From Desulfatiglandales bacterium (GTDB taxonomy: Bacteria; Desulfobacterota; DSM-4660; Desulfatiglandales; Desulfatiglandaceae): 64,000 nt of DNA. Positions 1-64,000 of this stretch are shown here, one piece after another. How positions within the stretch are numbered: position 1 is the stretch's first letter; each line of letters begins with the position of its first letter. The stretch spans positions 5,600,001 to 5,664,000 of the forward strand of contig OY759599.1 in NCBI GenBank assembly GCA_963662465.1, in the 5' to 3' direction. A program made the translations under genes and the position numbers. Under the pieces are notes generated by a model, which was given only the letters and a program-made list of their open reading frames with translations, was not told where the DNA came from and did no database searches.

Positions 1-1
1 C

Positions 2-769
2 GTTCACTTCGACATGGAGTCCAATCCCTATTTTTCGGTGGAATACCTGTTCGGGATGATGGTGGATGAAACGGGCAAAAACGGCCGAAGGATGAAAGGT
101 TCCGCGGAATTCCATACGGCCCATACCCTTTCGAGGGACGAAGAATACCGGGCGTTTCGGTCTTTTCTGGAAAGAATGGATGAACTCAGGGAGCAGTTTG
201 GTGAAGATGGTTTCATCATTTTTCACTATGCCCATTATGAGCCCACACACCTTCTGGCCCTGGCGGAAAAATACAAGGACCGCTCACCTGATCTGGCAGG
301 CCGGGTGGACTACCTCAATCAGCGGATGGTGGATCTCTACAAGCTCATTCGCAACACCTATTTTCTCCCGGTTCGTTCCTACTCCATCAAGGAAGTGGCG
401 CCCTGCATCAAAACGCTTATGGAAAAAAAGGGCCTTACGGGTGGGCATCAGTGGAAAAAGATTCAATCCCTTGAAGAACTGGAAACGGAATTGAAGAAAA
501 GCAAGTGGCTAAAATCCGAAATCGAGGAGAGCCTGAGTGACGTCAGGGAAGTCATGAAAGATTTCAAACTCGATGATCCCGCCATGATGTTTGACCCCTC
601 CGCGGACATGTCGGTAGTCTGGTACAATCTTTATGTAGAACGCAAAAAAAGAGTCTGGATGAAGCTCATTGAAATTTACAACGAAGACGACCTGAACGCC
701 ACCCGTGCGCTGGTCGACTGGTTCCTCTTCATGGAAGCGCAAACCAAAGGGTCAAAACGCGATGCCTGA
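2..769 (+). CDS. TM0106-family RecB-like nuclease, C-terminal RNase H-like domain (5' partial)
   Basis: Frame is open from the window edge: VHFDMESNPY..EYLFG, IFHYAHYE, YSIKEVA, C-terminal YNEDDLNAT motif typical of the TM0106/RNase_H_2 domain. Confidence 0.8.
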   Translation, partial: VHFDMESNPYFSVEYLFGMMVDETGKNGRRMKGSAEFHTAHTLSRDEEYRAFRSFLERMDELREQFGEDGFIIFHYAHYEPTHLLALAEKYKDRSPDLAGRVDYLNQRMVDLYKLIRNTYFLPVRSYSIKEVAPCIKTLMEKKGLTGGHQWKKIQSLEELETELKKSKWLKSEIEESLSDVREVMKDFKLDDPAMMFDPSADMSVVWYNLYVERKKRVWMKLIEIYNEDDLNATRALVDWFLFMEAQTKGSKRDA

Positions 770-1289
770 GACACCCATCACATCCCCCATCACATCCATT
801 GACGTTCTCAAATTTATCGACGGGGAGTTCAGAACCGCCGCACGGGACGTCCTTGAACTCCACAGCCTTGAAATTGAGGAAAGGGAAGAGAAGTTTCGGT
901 GTCTGCGTGTGGTTCACATCGGCAGCAGGATTTTTTCTTTTACAAAAAACGCTTCCAAGTTCAGGGTCGGGGACTATGTGTTGCTGAACCCCCACAGTAA
1001 AGACATGAAGGGAGAATTGATCCATGCGGGGGACAAGCTGGTGATCAGTGAGTTGGATGAGGAAAAGTCCCGGGTGACACTGGATGATCCTTATAACCTG
1101 TGGAGCAACCATTACGACCCGGCGCACGATGAGAAATGCCTCATAGACGTGCGGCCGGTGAGCCGGTTCCCCCTCTATTCTTACCCGGCCTGGGCCTCAG
1201 GGTATCTCAGCACCCGCACCGGGACCGTTAATCCGGAGTATCTTTTCCGGATCATATATGGCGTCGAAAGCCAAAGGTCCTTTTCCTAG
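762..1289 (+). CDS. N-terminal part of Upf1/DNA2-like SF1 helicase (probably frameshifted from 1258..2730)
   Basis: ATG overlaps the upstream stop (ATGCCTGA); SKFRVGDYVLL beta-barrel-like segment seen upstream of SF1B helicase cores; overlaps the next ORF in +1 frame. Confidence 0.55.
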   Translation: MPETPITSPITSIDVLKFIDGEFRTAARDVLELHSLEIEEREEKFRCLRVVHIGSRIFSFTKNASKFRVGDYVLLNPHSKDMKGELIHAGDKLVISELDEEKSRVTLDDPYNLWSNHYDPAHDEKCLIDVRPVSRFPLYSYPAWASGYLSTRTGTVNPEYLFRIIYGVESQRSFS

Positions 1290-2730
1290 CCCCCCCTCAT
1301 TTCTCTTGAAGGGACAGAAACGCGCCTTTGTACAGGCGCTAAAAAACCGCCTTTCCCTGATTCAGGGACCTCCGGGAACGGGAAAGACCTTTCTCATCGC
1401 TCAGATCACCGAAGCCCTGGTGAACACGGGCAACAAAGTTCTTATCTGCGCCTTTTCACACCGGGCCATCAACAATGCCCTCAATGCCTGCGTTCGCGAC
1501 ACTTCGCTCGTGCAGGTATCCAAAATCGGCGGCGGTTATGCCAATGATGATCTCGATGATCGCGTTGGGAATGACGCCGGTTCCCCCGTCGTGGGCATGA
1601 CGGCGTTTGAAGCCTTCAAGCCCATACCTTCCATGATCAGAAGCGTGCTTAAAAAAGGCAAGTATACGGCACCCGACGTGCCAAAGGTGCGGGATGAACG
1701 GTACTGGCGAAGACTGGATGCTTATACGAAATCCATCTTTGAAGCGGGTGTGACGGTAAGGACACCGGCCTATGATGTGGCCATTTTCGACGAGGCCAGT
1801 CAGCTGTTGCTCCACCATGCCCTCATGGCCATGCCCAAGGCTGAGCGATATATCTTTGTGGGGGATCATCAACAGATGCCGCCGGTTATTCAGGGGCGCC
1901 ACAAAGGAAACCCGGTGAACCAGTCCGTGTTTTCCTACCTCATCGGGCGGTATCCTCAGTTGAATGCTATCCTTGATGAAACCCGTCGCATGAACCGGGA
2001 GATCACCGCATTTCCCAGCAGCGAATACTACGGGGGCCGGTTGAAACCGATTCCAGAGGTTCGGAATCGTAAGCTCAAAACTGAAGCCCTGCCCGATGAT
2101 CCAATACTCAGGAAGATCCTTGACCCGGAAAACCCGGTTGTTTTTGTTCACGTGGACCATGAGGGATATACACAGGAATCCCCTGAAGAAGCATCCCTGG
2201 TGGCCCAAATTGTGGTTGAGCTGGTTTCATGCTGTGGCATCGATCCAAAAGACGGTCTTTGTGTGGTGGCAGCCCACAGGCGCCAGAACAACCTGATCCG
2301 AGAATACATCGTCCGCGGGGTCAAAAAACGAAAAATTAATAAGGCGATAGTTAGAAAACTGATATCCCCGGATCTGGTGATCGATACGGTAGAGCGTATC
2401 CAGGGGCAGGAAAGGGATGTGGTTGTGGTATCGCTGACGGCTTCAGATGAAGAACACATCAAGGCGGAGAAGGACTTTTTGATGATGCCCAATCGGATGA
2501 ATGTCTCCTTTACAAGACCTCGCACCAAATTGATTGTGGTCGGCAGCAAAAAACTGTTTCGAATGATCCCGGCCGACCGGGACCAGCAGCATGAGGAAGT
2601 GGCGGACGGCAGGACCGTCCTGCGGTCGAAAGGGGTTACTCTGGCCAACCATTTCAAGCGGTGGTACTTTCATGCAAAGGAATCACAGCGAATCGTGGAG
2701 GCCACTGAGTTCGCTGGAAAGCTAGTATGA
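1258..2730 (+). CDS. Upf1/DNA2-like superfamily 1 helicase (AAA_11/AAA_12)
   Basis: IQGPPGTGKT, FDEASQ, VGDHQQMPP, DTVERIQGQERD, NRMNVSFTRPR motifs. Confidence 0.9.
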   Translation: MASKAKGPFPSPPSFLLKGQKRAFVQALKNRLSLIQGPPGTGKTFLIAQITEALVNTGNKVLICAFSHRAINNALNACVRDTSLVQVSKIGGGYANDDLDDRVGNDAGSPVVGMTAFEAFKPIPSMIRSVLKKGKYTAPDVPKVRDERYWRRLDAYTKSIFEAGVTVRTPAYDVAIFDEASQLLLHHALMAMPKAERYIFVGDHQQMPPVIQGRHKGNPVNQSVFSYLIGRYPQLNAILDETRRMNREITAFPSSEYYGGRLKPIPEVRNRKLKTEALPDDPILRKILDPENPVVFVHVDHEGYTQESPEEASLVAQIVVELVSCCGIDPKDGLCVVAAHRRQNNLIREYIVRGVKKRKINKAIVRKLISPDLVIDTVERIQGQERDVVVVSLTASDEEHIKAEKDFLMMPNRMNVSFTRPRTKLIVVGSKKLFRMIPADRDQQHEEVADGRTVLRSKGVTLANHFKRWYFHAKESQRIVEATEFAGKLV

Positions 2731-2785
2731 CTCACTCCGGGATCGGTTTGAAGCCGCAATGCTGTATTGGCAACGTAAAAATGGA
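2592..2785 (+). repeat. Direct repeat copy 1 (helicase 3' end plus downstream DNA), partner at 11437..11630
   Basis: tgaggaagtgg.ggacggcaggaccgtcctgcggtcg...gccactgagttcgctggaaagct shared with few mismatches; weaker similarity continues about 55 bp past the stop. Confidence 0.92.
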
Positions 2786-3172
2786 GATGTGCGATGCGCC
2801 ACTTGGTGTAGTTGGGTCGGACCATGGTAAATGTTTGAAAAACCATTGGAAAAGTTCAAAAATGCCCTCATTTTCGCGTTTAGTGGGTGATTTTTGATGC
2901 TGAAAAAGCCGGTTTAAGTGTGGAAGCGATTCAATGCCGGGCGCAAACCGAATATCGCTAAAGAAGTGCAGTGGATGGTGGATGGTACGCGGTGACCCGG
3001 AAGGTTCCTATGGCGGCCATTTTGGGGTTTGAAAATGATGCTTTAAGTCTCTAAAACGCCGATTGGGGGAGTGTTTAGCCTGTAATAACAGGTGGTCGGC
3101 TTGGTCCGACCCGGACATTCTCCTCTGTTTAAGGCGGAATATCTATTTATTTCTCCTTTTAAAAAGGATAAA

Positions 3173-3310
3173 ATGCAAATTATGGACACCGATTTTACCA
3201 ATCCATTTCAGAACCGGCTCAGAGAAAAGTTAGCCGAATCCCTGACCTCGCCGATCCCGGTCGGAACGAAAAGGCGGGTATTCGGAGCTGTCGGCCTCAG
3301 CGGTAAAATC
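3173..3310 (+). pseudogene. 5' fragment resembling the N-terminus of an AAA_14 ATP-binding protein
   Basis: LREKLAESLTSPIPVGTKRRVFGAVGLSGK stops just before the expected Walker A and abuts a DUF499 fragment. Confidence 0.4.
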
Positions 3311-3311
3311 A

Positions 3312-4020
3312 CCTTCAAGCGATGACGCGGACCGGGCGCTGGATTCCATGATGCGGCTACTAAGCGCTGTTTCCGCACCCCAGGCCGACGAGATAGGGAA
3401 GATGAAGCAGGAACTCAGGCGCTTGATTTTCGACGAGCAGATGCGCCATGAAAAACGAAAGACCGCCGTGACCGCCATTGAAAGCTCCGCCACGGGAAGT
3501 CTCAAACCCTGGCGCGAGGTGGTCACCCCACACAAGGATGTAGCCAGCGGTCGTTACCAGCAGGCCGAGTTCGCGGCCGACCTCTGGCAGGTGCATCTTG
3601 GCGGCGGAACCGACGAGTACAGAGATCCGGTGGAATTCTTCCGTCGAACCTATCTCACCGAGAGTCTGAAAGGAATCCTGGTGGGTGCGGTGCAGCGGCT
3701 TTCGGGTAAGGGGGGAAACCCGGTGGTACAGCTCCAGACCAACTTCGGGGGCGGCAAAACCCACTCCATGCTGGCGCTCTATCACCTGTTCTCCGGAATT
3801 TCGCCGACCGAACTAGCGGGCATCGATGCGGTCATGCAGGAGGCCGGGGATTTGCCGCTTCCGACTGCCCGTCGGGTAGTGCTGGTGGGTAACAAGATCT
3901 CGCCGGGGAATCCGGTCACCAAACCCGATGGGACGGTGGTTCGCACCCTCTGGGGAGAGTTGGCCTGGCAACTGGGCGGCAGCAAGGCCTTTGCCCGCAT
4001 AAAGGCCGACGACGAAAAAA
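3312..4020 (+). pseudogene. Internal fragment of Swt1-HEPN/DUF499 AAA+ ATPase
   Basis: SSDDADRALDS, LKPWREVVTPHKDV, EFAADLWQV, LQTNFGGGKTHSMLALYHL, RTLWGELAWQLGG; recognisable sequence ends at ADDEK and runs into AT-rich non-coding DNA. Confidence 0.85.
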
Positions 4021-4248
4021 GGAGCGATACGAAGAGTAAAAAAAGCATTTCATGTTCCGAGAAAAAATTGATCAAAAACAATGAAAAAGTTTCATTTTTA
4101 TTGTTTTTCGAGAATTTGACGTTAAAAAGCTTGATTTATATGAGAACTTATCGTACCAAAAGTATGGATAACGTGATTTTATCTTCAGTTTAAAGCCTTT
4201 TGATTAATTTTTCGACCCAGTTTAATCTTGAAACAGGAAACGAACAAA

Positions 4249-5604
4249 ATGCTCATTCAATTTACCATAGAGAATTTTCTATCCTTCAAGGAAGAAAACA
4301 CACTCAATATGCTGGCCACCACCGACAGCAAACACAAGCACCACCTGCTGCCCAACAAAAAGAAAAAACCCCTGTTGCGCACGGCCGCCTTATACGGGGC
4401 CAACGGTTCCGGCAAATCCAATTTGATCCGGGCCATGGCCTTTGCTCAGGATCTGATTGTTGAGGGAACCCGGCCCAAGCAGCGGATTGATGTCACCCCC
4501 TTCAAGCTTGACAAGTCATGCCGGCAGACGCCCAGCCGTTTTGAGTTCGATATTAATTACCAGGATACCATCTATAGGTATGGGTTTGTGGTGGACGAAA
4601 AAGAGGTCCGGGAAGAATGGCTTTTTGCCATCCATAACGTCAAGGAAGTTCTTCTTTTTGAGCGGTTGACCACGAAGAATGGCAAAATCAAGTTAGAGAT
4701 CGGTCCTTCGTTAGCCGGCAAGAAAACCAAGAAACAACAGTTTATCAAATTTATCGCGGAAGGGACCCGCCCCAACAATCTCTTCCTCCACGAGCTGTAC
4801 GAAAAAAATGTGTCGAAGATCATGCCGCTCATTGACTGGTTTCGAGCGGTATTGATCATTATCGGACCGGAATCAAATTATCGGGATCTAATTTTCGATG
4901 CCCACATGAACGGACAATTCCTTCAGTTCATGGGAGATTTTTTGAAGGCAGCGGATACGGGTGTGGATGGCATCGTGACGGAAAAGGTTGAATTTGATTT
5001 TGAAAAACTTTTTCCGGGTATTCCGGAGCCATTGAAATCAAAGCTCACGAATATCAGCGCCAATGAAAGGATCCTGCTTTCCGCACCTGACGGCAGGCGG
5101 TTTGCCATGATGCGGGAACAAAGTGGTGAACTGACCCTGTTGAAGCTCAAGGCCAGGCATCATCTTAAGGATGCAAAAGAGCATATTAATTTTGAAATCG
5201 AAGATGAATCAGACGGGACGCGCCGTTTGATGGATCTTCTGCCGGCTCTCCTTCACTCAAAAAGCAGTGAAAAGGTCTATCTGATTGATGAAATTGATCG
5301 CTCCATGCATCCACTGCTCTCCCGGATGTTTTTAGAGGGCTACCTCAATGACGAAAATTGCGGCAGGGGACAATTGATCATTACAACCCATGAGAGCCAG
5401 CTGCTGGACCGTAACCTTCTGAGGAGGGATGAAATCTGGTTTTCGGAAAAAGACAAAAACGGCGGTTCCCATCTCTACTCTCTTTCTGAATATAAAGTGC
5501 GCAATGATTTGAAACTGGAAAAAGGCTATCTCGACGGCCGTTTTGGCGCGATTCCGTTTCTGGGTGATCTTGAAAGCCTCCCGTTCTGTCGGGCAGGGGA
5601 GTAG
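4249..5604 (+). CDS. rloA: RloA-like AAA_21 ATPase (abortive-infection/defence type)
   Basis: ENFLSFK, YGANGSGKSN, ESDGTRRL, IDEIDRSMHP, QLIITTH, RRDEIWF, C-terminal YLDGRFGAIP; followed by a RloB-like gene. Confidence 0.8.
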   Translation: MLIQFTIENFLSFKEENTLNMLATTDSKHKHHLLPNKKKKPLLRTAALYGANGSGKSNLIRAMAFAQDLIVEGTRPKQRIDVTPFKLDKSCRQTPSRFEFDINYQDTIYRYGFVVDEKEVREEWLFAIHNVKEVLLFERLTTKNGKIKLEIGPSLAGKKTKKQQFIKFIAEGTRPNNLFLHELYEKNVSKIMPLIDWFRAVLIIIGPESNYRDLIFDAHMNGQFLQFMGDFLKAADTGVDGIVTEKVEFDFEKLFPGIPEPLKSKLTNISANERILLSAPDGRRFAMMREQSGELTLLKLKARHHLKDAKEHINFEIEDESDGTRRLMDLLPALLHSKSSEKVYLIDEIDRSMHPLLSRMFLEGYLNDENCGRGQLIITTHESQLLDRNLLRRDEIWFSEKDKNGGSHLYSLSEYKVRNDLKLEKGYLDGRFGAIPFLGDLESLPFCRAGE

Positions 5605-5612
5605 GCATCACA

Positions 5613-6123
5613 ATGGCATTAACGTCGAGAAAAAAAACGCCCCATCGACAGGCAAAGCAAACCGGCGCCCCACCGGGATGCTCGCCTGTTTATCATTGCT
5701 ACCGAAGGCAGGAAGACGGAAAAACAGTACTTTTACATGTTTGGCAATAAAAGATGTCAGGTGCGGGTGATTCCTAACGAAGACAACAGGTCTGCTCCCG
5801 CCCATATTCTGCAGCAACTTAAAAATTTCAAAAGGGAATTCCAGCTTAATGCCGATGATGAATTATGGCTGATGGTTGACGTAGACAGGTGGGGAAATAA
5901 AAACCTGGCTTCCGTGTCAGCTCAGGCCGGGCATAATAAATTCCAACTGGCGGTGAGCAACCCCTGTTTTGAAGTCTGGCTCTATTTGCATCACGATGAC
6001 TTAGATCACCAACCCATCAAAGCAAAGGTGATGAAGCAAAAACTGAGGGACCTTCACCAGGGCCAAACGAGAGGTGCTTGTGACAAGCTTCGGAGAGCCG
6101 AGTCGGTTTTTGGGGGAACATAG
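5613..6123 (+). pseudogene. rloB: RloB-family protein, frameshifted in an A8 tract and 3' truncated
   Basis: Removing one A at 5630-5637 gives MALTSRKKRPIDR..RDARLFIIATEGRKTEKQYF..WLMVDVD..AVSNPCFEVWLYLH; similarity lost after about 6056. Confidence 0.75.
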
Positions 6124-6160
6124 ACTTTGATTTTTGACTTGAATTGATTAGGAGGATTTC

Positions 6161-7207
6161 ATGGGTGATTCGCCTCAAGATATGGCGCCGAGTAAAGGGC
6201 AGTTTCTGGTTTATCAGGCTGAAAACGGCAAGCTCAAGCTGGATGTACGGTTGGAAGATGAAACCGTCTGGCTTACTCAGCAACTGATGGCTGAGTTGTT
6301 CCAGAGTTCAAAACAGAATGTAAGTTACCATATTAACACGATTTATGAGGAAGGCGAGTTGTCGCCGGAGGCAACTGTCAAAAAATATTTGACAGTTCGC
6401 CAGGAGGGGAATCGTGAGGTTAAACGGCTGCTGGATTATTACAATTTAGACGTCATTATTTCGATTGGTTATCGGATAAAAAGTCATGTGGCGACCCGTT
6501 TTCGCATCTGGGCTACTGAGCGGCTCAAAGAATATATTGTTAAAGGTTTTACACTTGATGACGAGCGACTGAAGAATCCGGATCAGCCCTTTGACTATTT
6601 TGAAGAGCTGGAACGGCGCATTCAGGATATTCGAACTTCCGAGCGCCGCTTTTATCAGAAAATCACCGATATCTATGCTACCAGTATCGACTATGACCCA
6701 ACTCTGGATATTAGTATCAACTTCTTCAAAACCGTTCAAAATAAAATGCATTGGGCAATAACCGGCCAGACGGCGGCGGAAATAATCCACTCCCGCGCTG
6801 ACGCGAATGAGCCGAACATGGGTTTGACCAATTACCGTGGCGCCAAAGTGCGCAAGCAGGATGTCAGCATTGCCAAGAACTACCTGTTGGAAGATGAGCT
6901 GGCCGCACTGAACAACCTGGCGGAGCAATATCTTATTTTTGCGCAGGGACAGGCCATGCGCCGCATTCCCATGTATATGAATGATTGGATTGAGAAGCTT
7001 GATGGATTCCTCATGATCAACGACCGGGATATTCTGAATCATGCCGGAAAAATTTCCCATGAAATGGCAAAGCAACTGGCGGAAGGAGAATACGAAAAAT
7101 TCCACACCAATCGCCTTTCCGCGGCTAAAAACGAACTTAGCGATTTTGATAACGCAGTCAGGGAAATAGAAGCTTTCAAAAAGCAAGGGGGCGCTCATGA
7201 GAAGTGA
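6161..7207 (+). CDS. rhuM: RhuM-family (virulence RhuM / DNA-binding) protein
   Basis: ETVWLTQQLMAELF, YNLDVIISIGYR, FRIWAT..LKEYIVKGF, IRTSERRFYQKITDIY; AGGAT RBS. Confidence 0.9.
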   Translation: MGDSPQDMAPSKGQFLVYQAENGKLKLDVRLEDETVWLTQQLMAELFQSSKQNVSYHINTIYEEGELSPEATVKKYLTVRQEGNREVKRLLDYYNLDVIISIGYRIKSHVATRFRIWATERLKEYIVKGFTLDDERLKNPDQPFDYFEELERRIQDIRTSERRFYQKITDIYATSIDYDPTLDISINFFKTVQNKMHWAITGQTAAEIIHSRADANEPNMGLTNYRGAKVRKQDVSIAKNYLLEDELAALNNLAEQYLIFAQGQAMRRIPMYMNDWIEKLDGFLMINDRDILNHAGKISHEMAKQLAEGEYEKFHTNRLSAAKNELSDFDNAVREIEAFKKQGGAHEK

Positions 7208-7254
7208 TTTTCAGTGTCTTCAGCGTATTCTGTGTTTAAAAATGGAGGCCGTCA

Positions 7255-7305
7255 TTGAAACTCAAGTTTAAAAAACAGGCCTATCAGACACGCGCCGTTG
7301 AAGTG
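7255..7305 (+). pseudogene. First ~16 codons of a type III restriction (Res) subunit
   Basis: GGAGG RBS then TTG: MKLKFKKQAYQTRAVE, matching the usual Res N-terminus; immediately interrupted. Confidence 0.55.
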
Positions 7306-7329
7306 ACAAAAGACATGGCGGAAGGCATT

Positions 7330-7587
7330 AAATTTCACCTTAAAAAGTGAAAAAGATTTACCTCCAAAGGTCATTGCGCTGTTTGACAAGATATCCGCTA
7401 TTTTGAAAATAGAGGAGGCTACCGCATGACAAGCACAATTGAATTATCCGTAAAGCAGGAAAAAATTGTTTATGCTGAAAATGGCCCAATCTATGTAAAG
7501 GCTAGTGCGGGAAGTGGTAAAACACGGGTTTTAACGGAAAGGGTGCGCCATTTACTGACTAAAAAAAAGGAAGATGCCATGGGGTGA
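7330..7587 (+). pseudogene. Remnant of a coupled gene pair: C-terminal tail of an upstream gene and N-terminus (7426..7587) of a UvrD-type helicase
   Basis: ..DLPPKVIALFDKISAILKIEEATA* overlapping (ATGA) MTSTIELSVKQEKIVYAENGPIYVKASAGSGKTRVLTERVRHLL, truncated after 53 codons. Confidence 0.7.
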
Positions 7588-7644
7588 TTATAAAACTCGA
7601 AAAATTTCACAATTTCTAAGCGTTTTCAAGGACTAAAGCGGCAG

Positions 7645-8219
7645 GCCTTGACGACCATCTTTCCGTCAGCGGCGACAATCTTCAATTGGTGGCCAACAAT
7701 CTCTTTGAGAATTACCCCGATGTTTTTGAGGGGATTATCAAAAGAATGACCGAACGTGTGCCGGGGATAACTGAAATCAAACCCATATCAAGCCCCGACG
7801 GCAGGCTGCTCCTGGGTTTCAGGGATGGTTCATTCAAGGACCCGTTTATCGACAGATATGTCAGTGACGGCACTATCAAGATGTTTGCTTATCTTGTGCT
7901 GCTCAATGACCCTGACCCCCATTCGCTGCTGTGTGTGGAGGAACCGGAAAACCAGTTGTACCCGAAACTGCTTTGGGAGCTGGCCGAAGAGTTCCGTGAT
8001 TATGCGATTCGCGGCGGCCAGGTTTTTGTTTCCACCCATTCCCCGGATTTTTTAAATGCTACGGAGCTGGACGAGGTTTTCTGGCTGGTCAAGCGGGATG
8101 GATTTGCCGACATTGTGCGGGCGCGGGACAACGAGCAGGTTGCGGCATTCATGGCCGATGGGGATCAAATGGGGTATCTTTGGGATCATGGTTTTTTTGA
8201 GGGAGCAGCTCCGGAATGA
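7645..8219 (+). pseudogene. C-terminal half of AAA_21 ATPase (5' deleted)
   Basis: HLSVSGDNL, VSDGTIKMFAYL, LCVEEPENQLYP, QVFVSTHSP; no Walker A. Confidence 0.85.
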
Positions 8220-8364
8220 GAACCATTGTTTTCGCCCTTGAGGAACCGTCCGCAAAGTGTCGGGATCGCGGGCCATTGGCCCGCATCTGATGCTTGAAGG
8301 AAATCGTTCAAAAAGTTTTCGGGCGCTCATTTCAGGTTTGAAGCGCCTGTTGGAAAATGAATAA
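8216..8364 (+). pseudogene. DUF4276-like partner gene with large internal deletion
   Basis: MRTIVFALEEPSAK joined out of frame to KVSGSRAIGPHLMLEGNRSKSFRALISGLKRLL*, i.e. both termini with the middle missing. Confidence 0.7.
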
Positions 8365-8375
8365 TGTAAATCCAA

Positions 8376-9464
8376 ACGTGGGTCCCGGATATATGCCTGG
8401 GGAGCCGGGTCCAGTTGGATGAGGAAAAGCGCCTTCAACTGGACCACCACCAGGTACATATTATGGAAAGTCTGGAACAAAACGATCGTTTGCTCATTCA
8501 GGGACCCACCGGCACCGGAAAAACACTTTTGGCCATGAACACGGCGCAGCGGGAATCGGAAAAAGGGAAACGGGTTCTCCTGCTTTGTTTTACCGAAGCC
8601 CTGGCGGCTTTTTTAAGAGAGTGCCTGAAGGATTCAAAGGTCGAGGTGGGCGCAGTAAGGCATTTTGCAAGACATCTTCTGGGGGAAAAAGCGCCGAGAG
8701 AATTGCTGGGGCAAACTTCCGACTATTGGGAAGAGGTGAGTCTGAGGGCAGCGATGGATGGAGTTCCTCCGGAAAAAGAGCGTTGGGAAACCGTTATCGT
8801 GGATGAAGGCCAGGATTTCAGTGGAAACGATTGGGAGTTGGCTCGGGAATGTGTCCACCCGCAGGGAAAGCTCTGGGTTTTTGCGGATCAGGAACAGGCT
8901 TTCTGGCCCGATCGGGGATTGAGCAACGAAACGATGCAGGGATTCATGAAATACAATCTCAAGAAGCCCTACCGGTGCCATCCGGCCATTCAACATCTGG
9001 ATGAATGCTATTCAGGAATTTGCAATCCGGATCATCAATCGCTTCAAAACAGCGTCAAAAAAGGTGTTATTCGAATCATAACCAGCTCCGAGACACGTTT
9101 GATCAAACAAATCGGCAAGGAGATCCATCGTCTTTTGAGCGGTGGCCTCAAACCCGATGATATTGTGGTGTTGTCTCTTCGGGGCAGAGGTTCCAAAGAA
9201 GGCATTATCCACCTGAAAGAAATAGCCGGCCACCCGGTATTTCTTGCGACCGATCCAGCGGCCGGGGAAAACATCATTTGCGACACGTTCCTTCGTTTCA
9301 AAGGGTTGGAACGACCGGCGGTAATTATTACCGATCTTCGACTGGTCTCGAATCTATACGAAAAGCGGATGCATATTGCCGTATCCCGTGCGCTGAGCCT
9401 CCTTCGAATTGTGGGTTTGGAAAGTGAGATTCGAAAAGATGAGCGACTTGCGGGGTTGATTTGA
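8376..9464 (+). pseudogene. SF1 helicase of NERD-helicase type, N-terminal domain missing
   Basis: LIQGPTGTGKTLLA, LLLCFTEALA, IVDEGQDF, RFKGLERPAV, IAVSRA; frame opens without an RBS/ATG directly after the DUF4276 remnant. Confidence 0.65.
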
Positions 9465-9615
9465 CTTGTCCATTTTTTGAAATCAAAAAAGTTGGCGTTT
9501 ACTTCAAAAAAAATTACAGCTTGTGACCGGATATGTCAAACACCTGTGTTATGGTTTCCCACAAGAAAGCTTGGAAGCTTTTGGAAATGGAACCATTTCT
9601 TATCGGGAGGGCAAA

Positions 9616-10053
9616 ATGGACTGGGATGATGAATTTGATAATGGGTATGATGAAATAGGCAATTCATCACAGCAGCATGGGATCATACAGGATCAGGAAA
9701 CCAACAGCGGTTTAGATCCAGTTAACATTACCAATCCATCCAGTGCATATTTTTTTCTAAGCGATGATGCTCAGGATGAGATCAGCGGGAAAGACAAAAA
9801 GAAAATGAAGTGCCAATCCTGTGGGCATTGGTTCAAAAGCGAAATTTACGACAGTTGCCCAAAATGTGACAGCGTTTTTACGGAAGAGATTTTTTCGTTC
9901 ATTGAAGATGAAGAGGTATCCCAAAACCCGAACATGAAATGCCTGCTTTGCGGCCATACATTTCTTGGGGAAACCTACGATAGTTGTCCGGAGTGCTTCA
10001 GTCCAGACACTGAAGAATGGGAGGAAGAGATGGATGAAATGGTGAAATGGTGA
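9616..10053 (+). CDS. Acidic protein with two tandem Zn-ribbon repeats
   Basis: GGAGG RBS; MKCQSCGHWF..YDSCPKCDS and MKCLLCGHTF..YDSCPECFS; overlaps next gene. Confidence 0.75.
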   Translation: MDWDDEFDNGYDEIGNSSQQHGIIQDQETNSGLDPVNITNPSSAYFFLSDDAQDEISGKDKKKMKCQSCGHWFKSEIYDSCPKCDSVFTEEIFSFIEDEEVSQNPNMKCLLCGHTFLGETYDSCPECFSPDTEEWEEEMDEMVKW

Positions 10054-10859
10054 AATTTGTAACACACACCACTTTTATTGCCTTCGACATCGAAACCACA
10101 GGCCTTACACCGGTGGTGGACGGCATTGTCGAACTCGGTGCGGTGCGATTCTGTGGAAACCAAGTCATTGATACCTTTGATGAGATGGTAGATCCATTGC
10201 GGCCCATCTCCCGTGGCGCATCATCGGTCAATGGGATTACGGATGAAATGGTTCAGAGAAAGCCCACAATCGAAGAGGTGCTTCCGCGTTTCCTGGAATT
10301 CTTAGGTGATGCAGTGCCGGTGGCCCATCATGCGCCTTTTGATGTGGGGTTTCTGGCCTATGAAATTTCAAGGCTGAATCTTGCGGTCCCAGATCAGCCG
10401 GTGCTGGACACCTGCGTGATCCCCAAAAGACTGTTCCCGCATGTGAGTAGTTACAGCCTCGAAAACCTGGCCCGGTTTTTCAGCCTAAAATCCGAAACCT
10501 TTCACCGCGCCCTGGCTGACTCAATGGTGTGTATGAAAATATTGAACCGATGCGTGGCTGAAATGGGAGAACCTGGGCAGGTATCCCTTTCGGAAATTTT
10601 TGAGATAAACGGCCCTTCCGTGAGCCTTTGCAGTGGCGGGATCGTTCTGGATGCATCCTGTCATCCCCTGCAAGCGGCAATTGAAAACGGCAATGAAATA
10701 GAGATCACTTATCGTGATGCTCGGGGCGCCCTGTCTGCTCGAACCATTACGCCTCTTTCTTTGGGTGTTTCAAAGGGGGCGGTCATGATGGAGGCCTTCT
10801 GCCATTTACGAAAAGGAAAACGAAATTTTAGGTTGGATCGCATCGTGGAGATTCGATGA
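10047..10859 (+). CDS. DEDDh 3'-5' exonuclease (DnaQ-like) fused to C-terminal WYL domain
   Basis: AFDIETTG, AHHAPFDVGFL, HRALADS; C-terminal EITYRD..RTITPL..AFCHLRKGKRNFRLDRI. Confidence 0.9.
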   Translation: MVKFVTHTTFIAFDIETTGLTPVVDGIVELGAVRFCGNQVIDTFDEMVDPLRPISRGASSVNGITDEMVQRKPTIEEVLPRFLEFLGDAVPVAHHAPFDVGFLAYEISRLNLAVPDQPVLDTCVIPKRLFPHVSSYSLENLARFFSLKSETFHRALADSMVCMKILNRCVAEMGEPGQVSLSEIFEINGPSVSLCSGGIVLDASCHPLQAAIENGNEIEITYRDARGALSARTITPLSLGVSKGAVMMEAFCHLRKGKRNFRLDRIVEIR

Positions 10860-11578
10860 TCAGAAAACAGAACGCCATTACCGGGAGTGTAATCTATTCC
10901 CACTTTCGGCATCTCTGCCCCTATCACACCTGGCTCCTTTTTAATGTGGGGTTTACGGAAGTAACGCCTGCCCCTTCAGATCGGATGCTCATGGATACGG
11001 GCATTCGCCATGAAGATGAGGCCCTGAGATATTTCAAGAATCAACTGGGGGATGAGTGTGTTGAAATCCCGGCTGTTGAGGGTCAAAACACCGAGCAGGA
11101 TATGGCGCTCAGGGCCGAGAAAACCGTTGTGGCCATGCAGGAAGGGAAACAGGTTATTTACCACGGTATTCTGGCGCCCGACATGCGCCTGCTTGAAAAT
11201 GCTCTCAGCCCATTGCCTTACGACATTCCCATGCGGGGTGAAACGGATTTTCTCTTCAGGGTGGATACCGGCGAAAAGACCAAATGGGGGCCGTTTCATT
11301 ACGAAGTGGGAGATGCGAAGTTTTCACGGTCCTCAAAATTCTGCCAGCAGATGCAGGTGACGTTCTACGCCTGGCTCCTTGCGCAAATTCAAGGGACGTC
11401 TGCCCAATGCGGCAGAATTTTAACCCGGCCCCTGGGTGAGGAAGTGGTGGACGGCAGGACCGTCCTGCGGTCGGAAGGGATTACCCTCGCAAACCATTTC
11501 AAGCGGTGGTACTTTCATGCAAAGGAATCACAGACAATCGTGGAGGCCACTGAGTTCGCTGGAAAGCTTAGTGAATAA
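10856..11578 (+). pseudogene. Chimeric ORF: TM0106 nuclease N-terminus (PD-(D/E)XK) fused in frame to the last ~46 aa of the SF1 helicase
   Basis: GIRHE, VIYHGIL, GETDFL, YEVGDAKFSRSSK..QVTFYAWLL, then EEVVDGRTVLRSEGITLANHFKRWYF nearly identical to the end of ORF 1258..2730. Confidence 0.85.
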
Positions 11579-11630
11579 TTCCGGGAGCGGGTAGAAGCAG
11601 CAATGCTCTATTGCCAGCATCAAAATTGGG
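11437..11630 (+). repeat. Direct repeat copy 2 (partner at 2592..2785)
   Basis: Direct nucleotide comparison. Confidence 0.92.
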
Positions 11631-11816
11631 AGGATGAAATAAGAAAATATACATGGGCGCCAGCAAAGAAAAAAACGAATCCCAAAATCCTTGATGGGAT
11701 CAAAATGTTGTAAGTTGAGAGGTCCTAACGCAGGCTATGCCCGCAACCCAAGGTTTGAAAAACTACCATCAGAAAAAACCTCAAAGAGCCGCTATATGAG
11801 CAGGTCCTCAGCGCTA

Positions 11817-12677
11817 TCAAGAAATTTTCTTGTTTTTTGTTCTACCTGTGAAATACCGTGATACAAAGTGGCCGATGGCGTCGGCGTATCGCGGATCCAG
11901 ACTCGAACTGCTGTGATCGGACCCCTTGGCCACGAATAATGCCGCTTTTCCCGCAGGGAAAGAATCCCGCAACCGCCAGGCATTGTGCAGGGGAAAGCTC
12001 CGATCCTTTTCGCCGTGAATGATCAACACCGGTACATCGATGGTTCGGGCCAATCGTACGGGACTTATGGAATCCATTTGAAACCGGTAATAGATATCCA
12101 TCCAGAAAACGATCATGGACCCGAAAAGAAGGCCGAAAAGAGGGTTAACACTTCGGTAAAGACTGCGCAGACCTTCTTTTGTCCGCGCGTAACACCCTTC
12201 CAGAAATAGAAGTCTGATCCGGTCCGGATGCCGGGAGGCCGCCAGGATGGCCCCGGCAGCCCCGGCTGAATGCCCATACAGGAGGACCGGTTCGTCCAGC
12301 CCACCGAGAATAGATTCGATATCCTCGGCAAAACGAAAAGCGTTCATGCCGCGGTTGGGGGTGGAATGGCCATGGTCCCTGGCACTGTGCATGACCGTCT
12401 TAAACCCCAGTTTCCCAAAAACCCTGGCCCGGCCCGTCATGCGGTCCCGGTTTCGGCTCCAGCCATGGGCCAGCAGAACAGTCCCCCTGGACGGCGTTTC
12501 AGGTTCCACGATCCATACTTCCAGCATTCCCCCGTCCACGGCGGGAATCTGAATATCTTTAACACGACCCCAGTCGGGTTTATCCTGAACCGGCCTGCGA
12601 GGGATTTGATGGGCCAGAACCGTTAGAAAAAGCGTCGACAGAAGATAGATCGCCACAACAATCATCAGGACCCACAT
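11817..12677 (-). CDS. Alpha/beta hydrolase with N-terminal membrane anchor
   Basis: LAHGW, GHSAG nucleophile motif, IIHGEKD, GSDH. Confidence 0.88.
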   Translation of the reverse strand: MWVLMIVVAIYLLSTLFLTVLAHQIPRRPVQDKPDWGRVKDIQIPAVDGGMLEVWIVEPETPSRGTVLLAHGWSRNRDRMTGRARVFGKLGFKTVMHSARDHGHSTPNRGMNAFRFAEDIESILGGLDEPVLLYGHSAGAAGAILAASRHPDRIRLLFLEGCYARTKEGLRSLYRSVNPLFGLLFGSMIVFWMDIYYRFQMDSISPVRLARTIDVPVLIIHGEKDRSFPLHNAWRLRDSFPAGKAALFVAKGSDHSSSSLDPRYADAIGHFVSRYFTGRTKNKKIS

Positions 12678-12753
12678 GAATAATCGGCAACTCCCTTCCT
12701 TATTTTTAACTTAAAACTTAAAACCGTGCCTGAACGGGGTTTTCGTTCAGCCA

Positions 12754-13176
12754 CTATTTGAGAGCTGCCGTTATCTTTTCGGCAGTCGCCTTGATATCAT
12801 CTATATTCCCCGGTTTAATTTCCCACGCTGAAACCGGAAGGGCCGGCCCCCCGGGGATTTTCGGGATCAGGTGGAGGTGGTAGTGCATCACCACCTGGTT
12901 CACGCCCCGCCCATTCAGCTGAACGCAGGCGACACCCGAGGGCTTCAAGGCCGCCTCAATCCCCGCCATAACCTTTTTTGAGGCCCTGTGTACGGCGGTA
13001 AGATCTTCTTCGGAAATTTCCATAAGATTGGCCGCATGGTTTTTGGGAATAATCAGGGTATGCCCCGGCGATACGGGGTTAATATCCGCAAAGGCCAGAA
13101 CCTGATCATCCTCGTACACCTTGAAACTGGGAATTTCGCCTTTGACAATTTTACAAAAGATGCAATCTTCCATCAT
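12754..13176 (-). CDS. HIT family protein
   Basis: DCIFCKI, DINP..PGHTLIIPK, HYHLHLIP. Confidence 0.95.
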   Translation of the reverse strand: MMEDCIFCKIVKGEIPSFKVYEDDQVLAFADINPVSPGHTLIIPKNHAANLMEISEEDLTAVHRASKKVMAGIEAALKPSGVACVQLNGRGVNQVVMHYHLHLIPKIPGGPALPVSAWEIKPGNIDDIKATAEKITAALK

Positions 13177-13185
13177 TTGAGCTCC

Positions 13186-13530
13186 TTAGGGCTGAATAGC
13201 CAGATTGTTTTCTTGAATAATACCCTGAATTGCCAGTCTCTTTTCTTCAGAAACGACAGGGTTCTTTTTGAGATTCATGCTGCGCATGACGTCATAGGCG
13301 CCATCCTCAAAAAGCACCGGAATCTGAGTGACGTAATCCGGATGATGACAGCAACCCGGCGCAAAATAACGTCCGGCTTTTTTTCCCTCCGGAAGCGTCT
13401 TTCGGGCCCTGTCATACATGTCCCGGCCCATGACCATGCCCACCTGCCCGTTGAGGGCGGCAACCATTTGTTCTGGATTAAAAAGTCTCTTCTTTTCCAC
13501 CGTTGTTTTTTCCTCCGGTCCCCGTGTCAA
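13186..13530 (-). CDS. Hypothetical protein
   Basis: Fills the operon gap between the kinase and HIT genes on the same strand; start uncertain. Confidence 0.65.
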   Translation of the reverse strand: MTRGPEEKTTVEKKRLFNPEQMVAALNGQVGMVMGRDMYDRARKTLPEGKKAGRYFAPGCCHHPDYVTQIPVLFEDGAYDVMRSMNLKKNPVVSEEKRLAIQGIIQENNLAIQP

Positions 13531-14548
13531 GATTATCGGATAGGTTTATCTCCGAAACAAGGCGTTTAAGGGGGTTTAGGCCGTGATCTGAAACTTTCTC
13601 AAGCAGCGACCCAAGGCTTTTCAGGGCATGGGGAATATAGGCCTCAAAATAGGTTTTTTTCATGACCTTTGACAGAAATGAAAAGGCGCCCAGGATTTGA
13701 AGGTTCCGCTGAATGGCCAGGTAGGGGTAGTCCCTTTCAAAGGGTGCGACCCATGCGGGGTTTCGGTCTTTTACCAGCGCGATATAGGCGTTGTAAATCT
13801 TCTGTTTTTGATGACCGGACAACCGGACATAGGGGTCCACGAGGAGGGACGCCAGGTCATAGGCCAGGGGCCCAAACCGACCGCCCTGCCAATCGATGAT
13901 CCCGATTTTTTGATCCATTACCATGATGTTTCTGGATTGAAAGTCCCGATGAATGAAAAACCCGGCCTCCGCCCGGGACGCCAGATCTGCCAAATGATCA
14001 AAGGCGGCTTCAAGGCCCGGCCATGAGGGTTCATATCCCAGAAAACCCACCAGAAAGGCATCCCTGAAATAGTGGGCTTCATACTGTTGCATCACGGTCC
14101 GATCATAACGTTCGGTCTGGCAGCACCATGTGGGATCAAACCCTTCCCCCCCCTTGACCTGCATCCGAAACAGATGGGCCAGAACCTTATCATAAACGGG
14201 AACGGGGTCTTTGCCCGCCAGAACCACGTCCTGAAGGTTTGTATGGCCCAGATCCTCCATAATAAACCACCCTTTGCCAAGGTCGTATTGATGAATGGCG
14301 GGAAGCGGAATCTCTTTTTGTCCAAGGTGTCGGGCAATGGCGAGGTAGGCGCGATTTTCGCGGTCCAAGGCCTCCGTCACCGGGGGATTGGCCATGGCAA
14401 TGAACGATCGCTTTGATTTTAACCCATTAATCCGCCAGAAAACACGTGGGGAACCATCGCCTTGCAGCTGATCAAAGGACACGGCTGTTTCACCAGGGTT
14501 CGCTATTTTAAAAAAAGCCGTGAGATTCTTTTTGAATTCCGGGTCCAT
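13478..14548 (-). CDS. amgK: Aminoglycoside-phosphotransferase-family kinase, AmgK-like (anomeric MurNAc/GlcNAc kinase)
   Basis: GDGSPR, MEDLG, HRDFQSRNIM, IDWQG, YDLASLL; adjacent to nucleotidyltransferase and nagZ. Confidence 0.75.
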   Translation of the reverse strand: MDPEFKKNLTAFFKIANPGETAVSFDQLQGDGSPRVFWRINGLKSKRSFIAMANPPVTEALDRENRAYLAIARHLGQKEIPLPAIHQYDLGKGWFIMEDLGHTNLQDVVLAGKDPVPVYDKVLAHLFRMQVKGGEGFDPTWCCQTERYDRTVMQQYEAHYFRDAFLVGFLGYEPSWPGLEAAFDHLADLASRAEAGFFIHRDFQSRNIMVMDQKIGIIDWQGGRFGPLAYDLASLLVDPYVRLSGHQKQKIYNAYIALVKDRNPAWVAPFERDYPYLAIQRNLQILGAFSFLSKVMKKTYFEAYIPHALKSLGSLLEKVSDHGLNPLKRLVSEINLSDNLDTGTGGKNNGGKEETF

Positions 14549-14570
14549 AATCCGCCTGAAAAACCCCAGG

Positions 14571-15473
14571 TTATCGAATATCGTCCATTAAATTTTCCGT
14601 TACCTCACCGGCTGTGGCAACGATGCTGTCAATGATCTTGACGTCTTTTCCGACAATGACATTTCCCCATAAAATGGAACGAACCACCGATGCGTTTTTT
14701 TCCAGAGAGACCCTATCCCCCAGAACGGCCCAATCCTTCAACCGGGCATGGTCATGAATCCGGCAGTCCCGGCCCAATAGAAAAGGGGCGCCGTTTAATG
14801 TTTCCCGGTTGGCTTCAATATAGCTTTCAATGGTTCCCGCATCCCGCCAGTAATGGTTTTGCACCAGATGTCCCCGTAGGGGGCGGTTTTCCCGAATAAG
14901 GGCGCGATAACATTCCAGGATGCAGGAAAAACGATCGGGCGGAATATGGTCCAGCACTTCGGGGTTCATAATGTGGATGCCCGTAAACGCCAACCGTCCC
15001 GTTTTCGGTTCGGCGCTAATATCGAGAATATTCCGGTTTTCATCGACTTTGATCTGATTAAAGGGTTTGAAGTCGTGAAGTACCAGCGTTGCTAAATCAC
15101 CTCTTTTTTGATGGGTTTCATAGGCCAGGGAAAGATCGATATCCGTCAGGATATCCCCGTTCACCACAATGAAGGGTTCGGTGTCCCAGAACCATCGGGT
15201 TTTTCGGATGCCGCCGCCCGTGCCCAGGATCTCCGGCTCCTCACTGACATGAATCCGGATGCCGAAAGGCCGTCCTTCATCCAGATAATCGTAAATCTGG
15301 TTCCGGTGATGGTGCGCGTTCACCACGATCTCATCCACCCCGTGGGCTTTCAGCCAGGTAATGGTGTGGTAAATGATGGCCCTGTTTCCCACGGGGACCA
15401 GGGGTTTGGGCCGGCTTAATGTGAGGGGCAAAAGCCGGTTTCCCATGCCGGCGGCCAGAATCATTGCTTTCAT
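14571..15473 (-). CDS. NDP-sugar synthase / MurU-like nucleotidyltransferase
   Basis: MKAMILAAGMGNRLLPLT..PKPLVPV, ILGTGGGI, VNGDIL. Confidence 0.85.
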   Translation of the reverse strand: MKAMILAAGMGNRLLPLTLSRPKPLVPVGNRAIIYHTITWLKAHGVDEIVVNAHHHRNQIYDYLDEGRPFGIRIHVSEEPEILGTGGGIRKTRWFWDTEPFIVVNGDILTDIDLSLAYETHQKRGDLATLVLHDFKPFNQIKVDENRNILDISAEPKTGRLAFTGIHIMNPEVLDHIPPDRFSCILECYRALIRENRPLRGHLVQNHYWRDAGTIESYIEANRETLNGAPFLLGRDCRIHDHARLKDWAVLGDRVSLEKNASVVRSILWGNVIVGKDVKIIDSIVATAGEVTENLMDDIR

Positions 15474-15565
15474 GGGTCAAATTTTCCATTGCATTTGTTT
15501 GTTACTGATTATACATGATGAAGGCTCATGTCAATGTTGTTTTTCTTGTGAAGGAAGGATCACCC

Positions 15566-16687
15566 ATGCATTCCACCCTTGAGCTTTCAGAACTTCATCA
15601 CCATATCGGCAGATTGTTTATGGCCGGTATGCCCGGCCCCCATTTGGATGAGGGAACCGTTTCACTTATTCGAGACAGGGGGCTGGGAGGAATCATTCTC
15701 TTTAAAAGAAATATTGTTGAACCACTTCAGGTGGCGGCGCTTTGCAATGATCTTCAGGAAACCGCCATGAAATACCATGGCATTCCACTTTTTCTGGGCG
15801 TAGACCAGGAAGGCGGACGCGTGGCCCGTTTGCGGGAACCCTTCACCTGTTTTCCCGGAAACAGCGCCATTGGCCATGGCCCCCATTCCGAGGAAATGGC
15901 CGCCCGGTTCGGCCGGGTGACGGCAACGGAAATGCGGTTGGTGGGGCTCAACATGAATATGGCGCCGGTACTGGATGTGCCCAGGGGGTCAGTTGACAAA
16001 CACCTGGAAGGTCGAACCTTCGGCGAGGACCCGGAAAAAGTGGGCAGACTGGGGCGAATCGTTATCAAAACCCTTCAGGAAAATGGCGTTATGGCCGTGG
16101 GAAAACACTTTCCCGGATTGGGAAAGGCACGTCTGGACCCTCATTTACATCTTCCCACCATCGAAGCGGAGAAAAACGAAATTGAAACCGTCAACCTGCC
16201 GCCCTTTCAGGCGGCCATCGGGGAAGGGGTTTCCGCCATCATGACATCCCATGCTCTTTACCCAAGCCTGGATGTGGATTATCCGGCGACCCTTTCTTAT
16301 TCGATCCTTACGGAATTGCTGCGGGGCCGAATGGGGTTTCAAGGACTGATCGTTACGGATGATCTGGAAATGGGCGCCATTAGAGAGGGGCAGGGTAAGG
16401 AAACGCCAGGCGTGGCCGAGGGTGCGGTAAAAGCCTTTGAGGCGGGAAATGATGTCTTGCTGATTTGTGAAAACCAAAGGCTTGTGTGGGAGGCCATGGA
16501 TAACGTGAGAAACCGGCTTTTTGCAAATGAAGCGCTGCTTTCCCGGCTTCATGCATCGGTAAGCCGCATCATGGCCGCCAAGGAGAAAATAGGAAACTGG
16601 GAGCCTGCTTCCCTGGAAAAGGTGAAACGCTATTTTGAGGGGAAAAACGGAAAACAAAACACCTCACAGATCCATCATTCATTTTGA
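15566..16687 (+). CDS. nagZ: Beta-N-acetylhexosaminidase (GH3)
   Basis: VDQEGGRVARL, APVLDV, KHFPGLG..DPH, VTDDLEMGA. Confidence 0.92.
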   Translation: MHSTLELSELHHHIGRLFMAGMPGPHLDEGTVSLIRDRGLGGIILFKRNIVEPLQVAALCNDLQETAMKYHGIPLFLGVDQEGGRVARLREPFTCFPGNSAIGHGPHSEEMAARFGRVTATEMRLVGLNMNMAPVLDVPRGSVDKHLEGRTFGEDPEKVGRLGRIVIKTLQENGVMAVGKHFPGLGKARLDPHLHLPTIEAEKNEIETVNLPPFQAAIGEGVSAIMTSHALYPSLDVDYPATLSYSILTELLRGRMGFQGLIVTDDLEMGAIREGQGKETPGVAEGAVKAFEAGNDVLLICENQRLVWEAMDNVRNRLFANEALLSRLHASVSRIMAAKEKIGNWEPASLEKVKRYFEGKNGKQNTSQIHHSF

Positions 16688-17843
16688 CATGGACGCCTTT
16701 TACCCGGCGGTGGAGGTTCTTGACAATCCCGAATTCAAAGGGAAGGCGGTTATTGTGGGCGGCAGCAGGGAAAGGGGCGTTGTGTCTTCCGCTTCCTACG
16801 AGGCGCGGCGGTTCGGCGTTCACGCTGCTCAACCCATAGCAACCGCCATGCGCCTTTGCCCAAACGCAATTTTTTTGCACGGCAGAATGCATCGGTATCA
16901 GGAGCTTTCAAAACGAATTTTTGAGATTTTTGCGCGTTTCACGCCTTTGGTCGAGCCACTTTCCATAGACGAGGCGTTCCTTGACGTCACCGGCTCCATG
17001 CGCCTTCTCGGAGACCCCATCGAAATCGCAAAAAAAGTGAAAGCAATGGTTCTGGGGGAAATCGGGCTTACGGTTTCGGCGGGTGTTGCGCCGTCCAAGT
17101 TTGTTGCAAAGATTGCCTCCGACATGGATAAACCTGATGGGTTGACGGTTGTAATGCCGGACAGGGTTGGCGCATTTTTGGATCCACTTCCCATAAAGAA
17201 GATGTGGGGCGTCGGGAAAGTGACGCAAAAAATTTTAGCGCAGCTCAACATTCATACATTCAAGGATTTAAGGCTTTGCAACCCGGATGTTCTGGAACGA
17301 AAATTCGGGAAACACGGGGCCGACATGCATTTTTTATCCATGGGCATGGATGAAAGGGATGTTGTCCCTGGGCATGAAACCAAGTCCGTGGGGCACGAAC
17401 AAACCTTCAGGCATGACATCATGGATTTGGCGGATGCAAAAAAGGCGCTTCTGGCTTTGGCGACCCAGGTGGCCCGCAGGATGCGCAAAGCAAAATTGAC
17501 GGGGAAAACCGTTTCCCTGAAAGTCAAATATCATGACTTCCAGCAAATCACCCGGGCGGCAGCACTTCCTAAATTCACCAATGACGGTTTTGAGATATAC
17601 CGGGCGGCATGCGACCTCCTTCAAAAAACAGCGGTTGGCAAACGGCCGGTCCGGCTTCTGGGCATCTCCTTATCCCAACTCGGTTTTGCTCATACGGAAA
17701 GACAACTATCCCTTTTTAACGATGGTCCATCATTTCAGAAAAGGGAGGAACTGAACATCGCTCTTGACGCAATTCTTGAAAAACACGGCGACAAAAGTGT
17801 CCAACCCGCCACGCTTTTACCCGAGAAAGAGAAGGATTCTTAG
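16635..17843 (+). CDS. dinB: DNA polymerase IV
   Basis: HFDMDAFY, ASYEARRFGV, SIDEAFLD, AKIASDMDKPDG; start uncertain, overlaps nagZ. Confidence 0.95.
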   Translation: MRGKTENKTPHRSIIHFDMDAFYPAVEVLDNPEFKGKAVIVGGSRERGVVSSASYEARRFGVHAAQPIATAMRLCPNAIFLHGRMHRYQELSKRIFEIFARFTPLVEPLSIDEAFLDVTGSMRLLGDPIEIAKKVKAMVLGEIGLTVSAGVAPSKFVAKIASDMDKPDGLTVVMPDRVGAFLDPLPIKKMWGVGKVTQKILAQLNIHTFKDLRLCNPDVLERKFGKHGADMHFLSMGMDERDVVPGHETKSVGHEQTFRHDIMDLADAKKALLALATQVARRMRKAKLTGKTVSLKVKYHDFQQITRAAALPKFTNDGFEIYRAACDLLQKTAVGKRPVRLLGISLSQLGFAHTERQLSLFNDGPSFQKREELNIALDAILEKHGDKSVQPATLLPEKEKDS

Positions 17844-20355
17844 CATTCAGTTGTAAATATGCCCTTTTTTGAACGGACGATATGCCTTAATGTCGTCTCA
17901 TTGCTCGCCTTCAACCATTTTTCCTGAAAACGGGGTTGTTGCACTATCTCCGCGATGGCGGACAAGGCATAGAGATGGTAATCCCGCTGATTGGGCGTTC
18001 CCAAAAGAACAAAGACCGCTGTTACCTTAGGCGCCAACCTGGAAAAATGAATGCCCTCCCTGCAGCGGGCCATCAAAATGAAGAAAGTATTTTCGCCTTC
18101 AATGATAATATGCGGAATCGCCAGATCCGGTCTGAGGGCCGTGCTGCCCTCCTGTTCCCTTTCCATAAGCAACTGAAAGAGCGTTTCCACCGGTAGGTTT
18201 AAAGGCTCGAAACGGTTTCGGCCACCTGACGAAAAAAGAGATCATAGTTTAGAGATTTTTCCAAATCCAATACGATGCTTTGTTCAATCAGCTGATCAAA
18301 CCTTGCCGCATGTACCCCATCTCTTTCCTGAATCACCTCTTCCACCTCCTTTTTGAAGCCCCGGGATGCCATTTCCGGTGAAGCGACCCTTCCCACCATA
18401 TGAACGATGGCATGTTCCGGGTGTTCACTGAATTGCAACATCATCTGTTCCAAACTTGCGCGGGAACCGAAAACCGTCAACCAGTCGCCCACTTGAAACC
18501 GCGTAAATCCCCCCGTCACCATCATCTCGCCCTGGCGGCGAATTGACAGGATATGAAGATCCAGTGGAAGGTGCAGATCCCTTATGGCCATGCCTGAAAA
18601 GTCTTCGTTGCGCAATTCAAATTCGATGACCTCCCGCCCTTTTTCCAAGCCCAGGAGAAGGGTTGCCGTTGACGGAGACCGCACAAACTGATCCATGAGA
18701 CTCACAATGGCGGTGGAAGGTTCCACAACCATGGCGCCGAGATCAGAAAATCGTTTGAAATGCTTATGATTATTTAAACGAACCATCACATTTCGCGTGC
18801 CGAAATTCTCATAAACCAACTCGCAAATCCGGTAATTGTCTTCATCGGACAGCATGGCAACGATGGAATCCGCTCGCCCGGCCCCCAATTTTTGCAGCGT
18901 TTGGATGTTGATATGGGAAATGGGATGAATCTCGATTTCCGCATCTCCGGCCATCTGCTGCACATAACGGATTTGCGTGGCGGCGATTTTGACCTCCCAA
19001 TTGTTGGATTGCAGCAATCGAGCCAAGGCGAGGGAATCTCCCTCCAAACCGAAGATCAAGGCATCCCGAACGCTGCCATGGGAACAATCTCCCCCCCGAG
19101 ACGGTACTTCTTTAGCCAGAAAAAGAGCCCACTTGAAAAACGGCGGCCCCACAATTTGGTTCATGACGATGACGGCAATGATGATCGTCGCGAAAGTCGC
19201 CCCCCACTCGGGAAATTCCACAGCCACCTGTTTCGCCAGTCCCAACCCCACCCCCGCCTGGGTAATATAGCACATCCAGCTGATTTTGTTGTATTGATTC
19301 GCTTCTCCCGAAAGAAGGCCGCCGCCATAGGATCCGATGAAAATGCCGACCAGACGAATGGCAAACAGCGCCAGGGAAATCATCCAGCAATGGGCCAGGA
19401 CATCCAGCGCCAGGGAAGCGCCGGTAAGGGTAAAGAAAAGAACATATACAAAGGGCGCGATATCATGGAGTACTTTCATGAGCTCCGTGCGGTAATGGCT
19501 GTAATTGGTGGTCAAAAAACTGCCGACCATACAGATAAGCATGGGTTCCAGCAATACTTCGAAGGTCAAATGCGCCTGGGTGACATGCCGGATTGCCCCG
19601 GACAAAACAAAAACACCGTACCCCGAACCCAGAATGAGGGCGGTCTTCAGGTGCCGATGGAAACGCCCGGACAGGATGAGTTGCACCATTTTTCCAAGCA
19701 AATACCCCACAAACAGGGACAAGCTGAGGTCAAGCGCCAAAATCAGAAGGAACCGAAGCTCAAATTCCCGACCCGTCAACAATGTAGCAGCCACAGACAC
19801 GTTAATGCTGAACACCACGATAACGACCACATCCATGATCACCGTGACGCCCAGTGCGGTTTTGGTAAAAGGGCCTTTGGCCCTCAATTCATTGACCACC
19901 GCAATGGCGGACGACGGGGACCTGGCCACGAGGATGGCGCCCACCAGAATGGAAACCGCGGCCCTGTGAAGCGGCGGCATGGCTTTGGTAAAAGGGATGC
20001 ATTCGGAAAGCAGAAAAAAAGAGACCGACCCCAAAGTGAACGTAGCGAGAACCAATCCAAGGGTTACGCAGCGAATGCTTTTAAAACGGCCCCTCAGTTG
20101 CCGAACATACAATTCGTTGCCCGCGGCAAACGCAATAAAGGCCAGGGATATCTCATCAACGAAACCCAGTGCTTCGATGGTATGAATGGGAATCAGTTTC
20201 AGGATATAAGGACCCGCAATCATTCCGGTTAATAGGAATCCGCTGATTAAGGGAAGCTTTAACCGGTAGAAAAATTCTCCGATCTGTTTTGCCGCCAAGG
20301 CAACCAGAAGAAAGCCCGCGATCAGCGCAAACCAAATTTGACCGTCATTGACCAT
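17840..20355 (-). CDS. Cation:proton antiporter with TrkA-N/TrkA-C and C-terminal PTS EIIA-like domain; split by a frameshift near 18199
   Basis: Multi-TM N-terminus, RCK domains; ORF 18199..20355 ends at ETVSSL* while the neighbouring frame continues PLNLPVETLFQLLMEREQEGST..AIPH (EIIA motif). Confidence 0.8.
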
Positions 20356-21244
20356 CCGTGAATCCTAGCTTCATCTCCTGAAACAACTCTCCCGCATGGA
20401 AGGAACTGCGAACAAAGGGACCCGCAGCCACGCCCTGAAAACCCATTTGCCGAGCGGTTTTTTCCCATTCCAGAAATTCATCCGGCGAAACATATGCCAC
20501 AACGGGATGGTGTTCCCTGGAAGGGGCCAGATACTGGCCCAGGGTCAGGAGACGGCAACCCGCCGCCAGGAGGTCTTGAAATGTCTGAAGTACTTCATCA
20601 GGGGTTTCTCCCAGGCCCAGCATCAAACCCGATTTGGCAGCAATGGCGGGATTGATGCCGCCAACCCTTTGAATCAATTGCAGGGAACCATGGTAATCCG
20701 CCTGAGGTCGAACTTGCGGATAAAGCCTGGGAACGGTCTCCACATTGTGATTGAGGACATGGGGCGCCGCTGCCATGACGGTCTTGAGATCGTCTTGGGA
20801 CCCCTGGAAATCGGGAATCAGCACTTCCACTCGTGTACCGGGATTTCGATTTTTGATGGCGCAAATGGTCTCGGCAAAATGCCCTGCTCCGCCGTCCGGA
20901 AGATCGTCGCGGGTGACGGAAGTAACCACGGCATACCGAAGCCCCAGTTCCTTCACGGCATTGGCCACCTTTTGGGGTTCTTCTTTGTCCGGGGGCTCGG
21001 GAATCCCATGGCGCACCGCACAGAACCGGCAATTCCGGGTGCAGCGATCCCCCAGAATCATAAAGGTGGCGGTTCCTCTTGAAAAACACTCTCCCAAATT
21101 GGGGCAGAGGGCCGCTTCGCAAACCGTACGCAAACTGCATTCCTTGAGAAGCCTGACGACTTTGTTGTAAGCGTGGCCCGAGGAGAGCCGCTTTTTCAGC
21201 CAGGGGGGCTTAGTGGGCATGGGTCTTCCGGTATCGTTCATCAT
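20345..21244 (-). CDS. lipA: Lipoyl synthase
   Basis: KPPWLK, VCEAALCPNLGECF, CTRNCRFC, HNVETV, VRSSF; start approximate. Confidence 0.97.
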   Translation of the reverse strand: MMNDTGRPMPTKPPWLKKRLSSGHAYNKVVRLLKECSLRTVCEAALCPNLGECFSRGTATFMILGDRCTRNCRFCAVRHGIPEPPDKEEPQKVANAVKELGLRYAVVTSVTRDDLPDGGAGHFAETICAIKNRNPGTRVEVLIPDFQGSQDDLKTVMAAAPHVLNHNVETVPRLYPQVRPQADYHGSLQLIQRVGGINPAIAAKSGLMLGLGETPDEVLQTFQDLLAAGCRLLTLGQYLAPSREHHPVVAYVSPDEFLEWEKTARQMGFQGVAAGPFVRSSFHAGELFQEMKLGFTDGQ

Positions 21245-21960
21245 GATATCTTTCCATGGGGGTGAAGGGAGGGCGTCAATGACCGCATCATGGTCCAAAA
21301 ATCATCCGGTTTCATCTGATCCAGAATCATATCAAAAATCTTCTGAAAATGACGGACCATCAAGTCTTTCATCCGGGTCATGGAAAACTCTCTTTCAAGG
21401 AGAGCGGCCATGGCGGTAACCCGGACCCCTTTAAGCCCGCAGGGATGGATGATTTGAAAAAAGTTGAGGTCGGGCATCACGTTCAGGGCAAGTCCATGAA
21501 AAGAGATCCCTTTTCGAACAGCGATTCCCACAAACCCAATCTTTTCATTCTCCACCCAGACCCCACGGTTTCTTTTATTTCGTTCACCCGCAATGCCGCA
21601 ATCCTTCAGAACCCGAATCATCACTTCTTCCAACCGTTCCACAAAATCAAGAACCCCGATACCGTTTTTCCCGATGGCAAAAATGGGATAGGCCACCAGC
21701 TGCCCCGGACCATGATAGGTCACGTCTCCGCCCCGTTCAATATGGACGCATGCAATCCCTTGTTGCTGAAGGGTCGATTCGGAGACCAGAACATTTTCCG
21801 CCCCCGCCCGCCTGCCGAAGGTAAGAACGTGCGGATGTTCCACCAGGAGAAGGGTGTCCGGCAGCAAACTTGCGGCGCGTGCGCCATGAATGGCGTGCTG
21901 CAATCGCAGGCACGCCGGGTACGCAATGGTTTTTAGGTCTGAAACAATGGGGTTAGGCAT
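21241..21960 (-). CDS. lipB: Lipoyl(octanoyl) transferase
   Basis: EHPHVLTFGR, RGGDVTYHGPGQLVAYP, HGLALN, PCG. Confidence 0.96.
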   Translation of the reverse strand: MPNPIVSDLKTIAYPACLRLQHAIHGARAASLLPDTLLLVEHPHVLTFGRRAGAENVLVSESTLQQQGIACVHIERGGDVTYHGPGQLVAYPIFAIGKNGIGVLDFVERLEEVMIRVLKDCGIAGERNKRNRGVWVENEKIGFVGIAVRKGISFHGLALNVMPDLNFFQIIHPCGLKGVRVTAMAALLEREFSMTRMKDLMVRHFQKIFDMILDQMKPDDFWTMMRSLTPSLHPHGKIS

Positions 21961-22261
21961 TTTTATCCGAAGGGTCGAGTTTCGCAAGAATTTCCCCTTC
22001 AGCGTTCAAAACGAACAACCAAAACCCTTCTTCAGTCAATTTTGGGGCCAGATCCTGATATTGGATGGCTTGAATCTCAAACTTCCGCCCTTTTTCCCTG
22101 GCCAGGAGATGCAGTCCCTGCAGGGCCGCATCTTTTCCCAGAAATGCGGGAATAAATGAAATGTTATTTTTGCCGTCCCTTTGTCCCAGAAACTGCTCGT
22201 TTTCACCCGGGTCCTCGGCTACCAGCCAAAGCCATGTATCTTCCTTAATCTTTTCAGGCAT
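21953..22261 (-). CDS. Hypothetical protein
   Basis: Operon-embedded ORF overlapping the lipB start. Confidence 0.7.
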   Translation of the reverse strand: MPEKIKEDTWLWLVAEDPGENEQFLGQRDGKNNISFIPAFLGKDAALQGLHLLAREKGRKFEIQAIQYQDLAPKLTEEGFWLFVLNAEGEILAKLDPSDKNA

Positions 22262-22273
22262 TTCAACACCCTT

Positions 22274-25200
22274 TCATTTTATTGTTTTCGATTTAAAAAA
22301 CGGCTTTAGATCCGGATGATCGAAAGCCTCGTCAATTTCACTTAAGATATTCGCTTTTCGGCGTTTGCGGTTTCGAATGAAAAAACCGATATCATCCAGA
22401 ATAGCATAATATGCCGGCACCATGGAAAGAATCAGGAACGTCGCAAAGGCCAGTCCCCACATGATGGCCGTGGCCAGCGGCGCCCAGAAAATGGATTTCC
22501 CACCGAGCCCGAAGGCCATGGGCGCCAACCCGCAGATGGTGGTGATGCTGGTCAGAATGATGGGGCGCATACGCACGTGGCAGGCCAGGACGATGGCCAG
22601 GTAAATCCGATCCGGATGGTCTTTCCGATAACGGTTGATAAAATCGATCAGGACCAGAGAATCGTTAACCACGATGCCGGTGAGGGTCAACAGCCCGATA
22701 AGGGTAATGAACGTCAGGGGGTTGTTGCTCACCAGCAACCCGATCAGAACCCCCAGGGACGCAAATGGGATGGTAACCATGATAATAAAGGGCTGGGTAA
22801 AAGAATTGAACTGAAGGGAAAGGATAAAAAAGATAAAAAACAGCGCCATGATGGCTGCGTAGCCCAATTCCCTCAGGGATGCGTCGGTTTCCTCCTGAAG
22901 CCCCCCGGCGATGAGCCTGGCCCCCGGGAAGTCATGTTTGACGCGGTTAAAAGCGTCCATGGCGATTTGATTAGCCCTGACCGCCGTCATCTTTTTCCCT
23001 TCCAGGTTTGACAGAAAACCGCTGAAACCCTCTTTTTTCTGAACCGTCTCCCGGATGTTGGCGGTCAGGTTCACGGTCTGTTTTCCGTTGTAGTGATAAA
23101 TATTATGAAAGCCGGGAACCAGTTCTATTTCAGCCACTTCTTTCAAAGGGACGTCTCTCTGGCCGGGGACGGCAATCCTCAAATTGAGCAGATCGTCAAA
23201 GTCACGCCGATATTGGGGCAAATATTTCAGTTTGATGTCCTGCTCGTTGTCGCCCCGGTTGTAGGTGGCCACTTTCATGCCGTGAAAACCGGCCTGAACG
23301 GCCATCACCAGGTCTTTTTGTTGAATGCCCAAACTTCGGGCCCTGCCTTCATCGACGGTGATCTCCATGAACTGTTTGTCCCGGGAAAAGTCGTTGTGTA
23401 TCTCCACGATGCCATCGTGTCGGGTCAGCTCCTTTTGAATCGACTCCGAAATGGCAGCGGACATCTCCCACGACGGCGACTGGATTTTCAAATCCACGTC
23501 GGCGCCCACGGGGGGGCCTTCAATGAGCCGTTCCAGCACAAAGGCGGTGGCCCCTTTTTCGGTGAGGAGTTTTTCCACATCCTCTCGAACGCTTTCCATC
23601 ACTTCCACCACCGAATGCTTTCGATCCTTTTCTTCTTTCAGAATCACATTGAGAATGCCGAAGTGTTTTCCGTAAATGGGGGCGTAGTTGACCTCTTTCA
23701 TTCCTGCCACCGCAATGGGCGCCGACAGATCTTCGCCGATGCGCTTGTTCAGCAGGTCAGTAAGAGCCACAAGGGTCTTTTGTGTTCGTTCCAGGCTTGA
23801 ACCGACCGGCAGGTCAAAGTGAATGTTGAACCTTGGGAACGCGTCGCTTTTGGGAAACATGATGAAATCGGTCTGAAAGTAGAGAAGAAAGGCCAGTCCC
23901 GTTGCCAGAACAATAAAAAGGACGGACAGATACCTGTGCCGCAACACGGCCCGCAACATGGGGTAATAGGCTCTACGGACCGGGTGAAACACGTCGAAGC
24001 GGCGTTTGGGAACGCCTTTTTGGGTTTCCCTGGGCCCCAGTTCCACCATGTGGGACGGCAGCATGAAAAACACTTCAAAAAGAGATGCCAGCAAAGCAAA
24101 TATGACCACCTTGGGTAGCCCCGCCATGTACCTGCCGATGATGCCGCCCACCATGATCAGGATGGGAACAAAAGCGGCGATGGTAGTGGAAACGGAGGCC
24201 AGCACCGGCGCCAGCACCTGACGGCTTCCGTCGAGGGTAGCCTCCACAATGGATTTTCCCTGCTCCCTGTGACGAAAAATATTCTCCAGCACCACAATGG
24301 CATCATCCACCACGATGCCCAAAACCAGAATCAACCCGAAAAGGGTCAATCCGTTGATGGAAAGCCCCGCAATTTTCATGAGGATAAACGTCAGCAGAAA
24401 AGCGATGGGAATCCCCACGGATGCAAAAAGCGCGTTCCTCAACCCCATGGACACCCACAAAATCAAAAAAACCAGAAAGATGCCCATCAGACCATTGATC
24501 TGGAGTTCCCTGATCCGTTTTTTGATTTCCCGGGACTGGTCAAAATAAAGCGTCGTTTTAAGACCGGGATAGGCGCCCTCAAGGTTCTTTATGACGGCTT
24601 TAACGTCATCCACCATCTGAATCATATTAACCTTTTTCTTTCGTTTGACGGAAAGCACCAGCGCATTTTCATTGTTGATTCGGGTAAGGGTTCGCGGCAT
24701 TTCCAATGTGGGCGATATGGTGGCGACGTCGCGAAGATAAACCGTATTCCCATGGACATTTTTGACGGCGATCTCCCCCATGGTCTCGGGACGGGGCGTT
24801 TCGCCCAGCATCCGAATGGCCGCCTCATGATCCCCCATCTCCAGGGTTCCCCCCGGCAGATTCCGCATGCGAGCGGCCAGGGCGTCGGCCACCTCGGGAA
24901 CGGAAACGCCGTGGGCGCTCATGAGGCGGGGGTTCAACTCCACCCAGATTTCCGTTTCCCGTTCTCCCACGATATTGACTTCCGATACCCCATCGATGTT
25001 TTCAAGGGTATCGGAAATGTCTTCCGCAATATCCTGGAGCTGCATCATGGGCAAAGGTCCCGCTAGACCCACCATGCACACGGGAAAGATGGCGATATCG
25101 ATCTCCAGGACCCGGGGAATCTTTGCATCTTCGGGCAGTTCGTCCACACTGTCCACGGCATTTCTGACCTCCTGCATGGCTTGATCGATTTCGTATTCGT

Positions 25201-25498
25201 TGAGGTCGGTGTTGAAAAAGACATGGATATTGGAGGAGCTTTCAAAGGAGCGGGATTCAAAACGCCTGATATCGGAGATGCCTTCCAGCTCATCCTCAAT
25301 TTTTTTGGTGACGAGTTTTTCCATTTCCTCGGCGGAAAAACCAGGGCACAGGGTGATAATGATCCCTTCACCCACGGTGATGTCGGGGTCCAGAAACCTG
25401 GGCATGGCCTTATAGGAATAGAGCCCGAAAATCACAATGAGAAAAAAGGCCATGCGCACCACGATGGGACGTTCAATGGCAAATTTGGTTAGAAACAT
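22274..25498 (-). CDS. RND efflux permease (AcrB/AcrD/AcrF family)
   Basis: 1074 aa, GIVVDDAIVVLENI, GIVVNDSLVLIDF, RMRPIILTSITT. Confidence 0.95.
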   Translation of the reverse strand: MFLTKFAIERPIVVRMAFFLIVIFGLYSYKAMPRFLDPDITVGEGIIITLCPGFSAEEMEKLVTKKIEDELEGISDIRRFESRSFESSSNIHVFFNTDLNEYEIDQAMQEVRNAVDSVDELPEDAKIPRVLEIDIAIFPVCMVGLAGPLPMMQLQDIAEDISDTLENIDGVSEVNIVGERETEIWVELNPRLMSAHGVSVPEVADALAARMRNLPGGTLEMGDHEAAIRMLGETPRPETMGEIAVKNVHGNTVYLRDVATISPTLEMPRTLTRINNENALVLSVKRKKKVNMIQMVDDVKAVIKNLEGAYPGLKTTLYFDQSREIKKRIRELQINGLMGIFLVFLILWVSMGLRNALFASVGIPIAFLLTFILMKIAGLSINGLTLFGLILVLGIVVDDAIVVLENIFRHREQGKSIVEATLDGSRQVLAPVLASVSTTIAAFVPILIMVGGIIGRYMAGLPKVVIFALLASLFEVFFMLPSHMVELGPRETQKGVPKRRFDVFHPVRRAYYPMLRAVLRHRYLSVLFIVLATGLAFLLYFQTDFIMFPKSDAFPRFNIHFDLPVGSSLERTQKTLVALTDLLNKRIGEDLSAPIAVAGMKEVNYAPIYGKHFGILNVILKEEKDRKHSVVEVMESVREDVEKLLTEKGATAFVLERLIEGPPVGADVDLKIQSPSWEMSAAISESIQKELTRHDGIVEIHNDFSRDKQFMEITVDEGRARSLGIQQKDLVMAVQAGFHGMKVATYNRGDNEQDIKLKYLPQYRRDFDDLLNLRIAVPGQRDVPLKEVAEIELVPGFHNIYHYNGKQTVNLTANIRETVQKKEGFSGFLSNLEGKKMTAVRANQIAMDAFNRVKHDFPGARLIAGGLQEETDASLRELGYAAIMALFFIFFILSLQFNSFTQPFIIMVTIPFASLGVLIGLLVSNNPLTFITLIGLLTLTGIVVNDSLVLIDFINRYRKDHPDRIYLAIVLACHVRMRPIILTSITTICGLAPMAFGLGGKSIFWAPLATAIMWGLAFATFLILSMVPAYYAILDDIGFFIRNRKRRKANILSEIDEAFDHPDLKPFFKSKTIK

Positions 25499-25746
25499 AG
25501 GAGCACGTTCTGTTTTCCAACTGTTTGGGTTTTAGCGCCTGTTTGAGAATTATCGTGAAGCACTATAAATCAGTCGCGGGATCGGTGCAAGTTTTGGCTT
25601 TTAAAAAAAATTGACGATAATTGAAAAAGCGGTAAAGAGTGGGTTGCAATGATGTAAATCTTGATTTATAAGGAATTTAGTCGTTTGACAAAATAAATCT
25701 CAACCAACCTTTTTTTCAACATGGCCTTTGGGGTAAAGGAGAGCAG

Positions 25747-26400
25747 ATGAGCATCAATACAAGCATTTACGTTCGTTCGTCAACCGGGAATGCCGCTTAC
25801 CTGGACTGGCTTCAGATGTTGACGGGCGCCGGGCTGATCCTGTTCATGTGGAGTCACATGATTTTAGTAGCCAGCGTTAACCTGGGCGCGGGCGCCATGA
25901 ATACCCTGGCCTATTTTTTTGAGGCCACCTACATGGCCCAGGTGGGAGGACCGTTGATCGGCGCCACCATGCTGTTTCATTTTGTCCTGGCGGCCCGCAA
26001 GGTACCGTTTCGGGCGGAGCAGCAGGCCACCATCTGGAAACATGCCAGGCTTTTGCACCACCAGGATACCTGGCTCTGGCTCATCCAGGCCTTCACGGCC
26101 ATGGTCATCCTGATCATGGGCTCCATTCACATGTGGACGGTGCTGACAGACCTTCCCATTACAGCAGCCAAAAGCGCCGCCAGGATACAGGGGGGCTTCT
26201 GGCTGGTCTTTTATCTGATTCTCCTGCCCATGGTGGAGCTTCATGTGGGCATCGGGTTTTATCGCATCGCCGTCAAATGGGGATTTATCAAACGAAAAGA
26301 ACGAAAGAAATTTCACAGGTTTGAAAATATCCTGACCGGCATCTTTATTTTTATCGGGCTGGTGACCATTGTCAGGTTCATGTTTCTAACGGCCAGTTGA
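25747..26400 (+). CDS. frdC: Fumarate reductase/succinate dehydrogenase cytochrome b subunit
   Basis: Five TM helices with heme His (WSHM, FHFVLAARK, IHMW, ELHVGIG); upstream of frdAB. Confidence 0.92.
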   Translation: MSINTSIYVRSSTGNAAYLDWLQMLTGAGLILFMWSHMILVASVNLGAGAMNTLAYFFEATYMAQVGGPLIGATMLFHFVLAARKVPFRAEQQATIWKHARLLHHQDTWLWLIQAFTAMVILIMGSIHMWTVLTDLPITAAKSAARIQGGFWLVFYLILLPMVELHVGIGFYRIAVKWGFIKRKERKKFHRFENILTGIFIFIGLVTIVRFMFLTAS

Positions 26401-26403
26401 ATC

Positions 26404-26513
26404 AAGTTCTAAGTGTTACGTGTTAAGTTTTAAGTATTGATAGTTGACCCTGTATTCGTTTCTTAAAACGTAAAACTTAAAACCTAAAACTAAAAAGCGG
26501 CCTACCGCTTTTT
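26404..26513. repeat. Inverted arrays of 7-bp repeats plus a GC hairpin in the frdC-frdA spacer
   Basis: aagttct-aagtgtt-acgtgtt-aagtttt facing cttaaaa-cgtaaaa-cttaaaa-cctaaaa; then aaaaagcgg-ccta-ccgcttttt. Confidence 0.75.
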
Positions 26514-26526
26514 CGGAGCGAAATCA

Positions 26527-28365
26527 TTGGAAACAATCATAACAGACCTATTGTGCATCGGAGCCGGACTTGCCGGTGAACGGGTGGCTGTTGAAGCGGC
26601 ATCCGCCGGATTTGACGCCCTGTGCCTGAGCATTGTACCGCCCAGACGTTCCCATTCCTCCGCCGCTCAGGGAGGCATGCAGGCGGCTCTGGGGAGCTGC
26701 TTCAAAGGAGACGGAGACTGCCCTGATGTGCATTTTTCAGACACAGTAAAAGGCTCGGACTGGGGTTGCGACCAAGAAGTCGCCCGGTTATTTGCGGAAA
26801 CAGCGCCCATCGCCGTTCGGGAAATGGCCTTTTGGGGGATTCCCTGGAACCGGGTGGAGCCGGGAAAATCCACTTACTTCAAGGGTGGGAAGCAGTTTGA
26901 AAAAATTGAGGCGGCGGCCAAACAGGGACTCATCACCGCCCGGGATTTTGGCGGCACCGCTAAATGGCGCACCTGCTATACCTCCGACGGCACCGGACAC
27001 ACCCTCTTGTACACCATGGACAACAAGGTGGTGGAATTGGGGGTCAGGGTGCATGACCGCATGGAAGCCATTTCGCTCATTCATGACGGCGAGAAATGCA
27101 CGGGCGTGGTGGCCCGTTGCTTGAAAACCGGAAAATTGCGCGCCTACCTGGCCAAAGCCACCCTCATTGCCACGGGCGGTTACGGCCGCATTTACCGGGA
27201 AACCACCAATGCCGTCATCAATGACGGTTCGGGCGCCATCATCGCTCTGGATACGGGGATCGTACCCCTGGGAAATCCCGAGGCCATTCAGTTTCATCCC
27301 ACCGGCATCGTGCCCACCAATATTCTGGTGACGGAAGGGTGTCGGGGGGACGGCGGGACCTTGCTGGATGTGAACGAAGAACGGTTTATGGACAAATACG
27401 AACCGGAAAAGGCGGAACTGGCCTCCAGGGACGTGGTGTCCAGATGGATGACCCATCACATTCGAAAAGGGCTTGGCGTCAAAAGCCCCTATGGCGACCA
27501 TTTATGGCTCGACATTCGGCACCTGGGAACGCAACACATCAAAACCAAATTACGGGAAGTAGAAGAGATCTGCAACAACTTCCTGGGCGTTGATCCCATC
27601 ACCCAATTGATCCCCGTGCGACCGGCCCAGCATTACACCATGGCAGGGGTTCGCACCAACAAGGATGGGGCCGTATATGGTCTGAAGGGCCTGTTTTCAG
27701 CGGGAGAGGCCGCCTGCTGGGATATGCACGGATTCAATCGCCTCGGCGGCAACTCCCTCGCGGAAACCATCGTGGCCGGCAAAATCGTCGGCGAAAAGGT
27801 GGTGGAATTTCTCCAAGGGTATGAGACGGCATTTGACACTGCCATTACCCGCCAAGCCCTGTTAAAAGAGCAAGGGCGCATTGATGACCTGATCCAGTGT
27901 TGTGGCGGCAAGGAGAACGTTTTTAAAGTTCGCAATGCCATGCAAGACGAACTCATGGACCATGTGGGTATTTTTCGAAACGGAAAAGATCTTCAAACAG
28001 CCGTGGATAACCTGCAGGAAATTTATGCACGGGCAAAGCAGGTGGGGTTGAGATCCAACGGCATCGGAGTCAACCCGGAACTGTCCCTGGCCCTGAAAAT
28101 CAAGGGGATGGTAAGACTGGCGCTCTGCGCAGCCTATGCGGCCCTTCAACGGACCGAAAGCCGGGGGTGCCATGCCAGGGAGGATTATGAGGCGCGCAAT
28201 GATCGGGACTGGTTAAAACGAACCCTGGCCACCTGGAAGGAAGGGGACACCCTTCCCACCCTTAATTATGAACCGGTCAGCCCGACATTTGAACTGGCCC
28301 CCGGTGAAAGAGGCTATGGCACTTGTAAAATCATTACCTGTACGGACACCGACATAGGAGATTAA
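26527..28365 (+). CDS. frdA: Fumarate reductase flavoprotein subunit
   Basis: IGAGLAG, RSHSSAAQGG, QFHPT, TEGCRGDGG, HGFNRLGGNSL. Confidence 0.96.
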   Translation: METIITDLLCIGAGLAGERVAVEAASAGFDALCLSIVPPRRSHSSAAQGGMQAALGSCFKGDGDCPDVHFSDTVKGSDWGCDQEVARLFAETAPIAVREMAFWGIPWNRVEPGKSTYFKGGKQFEKIEAAAKQGLITARDFGGTAKWRTCYTSDGTGHTLLYTMDNKVVELGVRVHDRMEAISLIHDGEKCTGVVARCLKTGKLRAYLAKATLIATGGYGRIYRETTNAVINDGSGAIIALDTGIVPLGNPEAIQFHPTGIVPTNILVTEGCRGDGGTLLDVNEERFMDKYEPEKAELASRDVVSRWMTHHIRKGLGVKSPYGDHLWLDIRHLGTQHIKTKLREVEEICNNFLGVDPITQLIPVRPAQHYTMAGVRTNKDGAVYGLKGLFSAGEAACWDMHGFNRLGGNSLAETIVAGKIVGEKVVEFLQGYETAFDTAITRQALLKEQGRIDDLIQCCGGKENVFKVRNAMQDELMDHVGIFRNGKDLQTAVDNLQEIYARAKQVGLRSNGIGVNPELSLALKIKGMVRLALCAAYAALQRTESRGCHAREDYEARNDRDWLKRTLATWKEGDTLPTLNYEPVSPTFELAPGERGYGTCKIITCTDTDIGD

Positions 28366-28367
28366 TA

Positions 28368-29108
28368 ATGGCCCGGCGACTTCAATTTGACATATTCCGC
28401 TACAACCCCCAGGACCCCCAGTCAACGCCCCATACGGATACCTTTCACCTGGAAGAAACGGACAGCATGACCCTCTTCATTGCACTCACCAAAATCCGCG
28501 AGGAGCTGGACCCATCATTGCAATTTGATTTCTGCTGTCGCGCCGGCATCTGCGGCGCCTGCGCCATGGTTATTAACGGTCGGCCGGGCCTTGCCTGCAA
28601 AACACTGATCAAGGAACTGCCGGATCAGATCACCCTCATGCCCCTGCCCGTGTTCAAACTGGTGGGAGATCTTTCGGTGGATACGGGCACCTGGTTTCGT
28701 GCCATGAACGAAAAAGTGGGGTCATGGATTCACACGGACAAGACCTTTGATCCCACGGCCCTGGAAGAACGTATGGACAATGCCCGGGCCGAAGAGATCT
28801 ATGAGCTTGAGCGCTGCGTGGAGTGCGGTTGCTGCGTGGCCGCTTGCGGTACCGCCAACATGCGGGAAGATTTCCTGGGGGCGGCAGCCTTGAACCGCAT
28901 CGCCCGCTTTATGCTGGATCCCCGGGACAACCGGAAAAACAAGGAATATTTTGAGGTTATCGGAACGGACGAGGGCATTTTCGGCTGCATGGGCCTTCTG
29001 GCCTGCGAGGATGTGTGCCCCAAACAGCTGCCCCTGCAGGACCAGCTGGGTATCCTGCGCCGTAAAATGGGGTGGACGGCCGTCAAGAATCTCTTTCATC
29101 TGGGTTAG
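28368..29108 (+). CDS. frdB: Fumarate reductase iron-sulfur subunit
   Basis: CRAGICGACAM, CVECGCC, CMGLLACEDVCP. Confidence 0.96.
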   Translation: MARRLQFDIFRYNPQDPQSTPHTDTFHLEETDSMTLFIALTKIREELDPSLQFDFCCRAGICGACAMVINGRPGLACKTLIKELPDQITLMPLPVFKLVGDLSVDTGTWFRAMNEKVGSWIHTDKTFDPTALEERMDNARAEEIYELERCVECGCCVAACGTANMREDFLGAAALNRIARFMLDPRDNRKNKEYFEVIGTDEGIFGCMGLLACEDVCPKQLPLQDQLGILRRKMGWTAVKNLFHLG

Positions 29109-29175
29109 GGATCGAAATCCAACAACCGGAGGGGAACAGCGCTCCGGCGGTCTCCTAATCTCAACAGTTGAAGGG

Positions 29176-29637
29176 TTATCGATTTGCCTCGTAATCCGTT
29201 AAATCAATGGTTGGAAAAGTATACACCACCGGCGTGCAGGTCCCTTTGACAATAACCTCCAGATGACATGGAAACACTTTGCCGACCTCAATCCCATACT
29301 TCTTTAAGAACCCGTTCCTGGGATAGGTTCCGTTGATGAGCAACAGGCGATGGGTCTTTCCCTCTGTCCGGGCAAACGCTTCTTCAGGTTCTGTTTCAGC
29401 ATGAAAAACGAACTTTACGTCATACCCATCGCCGCTCCCCTTCGTATTTTTTAAGGCCGCCACTTTTTGAACCGAAACCATTTCAGCCGTTCCCGGATAT
29501 GTTTTGTAATGGCAGGGACCGCCCAAAACCTGTCCGGGCTCACGGGCTTTTGTTTCCCCACATGAAACGCTTCCCAAAAGAATCAAACAGAAGAGACCCA
29601 ACCGTTTTGCCGCAAATAACATGCTCGTTCTTTTCAT
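29176..29637 (-). CDS. Putative lipoprotein
   Basis: GGGAGG RBS, signal peptide ending in GSVSC, soluble Cys-containing domain. Confidence 0.7.
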   Translation of the reverse strand: MKRTSMLFAAKRLGLFCLILLGSVSCGETKAREPGQVLGGPCHYKTYPGTAEMVSVQKVAALKNTKGSGDGYDVKFVFHAETEPEEAFARTEGKTHRLLLINGTYPRNGFLKKYGIEVGKVFPCHLEVIVKGTCTPVVYTFPTIDLTDYEANR

Positions 29638-29656
29638 ATGAACCCTCCCCGTACAT

Positions 29657-30886
29657 TTAAGCATCATGGCCTGGCTGAACAAATTCAATTTCCAACAGGG
29701 ATACGTCGTCATCGAAAATTTTCTTTCCCTGCCGCGCTTTCATGCTGTCGATAATCCCTTTCACATGGGCCATTTTTTCTTTATACAAATCATCCACCAT
29801 TTGAATGAAATCCTCTACCATACAGATTTTTCCGGAACAGCCCTCAATCTCATAAATGCCGTCGCTGAAAATATAGAGTCGCGTAAACGGTTTAAGCGAA
29901 AATGAAAAAGTGCGGTACGCCTTATCAGGCATGGCCCCGATGATGAATCCATCTCCCGCCAGCTTTTGGGCAATGGCTGTTTCGGGGGTGTCGCCGGCAA
30001 TGGCAATGGCCGGCGGGTGACCGCCGCCGGCATAGAGAATCTCCCGGCGTTGTTTATGATACACCCCGTACCAGATGGTAAAAAACATATCGTTGTGATG
30101 TTCCATTTTGAACACCTGGTTCAATTCAGCCAAGACCTGGCCTGGATCTCTGAAATCCACGTTATTCAGTGATTCGGCCCTTAAGGCATTGATAACGGAT
30201 ATGGACAAAAGGGCGGCCCCGATCCCATGACCGCATACATCCAGCAGATACATGGCAAAATGATCCGCATCGACCCAGTGATATCCGAAGGAATCACCCC
30301 CGAGGGAAGTGGAGGGGATAAACTCCCAATCCGTATGGATATCCCCCGTCAACCGTGGGGGGAGAAGTGCGCGAACATAGGCCGCTGCCTGCTTCAGCTC
30401 GCTGTTGAGCGCTGCCTGGCTGGCCAGGAGCGCATCGTAAGTCTCGTTGCGCTCAAGCAGCGTGATATACGCCTTTGAATGATAACGAATTCGAGCAATG
30501 AGTTCGATCTTGTCGGGCAGTTTTACCAGATAGTCGTTGGCGCCCAGGGCAAAGGCCTCGGCCTTGGTGGCAGGATCTTCCTTGCTGGAAAGTACGATGA
30601 GGGGAATCCGGCGAGTCGCTTCGGAAGCCCTGAAAAACCGAACCAGGGTCAACCCGTCGATCTCAGGCATGATCAAATCCTGCAGGATGATGGTGGGGTG
30701 AATTTTTCCGGCCATCTCAAGGGCCTTTGTGGGATTCTGACAGTATTCCAATTGAATGTCCGCCTCCTCCGACAACATTCGCCGAACGGCTTCGGCCACA
30801 ATGGCCTGGTCGTCCACAAGGAATACGATGATGGTGCGTTCGGAAAAAGCCGACTGTTCATGGGGATGTCGGGTGTTTGTGTGCAT
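29657..30886 (-). CDS. Response regulator with SpoIIE/PP2C phosphatase output
   Basis: REC (LVDDQ, LQDLIMP) plus GGDSFG, DVCGHG, FFTIWYG, FSDGI, DDVSLL; start approximate. Confidence 0.92.
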   Translation of the reverse strand: MHTNTRHPHEQSAFSERTIIVFLVDDQAIVAEAVRRMLSEEADIQLEYCQNPTKALEMAGKIHPTIILQDLIMPEIDGLTLVRFFRASEATRRIPLIVLSSKEDPATKAEAFALGANDYLVKLPDKIELIARIRYHSKAYITLLERNETYDALLASQAALNSELKQAAAYVRALLPPRLTGDIHTDWEFIPSTSLGGDSFGYHWVDADHFAMYLLDVCGHGIGAALLSISVINALRAESLNNVDFRDPGQVLAELNQVFKMEHHNDMFFTIWYGVYHKQRREILYAGGGHPPAIAIAGDTPETAIAQKLAGDGFIIGAMPDKAYRTFSFSLKPFTRLYIFSDGIYEIEGCSGKICMVEDFIQMVDDLYKEKMAHVKGIIDSMKARQGKKIFDDDVSLLEIEFVQPGHDA

Positions 30887-30909
30887 GGGGGCAATTTCTC
30901 CTGTTTTTC

Positions 30910-32376
30910 TCACGCCACAGCGACATCAGGCGTCATGCGTTTAAAAAATGCGGCTGCCGAGGGTGGAATGGAGGTCATACTGACCCGGAAAATCGCCGGA
31001 TCCTTTGAAATGCTTTTGATCACCTTGGCATAGAGATCCGGAGTGATCTCGGTTTTCTCATGATCAAAAAGGGAAATTTTCAAGTTGACCAACTTATCCG
31101 CCGAAACTTCAGCCGATATCTGGGCGGTTTTGTCAAAGAGTTTGTCCACGGCGCCCTTATACCGGGCATCACCTGCGTGTTTTCCTTCAAGCACCGTAAA
31201 TTCAATGGGAATTGGATGGGGCAAATCCAGCAGGGTTACATCCACTTTTTCCGGTAGAAAGAGGTTAAATTTACCCTTGATGCCCCCCACCTCATAAATG
31301 GTGATGGGCTTTTTGACCCCTTTGGGCATAACGTCCATCCGATCGTCGATCCTCAGCAAGTGCTGGCCGCATTCTTCCACGGTATTTTCTGAAATAAAAA
31401 TCTGACCGCCCACGGTGTACGATTCAATCCGTGCGGTAAGGTTCACATTGCGACCCACCACACCGTATTTCATCCGTTTTTTGCTTCCGATGTTTCCCAC
31501 CACCAGCTGGCCCGAATTGATGCCGATGCCTTGATGAACCTCGGGATACCCCTTTTCCCGGCACCGGCTGTTCACCTGAGCCATGGCCAGCTGCATCTCG
31601 ATGGCGCAAGCCACCGCCCGCTTGGCGTCATTGTCCCGCAAAATAGGGGCGCCGAAAATAACAAAGATGGCATCCCCGATAAACTCGTCGATGGTTCCCT
31701 GGTATTTCAGGACAATCTCCGTCATGGTCTCAAGATAGATATTGATAATGCCCACCACATCTTCTGCCGGAAGCCGCTCGCCAATGGCCGTAAACCCCCT
31801 GAGATCGGTCATCATGATCGTCACAAACCGTTTTTCCCCACCCAGGGCCGCACCCTCGGGACTTTCAAGGATGGCATCCACAATATCATCGGAGAGATAT
31901 TGGCCGAATGTTTTACGAATAAGCCGATTGGCCTTTTCCAATTGCGTCTGGGCTTCGTTTCTCTGCAGAAGGTTGATGTAGCCTCTGGAGTGGTATCGGA
32001 TGCGCGCCAGTATTTCCAATCGATCCGGCAATTTAACCATGTAATCGTTGGCGCCCAGCGCAAATGCTTCCGCTTTGGTCAGGGCATCTTCCTTACTGGA
32101 CAGCACGATCAACGGCACATGCCGTGTTGCGGGATTGGCACGATAATAACGCACCAGGGTCAAGCCATCGATTTCGGGCATGACCAGATCCTGAAGAATC
32201 ACCGTGGGATGAATCCGGTTGGCGGTCTTGATGGCCTTGGTGGGGTCCTGACAAAAATGAAAATCAATATCCTGTTCTGGGACCAGCATGCGGCGTAGGG
32301 CTTCGCCGATCATGTGCTGATCATCCACCAGTAAAACGGTAATGCGGTGTTGGGTGAGCAATGCTCTATCAGACAT
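30910..32376 (-). CDS. Response regulator with class III nucleotide cyclase output
   Basis: REC plus TDLRGFT, IDEFIGDA, GNIGS, KYGVVGRNVNLTARIE. Confidence 0.92.
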   Translation of the reverse strand: MSDRALLTQHRITVLLVDDQHMIGEALRRMLVPEQDIDFHFCQDPTKAIKTANRIHPTVILQDLVMPEIDGLTLVRYYRANPATRHVPLIVLSSKEDALTKAEAFALGANDYMVKLPDRLEILARIRYHSRGYINLLQRNEAQTQLEKANRLIRKTFGQYLSDDIVDAILESPEGAALGGEKRFVTIMMTDLRGFTAIGERLPAEDVVGIINIYLETMTEIVLKYQGTIDEFIGDAIFVIFGAPILRDNDAKRAVACAIEMQLAMAQVNSRCREKGYPEVHQGIGINSGQLVVGNIGSKKRMKYGVVGRNVNLTARIESYTVGGQIFISENTVEECGQHLLRIDDRMDVMPKGVKKPITIYEVGGIKGKFNLFLPEKVDVTLLDLPHPIPIEFTVLEGKHAGDARYKGAVDKLFDKTAQISAEVSADKLVNLKISLFDHEKTEITPDLYAKVIKSISKDPAIFRVSMTSIPPSAAAFFKRMTPDVAVA

Positions 32377-32412
32377 AAAAATTCCTGTTTGTCGGGTTGT
32401 CGTTAAAAATAT

Positions 32413-33420
32413 CTATATACGCCGCAAAATCGCCGGCGCCACCTGTTGAATCGGCAGGATTTCCGAGACGGTCCCCAGATCCCGAGCTGCCTTGGGCATG
32501 CCGTAGACAACGCTGGTCGCCTCATCCTGAGCAATGGTGTGCCAACCCACGCGATGCAGCATTTTCATGCCTTCAGCGCCGTCTCTCCCCATCCCCGTCA
32601 ACAGGATGGCAATGCCCCTTGAAGGCCAATGCGCCGCAACGCTTTGAAACAATACATCCACGGAAGGACGAAAAGGAATGGCGATGGGTTCTTTGCTGTA
32701 AGCCAGGGTAAGGCCGGATGTCAAAATAAGGTGGTCGTTTTTCCCGGCCAGAAGCGCCGTTGCACGGGTCGGTCGCATGCCTTCTTCCGCCAGGCGAACT
32801 GTCAGGGGACTTTGATCATTGAGCCATCTGGCCATCCCGGCGGAAAATTCGCCGTCAACATGCTGGGCCATGACAATGCCCGCTTCGAGATTCGCCGGAA
32901 GCCGGCTTAGAATCTCCGCCAGTGCTTTGGGTCCCCCGGTGGAGGCGCCGATAACAATAAGCGACGAGACTTTTAAAATCGAGGCGCCCCGTACAGAGAC
33001 TTGCATGGGACGCACGGACGAATTCCGACTCAGCTTTTCGATCATGGCAATTTTTTTTAACAGTGCCTCCCGGCTTTTCCGGGCGTCTTTTCCGCTCCCC
33101 ATTATAGGGGTGTTGATGGCATCCAGCGCCCCCTGGCCCATGGCTTCAAAAACTTTTCCCGCATGGTCTTCCAGCGTGGCGGTCACCACCAGGATGGGGC
33201 ATGGCGAGGCAAGCATGATTCTACGGGTTGCTTCCACGCCGCCCATGTCCGGCATGAACAGGTCCATGAGAATCAGGTCGGGGGTATCGGCTTCACATTT
33301 TCGGATCGCTTCGACACCGGTGCGAGCCACCCAGGCTACCTGATGGACGGCGCTGTCCGAGACAATTCTTCGCAGAATTTCCACGGCCAGGGATAAATCA
33401 TTCACAATGGCAATCCGCAT
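32413..33420 (-). CDS. cheB: Chemotaxis methylesterase (WspF-like)
   Basis: MRIAIVND, IGASTGGP, QHVD, RPSVD, LTGMGRDGA. Confidence 0.95.
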   Translation of the reverse strand: MRIAIVNDLSLAVEILRRIVSDSAVHQVAWVARTGVEAIRKCEADTPDLILMDLFMPDMGGVEATRRIMLASPCPILVVTATLEDHAGKVFEAMGQGALDAINTPIMGSGKDARKSREALLKKIAMIEKLSRNSSVRPMQVSVRGASILKVSSLIVIGASTGGPKALAEILSRLPANLEAGIVMAQHVDGEFSAGMARWLNDQSPLTVRLAEEGMRPTRATALLAGKNDHLILTSGLTLAYSKEPIAIPFRPSVDVLFQSVAAHWPSRGIAILLTGMGRDGAEGMKMLHRVGWHTIAQDEATSVVYGMPKAARDLGTVSEILPIQQVAPAILRRI

Positions 33421-33423
33421 GGT

Positions 33424-36400
33424 TTATGCGTCTCCAATCAGATTGACGGCAGCTTGAATAAATGAGTCGTCCTGAAAACTGCTCTTGGTCAAATAATAGT
33501 TGGCCCCGGCCTGCAGGCCCGCCAGACGGTCCTCTTCCTTGTCCTTATAGGAAACGATGATTACGGGAATGCTTTTAAGTTGGGAGTGGCGCTTGATCTG
33601 GGCCACAAATTCAATGCCGTTCATTCGCGGCATATCCACGTCGCTGATGACCATATCATAGCTGCCGGAGCGAACCGCATTCCATCCATCCACCCCGTCA
33701 ACCGCCGTATCCACCTGATAGCCCCTGCTTTCAAGCAGTTTCCGTTCCATCTCCCGAACCGTAAATGAATCATCCACCACCAGAATCCGTTTGTGTTTTG
33801 CGGCTTCAATGGCGTCAAAGGATTTGCTTAATTTGCGGAGCCTTCGCCCTGCCAGAAGATTGTCAATGGAACGAACCAGATCCTCCACATCAAAAATCAG
33901 CACGGGGGAACCATCCATCATCACGGCCACGGAGCTGATATCGGGCACCTTGCCCAACCTGGGGTCCAGGGGCCGCACCACCAGGTCGCATTCTCCCAGA
34001 AATTTATCAACGGCCAGGCCATAGGCATTCAGCCTATCGCTCAACACCACGACGAGCCATTTGTCCCGGTTCTCCAGTGGCGTTTCCAATTCCAGTACAT
34101 TATGGATATCCACCAGGGCGATATTGCTGTCGTCAAACCTGAAATACTGACGGTCTTCCACGATCTCCATATCCGCCGGCGACAGTTCCAGGCAACGATC
34201 GATCCGGGCCAGGGGAAAGGCGTAGGGTTCGCCGGCAATCTCAACTAAAAAAGTGCGCACCACGGAAAGGGTCAGGGGCAACTCGATATGGAAGGTCAAC
34301 CCCTCCCCGGGTTTTGAAACTGCGCGGACCACGCCCCCTACTTCATGGACCATGTTGTGCACCACATCCAACCCTACGCCGCGACCGGATATCTCGGTGA
34401 CGTTTCCGGCCGTTGAAAATCCCGGCAAAAACAAAAACGCCATCAATTCAGGTTCGGTCATTTTAACGGCCATTTCCTTTGTGGCCATCTTTTTCTGGAC
34501 GATATTTCGCCTCAGTTTTTCCAGGTCGATGCCCCGTCCGTCATCTTTAACGGTGATCATGAGCATCCCCGATCGGTGAGACGCTTCCATTTGCAAAAGC
34601 CCGGTTTCCGGCTTTCCCGCGGCCACTCTTTCTTCGGGGGATTCAATACCATGGTCCAGCGCATTGCGGACCAGATGATTCAGGGGGGCATCCAGTTTTT
34701 CCAGGATATCCCGGTCCACTTCCGTGGATTTCCCGTTGATCTCAAGCCGAACCTTTTTGCCCAGATCTCGCGCAAGATCCCGAACCAGCCTTGGAAATCC
34801 CTGAACCCCATCGGAAAAGGGCCTCATACGGACCGAAATAACTTCATGATAAATGCGGTCGGACAGGGCGGCTGTGGCGCCGGTAAAAATTTCGAACTGG
34901 TTCAAGCGATCCGCCAGCTGAAGGGTACAGGCCCGGGTCTTTTCCCGTGCCCGCAGGACCAGTTCCTGGGCCAGATCGTTTTGCCCCTTCCCCATGATGG
35001 TTTCCTGCAGCCCATCCAGGAGGGTCAGCAACTCTGAATGGTTTCTTTTCAGTTCCAGAAGGGATTCCGAAAAGGTGGGAAGCCATCCGGCGCCCACCAC
35101 CACTTCCCCGGCCTGCCCCATGAGCCGTTCGATCTTGGCGGCGGTAACGCGCACCGTCCGGTCCGGACCTTCTGATTTCCGTGGGGCCGGTCTTTTTTCA
35201 GAAGCTTCCCGTGGAACCGGTTTCATATCCACGGTTTCCACCAGGGAAAAATCGTTTTCACCGGAAGATGGTGCAACTTCCCGATGGTTTTCTCGGAGTG
35301 TTTCTTCCACCGGGGATACGGGAATCGGCGCTTCGCCATGAATAATAGCGGTTATTGCAGCCATCAGGGAATCAATTTCTTCGCTATGTCGGCCTACCCA
35401 GTCCGGTTCCCCATCATGGACATCCGCAATGCGAATCAGGATATCTACAATCCGGAGCAGAATGTCGATCTGCTCCGATCCCAGCAGCACGACGCCTTTT
35501 TGCGCCGCGACAAAACAGTCCTCCATGGCATGAGCGACTTTGACCGCGACATCCAGACCCACAATCCTGGCGCCGCCCTTGATGGAATGGGCGGCTCGCA
35601 TCAAGGCTTCAAGCTGATCTGTGGCTCCGGGATTGTTTTCAAGGGCCAGAAGGCCGTCATTTAAAACGGCCACATGGGTTTCCACCTCCGCCTGAAAAAG
35701 ATCCAGCATGGCAGGATCCGTCATGGGGGTAAAACCTGTTTGGCTGGGCGGCTGATGCTCTTGTTTGATGTCTGCTTCCTGATGATCTGATTCAAGGACC
35801 ACGGGGACTGTGGACGTTTCCCGGGATTCAAACCGCTCGGGAACAACGTCCGGTCGCGCGGAAACAATCCCCATGATGGCGGTTTTGACTTGCTCAACCT
35901 TCTTCTTCTGATGGGACAACCATGCGGACTTGCCTTCACCCACATGTTCAGCGATACGGTTCAGCATGTCAACGCCTTGAAAAAGAATATTGATCTTACC
36001 GGAATCCAGTCTGAGCCGCCCCTTCTGGGCAGCCAGCAAACAATCTTCCATGGCATGGGCAATACCGGCGGCTTCATCCTGTCCCACAATCCTGGCCGCT
36101 CCTTTGAGGGAATGGGCGGCCCGCATCATGGCGTCCAGTTGTTCCATGGATCCCGGATCCTGCTCCAGAGCCAGCAGTCCATCATTTAAAACGGCCACGT
36201 GGTTCTGGGTTTCCGTTTGAAAAAGGCCGCACATGGCCGGGTCGAGTACGAACTCTTCCTTATTTTGCGACGCATCTTCAACACGGGGCGCCGGCGTATC
36301 AACAGGGGGCGCCGAGCCTGGCGTCGGTCCGGCGGGATGGACCTCTCCGGGGGCGGGAGATGTTTCATGGGGCGTATCGATGGAGAAATGCCGGGTCTTA

Positions 36401-36795
36401 TCTATCCAGGCATCGATCTCTTCAGCATGCTCATCCCACCAGGGCAATTCTCCCTCAGGGGTCGTTTGAACCATTGATTCCAGAATTTCAAGCCCTTCAG
36501 ACATCAGTTTGCGTCCGGCTTCATCCAGTAAAAATTCGCCCTTATTGGCCGCCACAAAAACATTTTTCAAGGCATGGGAAACCGCCGCGGCGCCATCAAG
36601 ATCAACAATTTGCGCGCCCCCCTTGATGGCCTGAACTGCGGGGATCATGTTTTGAAACCGGATCAGATCTTGTGGGTTGGTAGCCAGGGCCTGAAGGCCG
36701 TCACGGAGGGTCAAGACATGCCGTTTGACCTCGGAACGAAAGAGATCCATCATGGCGAAGTCACCCTCTCCGACTTGTTCACGCCCGTTGTTCAC
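33424..36795 (-). CDS. cheA: Hybrid CheA (WspE-like) with three Hpt-like domains and C-terminal REC
   Basis: RAAHSLKG, RAAHSIKG, HLVRNALDHGIE, SGRGVGLD, CheW and REC domains. Confidence 0.95.
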   Translation of the reverse strand: MNNGREQVGEGDFAMMDLFRSEVKRHVLTLRDGLQALATNPQDLIRFQNMIPAVQAIKGGAQIVDLDGAAAVSHALKNVFVAANKGEFLLDEAGRKLMSEGLEILESMVQTTPEGELPWWDEHAEEIDAWIDKTRHFSIDTPHETSPAPGEVHPAGPTPGSAPPVDTPAPRVEDASQNKEEFVLDPAMCGLFQTETQNHVAVLNDGLLALEQDPGSMEQLDAMMRAAHSLKGAARIVGQDEAAGIAHAMEDCLLAAQKGRLRLDSGKINILFQGVDMLNRIAEHVGEGKSAWLSHQKKKVEQVKTAIMGIVSARPDVVPERFESRETSTVPVVLESDHQEADIKQEHQPPSQTGFTPMTDPAMLDLFQAEVETHVAVLNDGLLALENNPGATDQLEALMRAAHSIKGGARIVGLDVAVKVAHAMEDCFVAAQKGVVLLGSEQIDILLRIVDILIRIADVHDGEPDWVGRHSEEIDSLMAAITAIIHGEAPIPVSPVEETLRENHREVAPSSGENDFSLVETVDMKPVPREASEKRPAPRKSEGPDRTVRVTAAKIERLMGQAGEVVVGAGWLPTFSESLLELKRNHSELLTLLDGLQETIMGKGQNDLAQELVLRAREKTRACTLQLADRLNQFEIFTGATAALSDRIYHEVISVRMRPFSDGVQGFPRLVRDLARDLGKKVRLEINGKSTEVDRDILEKLDAPLNHLVRNALDHGIESPEERVAAGKPETGLLQMEASHRSGMLMITVKDDGRGIDLEKLRRNIVQKKMATKEMAVKMTEPELMAFLFLPGFSTAGNVTEISGRGVGLDVVHNMVHEVGGVVRAVSKPGEGLTFHIELPLTLSVVRTFLVEIAGEPYAFPLARIDRCLELSPADMEIVEDRQYFRFDDSNIALVDIHNVLELETPLENRDKWLVVVLSDRLNAYGLAVDKFLGECDLVVRPLDPRLGKVPDISSVAVMMDGSPVLIFDVEDLVRSIDNLLAGRRLRKLSKSFDAIEAAKHKRILVVDDSFTVREMERKLLESRGYQVDTAVDGVDGWNAVRSGSYDMVISDVDMPRMNGIEFVAQIKRHSQLKSIPVIIVSYKDKEEDRLAGLQAGANYYLTKSSFQDDSFIQAAVNLIGDA

Positions 36796-37457
36796 TGAAG
36801 ACTCCTTTTAAGGTTGTAAAGCAGCAGTTCATCATCGAGCAGCGCCACATGTTTTTCCTCCCACTTAAAAATGCCCTTTGTAAAGGTGGATTTGCATTTG
36901 GCAATGGTCACCGGCACATTCTGGAGCAAGCCGGGATTGAAATGATGGATGCCATGGATTTCATTGACGGGAAAGACCCATTGCTCGCCGTCCTTTCCCG
37001 CCACCATCAGTCGTTTTTTGGACTTTTCCGCTTTGCCCTTTTCAGGGGTCTCTTCCTCCAGATTCATAAGATGTTTTAAAGAAACGCATAATTGAATTTC
37101 GCCATGCACATTGACAAGGCCCAGCAATACGGGAGTTTTTCGATGGGGAAGCGTATGGATACTCACGTCGTCGATTATTTCCGCAAACAACCCGGCGGGA
37201 AGCGCCATCCATTCCGACTCAACACGAAATACCACCACCGCAATGGCGCCTGCCGGCTCTTCGCCCTTTTTTTTCACAAGGACGCTGCCCCATTCTTCCT
37301 TGTATTCCTCGGGAAGGGCCCGCTCCAGGAGATTCCGGCCGGCCTGGGTGAACACCTCGCAATTGCGACAGTGGATGACCTGTTCAAGCCTGGGGCACCG
37401 GGGCATTTCCCGTCCCCAGACCCCTATCCGTTTCCAACATCGGTCTTTAGTTTGCAT
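36792..37457 (-). CDS. cheW: CheW-domain protein (WspD-like)
   Basis: CWKRIGVWG..CPRL..HCRNC N-terminus characteristic of WspD; GLVNVHGE. Confidence 0.9.
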   Translation of the reverse strand: MQTKDRCWKRIGVWGREMPRCPRLEQVIHCRNCEVFTQAGRNLLERALPEEYKEEWGSVLVKKKGEEPAGAIAVVVFRVESEWMALPAGLFAEIIDDVSIHTLPHRKTPVLLGLVNVHGEIQLCVSLKHLMNLEEETPEKGKAEKSKKRLMVAGKDGEQWVFPVNEIHGIHHFNPGLLQNVPVTIAKCKSTFTKGIFKWEEKHVALLDDELLLYNLKRSLQ

Positions 37458-37499
37458 GGTTTATTCTCGATGACATATTCTTTGAGGGTTTAGATCGTT

Positions 37500-38870
37500 G
37501 TGTTTCAGGACCTTTATAGGCATACATACCCTCATGAAGATATATTGCTTGCCGATAGTTACCCAAACAATAGTATTCCATAGCATTGTTTAAGTTTGGA
37601 AACAGGCGCCATATCGTCCTGTGAGAAATCGATTTCGAATATTCAATGAGCCGACATAGTCAGCCTGTTCTGAAAAACCACATTTCAGACATTTGAAATT
37701 CTCTCCATTTCGATTTTCCCGCCGAGTGTGATTGCAAACCGGACACATTTGACTCGTTTTCCAGGGATTTACACTTCTAAAAGCAACACGGTTATTTTCA
37801 GTGTGTTTTTGGATAATTCCCAAAAGTTCCCTGTAGTTCCAGTTACTCAGCGTCTTTCTGAACTCTTTTGATCTGCCGTTGGCAGATTTTTTTAAATGAT
37901 GTAATTTTTCAACAATAACCAGTCTCAAATCCTTATGGTTAAAATATTCTTTCACAACCTGATTCATGCAGTACTTCAAAGTTTTTTTGGCTCTGATGTA
38001 TGCTTTTGATCCCTGTCTCTTGCATTTTATATGGGTAATCAAAGACTTGATATCACTACCCAGGAATTCTTTATCGGAAGTGGCAACAAGATGATTGATA
38101 CCCACGTCCATTCCAATAACGGCGCCGGACTCTTTTTTGGATTTCACCTCTTTTTCAAATGAAAATTGGATGTATGTTCGAGTGATTACAATGGATGATG
38201 ATAATTTCCAGGAATCGAATTGATTGTAATGCCTATGTTTTTTTACAGGGATTGAGATTTTGATTTTGTTGCCGATTGAAGAAAGGATAATCCAGACATC
38301 AAAAGAATTTCTCCCCTGTTTTATCGACACAATTTGAGAGGAAAGTATCATTCTGCGGGCATTGTGGCGTGGTTGCACTTTTTCATTGAATACGGTATCG
38401 TCTTCCAGTATCCGCTCAACTTCCAGCTCCAGATTGCTTTTGTTCCTGTGCTGATCATTGGATTTGCACATGGACAATGCTTCCCGTGCCGCACACTGCT
38501 TCATTCTCGCGGACAACCATGTAAACGGCAGGTTATATCCATCTTTCGTGAGGTCTTTTTTGTTGAAATCATTCAACCAGAAAATATCTATGAAAAAATT
38601 GACGCCTCGTGAATATTCTTCCATCACTTCAACAAGTTGTCTTTTTTTATTTGCGGTCAAAAACTTCAAACTGCATTTACTCGACCTTTTTATCTTCATT
38701 GGGCAAATGCCTGATCAATTGTTCAGTTTTTCTTCTGCTTCCAGTTTTTTATATACTTGAATCCAAATCTCATCAATCGATCTTTATGCTCTATGATTAT
38801 ATGGGTGAGTTCCATATCATTCAAGCGTTTTTTCAGTTTTGGACGGTTATCATTGCTCGTCTTTAAAACT
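37500..38870 (-). mobile_element. IS607-family element remnant (TnpB plus deleted serine-recombinase TnpA); ends approximate
   Basis: Upstream of tnpB reads NDNRPKLKK..THIIIEHKDRLMRFGF and, in another frame, GSRRKTEQLI, both IS607 TnpA motifs. Confidence 0.75.
37590..38699 (-). CDS. tnpB: TnpB RNA-guided endonuclease (IS607-type)
   Basis: RuvC motifs IGMDVG, VIVEKL, ADYVGSLNI; Zn finger TSQMCPVC..FKCLKCG; markedly lower GC than flanks. Confidence 0.92.
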   Translation of the reverse strand: MKIKRSSKCSLKFLTANKKRQLVEVMEEYSRGVNFFIDIFWLNDFNKKDLTKDGYNLPFTWLSARMKQCAAREALSMCKSNDQHRNKSNLELEVERILEDDTVFNEKVQPRHNARRMILSSQIVSIKQGRNSFDVWIILSSIGNKIKISIPVKKHRHYNQFDSWKLSSSIVITRTYIQFSFEKEVKSKKESGAVIGMDVGINHLVATSDKEFLGSDIKSLITHIKCKRQGSKAYIRAKKTLKYCMNQVVKEYFNHKDLRLVIVEKLHHLKKSANGRSKEFRKTLSNWNYRELLGIIQKHTENNRVAFRSVNPWKTSQMCPVCNHTRRENRNGENFKCLKCGFSEQADYVGSLNIRNRFLTGRYGACFQT

Positions 38871-38877
38871 CAAGAGT

Positions 38878-39715
38878 CTGGAGTTTACAGCCGTCATGCC
38901 GCCAAAGGCATGGCGTGATACGTAGCCTTTCTCCTCTTTGACATAATTATTCGATAAATCGCGTTATTCCTGAAAGCGCAGAAATTATGGAAGTACTCCT
39001 GTTGGATGACGGATCTTACAACTTCTTCTGATGGTATTGATGAAGTCACGGTTCGTAACCATCCCCGATATTTCTCCCAAATCGTTTCATGGAAATTCAA
39101 AGAAAGGATCTGAAGAATGCCGGTAGCAATGCAGGCAAAATTCATAAACGCCTCAATGGCATCGGCTGCCTGCCGAATCAATCTCTGTGAACGTGGGTCG
39201 TTTACTGAAGAAAGATCGCTCAAGTTTTGTTTTCCAATACGTGGCCAAGCGCTGGTCCAAAACCGATAGAAGAACGCCCCAATCAAATGTTTCAGCACTT
39301 TGAAATTGACTTCTATTTTAAAACGGTAACTGTATGCCTGTATGATATCAGACGGCAACAGTTTAAGGTCTGAACACATTAAGGATGAATTTCTCTGAGC
39401 CATCACAAACCAGCACGAAACGGACCTTTTCGCCTATGGGTCTCCAGATCAAATCCAGGCAAAGAAAGGAAGCTTCTTTACTCTGCCCGTAAATCACGAT
39501 TGTCGTTTCCTCAAAACGATCGGCCATAGATTCAAATAAGTCCATGAGACAAAGTTTGATGCCATATGTTCGTGGCCTGCCGGGCCCTCCGGTACTTGGC
39601 GGTGGATCTTCGTAAGCCACCACATTGCTTTTAGCCCTGGTGACCACATGAATAAGACGTCTGCCTTGGTCGTCCAAAGTCTCTTTCAGGATTGAAAACA
39701 CTGGCCCCACGGCAA
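38878..39715 (-). mobile_element. Truncated, frameshifted DDE transposase (IS4/IS701-like) with probable terminal repeat ctggagtttacag at 38878-38890
   Basis: GPGRPRTYG, YSYRFKIEVNFKVLK (YxxRxxIExxF), two overlapping ORFs 38894..39406 and 39363..39710; 5' half absent. Confidence 0.8.
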
Positions 39716-40499
39716 AATCAAAGTATATGGCCTGACCTATAGGGAATTTTTACTGTTTCATGGTTTGGAAAAAGGCCCGGAAAGCTTGAAAAATTACATG
39801 AAATTCGGCGGACTTCCTTATCTGAGGCATCTTCCACTGGATGATGCCGTAATTTTTGATTATCTGCGCAACATTGTCGATGCGATACTGCTCAAAGATA
39901 TTGTTGCTCGCTATGATATCCGCAACGTAACTTTTCTCCAGCGTCTGACAAGATTTTTGGCTGATAATGTGGGTAGCCTGGTTACCGCAAGAAAGATCAG
40001 TTTATACCTCAAATCCCAAAAATTAAAAATTTCTCACAACCTGGTGATCGACTATTTGTCCTACCTTTCCAATGCCTTGCTGGTATTTCCCGCCAGACGC
40101 TGCGATATTGTCGGTAAAAAGATTTTCGAGATCGGCGAGAAGTACTATTTTGAAGATCTCGGCATCAGGCATGCTCTGGTGGGATTTCGAGCGACGGATA
40201 TCAATAAAATTTTAGAAAATGTGGTTTTCATGCATCTGAAGACCGCGGGATACGATGTAACCGTCGGTCAAATCGGTAAGCAGGAGGTGGATTTTGTTTG
40301 CGAAAAAGCGGGCGAACAACTGTATATCCAGGTGGCCTATTTGATTCCCAATGACAAAGTCAGAGACCGGGAATTCGGCAATTTGCTGGCGATCCCCGAC
40401 AACTTCCCGAAAAAAGTTGTCACAATGGATGCGATCCCCGGCGCCTCCTATCACGGCATTGAGCATGTTCATATAGAGGATTTTTTGTTATCCCTTTGA
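39714..40499 (+). pseudogene. AAA_14/DUF4143 ATP-binding protein, 5' truncated
   Basis: GLTYREFL..YMKFGGLP, KYYFEDLG, LENVVF, EVDFV, YIQVAY; Walker A missing. Confidence 0.85.
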
Positions 40500-40629
40500 A
40501 TTGTGATCTTGGCGCCCCTATGGGGCCTCCCTTCTAAAAAAATTAAAAGAGTAACCAATGAGATGTAATGATGCATCTCTAAGGGGATGCCCCTTTCGAA
40601 GGCCATGATTTGAACATGGGGCGATTGAA

Positions 40630-40915
40630 GCTGGTCTTCGGCCTTCGGGAGCTTTCCACCCGCATTGGAAAACTGGTGACCGTGGTGGGCTGGCCCTTGA
40701 CCAGCAAGACGGTTCATGACAAAGACGGCAGACCCATGAAATTCATGACCTTTGAAGATTTGACCGGCACCTGCGAAGTGGTTTTTTTCCCGGATGTGTA
40801 CCACCGGTTCTGCAACATATTGAATCTGCAACGTCCCGATGTGCTTCGGGGAAAGGTGGCGGAACACTTTAGTGCTTTGAGCCTGACGGTGAATGGTGTG
40901 GAGATTTTAAGCCGG
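40630..40915 (+). pseudogene. C-terminal OB-fold fragment of DNA polymerase III alpha (DnaE/DnaE2)
   Basis: VTVVGW..KTV..KDGRPMKFMTFEDLTGTCEVVFFPDVY. Confidence 0.75.
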
Positions 40916-40939
40916 TCGAATTTGCGATATCCGTCGGCT

Positions 40940-41059
40940 CCGCCATGGGCCCAAGACTCGATACGGGTGGGTCGCTAACCCTTACGGAAAGCCATTACCG
41001 GTCTCCTTCCCGACAGGGACTTTCACCCCGCAAGATACACCGAGGTCGCATCCGCGCAT
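40940..41059 (-). ncRNA. Group II intron 5' end remnant (start of domain I), no RT ORF
   Basis: Minus strand reads atgcg..ggtgtatcttgcggggtgaaagtccctgtcggg..taagggttagcgacccacccgtatcgagtcttggg, matching remembered bacterial group II intron 5' sequence. Confidence 0.65.
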
Positions 41060-41140
41060 CCGGGTCAGACCGCAGAAACGTACTGTTTATTCAGATATTT
41101 ACGTTACAAAAATAGGTGTTTTTAGAGGCTATATCGTCCT

Positions 41141-41470
41141 TTATATATCAACAAATCGTTTCATGAGAATATCTTCAACATTTCTTCGGGAATCTATAAC
41201 AGACAAAACATATACTTCTTGCTCTGATATCCTGTATATTAATCTCCACGGCACAATAATTAATTCACGATATTGTGTGATTCCTTGATCATAAAGCTCG
41301 GAAACAATTCGGCCTCTTTCAGGCAGAGAATACAAGTCTGAGGCTTGTTTTCTGTTTTTTTTTAATATGTTTAGGGCATTCCGAGGGTTATCCTCAGCCA
41401 TATATTCAATGATTTTTTTTAAGTCTTTTTCTGCTACACTGCCCCAAACCACATTGTATTTCGTACTCAT
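41141..41470 (-). CDS. RelE/ParE family toxin
   Basis: AEKDLKKIIEY, PERGRIVSEL, YRELII..WRLIYRI, VIDSRR. Confidence 0.9.
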   Translation of the reverse strand: MSTKYNVVWGSVAEKDLKKIIEYMAEDNPRNALNILKKNRKQASDLYSLPERGRIVSELYDQGITQYRELIIVPWRLIYRISEQEVYVLSVIDSRRNVEDILMKRFVDI

Positions 41471-41748
41471 TTCAATTTAGTTTCCAATGACTTTTCAATA
41501 TCGTTGAATACTTCTTCTTGCGATTTCACCTTTCCATTTCGCAGATCATTTTCACCTTGTGAAATTAGTTTTAATATGCCAATCGCATTTCGCATATCTT
41601 CATAACTTTTAATGTCTTGAAGGACTGCTCTGGGTTCACCATTTTGAGTAATAATTACAGGCCGATGGGTTGTGTTTATTTGGTTCAACAGATCAGCTGC
41701 TTTTGATTTTAAATATGTAACAGGTTTTATATCATCTATAATATGCAT
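41467..41748 (-). CDS. Phd/YefM family antitoxin
   Basis: DIKPVTYLK, RPVIITQNGEPRAVL; GGAGGTG RBS; overlaps toxin start. Confidence 0.92.
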   Translation of the reverse strand: MHIIDDIKPVTYLKSKAADLLNQINTTHRPVIITQNGEPRAVLQDIKSYEDMRNAIGILKLISQGENDLRNGKVKSQEEVFNDIEKSLETKLK

Positions 41749-41769
41749 TTCATCACCTCCATTCAGTCC

Positions 41770-41801
41770 GAATATAGTACCATCTTCAGACCGGACGTCA
41801 A
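41770..41801 (-). promoter_or_regulatory. Putative sigma70 promoter of the TA operon
   Basis: TTGACG then 16 nt then TACTAT on the minus strand, just upstream of the RBS. Confidence 0.55.
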
Positions 41802-41849
41802 GGTTATTTTGCTGACTGCCGGGTAGCCAGGGGCTCAAGCCTCCAGTAA

Positions 41850-42630
41850 GGTTTCCCTTATTACGTGGATTCCCAAGGTTGTAGAGAACGCCCATCATTT
41901 TTTGGGCTTTTCCTACCAGGCCAATATATCCATGCTGATTTCCTCCTTTGAGCTACCCAACATGCTGGGCGGCAACGCCCGGGTAGACCCGAATTCCGCG
42001 GGCGCTCAGAATACCTATGCGGCCAAAGGCGAAACGCCGCCGCCCTTTTCCATGGAACCGGAAAAAGCGACCCGTATTGTAAAAGAATGGGCCCGACACC
42101 TGGGCGCCGATCTGGTGGGCGTCTGCAAATATGGATCCCCGATGGGCCTACAGCCACAAGGGTGAGATCCATTACGGTGAGTGGAAAGAATGGGGCAGTG
42201 CCATTCCGGAACCGCTCCCCACACCCCGGCGGTGGTGGAAAGCGGATACAATTATGCCCGTGGCGCCTACATCACCACCATCCTGAGCCAGTGGTTTGGC
42301 CGCATGGGATACCGGGCCGTAGCCAAGCATAATCGTCATTATGACCTGCTCATGGTGCCCCTGGCCGTTGATGCGGGACTTGGGGAGCTGGGCCGGCAAG
42401 GATATCTCATAGCGGATAAATTTGGTCCCCGTATACAGCTCTTTGCGGTTCAAACAGACATGCCGCTTGTGCCGGACCTGCCTGTGGACCTGGGTGCGGA
42501 AAAATTCTATGAACGCTGCTTCAAATGCGCCGAATCCTGTCCCTCCCGCTCTATTCCCCGGGAGCGCCGAAAGACCGTTGAGCGAGGGCTTCTGCGCTGG
42601 AAACTTAATGATGACAGCTATTTTGATTAC
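41850..42630 (+). pseudogene. Reductive dehalogenase-domain (RdhA-like) fragments
   Basis: ARHLGADLVGVC, VPLAVDAGLGELGRQG, FGPRI..VQTDMPL.PD.PVDLG, (Y)ERCFKCAESCP; frameshifted, first cluster Cys replaced by Tyr, second cluster missing. Confidence 0.8.
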
Positions 42631-43347
42631 TTCGGAATTGATCCGGCATCCCTTTCCATTAACAAGATCACCTGCGCGGGGGAGCCCGGCGCGGGAATTC
42701 CCAGCACCAAGAAACGGATTGAGGAGGCCTGGGAAGCCAAGGTCTTTGATCATGCGGGGGCCACGGAGATCGGCGCCTGGTCTTTTGAGTGTGCGGATCA
42801 GCCTCACGGCATGCATGTGAACGAGGGACTCTTTCTGGTGGAGATCGAAGACCTGGAGACCGGAAAGATCATTGAAGAACCCGGGTATAGGGGCAAAATG
42901 ATCATCACAGCCCTGGATCGTCAGGCCCAACCCTGCGTCAGGTTCGACTCCAAGGATATTATCGAATGGGATCCCGACCCCTGCTCCTGCGGCAGAACCT
43001 TTCGGCTGATCAAGGGAGGCGTGGTGGGCCGGTCCGATGATATCACCAAGGTTAAGGGAGTACTCCTGGCGCCGTCCGCTATTGAGGAAGTGGTGCGGGA
43101 CATCGAAGGGCTGGGCGATGAATTTGAGGTGGTGGTGGACAAGATGGGAGACATGGATCGTATTGCCCTCAAGGTGGAATTGCTTCCCGGAACTGAAAAT
43201 CGACAAGAGGAAATCGAGGGTCAACTGGTGAATCAGCTCAGAAACAAAACCAATCTGAGGTATAACCTGAGCTTCCACGAATATGAATCACTCCCGAGAT
43301 ACGAAGTGAAGGCCAAGTGGTTCAAAGATTTGAGAAAAACCCATTAA
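42631..43347 (+). pseudogene. C-terminal half of phenylacetate-CoA ligase family protein
   Basis: CAGEPG, DHAGATE, GRSDDITKVKGV, LPRYEVKAK; fused in frame to the RdhA fragment. Confidence 0.85.
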
Positions 43348-43367
43348 AGAAAAAAGGGGGATGCAAC

Positions 43368-43544
43368 ATGTCTGAAATAGACCTTCAAGAGATCATTCGT
43401 AAAGTGCTTTCGCTGAAAGATATGGCCGAAGATGTCAATGGCCTTTCGGAGGATTTCCCCGCGGTTCGGCGGAATATCCGGCGCGTCATGGCCAGCATCA
43501 AAATGCCTGAAATCAATACGGTTGATTTGATTCAGGATAAATAG
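43368..43544 (+). CDS. Small hypothetical protein
   Basis: AGGGGG RBS, 58 aa, FPAVRRNIRRVMASIKM. Confidence 0.55.
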   Translation: MSEIDLQEIIRKVLSLKDMAEDVNGLSEDFPAVRRNIRRVMASIKMPEINTVDLIQDK

Positions 43545-43563
43545 TACCTTTTGATTCACGGCC

Positions 43564-43592
43564 CGTAGGGGCGGACCTATGTGTCCGCCCTT
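43564..43592. repeat. GTAG-type REP hairpin
   Basis: cgtaggggcggacctatgtgtccgccct between convergent genes. Confidence 0.7.
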
Positions 43593-43659
43593 TATACCTG
43601 CCTACATCATTTTTTTATATTGCACCCAGGCCGCCCAGCGACCGCGTCGGAAGGATCGG

Positions 43660-43881
43660 TTATTTTTTGGATGGCGCATCCGGAATTTCATTGTACTTTT
43701 TCACCTGCTGATCAGCGATCTTTCCGATATCTTTCTTCATTTTCTGGTACTGCTTAACGTCTTGGTTCCCAGTGACTTTGTCGACTACTTTTTCACCGCT
43801 ATCGCACCCGGCCAGGATAAAAATACCGGCCATCATCAGCAACAGTCCCATAAACAGGCCATTTAGGGTTATGCGTTTCAT
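43660..43881 (-). CDS. Small lipoprotein
   Basis: GGAGG RBS, MKR + hydrophobic stretch + LAGC lipobox. Confidence 0.8.
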   Translation of the reverse strand: MKRITLNGLFMGLLLMMAGIFILAGCDSGEKVVDKVTGNQDVKQYQKMKKDIGKIADQQVKKYNEIPDAPSKK

Positions 43882-44109
43882 TTTTAGGCTCCTCCTTAGA
43901 AAATAGGCGAATGCTCCCACAAGCGCTTAAATTTACCCATCGGCTGCCAATTCGCCTTCTGTTATTATTCTTTTTCCTTTATATAACATTTGTTTCATTT
44001 TATACTGAAAAAAGTAAATGATGGATCTTCAAATTTGGTTTTTTTGATGAACAAAGAAGCCCGAAGATAATTGCTCATCTCCGGGTTTCATAGACCGGAG
44101 GATATGCGT

Positions 44110-45423
44110 ATGAACAAAAGAAGAGGGAGAAACACCATAAGGGTTCTTGCACTGCTTTTTGCCTTTTCCTTTATGTTTTTCAGCCAGGCCGTTGCCGCTG
44201 AAAAAGCAGAGGATCTTCAGGTAAAAGGGCAGGTGAAAGCGGTTACAAACAAAGCCAAGACCGTATCTGTGAATGTCAAGGACAAAGGGGTCATGCTGTT
44301 TAAGTTTAACGACAGCACAAAGTTTATCAACTTTACCAAAACCAAGGAAATCAAATATCCCACGGCAGTGGTGGTTAAATATAAGGTTGAGGGGCCGAAC
44401 AATGTGGCCCTCTCCATCAAAAAGGCACTGATTTCTCTCCCCAATGGCGTGACGGAAATCAAGACCGACGACGTGGCCGCGCTGGTTGAAAAAGGGCCGG
44501 AAGCCGAGAACTACTTTCTGGTGGATGCCAGGCCGGCCACCGTCGCCTCCGCCGGACATATTCCCACGGCGGTTTCCATCCCCATTAATCTGCTGGAGAA
44601 AAAGGGCGCTGAGCTGCTGCCCCCGGACAAAAACAAGCTGCTCATTTTCTATTGCGGCGGCCCCACATGAGGCATGAGTCCTAAATCCGCCGGTCTGGCG
44701 AAAAAATGGGGCTACGAAAATGTCAAAGTGTATGTGCAGGGCATTCCCAACTGGAAAAAAACAGGACACCATACCGTTTCCACCGCTGACTACGTGAGAA
44801 CGGCCAACATCGTTTTAATCGACCTGAGGGCGCCCGCTGCCGTCACCGCAGGCCATATCCCCCGGGCCGTCAGCATCCCCGCCGGCAAGCTTGACGCAGC
44901 CAAAGATCAATTTCCAGAGTCCCTCACCGCACCCATTGTTTTTTATTCCGACAACATGGCGGAATCCATAAAGGCCGTGGAAACCGCTCGTGGATGGCGG
45001 TATAAGAATGTCACCCTGTTGGATTTCCCGGGCATTATTTCATGGAAAGAAAAGGGATACGATGTCAAGACGGGTCCCGCCGCCGAGGAAATCGTTTATG
45101 TGAGGAAGCTGGAACCCGGACAGATCAGCATTGCCAATTTTGAAGCGGCGTTAAAAACCCAGGCCATTACGGTCATTGATGTTCGTGGCCCCGCGGAGTA
45201 TGCCGCGGGACACTTCCCCGGCGCCATGAATATTTCCCTTGATGAACTGCCCACAAAGATAGGCGAAATCCCCCGGGATAAGTTTGTCATCGTCCATTGC
45301 AAGACCGGCGTCCGCGGGGAAATGGCCTATCTGCTCCTCAAGGAGAAGGGGTATGACGTGAAATATCTCAAGGCCGGTTGCCGGTGCAAATCGGATGGTA
45401 CCTATATGATCTGGGAAATGTAG
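44110..45423 (+). CDS. Exported multi-rhodanese selenoprotein (437 aa, Sec at codon 187)
   Basis: ORFs 44071..44670 and 44674..45423 are in one frame separated by a single TGA in IFYCGGPT*GMSPKSA; signal peptide; three rhodanese domains; SECIS hairpin follows. Confidence 0.88.
44668..44716 (+). promoter_or_regulatory. Bacterial SECIS element
   Basis: TGA..agtcc taaatc cgcc-ggtct-ggcg aaaaaatg gggct: apical stem with G-leading loop about 20 nt after UGA, plus lower stem. Confidence 0.78.
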
Positions 45424-45446
45424 CCCAACGAATCCAACCTTGATTT

Positions 45447-45480
45447 TCCCCGCCGCCTTTAAGGGACGGGGTTTTTTTTG
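45447..45480 (+). terminator. Rho-independent terminator
   Basis: ccccg..cggggttttttttg after the rhodanese gene. Confidence 0.75.
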
Positions 45481-45486
45481 AGCGGT

Positions 45487-45519
45487 TTCCGGTTCCCATG
45501 CCGGTGCGTGGGAACCGGA
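45487..45519. repeat. REP-like palindrome
   Basis: tccggttcccatgc-cggt-gcgtgggaaccgga. Confidence 0.65.
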
Positions 45520-45558
45520 CGAACGGCCCATCAGCATCACCATCTGAACTTTTTTGCC

Positions 45559-45587
45559 TTGACGGTTTAATTTGTAATAATTATAAA
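45559..45587 (+). promoter_or_regulatory. Putative sigma70 promoter of yeeE-like gene
   Basis: TTGACG-17 nt-TATAAA, then GGAGG RBS. Confidence 0.55.
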
Positions 45588-45637
45588 CCCATAGAACTCA
45601 ATCAGGACAAAGACCTTAACACTCTTGGAGGATTGCC

Positions 45638-46825
45638 ATGACTGAAGAAAAGGAAGAAAGCGTGATGGGGGGCATTCTGAAACGTTCCTACGCCATCGTA
45701 TTTTACGAAAACTGGCCCATCCGGCTGGGGGGCATCCTCATCGGCATCATGAGCGTGCTGACCTTTGCCTGGGCCAGGCCATGGGGCGTTGTGGGAGGCC
45801 TTAGAAACTGGGCGGACTGGGTTTTTCATCAAGTGGGGCTCTACGACAAGGCCCCCGTTTCTCCGCTTATTTCCACCAACTCGATCCTGACCCTGGGGCT
45901 CCTCTGGGGGGCCTTCGGTGCGGCGCTCCTGTCCAAGCAGTTCGCCATTCGCAAGGCCCCCGGTCGTGAATTGATCAAAGGGGTGGTGGGCGGCTGCTTC
46001 ATGGGCGTCGGTTCCGCCATGGCCGGCGGCTGCAACGTGGGCGGTTTCTATATCGCCAGCAGCGCCCTCTCCTTTGCGGGGCTTGCCATGCTGGTGGGCT
46101 TGATTGCCGGCGCTTACCTGGGGCTGCGATACCTTTACTGGGAAATGATGCACCTGCCCTCGTCACCGCCCAAAGGCGGCGGCGCCAAAAAAGTCAACCT
46201 CCTGTTCCTGGAACCCTATATCGGCGCCGTGGTTTTCCTGGGCGCCCTGGCAGCCACATGGTTCTATGCCCGGGAAGCCTATACACGGGTGGGAGGGCTG
46301 CTGTTGTGCGGCATCGCCTTCGGCATCATCATTCAGCGAACCCGGTTCTGTTTTGTCCGTTGCTTCCGAGATCCTTTCATGACCGGGGAAGGGGACATGG
46401 TCAAGGCCGTCGCCTTCAGCATAATCATCGGCGTCTTAGGCTTCGCGGCCCTCAAATGGACCGGCCTCAGGCCGGAAAATGCCTATGTAACCCCCACCTT
46501 CTGGTTCGGGAGTCTTGTGGGGGGCGTCATCTTCGGCTTCGGCATGCTCATCTCGGGCGGCTGTGGGTCCGGAAGCGTATGGCGAGCCGGAGAGGGACAC
46601 GTCAAACTCATGGTGGTAGTGATCTTTTTTGCAGCCACCAACTCCCTGTTCAAGACTTTGATCAATTCGTCGTCGGGTTTCAAGGCCCTCTTGGGAAAAC
46701 GGGCCTTCATGCCGGATGTCATGGGATACAAATGGGCGGTAATTGCCCTAATTGTCATTTTCCTGCTCTACGCCCTGATTGCCCAGTGGAATGAGGAAAC
46801 AGATAAATTCACCGTTGAAATGTGA
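45638..46825 (+). CDS. YeeE/YedE sulfur-compound (thiosulfate-type) transporter
   Basis: Multi-TM; AGGCNVG, QRTRFCF, GGCGSG conserved Cys motifs. Confidence 0.9.
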   Translation: MTEEKEESVMGGILKRSYAIVFYENWPIRLGGILIGIMSVLTFAWARPWGVVGGLRNWADWVFHQVGLYDKAPVSPLISTNSILTLGLLWGAFGAALLSKQFAIRKAPGRELIKGVVGGCFMGVGSAMAGGCNVGGFYIASSALSFAGLAMLVGLIAGAYLGLRYLYWEMMHLPSSPPKGGGAKKVNLLFLEPYIGAVVFLGALAATWFYAREAYTRVGGLLLCGIAFGIIIQRTRFCFVRCFRDPFMTGEGDMVKAVAFSIIIGVLGFAALKWTGLRPENAYVTPTFWFGSLVGGVIFGFGMLISGGCGSGSVWRAGEGHVKLMVVVIFFAATNSLFKTLINSSSGFKALLGKRAFMPDVMGYKWAVIALIVIFLLYALIAQWNEETDKFTVEM

Positions 46826-46898
46826 TGCTGGTTTTTCCTTTTCCTTACCCTTTTTTTTTGATATTCTTGTGAGAATAAAACTTTTTTGGAGGGTCACA

Positions 46899-47753
46899 GT
46901 GGTCAATACATGGAAATTTTGCAAAAAAGCAACCGTCTCCTTTTTAATAGCCTTTGTTTTAGCCCTCATTTCACCCATGGCAACGTTGGCCCTTGAAAAA
47001 AAACTGACCAATTCCCTGGGTATGGAATTTGTTCTGATTCCGACCGGAACATTCACCATGGGCAGCCCGCTGAATGAACCCGGACGAGATCGAGATGAAG
47101 TGATGCATACCGCCGAAATTAGCCGGCCTTTTTATTTGCAGACCACCGAAGTGACGGTCAAGCAATGGCGTGATATCATGGGAAGATCCTTTTTTGGCCG
47201 CAAAAGAGGATCTGACAATATGCCCGTGGTGAGGATTTCCTGGCAGGACTGCATTAAATTCATCAAAAAACTGAATGCCCGCAACGACGGCATCTACCGA
47301 CTTCCCACCGAGGCGGAATGGGAATACGCGTGCAGGACCGGCAATCATACGGCCTACAGCACAGGCGACAACATCAGTTGCGACCGTGCCATGTATGCCA
47401 ACAACACCCTGAAAAGTGCGGATTGCGTGAAGGTCGTGGAATCAAAAGGACTGCCGCCGGATGAGCCGGCCCCGGTAAAAAGCTATGCGCCCAACGCCCT
47501 GGGGCTCTACGACATGCACGGAAATGTCTGGGAATGGTGCGAGGACTGGTATCATCCCTACAAAACAGATGTTGCCGTAAAGCCCCAAGCCCAGGGTGAA
47601 ACCCCATCCATTGAAACTGGAACCGATAAAGTGCGAAGGGGGGGAAGCTGGTACGGAACCGATACTAGGTGCCGCTGCGCCAATCGGAATTTCAGTCATT
47701 TTGCCAACCGATATCAAACCACGGGGTTTCGGCTGGTGCGAGAAGTAAAATAA
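46899..47753 (+). CDS. Formylglycine-generating enzyme (SUMF1)-domain exported protein
   Basis: NSLGMEFVLIPTGTFTMGS, RLPTEAEWEYACR, GLYDMHGNVWEW, GFRLV; signal peptide. Confidence 0.9.
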   Translation: MVNTWKFCKKATVSFLIAFVLALISPMATLALEKKLTNSLGMEFVLIPTGTFTMGSPLNEPGRDRDEVMHTAEISRPFYLQTTEVTVKQWRDIMGRSFFGRKRGSDNMPVVRISWQDCIKFIKKLNARNDGIYRLPTEAEWEYACRTGNHTAYSTGDNISCDRAMYANNTLKSADCVKVVESKGLPPDEPAPVKSYAPNALGLYDMHGNVWEWCEDWYHPYKTDVAVKPQAQGETPSIETGTDKVRRGGSWYGTDTRCRCANRNFSHFANRYQTTGFRLVREVK

Positions 47754-47786
47754 TTCTAGAAATCTGTGAAAGGAACATGAGCTGCT

Positions 47787-48923
47787 ATGAGACTCCATGA
47801 ATATGAAGGGGCGGATATTTTTGAAAGCATGAAGATCCCGGTACCGAGACGAGATGTCGCGGAATCCGTGGAAGATGCCGTGCGAATCGCGGGAGAAATC
47901 GGATACCCGGTGATTCTCAAGGCCCAGGTGCTGGTGGGAGGCCGAGGCCTGGCCGGGGGTATCAAGACCGCCCACAATCCGGAAGAACTCGAAGATCTGG
48001 CGGGAGATCTTTTTGGAAGCCATATCAAGGGACTCAAGGTCCGTAAGATCCTGGTGAGTGAAAAGGCCGATATTGTCAAAGAATTGTATATCGGCATCAC
48101 CATTGACGGATATTCGGGAAAACCGGTGGTGGTGGCCAGCACCGAAGGCGGCGTTCACATCGAGGCGGTAGCGGAAATGTCTCCTGATAAGATTGCCTCA
48201 TTTCATGTGGACCCCGGTTTCGGATTTTATCCCTATCATGCGCGGAACCTTTTCAGAAAACTCGGACTCTCCCAGCGCACCTTGATTTCATGCGCGGATG
48301 TGACCGTACAACTGTACAAGATCTTCACCCGCCTTGAAGCCCTTCAGGTGGAAATCAACCCCCTGGCGTTGCTGTCCAACGGCGGCGTAATGGCCGTGGA
48401 TTCGGTCCTGGAAATTGATAATTCCGCCCTTTCGAGAATCAAACATCCCCTTCCCGATTACTGGCAACGGATTGAAAACTCCCTGGAACGCAGGGGCAAG
48501 GAAATTGGCGTGACTTACGTGGACCTGGACGGAGACATCGGTCTGATCAGCTCAGGCGCCGGTTTGGGCATGGCCAGCATGGACATTATCGGACAGCAAC
48601 TTAGTCCCGCCAATTTCCTGGAAACCGGCGGAGGCATTACCGCCCAACTGCTCTACAAATGCATGGATCTGGTGACCACCAAAAAACGTATCAGAGGTCT
48701 GCTGATCAATATTTACGGCGGCATCAATCCAATCCATGAGGGCGCCAAAGGCGTGGTTCAATATATTAAGGACAACCATCTGACCATCCCCATCGTGGCC
48801 AAGGCCCTGGGAAATCATCAGGAGGAAACATGGGAGATTCTTCGCTCGGGCGGGGTCCATGTGGTAACCGATGCGGCTACTGAAGTGGCTGTTGCGCGAC
48901 TGGTTGAACTGGTAGGGACATAG
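47787..48923 (+). CDS. sucC: Succinate-CoA ligase beta subunit-like
   Basis: MRLHEYEG, KAQVLVGGRG, EINPL, GAGLGMASMD, ANFLETGGG. Confidence 0.85.
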   Translation: MRLHEYEGADIFESMKIPVPRRDVAESVEDAVRIAGEIGYPVILKAQVLVGGRGLAGGIKTAHNPEELEDLAGDLFGSHIKGLKVRKILVSEKADIVKELYIGITIDGYSGKPVVVASTEGGVHIEAVAEMSPDKIASFHVDPGFGFYPYHARNLFRKLGLSQRTLISCADVTVQLYKIFTRLEALQVEINPLALLSNGGVMAVDSVLEIDNSALSRIKHPLPDYWQRIENSLERRGKEIGVTYVDLDGDIGLISSGAGLGMASMDIIGQQLSPANFLETGGGITAQLLYKCMDLVTTKKRIRGLLINIYGGINPIHEGAKGVVQYIKDNHLTIPIVAKALGNHQEETWEILRSGGVHVVTDAATEVAVARLVELVGT

Positions 48924-48997
48924 ACGATTTGCACCGGACACGAGAGATGACGGTTATCGGTTTACGGTTACACAAACGAAAATATTGAGGATTTACA

Positions 48998-49870
48998 ATG
49001 AGCATATTTATGAATGACCATACCCGGGTCATTGTTCAGGGAATCACTGGAAAGATCGGCAGCGTACAAACGCGCTGGATGTTGGAATACGGAACGGCCG
49101 TGGTGGGTGGCGTAACGCCCGGAAAAGGGGGAAAGACCGTTGAGGGATTGCCGGTTTTTGACAGTGTGGAAGAGGCCGTAAAAGAAACCGGGGCCAATGC
49201 CTCCGTTTTTTTTGTGCCGGCCGCCTTTGTGCTGGATGCCTTTTATGAAACAGTGGATGCGGGCGTCGAACTGATCGTGATCGTTCCGGAACATGTGCCT
49301 GTACACGATGTCATGAAAATGCGGGCCTATTTAGAGGGCAAAAGCGTTGTGGCCCTGGGGCCTACCACGCCGGGGATTCTGGTTCCCGGAAAAGGAAAAA
49401 TGGGCATCATGCCCGCGTCGCTCTTTGCCCCCGGTCGAGCCGGCATCATTTCCAGAAGCGGCACCCTTTCCTATGAATTCGCGGGCATCCTGTCTGAAAA
49501 AAACGTCGGACAGAGTACGGTCGTGGGCATGGGGGCCGATCCGGTTGTACTGACCAATCTGTCCGATATCCTCAGGCGTTTTGAAAAAGACGATGACACC
49601 GGAGGCGTAATTATCGTGGGAGAAGTGGGCGGAGACCAGGAAGAACAGGCGGCCGAATTTATCTCTACACGCATGAAAAAACCTGTCGCCGCCTATATTG
49701 CCGGACGTTTCTCACCTCAGGGAAAACGCATGGGACATGCGGGGGCTATCGTGCGAGGTTCAGCGGGGACGGTGGAAGGGAAATGCGAGGCGCTTCAAGC
49801 CGCCGGCGTTACGGTGCTGGAAAGCCCTGCGGCGGTCGCCGATTGGGCCATTGAAAATCACCTTCAGTAA
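48998..49870 (+). CDS. sucD: Succinate-CoA ligase alpha subunit-like
   Basis: VQGITG, GVTPGKGG, SRSGTLSYE, RMGHAGA. Confidence 0.9.
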   Translation: MSIFMNDHTRVIVQGITGKIGSVQTRWMLEYGTAVVGGVTPGKGGKTVEGLPVFDSVEEAVKETGANASVFFVPAAFVLDAFYETVDAGVELIVIVPEHVPVHDVMKMRAYLEGKSVVALGPTTPGILVPGKGKMGIMPASLFAPGRAGIISRSGTLSYEFAGILSEKNVGQSTVVGMGADPVVLTNLSDILRRFEKDDDTGGVIIVGEVGGDQEEQAAEFISTRMKKPVAAYIAGRFSPQGKRMGHAGAIVRGSAGTVEGKCEALQAAGVTVLESPAAVADWAIENHLQ

Positions 49871-49921
49871 ACCGATTTTAACCGGTTGTTTTTAATCGAG
49901 AGCGGGTCAAAAGAAAAAGCA

Positions 49922-50809
49922 ATGGCGGATATCAAAACCTGGTTTCTGGCCACGAGGCCCTGGTCCTTTTCCATGTCGGCCATTTCCGTCACCATCGGTT
50001 CGGTGTGGGGCGTGCAAAGCGGATTTTCCTTTGGGGGCTATTTTCTGGCGTTGCTGGGGATGGTAGCCCTGCATGGCGCCACGAATTTACTGAACGACTA
50101 TTATGATGTGAAAAACGAGGTGGACACGCCGACGGCCCCGACGGTCAAATACCGACCCCATCCCCTGGTGGAAAATACCGTCGGACTGCGGCAGGTGCTG
50201 GCTTTTTCACTGGTCCTTTATGCTATCGGCATTGCCGCGGGCTGGTATCTGACCGCCACGCGCGGCTGGCCAATCCTGCTGATCGGGGTCGTCGGGGTTC
50301 TGACGGCCATTTCCTATACCGCACCGCCCCTCAATCTCAAATACCATGCCCTGGGAGAACCTGCGGTATTTCTGTTATGGGGCCCCCTGGCCATGGTGGG
50401 CGCCCATTACGTTCAAACCCAGCGTGTTGATCCCGCTATTTTACTGGTATCGCTCCCCTTCGGAATCCTGGTGGGCCTGGTGCTGTTGGCCAACAACATT
50501 CGGGACATGGCTTTTGACAAAAAGCAGGGCATCAAGACCCTGCCCGTACTTCTGGGAGGACACGGAGGACGTCTGGTTTATGGCGGGCTCATCTTCGCCG
50601 CCTTTCTGGGGATGGCACTCATGAGCCTTTTGGGCCCCTTGAGCTATTGGTCCCTTCTGGTCCTTCTAGCCCTGCCCCTGGTAAGACCTGTTTTCCGCAT
50701 TGTATCGGGAGATTGCCCGCCCGATGCGGACGCCCGAACCGCCAAGCTGGATACGGCCTTTGGGGTCCTGCTCCTGATTTCCCTTCTGTTAGAGAGATGT
50801 TTCGGATAA
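49922..50809 (+). CDS. menA: MenA/UbiA-family prenyltransferase
   Basis: ATRPWSF, NLLNDYYD..VD, LKYHALGE, LANNIRD..D..GIKTL. Confidence 0.8.
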   Translation: MADIKTWFLATRPWSFSMSAISVTIGSVWGVQSGFSFGGYFLALLGMVALHGATNLLNDYYDVKNEVDTPTAPTVKYRPHPLVENTVGLRQVLAFSLVLYAIGIAAGWYLTATRGWPILLIGVVGVLTAISYTAPPLNLKYHALGEPAVFLLWGPLAMVGAHYVQTQRVDPAILLVSLPFGILVGLVLLANNIRDMAFDKKQGIKTLPVLLGGHGGRLVYGGLIFAAFLGMALMSLLGPLSYWSLLVLLALPLVRPVFRIVSGDCPPDADARTAKLDTAFGVLLLISLLLERCFG

Positions 50810-51432
50810 CCAAAGACGATACGGACCTGTTCCCGCTGATGCTGTGCATGGGCGTCGCCGCCGTTTGCTGGTTTTTTGCCTTTTTTGTGCCCTACGGCAA
50901 CTTCTGGATTAAAATCAGCGCGTCGGCCCTCTGCCTGACCATTCTTGCGGTTATTTTCGGGGGATGGCCACTGACGTTCAAGGATCTGGATGGACGCGCT
51001 TTCCTGTGGGGAATCCTTTCCGCCCTGTGCCTTTATGGCATTTTCCTGGCGGGAAACACCGTCTCGAACATTATCTTTCCTTTTGCCGGGGACCAGGTGG
51101 CCGCCATCTACGCCAAGGGGGAAAACACCCCCGGATGGGCCATCGGCCTCCTATTGCTTTTTGTCACCAGCCCCGCCGAGGAGATTTTCTGGCGGGGATT
51201 TCTTCAGCGCCGCCTGATGCTTCGCCTGGGGTCCTTCTGGGGATGGATTATCGCATCCGTTCTTTATGCCGCCGTGCATATCTCTTCCCTGAATTTCATG
51301 CTTGTGGGCGCGGCAGGGGTTGCCGGCCTATTCTGGGGACTCCTGTATTGGCGACTTAAGACCCTCTGGCCCGTGGTGATATCCCATGCCGTCTGGACCT
51401 GCCTCGCGTTTGCGGTGGCCCCCATTCATTGA
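50797..51432 (+). CDS. CPBP (CAAX/Abi) intramembrane metalloprotease
   Basis: AEEIFWRG, YAAVH, SHAVW. Confidence 0.88.
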   Translation: MFRITKDDTDLFPLMLCMGVAAVCWFFAFFVPYGNFWIKISASALCLTILAVIFGGWPLTFKDLDGRAFLWGILSALCLYGIFLAGNTVSNIIFPFAGDQVAAIYAKGENTPGWAIGLLLLFVTSPAEEIFWRGFLQRRLMLRLGSFWGWIIASVLYAAVHISSLNFMLVGAAGVAGLFWGLLYWRLKTLWPVVISHAVWTCLAFAVAPIH

Positions 51433-51529
51433 CCCATCCCGGCCCGGCCGCTATCTTGAGGAGAAGACTCGTACCCCGGGGTCTTTTTGACCCTAACAAC
51501 CCGTTTTCCATTTTCGACAGGATGTCCGA

Positions 51530-51616
51530 AGGAAGCTTTTCCAATTCTTCCTCGTATTTTTCCTGCATTCGAATGGAATTTTCCAATTCTTCTTTCAATA
51601 CGCCTTTTATTGCCAT
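51530..51616 (-). pseudogene. 5' fragment of a small hypothetical gene
   Basis: MAIKGVLKEELENSIRMQEKYEEELEKLP then unrelated sequence. Confidence 0.4.
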
Positions 51617-51744
51617 AGCAATTCCCTTGGTTACCATACAAAGAAGATATTACAGCAATTCGTATGGTAACCCCAAGGCCACGAGAAAAACACCTTAAAC
51701 GTTCATAGCACCGGTAATTTCAGAATTTCCGGTTTATTCCCAAT

Positions 51745-51937
51745 CTCAGAACAACATGGACTGCAGGAGAAGATTGTCGGCCTGGAACGTAAAAAGCGCA
51801 ACCTGCGCAAACGCATATTTGACATTGAATACGAAATCGCCGACAAATGTGAACAACTGGTGGAGGCACTGGAAAAAAGGATGCAACAGAAGACAACGGT
51901 CAAAGGGCTATTTACCATTCGCTGGAACGTTGTCTGA
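51745..51937 (+). pseudogene. C-terminal fragment of RM-associated SNF2-type helicase
   Basis: LQEKIVGLERKKRNLRKRIFDIEYEI..LEKRMQQ..LFTIRWNVV*. Confidence 0.6.
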
Positions 51938-51949
51938 AACGCTCAACAA

Positions 51950-52646
51950 TTGAAGAATTTCCTTCTCATGCTATGAAGACATCCTGCTCATTCAGCATGT
52001 GGCTGCAGAACTGCTGAAACGCTATTGCTACCATTATTACAACTATTCCAAGCGTGCCTACATCGAGCCCAGACTGGAACTGCGGGAATTGACTGGAACC
52101 GATGACAATTTTCCCGAACGTGACGAGAAACGAACGGATGGTTTCTGGTGCGATTACCAGGTTGTCGTGGACGGGGATGAGCAGACGCTGATCAACAGCA
52201 TCGAGCAGATCAAACAAGATATTGCTGCCAAAAAGAAGGATGGCATCGAGCTCTTTCTGCTTCGTAACATGAGCCGGGGCAAGGGTGTCGGTTTTTTCGA
52301 GGCAGGCCGGTTTCATCCCAACTTTATCCTGTGGATGCTGAAGGACGGCAAACAGTACGTCACCTTCATCGACCCTCACGGTCTGCTCCATGGGAGCGGG
52401 ATCGGCGATGAAAAGATCAAATTGCATAAAGGCATCAAGGAAATCGAGAAGCGTCTCAATGACCCGGAAGTGATCCTCAACAGCTTCATCCTCTCGTGGA
52501 CCAAATACCCGCAATTGAAATGGAACAAAGAACAGAAAGAGCTTGAGGATATGCATGTTCTTTTCATGCAGGACGACAGGGATCAATATATTGATAAGCT
52601 TTTTGATAACCTGAGAGGGCAAGCGGGCGGTGCGATGATCAATTGA
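51950..52646 (+). pseudogene. C-terminal nuclease fragment of a type III restriction-like subunit
   Basis: LFLLRNMSRGKGVGFFEAGRFHPNFILW..QYVTFIDPHGL; no helicase part. Confidence 0.7.
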
Positions 52647-52654
52647 TAATCGCG

Positions 52655-52830
52655 TCACCTATGATTTCGATCTTTATATTGATTGCATCGGACGCAAGCG
52701 TAGATCAGGTTATCCTGATCATCATTTCCATCCGCTGCTTGCGGCCGATAATGGTCGATGGTGAGTTCACCGCCCACTGTGATCTCGGTTACGCCACAGT
52801 AACCGCATCGCCGTTCGAAGCGGTCCCTTA
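52655..52830 (-). pseudogene. Truncated HNH endonuclease
   Basis: RCGYCG..IDHYRPQ..DNLIYACVRCNQYK. Confidence 0.75.
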
Positions 52831-53157
52831 TGGTTTTAAACTGGGGATGGGGCAATTTTCCAGGCTGCTCAATTCCAGACCCATCAACGCCATGCAGGCG
52901 CCTTCCAAAGTCCAAATCTGACGATCAAGCCGATGGGTTCTAGCCTGGAGTTGAGCGTTAGTTGTTTCGAGATTTTCAACTTCAGACTTCAGCCGACGCA
53001 ACATCAATAAGTCACCGTTTTTCATATGCTTTTTCTCGTCAGCATCCAAGTCACTCAATCCTGCCTCGTAGGTCTCTCTCTCGCCGGGGTCCAAATCCTC
53101 TCCTTTGGCAGTGCGCACATGCAGTTGCCACCATCTCTCATGGGTTGATTGATCCAT
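52828..53157 (-). CDS. Hypothetical coiled-coil protein upstream of HNH
   Basis: AGGAG RBS, 109 aa ORF. Confidence 0.6.
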   Translation of the reverse strand: MDQSTHERWWQLHVRTAKGEDLDPGERETYEAGLSDLDADEKKHMKNGDLLMLRRLKSEVENLETTNAQLQARTHRLDRQIWTLEGACMALMGLELSSLENCPIPSLKP

Positions 53158-53349
53158 CGTTTGCGCTCCTTTTTACCAGATGAGATGATAAAACCTCACT
53201 TTTTTAAGAAACGAAGTATAAATAAAACGGTCTTAAAGATCAAGGAAGTTCCGACTATTTCGACCAGCAGGTTAGGCTGATCGCCAGCCAGGCCAGGGTG
53301 ATGTTTCATCTGAGCTGTCTCTACAAAGCCCTTGGGGGCAGGTGGGCCT

Positions 53350-54204
53350 CTAAGAATTCGCTGACATTCGGCCCATGAAATAGGCGGCAACCAGGGTTCC
53401 CAAAACGGTGACCAGGGAGTAGGCAAATACCGCCGCGGGCGCTACGGTTCCCGCAAAATTGGCGGATGCCGCCACCAGGGCTGCCGGAGCATTGCGCACT
53501 GTGGTATTTAAAGCCAGAGCCTTTTTTTCCCCCTTATGGGGTCCTCCCATGAACCAGCCTATGACCAGACAGGTTGTAAAAAGGACAACACTGCCAACCG
53601 CGGCCCGCCAACCGAACAGCGCAAGGGTGTGGTAATGGGTCAGTATAATCAGGGAACAAGCCCCCAGAACCAACAAATTGTTCAGAACACGAAGGGGTCC
53701 GGCGATTTTCCGGCTGACAGCGGGCTGCCAATGGTTCAGCGCCAGCCCGGCTGAAAGGGGCAGGAGTTGACCCAGGGCCACGACCTTCATGATTTTCAGA
53801 TAATTTACATTAAGGAGCTCTCCTTCCGTAAATCCTGCCATCAGTAGCTTGAGCACAGCTGGAGAAATTACGGTGGAAAGGGCGGCCAGGAGGATCATGA
53901 GGCCGATGGATAGGGGAACATCGCCCTTGGCCAGGGCCGTGAAAGGAGGCCCCATGGGGGCCCCTGAAAAAACCACTCCTATCAGGAAACCCGCAGCCAC
54001 CAAGGGATCCGGCCTGAACAGGAGAAGAAGGCCAAAGGCCGCAAATGGCGCCAGCAGGAAATTCGTGACCAACCCCTTCCAAACGATTGCCCTTTTTTTT
54101 AGGGAATCCGTCAACTGGGTCGTGGTCACGGACGAGCCCATATGAAACATGAGGCATAAAAGCCAGATAAACGTAACCGTATCGGTAACCTGGTTCAACA
54201 TCAT
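53350..54204 (-). CDS. Bile acid:sodium symporter (BASS) family transporter
   Basis: Multi-TM, MFHMG, NFLLAP, AKGDVPLS, TVRNAPAA. Confidence 0.88.
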   Translation of the reverse strand: MMLNQVTDTVTFIWLLCLMFHMGSSVTTTQLTDSLKKRAIVWKGLVTNFLLAPFAAFGLLLLFRPDPLVAAGFLIGVVFSGAPMGPPFTALAKGDVPLSIGLMILLAALSTVISPAVLKLLMAGFTEGELLNVNYLKIMKVVALGQLLPLSAGLALNHWQPAVSRKIAGPLRVLNNLLVLGACSLIILTHYHTLALFGWRAAVGSVVLFTTCLVIGWFMGGPHKGEKKALALNTTVRNAPAALVAASANFAGTVAPAAVFAYSLVTVLGTLVAAYFMGRMSANS

Positions 54205-54218
54205 TCAAGCTGCTCCGG

Positions 54219-55175
54219 TTATGCCTGTTCCAGCCTGTCCACTGCCTTCTTGATTTTCAGAACGGTCACATCCGCCAGTTTCCGGAGGCTTTCCACCTCT
54301 TCAGCGGAATAGGCGTAAAACCCCTTGCCCGTCTTCATGCCCAAGTCTCCTTTTGCCACCATGTCTTCCAGGATTTTGGGTGGTTTGAATCCGTCTTCCC
54401 CGGTTTTATCATGAACATATCTAAAAAGGTTCAAAGAGGTGTCCAAACCCGCATAATCGGCCATTCGAATGGGGCCGATGGTGCAGAGACGCAGGGCAAA
54501 GCCATTCTGAATCACGGTGTCCACATCTTCCGCCGAACAGACGCCCTTTTCCACCAGGGTCAAGGCCGCCCGGAACATGGCGGCCTGAATATAGTTGTGA
54601 ATAAAAGCGGGGTGTTCTTTTAAAACCACGGTTCGTTTCCCGATGCCATCCAAAAGACTTAATGCCAGTTCAACCGTTTTCGGGGAAGTCTTCCTGCCGG
54701 GGACCACCTCCACCACCGGCATGAGGTGAGCCGGAATAAACCAGTGGGTCACAATGGCCCTTTCAGGGTATTTCATCTCGGAAGCAATTTCGTCAATGCT
54801 CATGGAACTGGTGTTGGACGCCACGACGGTTTCTTTGCCGCAAAGCTCGCCGCACCGCTTGAACACATCCCGCTTGATATTCAGATTTTCAGGTACCGAT
54901 TCGGTCACATAATGGGCACTGCCCATGACCTCCTCCCAGTCCAGGGTGAAATGGATGCGGGATACGGCTACATCCGCTTTTCCCTGGTCCAGTACGCCCT
55001 GTTCCACCATGAGGCGGATATTGGACTCAAGCCGCTTTCGAGCATTTGCAAGGCTTGCCTGCTGCGTATCCAGCGCCTTTATCTCATACCCACTGCCCGC
55101 AAATGCCAGGGCAATATCCGGCCCCATAATACCCATACCCACCACTGCTACTCGTTTAATGTCTTCAACCTGCAT
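54219..55175 (-). CDS. 3-hydroxyacyl-CoA dehydrogenase family protein
   Basis: VGMGIMG, ESVPENLNIK, ASNTSS, THWFIP..VVEVV, GMKTGKGFY. Confidence 0.9.
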   Translation of the reverse strand: MQVEDIKRVAVVGMGIMGPDIALAFAGSGYEIKALDTQQASLANARKRLESNIRLMVEQGVLDQGKADVAVSRIHFTLDWEEVMGSAHYVTESVPENLNIKRDVFKRCGELCGKETVVASNTSSMSIDEIASEMKYPERAIVTHWFIPAHLMPVVEVVPGRKTSPKTVELALSLLDGIGKRTVVLKEHPAFIHNYIQAAMFRAALTLVEKGVCSAEDVDTVIQNGFALRLCTIGPIRMADYAGLDTSLNLFRYVHDKTGEDGFKPPKILEDMVAKGDLGMKTGKGFYAYSAEEVESLRKLADVTVLKIKKAVDRLEQA

Positions 55176-55190
55176 GGCGATTCTCCTCCT

Positions 55191-56129
55191 CTATTTTCCC
55201 TTGTCCCGCTTCTCAAAAGCACGATTCACAATTCCCTGAAGTCTTTCCATGGTTTCTTTTGTCGGCGGCTTGAAATCCCTCAACTGATAAATTCTCCCCA
55301 GAAAACCGTACTTGGTTTCCCCCAACCGGTGGTAGGGCAACAGCTCATAACTGATCACATTTTCATGGGGAAGGATAAATGCCAGCACGGCCCGCACATG
55401 ACTTTCGCTATCGTTTATGCCCGGCATAATGGGACTGCGCGCCAGGAAACGCTTATCTTTAAACGTGCTATAGGCCCTTTCCAGATTCGCGAGGATCCGA
55501 CTATTGTCCACCCCCGTCCATTTTTGGTGCCGGACGGGATCCATGAGTTTAAGGTCGTGAAAGATGGTGTCCACATGGGGCAGGACCATTTCCATGGCCT
55601 TCCAGGGCACATTGCTTGCAGTCTCAATGGCGGTACTGAGCCCCCGGACACGGGCTTCCTGAAGGAGGGCCGCCGAAAACCGGGGCTGACACAAACAATC
55701 CCCGCCGCTTAGCGATAGACCCCCGCCGCTTTCCCGGTAGAAGGCATTGTCCTGTTCCACCTCCTCCAACACCTGTTCCACCGTCATCTCTTTCCCGAAT
55801 CGATAGAGAGCCATGGAAGGGCAGACGTCCACGCAAAGACCGCAGTTGGTGCAAAGATCCCAATTGATTTTCATCCGGTCGCTGGGAGAAAGGGTAAAAA
55901 TAGCGGATTCGGGGCAGATCTCCCTGCAGGCGCCGCAGGCGTCTTCCCCGATGCATTTATGGGGGTTATAGGCCAGTTCCGATTTGGGATGGATGCTCTC
56001 GGGATTACAGCACCACTTGCAGCGAAGGGAACATCCTTTCAGAAAAACCGTGGTGCGAATACCAGGCCCATCATGAAGACTGAAATGCTGAATGTTTAAG
56101 ACCGTGCCCGTTTGCTGGTTCTTCGCCAT
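55191..56129 (-). CDS. Glycyl-radical enzyme activating enzyme with ferredoxin insert
   Basis: HDGPGIRTTVFLKGCSLRCKWCCNPES, two extra Cys clusters, ELLPYHRLG. Confidence 0.95.
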   Translation of the reverse strand: MAKNQQTGTVLNIQHFSLHDGPGIRTTVFLKGCSLRCKWCCNPESIHPKSELAYNPHKCIGEDACGACREICPESAIFTLSPSDRMKINWDLCTNCGLCVDVCPSMALYRFGKEMTVEQVLEEVEQDNAFYRESGGGLSLSGGDCLCQPRFSAALLQEARVRGLSTAIETASNVPWKAMEMVLPHVDTIFHDLKLMDPVRHQKWTGVDNSRILANLERAYSTFKDKRFLARSPIMPGINDSESHVRAVLAFILPHENVISYELLPYHRLGETKYGFLGRIYQLRDFKPPTKETMERLQGIVNRAFEKRDKGK

Positions 56130-56144
56130 GAAGCAAATCCCCCT

Positions 56145-57224
56145 TTATTGTGAATCCCCAAGGGATATGCCCAGGGCCCGTGCTACCTGAACCAATTCAC
56201 GGCCGTGGGGTTGCACAAAAATCAGGTCAGGGGGTTGAAAGGCCGTCATGACGCCGATTCGACCGTCCTTCAGGGCGCGGACAGCGGCGGCGCCGTAGCC
56301 CACACCCAGCTGACGGTCCACGGCCGTGGGGTTGCCGCCGCGAATCAGTTGACCCAAAACCAGGGGAAAGGTCTCCTGAGCCATCCGTCTCTGCAATTCA
56401 AGGGCCACGCTTTCAGCCACCAACCCTGACTGGTCCATCACATGACTGCCCTCGTTTAACAGTGGGTTTTCACCTTTTGCGGGAGAGGCCCCTTCCGCCA
56501 CGACCACCATGGCCACGGGCCATCCCCGCCGCAATTTTTCCTGGAGCCGTGTGGCCACGGACCCCAGGTGGTAAGGAATTTCCGGAATCAGGATAGCATC
56601 GGCGGGAAGCGCCATGCCCCCTTGCAGGGCCAGCCAGCCGGCGTGGGTTCCCAGCACCTCCACCACGGCGATTCGACCCAGCGTTTCCGCCGCGGTTCGA
56701 GCCCGGTCGAGGGTTTCCACCACATAGGCAAGGGCACTGTTAAACCCGAAGGACAGGGTGGTTCCCGCCACATCATTTTCCACCGCCTTAGGCACACACA
56801 CCAGGGGAAGCCCTTTCCGAGCCAGTTTCCAGACCATACCCAGTTCTTTAAGCCCCAGCACGGAAATGATGCCGTCAATGCCTGCTGCTTCTACGTTTTG
56901 AAGCAGGGTATCGCTCAGATCTTTTTCCACGATCTGGTTGTCCGGGTCCACCACCTGGACCCGAAAGGGGTCGATGGGGTGCGTTGTGCTCAGAATACCC
57001 CTCGAAAGGACGGCAGGGTTCTCAATTTTCAGGGGGGAGAGAGAAACCATGCCCCCCTCTTCATATCGGTCCGGAAAAAGCAATCCGTCAAAGCCGTCGC
57101 GGATGCCCACCACCTCCCAGCCCAGTTCAAAGGCGGCCCGAACCACGCCCGTAAATACCGCGTTCAGGCCCGGTACATACCCTTCCCCCACATTCACCGC
57201 AATCCGCTTTATTTTCGAACCCAT
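56145..57224 (-). CDS. 6-phosphofructokinase-family protein with degenerate catalytic motifs
   Basis: PGLNAV, GIRDGFDGL, VPKAVEND, VEVLGTHAGWLAL, ILIPE, VVAEGA, LGQLIRGG. Confidence 0.85.
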   Translation of the reverse strand: MGSKIKRIAVNVGEGYVPGLNAVFTGVVRAAFELGWEVVGIRDGFDGLLFPDRYEEGGMVSLSPLKIENPAVLSRGILSTTHPIDPFRVQVVDPDNQIVEKDLSDTLLQNVEAAGIDGIISVLGLKELGMVWKLARKGLPLVCVPKAVENDVAGTTLSFGFNSALAYVVETLDRARTAAETLGRIAVVEVLGTHAGWLALQGGMALPADAILIPEIPYHLGSVATRLQEKLRRGWPVAMVVVAEGASPAKGENPLLNEGSHVMDQSGLVAESVALELQRRMAQETFPLVLGQLIRGGNPTAVDRQLGVGYGAAAVRALKDGRIGVMTAFQPPDLIFVQPHGRELVQVARALGISLGDSQ

Positions 57225-57260
57225 GCCCTGTTCTCCTCCGACTTCCGACTGCTGCCCCCT

Positions 57261-59756
57261 CTACATATCATATTCAGTGCGAGCAATGATCTCATTCTGA
57301 GTGGCCGGATCCAGCTCCGAAAAAAAGGCCGAGTATCCTGCGACCCGAACGATGAGGTTTCGGTATTTTTCCGGATCTTTCTGGGCCGCCCGCATGGTCT
57401 CGGCGGAAATGCAGTTCATCTGAATATGCCAGATCTTGAGATTATACCACCCCCGGATGAGGGAAACCAGTTTTTGAGTGCCCGCATGCCCCTGCAGGGG
57501 ACCGGGAGAAAGCTTGATATTTAAGAGAGGCGAACACCAGTGTTTGGAATCGTGTGGAACAAATTTGCTCACGGAGTTAAGGAGCGCCGTAGGCCCCATG
57601 GTGTCATATCCCTGTTGAGGACCTGCCCCCTCGGACAGGGGTTCTCCGGCCCTGCGTCCGTTGGGCGTGGCGCCGGTGGCCTGCCCCAGAACAATGTGGG
57701 TGGTGACGGGAAGCACCCGGAGTTCCCAGTTGCGGCCCACCACGTTGTTGGGATTATCGAGCTTTCCGATCTCGTCCACCATGAACCGGTTGATCCGGAC
57801 CATCATGAGGTCGGCCTCAGCATCGTTGTTTCCCCATTTGGGGGCGCTGATGCAGAACTGGCGAATCTTTTCCTTTCCTTCCCAGTTTTTCTCGACAGCC
57901 TCCAGAAGTTCGGCCATGGTGAACCGTTTTTCATCAAAGACCCGTCTTTTGATGGCCACCAGGGAATCGCACAGGGTGCCCGAACCGATCATGTCGATGT
58001 TGACCAGGGACACAAGGTCTTTGTTCGTAAATCCCACGCCGCTTCGCATGGCATCCTTCATTTCCCGCATGAACGGCTCATTGACGATGCTGCTGAGAGG
58101 CGACGCGATGTAGCGGGAGCGATAGCCTTCATAAAGAATATTACGATCAAAGACCATTTTCAGATGATAGCGCATCTGCCGGGCCCAGGCCTCCCAGACC
58201 GCTTCAAAGGTTTCGAATTGTTGAGGGTCTCCCGTCCTGAGCCCAACGGTTAGGTCCCCGAGCCTTCGAATTCTACCGTCATTGAGGGCCATCTCCAGGG
58301 ATGCAACCTGGTTATTGTAAGTACTGCCACAGTTGTACACTTCACTTCGAATCTGCCGGCATTCCATACATCCGTTCACGGTCCAGTCGTTGGCCAGGTG
58401 CAGTGGAACGCCCTTGGCCAGATACATGGGTATCACCACCTCGTCGTTAAGCAGCTTGGGATAACCCTGGCCCTCTTTGATGGTTTCGGCAATATCGTAG
58501 AAAAGCCTGTCCGGAGTGTTGGAGTGGATCCTGACCGCCAGATCGGGCATGGTCAGGGCCACGCCGCTTTTGGATTTCAGAAAAAGGTAGGTCAGTTCAT
58601 TGCTGGCATCGCGACCGTCGGTTGTCTGGCCTCCGAGGGTCACACACTCAAAATGCGCGAAACCGGACGTGGACCCCGCGATATGCCCCGCCAGGGGCAT
58701 GAAGATGTATTGGTACATCTTGAGGTTGAGCATGCGGATCAGATCCAAGGCCTCCTCGTCCGTAATGCGGCCCTCCTCCCGGTCTTTTTTGTAATAGGGG
58801 TACAGGTACTGGTCCATGCGCCCGTTGCCCACATTGCCGCCGATATTGAGCTCGATCCGGGTCCAGACCTGCAACCACCACTGACATTGAAGGGCCTCTC
58901 GAAAGGTACGGGCCGGATGCTCGGGTACTTGTCGGCAGATGGCGGCGATTTCCGTCCACTTGGCGATCACTTCAGGGTTTTCGGCCTTCTGAGCCAAAGC
59001 CTCGGCCTTGTGGGCGTATCGGTTTGCCCATGTGACAACCGCCTCACAGGTGAGCAGGCCGGCCTCGATGAAATCATTTTTTTCCGAACATCGGGGGTCC
59101 GTGGGCATGAGGGACGCGCGCATTCCCTCCAGTTCCTTTCGAATGCCCGCAAAGCCTTTCTTGAGAACACGCTCGTAGTCCAGGGTCCAGTTCTGGCTGG
59201 ACCTGCCGGTGCCGGTTTCCACATAAACGCCGGTGGGCTTTCCGTCTTTTGTCCATCCAAAATCATAGGCGGCGGGGGCGTTTGCCCGCAGCAGGCTCAT
59301 GAAGTTCACATCCAGGGCATGTTCCCGCCAATAGGGGATGATGTCCGATTCCATGACCGGCCAGTCGGAAGGGTCAATAAACGGTTCGGATGGAGCGGGG
59401 TCGTCCTTGACCATTCTTTTGAGCGATGCGTATCCTCCGCCATCGCACTCGGCAAAGGGGACCACGTAGCGACCCACCCATGGGGCAGGGGAACCCACAA
59501 TCTCCTCATCGGGATCGATGAAGACGGGAATGCGCTCCGCGAAGGCTTTGAGGAATTTGGCGTGGCGCAGGTTAATGGGCTGCCCTTCCGTTTCCCGGTA
59601 CACATCGGTCAGGATTTTTGTCCGTTCCACCAGCAGACGTATGGGCAGACTTCGAATGCGCTCCAGCAGTCGATCAAATCCCGGACTGGTCCTGACCCAG
59701 GTGGATTTTCCCTGTGCAATGGCTTTTTCCTGGGCGGTGAGTTCCCCAGTATCCAT
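57261..59756 (-). CDS. Glycyl radical enzyme (eliminase-type, IslA-related)
   Basis: 831 aa; Gly loop IVRVAGYSAFF, Cys loop VNGCMECR, GRMDQYLYPYY, ATPNGR. Confidence 0.95.
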   Translation of the reverse strand: MDTGELTAQEKAIAQGKSTWVRTSPGFDRLLERIRSLPIRLLVERTKILTDVYRETEGQPINLRHAKFLKAFAERIPVFIDPDEEIVGSPAPWVGRYVVPFAECDGGGYASLKRMVKDDPAPSEPFIDPSDWPVMESDIIPYWREHALDVNFMSLLRANAPAAYDFGWTKDGKPTGVYVETGTGRSSQNWTLDYERVLKKGFAGIRKELEGMRASLMPTDPRCSEKNDFIEAGLLTCEAVVTWANRYAHKAEALAQKAENPEVIAKWTEIAAICRQVPEHPARTFREALQCQWWLQVWTRIELNIGGNVGNGRMDQYLYPYYKKDREEGRITDEEALDLIRMLNLKMYQYIFMPLAGHIAGSTSGFAHFECVTLGGQTTDGRDASNELTYLFLKSKSGVALTMPDLAVRIHSNTPDRLFYDIAETIKEGQGYPKLLNDEVVIPMYLAKGVPLHLANDWTVNGCMECRQIRSEVYNCGSTYNNQVASLEMALNDGRIRRLGDLTVGLRTGDPQQFETFEAVWEAWARQMRYHLKMVFDRNILYEGYRSRYIASPLSSIVNEPFMREMKDAMRSGVGFTNKDLVSLVNIDMIGSGTLCDSLVAIKRRVFDEKRFTMAELLEAVEKNWEGKEKIRQFCISAPKWGNNDAEADLMMVRINRFMVDEIGKLDNPNNVVGRNWELRVLPVTTHIVLGQATGATPNGRRAGEPLSEGAGPQQGYDTMGPTALLNSVSKFVPHDSKHWCSPLLNIKLSPGPLQGHAGTQKLVSLIRGWYNLKIWHIQMNCISAETMRAAQKDPEKYRNLIVRVAGYSAFFSELDPATQNEIIARTEYDM

Positions 59757-59806
59757 CTTTTTCTCCCTGTTTTTTGAGCTGTTAGCTCTTAGCTAAAAGC
59801 TGGAAA

Positions 59807-60733
59807 CTATCCCTTTAGAAAATCAGGATTCGCAAACTCCGGGTCGGGATAAGTGTAAAAGCCTTTTCCAGTCTTGACCCCCAATTCTCCCTTATCAACC
59901 ATGGCCTTGAGGGCATCGGGCGGACGATCCCTTTCCTCCCCGGATTCCAGGTAGTAGCTCATCTCCACATTGTAGGTTACATCCAGGCCGTTAATATCCA
60001 TCTGACCAAAGGGTCCGACAGGCAATCCGTAAGCCACCATCCAGGCCCGGTCGATGTCCCGGAAATCCACAAACCCGTCAGCCCACATATACAGAACCTG
60101 TCGTTTAACGGACCGCCACACACGGTTAAAGCAGAAACCGTAAATCTCCTTTCTGACCGTAAGGGGAATGCAGCCGATGGCGGAAATCCATTGCTTTCCC
60201 GCTTCCAGGGTTTCGGGGCTCGTTTGACTACCCCCCATGATGTCCACCATGTTGATGCCCGTTACCGGCGTATAGAAATGCAGATTCAGGCATTTTTCGG
60301 GTCGTTTTGTGGCATCCTCGATCCTTGAAATGGGAATGGTGGAGCTGTTGCTGGCCAGGATGGCCCTGGAAGGGGCCAGGGCATCCATCTCTTTGAATAC
60401 CTTCCGCTTGAGTTCCAGATTTTCGGGCACCGCCTCGATGACCAGATCGGCATCCTTCAGGGCATCGGCCATGACGGAGGCGGTTTGTACTTTTGAAATA
60501 GCGCCGTTCCACTGTTCAATAGGGACCACAGGCCCTTTCTTGCGGGCGGTCATGATGCCTTCAAACTGCGCGACCGAGCGCTCAAAGGCCCCTTTCGTGT
60601 TGTCATAGACCGTGGCCTTGAAGTCAAAACAGGCGGCCTGAACGGCAATCTGGGCACCCAGAATGCCTGCGCCGATGATGGTTACCTGCAAGATTTGCAT
60701 GGTTTCAGGATAATTGAAAGTTTTTTCGTTCAT
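59807..60733 (-). CDS. 3-hydroxyacyl-CoA dehydrogenase family protein
   Basis: IGAGILG, EAVPENLELK, ASNSST, LHFY, GFCFNRVW, GVKTGKGFY. Confidence 0.9.
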   Translation of the reverse strand: MNEKTFNYPETMQILQVTIIGAGILGAQIAVQAACFDFKATVYDNTKGAFERSVAQFEGIMTARKKGPVVPIEQWNGAISKVQTASVMADALKDADLVIEAVPENLELKRKVFKEMDALAPSRAILASNSSTIPISRIEDATKRPEKCLNLHFYTPVTGINMVDIMGGSQTSPETLEAGKQWISAIGCIPLTVRKEIYGFCFNRVWRSVKRQVLYMWADGFVDFRDIDRAWMVAYGLPVGPFGQMDINGLDVTYNVEMSYYLESGEERDRPPDALKAMVDKGELGVKTGKGFYTYPDPEFANPDFLKG

Positions 60734-60842
60734 TCTTTTCCCTCCTTATTTTTTGAGACCAAATCTGCGTATCACGCAAATCCTCGTTGAGCCCAATTCT
60801 TTACCATTGACCATTTATCGGGATTTTGATATTTTTTCCAGC

Positions 60843-61079
60843 ATGAAACCAATCCGATACGATTGCCATGCTAGAAAGTGGATGAAAGACCGCCATGTTC
60901 ATGATGACGAAGTCAGGGTTGCCATTGAAAACCCCGACTTCATGGAGCAAAGCGTAAAAGGACGTATCAATGCCTTCAAATTCCTTAATAAAAGATATTT
61001 GAGAGTCACTTTTAAGAAGGAATTGGACCACGTATTGGTGATCACGGTAACCATAAGGAAAAAACCTTTCAAGGAGTAA
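60843..61079 (+). CDS. DUF4258-like (RelE-fold) putative toxin
   Basis: HARKWMKDR, AIENPD, LRVTF..LVITV; paired with DUF2283. Confidence 0.75.
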   Translation: MKPIRYDCHARKWMKDRHVHDDEVRVAIENPDFMEQSVKGRINAFKFLNKRYLRVTFKKELDHVLVITVTIRKKPFKE

Positions 61080-61083
61080 CTCG

Positions 61084-61302
61084 ATGAAAATCGAATACAG
61101 CAAAGGGATTGATGCCTTATATATTCGGCTTAGAGAAGTCCGTATTTCCGACTCCATGGACATAGAAGAAGGCGTAACAGTTGACCTGGATGAAAAAGGC
61201 CATATCGTCGGCATCGAAATCCTGGACGCAAGTGAAAAAATGGCTATCTCTGATCTTTTCAACATCCATATCGAAAACTTCCCACTTGAAAAGGTAGCCT
61301 GA
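61084..61302 (+). CDS. DUF2283 putative antitoxin
   Basis: MKIEY..DALYIRL, VDLDEKGHIVGIEILDAS. Confidence 0.9.
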   Translation: MKIEYSKGIDALYIRLREVRISDSMDIEEGVTVDLDEKGHIVGIEILDASEKMAISDLFNIHIENFPLEKVA

Positions 61303-61348
61303 TCCATTTTCTTGTCCCACCCGCCTGGCATAGCCTGTCACTTCAATC

Positions 61349-63136
61349 CTAACGCCAGCGGGTACGCTCAAATTTCCCCGTTATGGCCGCATTCACCACA
61401 TCCCGGCGTGTGCCCAGCCAGTTTTTGGGGAAACCGATGCCTGACCCGAGGGTAGCCATCTTGAGGCTGTCGGTGGCATAGACCAGGGATTCAGCCACCT
61501 GGAAGTCCCGGTCGATCATACCGGGACAGCAGGAGTGAACTACCCGGGCCCCGCTTTTTTCCACGGCTTCCACCAATCCCGCCTTTTTGGCGGCGCTGTA
61601 CATGATATAGTCCGTATATAACCAGAGACGCTTTTTCACCTTCTGCCCATTCAGGAGTTTGGCCAGTTCGACGAATTCCTCAAGGGTCAAAAACGGGCAC
61701 CCCACCACCGCCACATCGATTTCACGATTCTCGGTCTGATGGATGCCGTGGAAAAGGGCGCGTAAATCCGCCTTGCCGATTTGAATGCGCTCTACATCAG
61801 CGGGAATTTCACCCCCGAAAGCATCCTCAAGGGTCTGGGCTTCGGGGGTAATGCCCACAATGTGGATCATGGGGTAGGTCAACGCCGGGGAGACGCAGGC
61901 ACAGAATGCCTTGGCCTGCTCGTTGGTCATCTCCTTGAGACCCGCCACTACCGGCACCCGGTCCACGGCCCGAAAGCCGATGGCGCCTCCCAGGGCAACA
62001 AAGTCGCCGATATCCAGCAATTCCGGAAGAACTTCGGGGGCCACCTCAAAGAGCATCTGTCCCTTCCGATTTTTCCAGAGATGCATGCCGTATTCGGGCA
62101 TGACGCCGGTAATAGCAGCATAGAGGACCATGTTGGCGGGGTCGCGATTCACCCTGGCCCCCAGCATGGTATTGGTGTAGGCCGCGTGGTTGCTTTCGCT
62201 GGTCACATGGCATTCCCCGAACCGTGCCACGCTCATGTGCATGTAAGGGATGCAGGTGGGGATCACATGAACCCCCATGGACTTCAGATTGTCATGAACC
62301 GGCTTCATGGCCTCATACACTTTTCGGGCAGGGGTCCGAACCTTGTAATGCCAGGGCATGCCAAGGTCGTCCACCAGTTCGTCCGCTATGAAGGTACTCT
62401 CCAACGTAGTGGGAACGGCCACTTTGGCGTCCAGTTTCGCAAATTCCTCATAAATGGGCCAGGCGCCGATGACCAAACCTTCAGTCTTCCAGTCGGAAAA
62501 TACATGGGCTGAACGAATTTTGGCCATTTTTGTGGAACCCATCCCCTGACCGAATTTCACCAGTCGCTCCATGGCCACCTGTTTGGCTTTGCCGCGCTTG
62601 CCCGCCAGCATCTCCTGTTCATGGGATGTCAGTTGGAGACAGTCTTTTTTCCAGCCCCTTGCCTTCTTTCTCTCCGGTGTTACCTCTTCCGCGGCCGCTT
62701 CCTTTGAACAAACCTCGACAATGGCCTCTCCGCCGGCTTCAGGCGCCGTAATCTTGACCCGGTCTCCTGTTTTTATGGTTTGGCAAGGATCCAGGTCAAA
62801 ACCGTCCACCGCCGGGATCCCAGCGTCCACGGCGCCCCCCACGCTGATGGGATGAACCGTCCGACAGATCAGGGCCTTGGGACCTTTGCCGGTGATCTTG
62901 CATTTGAAATACAGCCCCCAGGCGCCTCCCGTGGAAAAAATATCGGTATCATAAACAATGATCTTCCCAGCATAGCTCTGACCCATCAGAGGGTGGCCGT
63001 TCATACGGATCACGCCGTCGGATCCGATGGCATTAAAAAGATGACTCAATTTTTCGGTGGTGACCAGGGCCTCCCCTTCGACCTCGCCTTCAACGCGCGT
63101 GATACCATGAAGAACTTTGCTTGGTTTTTGTTCCAT
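61349..63136 (-). CDS. Aconitase X, fused swivel plus catalytic domains
   Basis: GEVEGEALVT, HPLMGQS.AGKI, LTSHEQEMLAGKRG, CIPY, ESNHAAYTNTMLGARVNR, HIVGITPEA, VGCP. Confidence 0.88.
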   Translation of the reverse strand: MEQKPSKVLHGITRVEGEVEGEALVTTEKLSHLFNAIGSDGVIRMNGHPLMGQSYAGKIIVYDTDIFSTGGAWGLYFKCKITGKGPKALICRTVHPISVGGAVDAGIPAVDGFDLDPCQTIKTGDRVKITAPEAGGEAIVEVCSKEAAAEEVTPERKKARGWKKDCLQLTSHEQEMLAGKRGKAKQVAMERLVKFGQGMGSTKMAKIRSAHVFSDWKTEGLVIGAWPIYEEFAKLDAKVAVPTTLESTFIADELVDDLGMPWHYKVRTPARKVYEAMKPVHDNLKSMGVHVIPTCIPYMHMSVARFGECHVTSESNHAAYTNTMLGARVNRDPANMVLYAAITGVMPEYGMHLWKNRKGQMLFEVAPEVLPELLDIGDFVALGGAIGFRAVDRVPVVAGLKEMTNEQAKAFCACVSPALTYPMIHIVGITPEAQTLEDAFGGEIPADVERIQIGKADLRALFHGIHQTENREIDVAVVGCPFLTLEEFVELAKLLNGQKVKKRLWLYTDYIMYSAAKKAGLVEAVEKSGARVVHSCCPGMIDRDFQVAESLVYATDSLKMATLGSGIGFPKNWLGTRRDVVNAAITGKFERTRWR

Positions 63137-63250
63137 ATTTTCCTCCAGGATAATGGTAGATGATTGACTAAAGCCCTCGTGCCGCCGAACGTTCCTTGGA
63201 AATCAGGTCCCCATCCAGCTTGAAGTAGTCCCAGGCCCTCTCCTCCCTGA

Positions 63251-64000
63251 TTATGTTTGCTGTGAACTGTCTTGATGCAAATCCTTCAGACCTTCCGCGG
63301 ACCGGATATGCAGGTCCAGTTGCGGAAAGGATATTTCGATGTTGTTTTCCCTGAAAATACGGGTGATGTGGTAGCGTACCTCCGAGTCGGCATATCGGTC
63401 GGACCAACCCTTGATCCATAGCCTGAGGGAAAAAACCAGGGTGTTGTCGCCGAAATCGAGAAATCGGACTCTCGGAGGCGGTCGATCGATCACCTTGGCG
63501 CTTTGTTTGGCGGCTGAAAGGAGCAGTTCGGTCACTTTTTCCACATCGGAGCCGTAGGCCACGCCAATTTTGATTTCCTGGCGGTAGCGCCGGTCCGCAT
63601 GGCTCCAGTTGATCATTTTCTGCGATATCAACAGGGAATTGGGCACAAAGATGGTGGCCCCTGAAAACGCTTTGACAAGGGTATTGCGAATGGTCACTTT
63701 CCTGACATGCCCTCTGATATTGTCGATTTCCACCAAATCCCCCGGCTGAAGGCTTCTCCCAAACAGGAGAATTAATCCGCCGATGAAATTGTTCACGATG
63801 TTCTGCAACCCGAAACCCAAGCCCACGGAAAGGCCTCCGGCGATAACGGCCAGGTTTCTGAAGGAGATGCCCAGAAGTCCCAACGCGGCCAAAACGAACA
63901 GGGACCAGAGTACGTAGGTGACAATGGTGTCCAGGGACTGCACCGAACCCGAATCCAAGTCCCGGTGGCGTTCCGGCAGTTTGGTTAAAGCCGAACGTGC
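63251..64000 (-). CDS. MscS-family mechanosensitive channel (5' partial)
   Basis: GGLSVGLGFGLQNIVNNFIGG, GDLVEI, VPNS, GVAYGSD, ISFPQLD. Confidence 0.93.
   Translation of the reverse strand, partial: ARSALTKLPERHRDLDSGSVQSLDTIVTYVLWSLFVLAALGLLGISFRNLAVIAGGLSVGLGFGLQNIVNNFIGGLILLFGRSLQPGDLVEIDNIRGHVRKVTIRNTLVKAFSGATIFVPNSLLISQKMINWSHADRRYRQEIKIGVAYGSDVEKVTELLLSAAKQSAKVIDRPPPRVRFLDFGDNTLVFSLRLWIKGWSDRYADSEVRYHITRIFRENNIEISFPQLDLHIRSAEGLKDLHQDSSQQT

Follow-up and report, generated by a model that had tools for sequence, protein, structure and literature searches.

A conserved glycyl radical enzyme operon in a Desulfatiglandales bacterium with a predicted role in hydroxy-sulfonate degradation

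Introduction

Strict anaerobes use glycyl radical C-S lyases to convert organosulfonates, which are abundant, to sulfite and on to sulfide. Isethionate and DHPS are the only substrates named for these enzymes in the available portion of a mid-2026 review. C-S cleaving glycyl radical enzymes (GREs) anchor the sulfonate by two arginines and one glutamine, R189, R678 and Q193 in IslA (PMC13450708, accessible part). According to the text available of PMC8473560, Trp374 is conserved within IslA, Val680 and Phe682 pack in its pocket, and the beta-1 site is occupied by Gln193 in IslA, Asp216 in CutC and His160 in HypD. The B. wadsworthia locus consists of hpsGHKLM with a TRAP transporter, and the retrieved part of its description places no PFK-like, AcnX or HADH genes there (PMC13335735). 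Here, the IslA/IseG-IslB (7KQ3, 5YMR) and HpsG/HpsH (6LON; NF048011/NF048010) systems are compared with an operon found in a window of 64,000 nucleotides from a Desulfatiglandales bacterium (assembly GCA_963662465.1, contig OY759599.1).

Results and Discussion

Layout of the operon

Seven co-directional genes were found on the minus strand at 53350-63136 of the window by ORF listing and Pfam/NCBIfam scans. The intergenic gaps were 14, 15, 15, 36 and 50 bp, with 615 bp between acnX and HADH1. The initial annotation of a co-directional seven-gene cluster with short gaps and a toxin-antitoxin insert was thus borne out. The features were:

53350-54204, minus strand: BASS/SBF-family secondary transporter (284 aa, PF01758)
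54219-55175, minus strand: HADH2, second NAD-dependent HADH-family dehydrogenase (318 aa, PF02737 and PF00725)
55191-56129, minus strand: GRE activase, a radical SAM protein that carries two auxiliary ferredoxin-like clusters (312 aa, TIGR02494)
56145-57224, minus strand: pseudo-PfkA, PFK-fold protein without kinase motifs (359 aa, PF00365)
57261-59756, minus strand: GRE, 1,2-eliminase type, branching deeply in the IslA/HpsG clan (831 aa, PF02901 and PF01228)
59807-60733, minus strand: HADH1, NAD-dependent dehydrogenase of the 3-hydroxyacyl-CoA-dehydrogenase family (308 aa, PF02737 and PF00725)
60714-61302, plus strand: DUF4258/DUF2283 toxin-antitoxin-like pair, within the 615-bp gap
61349-63136, minus strand: fused AcnX, Fe-S (de)hydratase family (595 aa, PF01989 and PF04412)

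The pair in the gap comprised a DUF4258 ORF (60714-61079, plus strand; 23.2 bits, slightly below the cut-off of 25) and a DUF2283 ORF (61084-61302, plus strand; 63.4 bits). It is an insertion and lies outside the pathway; in the closest relative, L009, acnX and HADH1 were about 100 bp apart without such an insert. A 176-aa minus-strand ORF in the same gap had no family match, overlapped the pair and was discarded as spurious. As the initial annotation had claimed, the Pfam/NCBIfam matches of the cluster included no gene for a microcompartment, an aldehyde dehydrogenase or a P5C reductase; in its lack of a microcompartment gene the operon is unlike the IslA/IseG system. Neither a sulfite exporter nor Dsr genes were present within the cluster, which counts against a C-S lyase function.

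The glycyl radical enzyme and its pocket

The GRE matched PF02901 (480.2 bits) and PF01228 (91 bits), placing it in the glycyl radical enzyme superfamily. Its best solved relatives by phmmer were IseG (5YMR, 651 bits), HpsG (6LON, 647 bits) and IslA (7KQ3, 624 bits); all three are C-S lyases, which we counted in favor of C-S cleavage. The radical glycine was Gly807 in RVAGYS, and Cys463-Met-Glu465 aligned with Cys468 and Glu470 of IslA, revealing the Cys-x-Glu motif of 1,2-eliminases. Arg185 and Arg680 corresponded to Arg189 and Arg678 of IslA, so that both sulfonate-anchoring arginines were kept. The operon therefore resembles the IslA/IseG system in GRE fold, radical glycine, Cys-x-Glu and arginine pair, the last of which is also common to HpsG. 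R185, N189, C463, E465, R680 and G807 were invariant in all 11 aligned clade members.

However, six other IslA pocket positions were changed. Gln193 was replaced by Asn189 and Ile192, one residue earlier, by Gln188; Trp374 was replaced by Phe369, Val680 by Leu682, Phe682 by Val684 and Thr312 by Gly. The Arg/Arg/Gln anchor was thus incomplete, with Asn at a position that is Gln in all three characterised C-S lyases (Gln187 in HpsG, whose Trp is likewise Phe here), and the IslA signature of Trp374 with Val680/Phe682 packing was absent. These replacements, which stand against the C-S lyase reading, indicate that the anion or the chemistry could differ from that of the C-S lyases. Since Asn189 occupies the beta-1 site, the enzyme has neither the His of the dehydratase HypD nor the Asp of the amine-lyase CutC. 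Also against C-S cleavage is HpfG, an example of a GRE that binds a sulfonate and yet acts as a dehydratase (PMC13450708, in the part available).

The clade was rare, with 15 close clusters (66-90% identity) among 5.8 billion proteins; database proteins outside it were at most 45% identical. The best-scoring curated model was the HpsG equivalog NF048011, at 818.7 bits against a cut-off of 1000. Tight clustering with a characterised enzyme, set beforehand as a ground for abandoning the idea of a new pathway, was not observed, given this identity ceiling, the missed HpsG cut-off and the six pocket changes. In the GRE tree, the IslA/HpsG types nested inside the Gln-Asn (QN) types, a topology that depends on a long-branch outgroup and that speaks against the C-S lyase reading. 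Within the C-S lyase clan, this operon represents a deep branch that evolves separately, its pocket remodelled and its accessory enzymes forming a full set; it therefore likely adds to the sulfonates or related anions that radical chemistry can degrade.

AcnX, dehydrogenases and transporter

AcnX carried both aconitase X domains (PF01989, 74.3 bits; PF04412, 368.1 bits), the N-terminal swivel domain preceding the catalytic domain, but scored 222.8 bits against the NCBIfam equivalog cut-off of 700. The solved AcnX structures 7D2R and 7CNR have the same two domains and gave nearly equal scores (126.7 and 125.4 bits). When aligned to these structures and read against PMC8184944, the Cys ligand pattern resembled that of the archaeal type II enzyme. 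Of the expected ligands Cys273, Cys508 and Cys510 and the Ser70-Cys71-Thr72 motif, Cys was kept at the C273 and C508 positions of AtAcnX, whereas the C510 position was Gly and the swivel-domain Cys71 was Thr. As a single fused chain the protein resembles type I, but in carrying Cys at the S449 position and Gly at the C510 position it agrees with type II.

Both Pfam domains were present in HADH1 and HADH2, and every NCBIfam equivalog scored below its own cut-off. The nearest solved structure was diketoreductase 4DYD for HADH1 and FHMPC dehydrogenase 4OM8 for HADH2; the latter enzyme acts on a substrate other than a CoA ester. The transporter matched PF01758 with 76.2 bits and reached 72.7 bits with TIGR00841 (subfamily cut-off 326.3). 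The known substrates of BASS carriers are carboxylates and bile acids (NCBIfam PanS match) rather than sulfonates, an observation that speaks against the C-S lyase reading.

Conservation and spread of the neighbourhood

Neighbours were compared across 12 related loci from Desulfobacterota and one Alphaproteobacteria genome. The PFK-like protein and the activase were each found in 8 of the 12, HADH2 in seven (L001, L002, L003, L004 as fragments, L011, L012, L013), BASS in five (L001, L003, L004, L011, L014), AcnX in five (L009, L010, L011, L014, L016; 71-85% identity, beside the GRE) and HADH1 in two (L009, 84%; L010, 69%). An SDR gene adjoined the GRE in place of HADH1 in four others (L003, L012, L013, L014). 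Most gaps in these counts fell at contig ends. AcnX was absent from L003 and L012 despite 10 kb visible upstream of the GRE, a point against the C-S lyase reading. Because the same genes recur around GRE orthologues in other organisms, the arrangement exceeds chance, and a lack of neighbour conservation, the other outcome named in advance as refuting, did not occur. The GRE clade was present in an Alphaproteobacteria genome and its sister clade in a Planctomycetaceae genome, a distribution that may speak against the C-S lyase reading. BASS homologues extended to the sister-clade loci L006, L051, L052 and L053. The operon of seven genes is conserved and horizontally spread; no description of this combination was found in the literature searched.

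Other genes recurred nearby. SulP and rhodanese domains were encoded in the sister loci L051 and L053, where the PFK-like protein and the activase are paired as well, a sulfur context counted in favor of C-S cleavage. GH63-like, glucose-dehydrogenase-like, lactonase and MIP genes adjoined L012 of the same clade and L050/L052 of the sister clade.

Activase and pseudo-PfkA

The activase scored 330.5 bits with TIGR02494 (cut-off 174.35), identifying it as a GRE-activating enzyme. Its best-scoring curated model was the HpsH equivalog NF048010, at 389.2 bits (cut-off 430). Like the IslA/IseG system, the operon thus has a dedicated activase with auxiliary clusters. In 50 sequences, the radical SAM CX3CX2C cysteines C33, C37 and C40 and the auxiliary cysteines C59, C65, C68, C96 and C103 were invariant, and C72, C93 and C99 were at least 90% conserved.

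Pseudo-PfkA matched PF00365 with 203.8 bits over a full-length PFK fold, but all NCBIfam PFK models stayed below their own cut-offs (TIGR02483, 255 against 430.55; NF002872, 211.9 against 253). Compared with PfkA (1PFK, 4PFK), its kinase motifs were lost: GGD had become EGY, GGDGS LGLKE, TIDND AVEND, MGR LGT and LGH LGQ, in line with the label that it had first been given. We take GGD and GGDGS to serve nucleotide and Mg binding and Asp127 and Arg171 (E. coli numbering) to be the catalytic residues. With GGD, GGDGS, Asp127 (Glu here) and Arg171 gone, an ATP-dependent 6-phosphofructokinase was ruled out, and judged by its residues the protein cannot be an ATP-dependent kinase. The same losses were seen in the commonest variants of its 120 nearest homologues. 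Other PFK-family genes of the same phylum were 36-44% identical by tblastn, and one that was inspected keeps the kinase motifs.

Unlike PfkA, pseudo-PfkA was always encoded beside a GRE activase, directly adjoining it in all 15 loci where both were visible. Such pairs occurred even beside GREs only 28-42% identical to that of the window. In L053 and L054, homologues of 48-62% identity stood beside GREs of 28-29% identity in which the eliminase Glu and Arg185 are missing. We infer that pseudo-PfkA is a ligand-binding or accessory partner of the activase lineage. This tight pairing, which recurs with unrelated GREs and in several phyla, suggests that an accessory factor not yet described takes part in activating or controlling GREs. 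Alternatively, pseudo-PfkA may be a pathway enzyme or a binder of a sulfo- or phospho-sugar-like ligand and no partner of the activase, a possible reading but less likely than not. In its favor, the ATP side is destroyed while fructose-6-phosphate-side residues are kept or conservatively changed and family-invariant (E149, N150, D151, E244, R184/R295-type). Two of the four cationic positions of the fold that are presumably phosphate-binding are neutralised, which would suit a monoanion. However, the persistence of the protein with the activase beside the divergent GREs of L053 and L054 fits an activase-tied role better than a single-substrate role.

Proposed pathway and alternatives

The operon likely degrades an anionic hydroxy compound, probably an organosulfonate, with sulfite as the predicted product; the initial annotation had proposed an imported compound of this kind, either an organosulfonate or a hydroxy acid. 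In our best reading, to which we give about an even chance, the operon is intact, catabolic and horizontally mobile, and its GRE is predicted to cleave the C-S bond of an imported, likely carboxylated hydroxy-sulfonate. The BASS carrier would import the anion. Working on a free beta-hydroxy or beta-keto acid skeleton, AcnX and both HADH-family dehydrogenases would either precede the GRE and make a 2-hydroxyalkyl-sulfonate or follow it and process the carbonyl product. Once the activase had installed the glycyl radical, the carbinol hydrogen would be taken by the thiyl radical on Cys463, and Glu465 would remove the proton of the hydroxyl group. Sulfite, bound by Arg185, Asn189 and Arg680, would then depart and would be respired via Dsr. 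The genome of the window carries the dissimilatory sulfite reductase gene dsrA (573.9 bits, cut-off 392.85), a feature in common with the IslA/IseG system, and no second GRE of this clan was found in it at E<=1e-20. Candidate substrates, which are guesses, are 3-hydroxy-4-sulfobutanoate, sulfolactate and sulfo-sugar acids.

The GRE could instead be an eliminase or dehydratase of a sulfur-free anion, with C-O cleavage of a dihydroxy-carboxylate or sugar acid, or with a phosphonate or a phosphate ester as the substrate; the arginines would bind a carboxylate or phosphoryl group. This is possible, though on the unlikely side. It would accommodate the replacement of Gln by Asn and a pocket that is wider and more polar (T312 to G, F682 to V, W374 to F, with Q468 and R470), the carboxylate-directed AcnX and HADH families, a transporter family known for hydroxy and keto carboxylates, the GH63-like, glucose-dehydrogenase-like, lactonase and MIP genes beside L012 and L050/L052, and the occurrence in an Alphaproteobacteria genome and, for the sister clade, in a Planctomycetaceae genome. 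However, the beta-1 site has neither the His of HypD nor the Asp of CutC, the nearest characterised enzymes are all C-S lyases, and genes for SulP and rhodanese recur in the sister loci. Radical eliminase chemistry would further weaken it, as a carboxylate cannot feasibly serve there as the leaving group. A divergent but isofunctional isethionate or DHPS sulfite-lyase (IslA or HpsG) with incidental neighbours appeared improbable. HpsG and HpsH were the best NCBIfam models, and both arginines, Cys, Glu and Gly were kept; but both equivalog cut-offs were missed, identity to that group was at most 45%, and Gln193, Trp374 and Phe682, conserved or functionally important in IslA, were replaced. Further, the neighbours (AcnX, two HADH, pseudo-PFK, BASS) were conserved and not incidental, and differ from those of IslA/IseG and of the B. 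wadsworthia locus. A new radical C-S lyase pathway with a carboxylated hydroxy-sulfonate as its predicted substrate remained the best reading, at roughly even odds.

A bolder version is a long shot: QN-type GREs, travelling with a dead PFK and its activase, may form a family not recognised so far whose members remove sulfite directly from sulfo-sugar acids derived from sulfoquinovose or from the beta-hydroxy acids into which these break down, with this operon as the version that takes up the acid. It draws indirect support from the GH63-like, glucose-dehydrogenase-like, lactonase and MIP genes and from SulP and rhodanese (L051, L053). Anaerobes would then gain a one-organism route from sulfosugar to sulfide, and the fructose-6-phosphate site of the dead kinase would have become a sensor or chaperone for sulfo-sugars, gating the activase. 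According to the available part of a 2026 review (PMC13436972), the only known routes by which a single organism degrades SQ completely depend on oxygen.

The operon also shares features with the carnitine/beta-keto-acid route, namely HADH-family enzymes whose nearest structures have non-CoA-ester substrates. In contrast to that route, carnitine dehydrogenase models scored far below their cut-offs for the HADH genes, and no orthologous BKACE was found near the cluster in the window's genome. In favor of the proposed pathway, a beta-keto-acid theme was seen in two related loci, with a BKACE gene upstream of acnX in L009 and an acetoacetate-decarboxylase-like fragment in L003.

Gene organization of the cluster

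The genome is a single 8.16-Mb contig, of which the window covers bases 5,600,001-5,664,000. The features of the cluster (window positions 53350-63136), in order of reading, were:

61349-63136, minus strand: AcnX, a fused aconitase-X protein, 595 aa
60714-61302, plus strand, opposite to the cluster: toxin-antitoxin-like pair DUF4258/DUF2283
minus strand: HADH1, 3-hydroxyacyl-CoA-dehydrogenase family, 308 aa
57261-59756, minus strand: glycyl radical enzyme (GRE), 831 aa
56145-57224, minus strand: PFK-fold (PFK-like) protein, 359 aa
55191-56129, minus strand: GRE activase, 312 aa
minus strand: HADH2, a second HADH-family protein, 318 aa
minus strand: BASS/SBF transporter, 284 aa

Gaps from HADH1 through BASS were 50, 36, 15, 15 and 14 bp; the DUF4258/DUF2283 pair filled a 615-bp gap between acnX and HADH1. 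The closest relative locus (L009) lacks the pair at this junction, indicating that it is an insertion, and it may break transcription of the operon. The initial annotation had described seven co-directional genes with a toxin-antitoxin insert before acnX; open reading frames, Pfam/NCBIfam assignments and the comparison with L009 bore this out. A scan of the sequence for sigma-70 promoters and terminators gave the same counts as shuffled sequence. The next gene upstream of acnX, likewise on the minus strand, encoded an MscS-like mechanosensitive channel (793 aa; window 63251-64000, running on to genome position 5665632), which was rejected as a member of the system because related loci had no counterpart. 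A TRAP transporter further upstream (window-equivalent 67508-70400) was rejected because its binding protein was only 27% identical to that of L009. Some 3.5-8.7 kb from the cluster, the plus strand at 44674-49870 carried rhodanese, YeeE/YedE-type sulfur-transport and FGE-sulfatase-domain genes, followed by two succinyl-CoA ligase subunits.

Sequence and predicted pocket of the GRE

The GRE had the PFL-like and glycine-radical domains of Pfam. Its best curated model was Desulfovibrio-type HpsG (818.7 bits, under the equivalog cut-off of 1000), and the activase scored 389.2 bits against the model of the HpsG activase HpsH (cut-off 430). The closest solved structures were IseG (5YMR, 651 bits), HpsG (6LON, 647 bits) and IslA (7KQ3, 624 bits), all three known C-S lyases. 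In a collection of 5.8 billion proteins, near relatives formed only 15 clusters at 66-90% identity, all of metagenome or MAG origin, and the next relative stood at 45%.

The GRE was aligned to IslA, and positions were read via the residues named in PMC8473560 and PMC13450708. Arg189, Cys468, Glu470, Arg678 and Gly805 of IslA were retained as Arg185, Cys463, Glu465, Arg680 and Gly807. Altered positions were Gln193 (Asn189 in the window GRE), Ile192 (Gln188), Thr312 (Gly307), Trp374 (Phe369), Val680 (Leu682) and Phe682 (Val684), and the MPN segment that follows Cys-x-Glu in IslA was Gln468-Ile469-Arg470. Most of these positions were invariant in 11/11 members of the query clade (the window GRE and its close relatives), with Arg470 conserved in at least 90%. 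According to PMC8473560, IslA carries Gln at the beta-1 site, CutC Asp and HypD His; the window GRE has Asn there, unlike any characterised class. Because of the kept and altered residues in the IslA alignment and their conservation in the clade, the anion anchor is predicted to be partly retained, in a pocket that is wider and more polar.

Pocket signatures were scored on 131 GREs: 45 were IslA-like (I-Q...W), 23 HpsG-like (L-Q...W) and 40 of a QN type (Q-N...F) that included the query clade, besides several minor types. A FastTree phylogeny was built on 81 of these rows (each fourth IslA-like and HpsG-like row plus all others) and rooted on the very long branch of L053, a sister locus whose GRE has the same PFK-like/activase pair. 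With a support of 99, the 19 rows of the query clade formed the sister group of all others; under this root two more QN clades split next, and the IslA and HpsG types were nested within. As the rooting is weak, we describe the clade only as deep and distinct.

A PFK-like protein paired with the activase

The PFK-like protein matched PF00365 end to end and had lost its kinase motifs: GGD was EGY, GGDGS was LGLKE, TIDND was AVEND (catalytic Asp to Glu), MGR was LGT and LGH was LGQ, with residue roles taken from the E. coli enzyme. Among the 120 nearest homologues, the same losses marked the eight variants in which each motif most often occurs, these variants covering 91/120 (GGD), 87/120 (TIDND) and 106/120 (MGR) of the proteins, while sugar-side positions (E149-N150-D151, E244 and others) remained conserved. 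Selenocysteine, considered for the family when one TGA was flagged in each of three matches, was rejected since the translated aligned regions had no internal stop. An ESM Atlas look-up of the protein returned ordinary PFK clusters only.

Matches at E <= 1e-60 were found in 35 genomes of a 401-genome sample of the phylum, and the comparison covered 29 loci plus the window's own; six further matches without a locus were left out. The activase was next door in the window and in all five loci at 53-62% identity (48-58% by tblastn), and longer stretches of the same loci each had a GRE within about 5 kb. Neither activase nor GRE was found within 1.5 kb at the 24 loci of 36-44% identity; the one of these that was read, L049, had every kinase motif. 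Across all sources, the PFK-like gene directly adjoined the activase in 15/15 loci where both were visible. Partner GREs in sister loci L006, L050, L051 and L052 were of the QN type, 40-42% identical to the window GRE, and reached 954-1014 bits against the HpsG model, close to the cut-off. Those of L053 and L054 were 28-29% identical, and that of L053 lacked both the eliminase Glu and Arg185. Activase identity across those loci was 53-65%. At L053 (5894-12002) the GRE that accompanies the pair neighbored a protein of 430 aa in which two 4Fe-4S motifs and a TrmB-like region were recognised; at L054 (9934-15647) the activase was flanked on both sides by PFK-like genes. We conclude that the activase and PFK-like protein are a conserved module serving different GREs. 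Complex prediction for the two proteins (50-row alignment each, without controls) scored 0.00 in two runs, which gives no verdict either way.

Conservation and mobility of the cassette

Two collection scans gave 12 query-clade loci (L001-L004, L009-L016), which were compared by tblastn with window proteins and by Pfam scans. The PFK-like gene and the activase were present in the same eight (L001, L002, L003, L004, L010, L011, L014, L015), HADH2 in seven (L001, L002, L003, L004 as fragments, L011, L012, L013), BASS in five (L001, L003, L004, L011, L014), AcnX at 71-85% identity in five (L009, L010, L011, L014, L016) and HADH1 in two (L009, L010). An SDR gene immediately followed the GRE in 4/12 loci (L003, L012, L013, L014). 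Genes were missing mostly at contig ends; AcnX was truly absent from the visible sequence of L003 and L012, as were the PFK-like gene and activase from the 10 kb that precede the GRE in L012. Record titles named the hosts as Desulfobacteraceae, Desulfatiglandales and one Alphaproteobacteria MAG. Transposases flanked or interrupted the cassette in L001 (IS4), L003 (ISL3) and L004 (IS66, cutting the GRE). In L004 (9114-11446), from a Desulfatiglandales MAG, the IS66-family transposase abutted a GRE that begins only at residue ~350, and the downstream PFK-like and HADH2 genes were fragmented. This copy of the cassette is decaying, although long-read errors are possible. The cassette is thus both conserved and mobile.

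AcnX and the HADH enzymes

The window AcnX is fused, as in bacterial type I AcnX, and shares the ligand pattern of archaeal type II AcnX (phosphomevalonate dehydratase), with Cys aligned to S449 and Gly to C510 of AtAcnX. It seems to represent an undescribed third AcnX subtype. AcnX-family matches occurred in 36/401 genomes of the phylum sample, none above 39% identity over most of its length (one short fragment reached 59%). Because these matches were distant and only one, in genome G392, adjoined a GRE, we regard this AcnX orthologue as specific to the query clade.

The nearest structures were FHMPC dehydrogenase (4OM8) for HADH2 and diketoreductase (4DYD) for HADH1, neither of which uses CoA-ester substrates. 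At the HADH motif positions, HADH2 had the expected Ser, His and Glu, and HADH1 had Asp in place of Glu. In L009, the stretch immediately preceding acnX-HADH1-GRE carried TRAP transporter genes with a gene for a beta-keto-acid cleavage enzyme (BKACE; 1836-2726) in their midst, and L003 held an acetoacetate-decarboxylase-like fragment. No BKACE orthologue was found near the cluster in the window's genome, and solved structures related to the L009 TRAP binding protein were generically named DctP proteins only. Together, the HADH enzymes, AcnX, BKACE and the L003 fragment point to beta-hydroxy and beta-keto carboxylate chemistry.

Proposed pathway and alternatives

The operon is real, intact, conserved and mobile. 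Among GRE eliminase systems, which are a known kind, both its clade and its set of accessory genes are new. Radical desulfonation of a hydroxy-sulfonate is the best-supported reading of its function, and we give it an even chance of being right. The motifs and their conservation are observed, and the genome carries dsrA. For this reading we infer the substrate class, order of steps, direction of transport and sulfite fate: BASS would import a hydroxy-sulfonate, likely also a carboxylate; AcnX and the dehydrogenases would tailor it; the GRE would cleave the product to a carbonyl compound and sulfite; and the sulfite could be reduced by Dsr. A non-sulfonate anion, or C-O chemistry, is a less probable alternative. 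The genome had no second GRE of the IslA/HpsG clan. A plain IslA or HpsG function for the window GRE is very improbable, since the pocket residues are altered, the equivalog cut-offs are missed and extra genes are conserved.

The boldest reading, direct radical desulfonation of sugar acids derived from sulfoquinovose, seems improbable as well. GH63-like, glucose-dehydrogenase-like and MIP genes, were 64-90% identical among L012, L050 and L052. In L012 and L052 they accompanied GREs that are both of the QN type but belong to separate clades. The set in L052 (2046-16600, minus strand) and L012 (3698-13960) comprised GH63/MGH1-like proteins of 913-915 aa, a Zn-ADH glucose-dehydrogenase-like gene and MIP genes, with 64-74% identity from one locus to the other; L012 also had a lactonase, and L050 held only remnants of the GH63-like gene. 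The window's genome had none of this sugar set.

Of GREs that cleave C-S bonds, passages of a 2026 review (PMC13450708) name none but IslA/IseG and HpsG. Titles and abstracts, a scope outside which most subscription journals fell, yielded no description of a GRE partnered by a PFK-like protein, of a cluster joining AcnX to a GRE, or of GRE activity towards sulfobutanoate or sulfogluconate; the query clade might already figure in similarity networks of subscription literature or supplements.

SulP and rhodanese domains recurred in sister loci, both being present in L051 and L053. In L051 (3453-12000), a rhodanese-like and a Phenol_MetA_deg porin-like protein separated the GRE from the PFK-like gene, a split AcnX preceded the GRE, and SulP, AAE-family and BASS transporters followed the activase.

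Follow-up and report, generated by a model that had tools for sequence, protein, structure and literature searches.

A conserved glycyl radical enzyme subfamily of the IslA/HpsG lineage with an altered pocket and a candidate role in hydroxy-acid catabolism

The window analyzed here, a stretch of 64,000 nucleotides from contig OY759599.1 of a Desulfatiglandales bacterium, encodes a glycyl radical enzyme (GRE) belonging to a real, conserved and uncharacterised subfamily related to the C-S lyases IslA, IseG and HpsG (Table 1). Its Cys-x-Glu pair and its lineage make eliminase-type chemistry very probable. The explanation that we favor, if tentatively, is a glycyl-radical 1,2-eliminase which would act on a hydroxy acid of at least four carbons, rather than on isethionate or DHPS, and expel an anionic group from it, with sulfite as the most likely one. 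We infer this chemistry and substrate from what was observed, namely the residues, their conservation, the phylogeny and the gene order.

Table 1. Features of the GRE locus in the window, with the number of clade loci carrying each (12 loci including the window, several truncated and some probably from the same organism).
Feature	Position	Strand	Remarks	Clade loci (of 12)
BASS/SBF-family Na+:anion symporter	53350..54204	minus		5
3-hydroxyacyl-CoA-dehydrogenase-fold protein, downstream	54219..55175	minus	best structure match FHMPC dehydrogenase	9
GRE activating enzyme (activase), radical SAM with ferredoxin-like insert	55191..56129	minus	TIGR02494, 330 bits (cut-off 174)	9 (with PFK-like)
PfkA-fold (PFK-like) protein, degenerate kinase motifs	56145..57224	minus	all PFK models below cut-off	9 (with activase)
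Glycyl radical enzyme (GRE), 831 aa	57261..59756	minus	Asn/Phe ('RQN') subfamily, IslA/HpsG lineage	
Second 3-hydroxyacyl-CoA-dehydrogenase-fold protein, upstream	59807..60733	minus	best structure match diketoreductase 4DYD	3
Aconitase X, swivel and catalytic domains fused	61349..63136	minus		4

Assignment to the GRE superfamily follows from the PF02901 and PF01228 domains, a PFL-like fold, a cognate radical-SAM activase and a glycyl radical site at Gly807, set by the motif RVAGY. When the protein is compared by phmmer with solved GREs, the best matches are IseG (651 bits, E 2e-194), HpsG (647 bits) and IslA (624 bits), at 38–41% identity, and the next GRE reaches 423 bits. The fold gives the same picture in an AlphaFold model built from 130 sequences (pLDDT 95.6), which was used instead of a model from 25 sequences that was poor at residues 685–717; the C-S lyases are matched with Z of 50.3–51.3, an rmsd of 1.5–1.7 Å over 790–814 aligned residues and a TM of 0.92–0.94, and other GREs with Z of at most 46.4 (CutC). 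The resemblance to isethionate sulfite-lyase put forward in the original prediction thus holds by sequence and, in the modelled structure compared with IslA and HpsG, by fold. It was also right to set aside pyruvate formate-lyase, as PFL matches at 99 bits, TIGR01255 gives 103 of 994 bits and the motif GCME holds a single Cys, and to set aside the fumarate-adding enzymes, since BSS matches at 268 bits vs. 624–651 bits for the C-S lyases. The gene sequence agrees with contigs from two runs of one sample with 0 differing letters, and the locus is also present in a related strain from a second study; together with the E value and the invariant residues described below, these matches mean that the gene is neither a chance similarity nor a sequencing error. 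The host genome (8.16 Mb) carries dsrA, and no other GRE or activase was found in it with these queries.

Pocket residues were mapped through the phmmer alignment to IslA (7KQ3), which is gap-free at the pocket sites, with numbering from PMC8473560. Five IslA residues are kept, R189 as R185, C468 as C463, E470 as E465, R678 as R680 and G805 as G807, so that both sulfonate-binding Arg are matched along with the Cys-x-Glu pair (C463-M-E465) of GRE 1,2-eliminases. Six are substituted: I192 by Q188, Q193 by N189, T312 by G307, W374 by F369, V680 by L682 and F682 by V684. Trp374, Val680, Phe682 and Thr312 of the IslA/IseG type are therefore all replaced, and the diagnostic sulfonate-binding Gln (IslA Q193) gives way to Asn189, with a Gln one residue earlier. 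The five motifs quoted earlier for this protein are present (residues 180–194, 365–378, 404–411, 461–467 and 678–687), and the IslA motifs given for comparison, with both Arg and Cys-x-Glu kept and Gln and Trp turned into Asn and Phe, agree with the alignment; four further changes (Ile192 to Gln, Thr312 to Gly, Val680 to Leu and Phe682 to Val) had been missed. All of these pocket residues are invariant in the clade wherever covered (50–53 sequences per position), in a set of 53 sequences of at least 450 aa that includes near-duplicates and cluster members and so is not independent. The Cys and Glu occur in 53 of 53 sequences, Asn189 in 52 of the 52 that cover it and R680 in 50 of 50, where it ends the strand 675–680 of the model. 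Such invariance points to selection for a different ligand rather than to decay, and both Arg side chains would face the cavity, judging from alignment and fold.

Mutants of IslA help to weigh these changes. Gln193 is essential and family-diagnostic; according to PMC8473560 the mutants Q193A, V680A, R189E and R678E are inactive, those of W374F, F682A and I192A retain activity, and Trp374 lies about 6 Å from isethionate and makes no contact with it. The Trp to Phe change therefore says little about the substrate; what is informative is the amide pair Q188/N189, along with the losses of bulk at G307 and V684. Since Thr to Gly and Phe to Val take away bulk and Ile to Gln adds polarity, a different and larger substrate is likely; this part of the original prediction survives, and Trp to Phe is dropped as a clue to it. 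R678 of IslA is described as entering the site from a β8 position unused by CutC and HypD (PMC8473560), and in the GRE comparisons of the cited papers only C-S lyases have an Arg at β8. HypD does carry an Arg at the 185 position, contacting hydroxyproline, a non-sulfonate, via water (PMC8473560), so that only R680, and not R185, can be called sulfonate-specific.

The protein search returned 15 clusters at 66–90% identity to the GRE, followed by a drop to 45%. At the 66–90% level the clade is rare, with 3 of 209 genomes of the class, 1 of 201 genomes of one alphaproteobacterial family and, among 401 sampled genomes of the phylum, none except its own. The closest loci come from Desulfobacteraceae and Desulfatiglandales records, and further members were assigned to Terriglobales and Bathyarchaeia bins; a plasmid search with the GRE gave a single match at 33.5% identity, and the ESM Atlas gave generic GRE clusters only. 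In the final tree (IQ-TREE with the LG+C20 mixture model, 36 rows chosen from larger sets) the query clade joins a PFK-linked sister clade (97/95), and an Asn/Phe clade unites the query with a Desulfitobacterium-type clade (99/99). The IslA/HpsG-type proxies form a clade of their own (100/100; proxy P0024 checked), apart from the query, and the Asn/Phe subfamily as a whole is nested inside the IslA/HpsG lineage (nodes 99/96 and 100/99), with the query clade on a long private branch of 0.9 changes per site. FastTree had the clade branching basally within the lineage, which would suggest an ancestral Asn/Phe state; this was overturned by IQ-TREE under both LG+G4 and LG+C20, and we treat the basal position as long-branch attraction.

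The three Asn/Phe clades have in common the motif R-x-x-[QHI]-N...[FH]...C-x-E...R, and by sequence the signature R-x-x-Q-N...F marks a separate subfamily of at least three clades rather than the lone remodelled isethionate sulfite-lyase first proposed. The HpsG model NF048011 is the best NCBIfam match of the query, yet at 819 bits (849 for P0007) it stays below the cut-off of 1000 bits, and the identity of 38–41% lies below the threshold of about 60–62% for the IslA/IseG cluster. Given the failed cut-off, the missing Gln and the well-supported separate placement, the GRE is not, by its sequence, a member of IslA, IseG or HpsG, although it may work like them. Sister clades without the defining Gln pass NF048011 at 1001–1154 bits, and databases probably mislabel them; sister-clade sequences may also be among those listed in the networks of Xing 2019 and Peck 2019.

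In the window the operon lies wholly on the minus strand and runs from aconitase X through a dehydrogenase to the GRE, and on to the PFK-like protein, the activase, another dehydrogenase and the BASS transporter. The downstream dehydrogenase is the most constant catabolic partner of the GRE. At the positions of the CoA-binding Lys56 and Asn221 of Hbd it has Val and Ala, and 120 of 120 homologs keep a Ser, His, Glu and Asn that we take to be its catalytic residues. Arg229 is equally conserved (120 of 120) and presumably binds a carboxylate, by comparison with L-gulonate dehydrogenase. Both dehydrogenases of the operon appear to be CoA-independent. The aconitase X scores 223 bits against a cut-off of 700 for the cis-3-hydroxyproline dehydratase model, and the known aconitase X enzymes dehydrate cis-3-hydroxyproline and mevalonate 5-phosphate, both free 3-hydroxy acids.

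A further link runs to the β-keto-acid cleavage enzyme (BKACE), which converts a β-keto acid and acetyl-CoA to an acyl-CoA and acetoacetate. The family of the downstream dehydrogenase adjoins BKACE in five other loci (L124, L125, L126, L128 and L133), and in locus L037 a single contig holds BKACE, a TRAP system and a 4Fe-4S protein upstream of aconitase X, dehydrogenase and GRE. Locus L129 repeats this order up to its contig end, in a genome with two GRE copies. Orthologs of BKACE occur in 2 of the 209 class genomes, and none was found in the window's own genome. The second carrier (G089, 83% complete) retains BKACE along with an aconitase X, the 4Fe-4S protein and the two dehydrogenases, but in place of the GRE it has a 2-hydroxyacyl-CoA-dehydratase-like pair with its ATPase, and no GRE of the query clade was found. 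Beside the clade loci examined we recognised no isethionate-type, DHPS-type or other sulfonate-specific gene, and no aldehyde dehydrogenase, Fe-ADH or microcompartment gene. Taken together the context suggests catabolism of a free hydroxy or oxo acid of at least four carbons rather than of a C2 or C3 sulfonate. Other searches of the surroundings gave less: the TauE search is uninformative (the family occurs in 13 of 14 controls), the short-chain dehydrogenases beside related GREs fall in no specific family, the promoter and terminator scan came out near shuffle level, and among the sequencing runs listed as carrying the locus none was of RNA.

By analogy with IslA, the activase, aided by the PFK-like protein, would install the radical on Gly807, the Cys463 thiyl would take a hydrogen from the carbinol carbon and Glu465 would deprotonate the hydroxyl group. 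The resulting ketyl radical could then expel the adjacent group, held by Arg185, Arg680 and the amides of Gln188 and Asn189, and return of the hydrogen would leave a ketone, with room for a longer chain provided by Gly307 and Val684. The acid would be imported by the transporter, and aconitase X and the two CoA-independent dehydrogenases would convert it to a free 3-oxo acid, which with acetyl-CoA would yield acetoacetate and an acyl-CoA through BKACE, an enzyme that operons of relatives encode and the operon of this genome does not. As purely hypothetical illustrations, 3-hydroxy-4-sulfobutanoate could give acetoacetate and sulfite, and a 5-hydroxy-6-sulfohexanoate a 5-oxo acid.

A free-acid substrate is favored by the lost CoA-binding residues of the dehydrogenase, by Arg229, by the adjacency to BKACE and by the L037 contig, with the occurrence of BKACE on the GRE contig in only 1 of the 12 loci and its absence among the hits in the own genome counting against this explanation. 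That a larger hydroxy-sulfonate loses sulfite, to which we would give somewhat less than an even chance, is favored by the three C-S lyases as best matches in sequence and structure, the β8 Arg R680, the IslA/HpsG lineage, the dsrA-positive host and reports on other proteins in which Asn binds a sulfonate. Against it stand the changes at both Q193 and V680, which are inactive when Ala in IslA, the lack of any recognised sulfonate-specific neighbor, and dsrA, which was found in 5 of 9 carrier genomes of the query and sister clades, the misses being draft genomes: G209 of the query clade, with completeness not given, and G350, G381 and G559 of the sister clade, of which G559 is 96% complete. The suggestion of an eliminase, possibly a C-S lyase, thus stands as regards the eliminase type of the IslA/HpsG lineage, and cleavage of a C-S bond is not established, given the missing sulfonate accessory genes, the neighbors for hydroxy and β-keto acids and the four carriers without detected dsrA.

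The same neighbors lend weight to radical 1,2-elimination with C-O cleavage, somewhat unlikely in our estimate, in which water or an oxyanion ester would leave. The enzyme would then be either a dehydratase that supplies BKACE with a 3-oxo acid from a vicinal-diol acid, or an eliminase acting on phosphate or sulfate esters, with the two Arg and two amides binding the carboxylate or the oxyanion ester. Every recognisable neighbor acts on sulfur-free hydroxy or oxo acids, Cys-x-Glu is common to all eliminases, and the module of G089, with its dehydratase-type radical system, fits elimination of water equally well; L089 and L090 are bordered by acetoacetate decarboxylase and 3-hydroxybutyrate-dehydrogenase-like genes, L005 by similar ORFs (Adc by resemblance only), and the carriers without detected dsrA point the same way. 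What weighs against C-O cleavage is the β8 Arg, which the cited papers, in their comparisons of GREs, show for C-S lyases alone, and a likeness in sequence and fold that is clearly greater to IslA, IseG and HpsG than to any of the C-O eliminases.

It seems quite unlikely that the enzyme is a ring-opening isomerase like YbiW, PflD and HplG, or that it carries out some other reaction than elimination on a cyclic anion, for example a sulfo- or phospho-sugar acid: isomerases too keep Cys-x-Glu and make methyl ketones, the pocket is probably roomier and more polar, and GRE pockets are, according to Dawson et al., hard to predict from sequence, but YbiW, PflD and HplG match at only 289–314 bits, the PFK-like gene gives no sugar clue, and the operon contains neither a recognised aldolase nor a recognised sugar transporter. 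Least probable is that the GRE splits isethionate or DHPS as a divergent sulfite-lyase, with Gln188 or Asn189 standing in for Gln193, since the kept Arg and Cys-x-Glu, the shifted Gln, the active W374F, F682A and I192A mutants and the best NCBIfam match are set against a score of 819 bits vs. 1000, an identity of 38–41% vs. the 62% threshold, six simultaneous pocket changes, a long private branch, and clade loci beside which no aldehyde dehydrogenase, Fe-ADH or microcompartment gene was recognised.

The PFK-like gene deserves separate treatment. Its product scores 255 of 431 bits with TIGR02483 and, compared with human PFKM, reads AVEND for SIDND and LGTH for MGRH, so that the motifs of a 6-phosphofructokinase are missing; the Arg position of MGRH lacks Arg in 10 of 10 orthologs, which are conserved at 50–79% identity despite the lost kinase motifs. 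The neighboring activase is below the cut-off of the HpsH model (389 vs. 430 bits). In locus L137 a PFK-like protein and a related activase (58%) lie beside an unrelated GRE, only 26–41% identical to the query over three matched pieces, so the gene belongs to activation, and we reject the idea that it hints at a sugar or sulfosugar as substrate.

Complex prediction with the activase and PFK-like pair of L004 (83% and 79% identical to the window's proteins) gave a score of 0.70, with 0.00 for the best of 3 controls; of the solved complexes 116 of 157 reach the mark for this score, against 2 of 215 mismatched pairs, counts that are only approximate with own alignments. Runs agreed in at least 75% of contacts with a partner pLDDT of at least 86, and the predicted interface on the activase takes in residues 34–36 (the radical-SAM cysteine loop) and 75–92 (the ferredoxin insert), which supports, at the level of a model, binding of the PFK-like protein to the activase. 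At 56201–56212 the window has an assembly defect that drops 11 codons, for interface residues, from the PFK-like gene; in contigs from three runs this place spans 45 letters, compared with 12 in the window, so that the organism has an intact gene and decay of the operon is ruled out as the cause of the deletion.

A joint reading, possible though somewhat less likely than not, would combine radical desulfonation or deoxygenation of C4–C6 hydroxy acids by the GRE, a substrate class that is not yet known for such enzymes, feeding β-keto-acid cleavage, with a two-component activase containing a dead PFK. In this combination the dead PFK would sit over the radical-SAM cluster loop and ferredoxin insert, stabilising or gating activation, and activase and partner would move as a module between unrelated GREs. 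If true, this would mean that an anaerobic route, and perhaps also a natural organosulfonate, has so far gone unrecognised. With the clade, its invariant pocket and a candidate pathway defined, a short substrate screen could test it, and, if the activases need the PFK-like partner, co-expression may rescue activation in this GRE group.

We found no description of the query clade or of a PFK-like activase partner in a mostly subscription-free literature, and no candidate-substrate terms among 40 of 369 papers, from 2024 onward only. The papers cited are PMC8473560, PMC13450708, PMC6453916, PMC6386719, PMC10470551, PMC11961710, PMC8184944 and PMC12814064. Radical C-S lyases are known with only two substrates, isethionate and DHPS, activases that are insoluble or of low yield are named as a bottleneck of the field, and a 2026 review reports whole GRE clades without experimental validation; that review does not mention a PFK-fold activase partner.

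Compared with IslA of Bilophila wadsworthia (7KQ3) and IseG of Desulfovibrio vulgaris (5YMR), the enzyme has the same fold, glycyl radical, Cys-x-Glu pair, both Arg and a ferredoxin-type activase, and it differs in its 38–41% identity, six pocket changes, separate clade, other accessory genes and PFK-like activase partner. HpsG of B. wadsworthia (6LON, NF048011) has the same catalytic set and both Arg (R183 and R672) and seems the closest chemical model, as it turns a longer substrate into a methyl ketone; against this stand 40% identity, 819 of 1000 bits, the change of Gln187 to Asn and an activase at 389 of 430 bits for HpsH. For the remaining genes the nearest parallel is the lower phloroglucinol pathway of Clostridium scatologenes (TfD with TAL/BKACE), where a 3-hydroxyacyl-CoA-dehydrogenase homolog without Lys56 and Asn221 acts on a free 3-hydroxy acid and BKACE cleaves the product (PMC10470551). 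That CoA-less dehydrogenase is likewise paired with BKACE, but no GRE or aconitase X is described there in the available parts of the paper, and the likeness is a pathway analogy rather than shown orthology. Finally, the multi-subunit GREs HPAD, BSS and MASS are a precedent for accessory proteins, which the GRE itself has there as small Fe or Fe-S subunits, unlike the PFK-fold partner of the activase described here.

In the window, the PFK-like gene of the GRE operon carries an assembly defect: the affected interval holds 12 letters, as opposed to 45 in contigs from three sequencing runs (two studies), and the 45-letter version gives back 11 conserved codons that are absent from the gene as it stands. 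Three copies in relatives appear damaged as assembled, whether by real lesions or by assembly error, with frameshifts in the GRE of locus L039 and the PFK-like gene of L005, and, in L003, a GRE that is cut by a transposase-like gene lying upstream and also has internal stops.

Features by position
Feature	Location	Strand	Remark
PFK-like gene defect	window 56201-56212		
DUF4258 + DUF2283 pair	window 60843-61302	+	inserted between aconitase X and upstream dehydrogenase, on the opposite strand to them
Rhodanese-like gene, then YeeE/YedE sulfur transporter (PF04143)	window 44071-46825	+	rhodanese call by inspection only
GRE	L003:9114-11446		
GRE	L039:338-2814		
PFK-like gene	L005:7782-8967		
BKACE locus L124	G089:C166:2000-21999		
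Distant GRE locus L137	G062:C4:100000-119999		

The DUF4258 and DUF2283 pair, which we take to be toxin-antitoxin-like, has a GC content of 42% against 54% for the cassette and is absent from the clade relatives L037 and L129; one contig of a related strain covers the interval without a joint. Elsewhere, an in-frame TGA near 44670 splits the rhodanese-like protein and, by inspection only, is possibly a selenocysteine codon. This gene and the transporter gene after it showed no linkage to the GRE operon in relatives.

At L137, a distant, frameshifted GRE is followed by PFK-like, activase, ferredoxin-like, PFK-like and ferredoxin-like genes, which points to an activation module that travels from one GRE to another, unrelated one. 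L124 encodes a BKACE (90% to that of L037), both dehydrogenases, a split aconitase X, a 4Fe-4S protein and a TRAP importer, and the GRE's place is taken by a 2-hydroxyacyl-CoA-dehydratase-like pair, a BcrAD-type ATPase and a CooC-like gene, possibly a non-orthologous replacement. A recurrent module in L124, L126 and L128 pairs BKACE and a dehydrogenase of the same CoA-independent family with a pyruvate-carboxylase-B-like gene; in L128 it also has biotin carboxylase and carrier.

P0026, P0051, P0060 and P0062 are without the sulfonate-binding Gln, yet pass the HpsG model NF048011 at 1001-1164 bits, so the model probably over-annotates. The clade of L061, L063, L065, L069-L071, L073, L084 and the P0062 group keeps both Arg and Trp with Ala at the Gln position, and is another uncharacterised clade of the IslA/HpsG lineage. 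In yet another group, made up of P0022, P0039, P0040 and P0067, the second Arg is gone.
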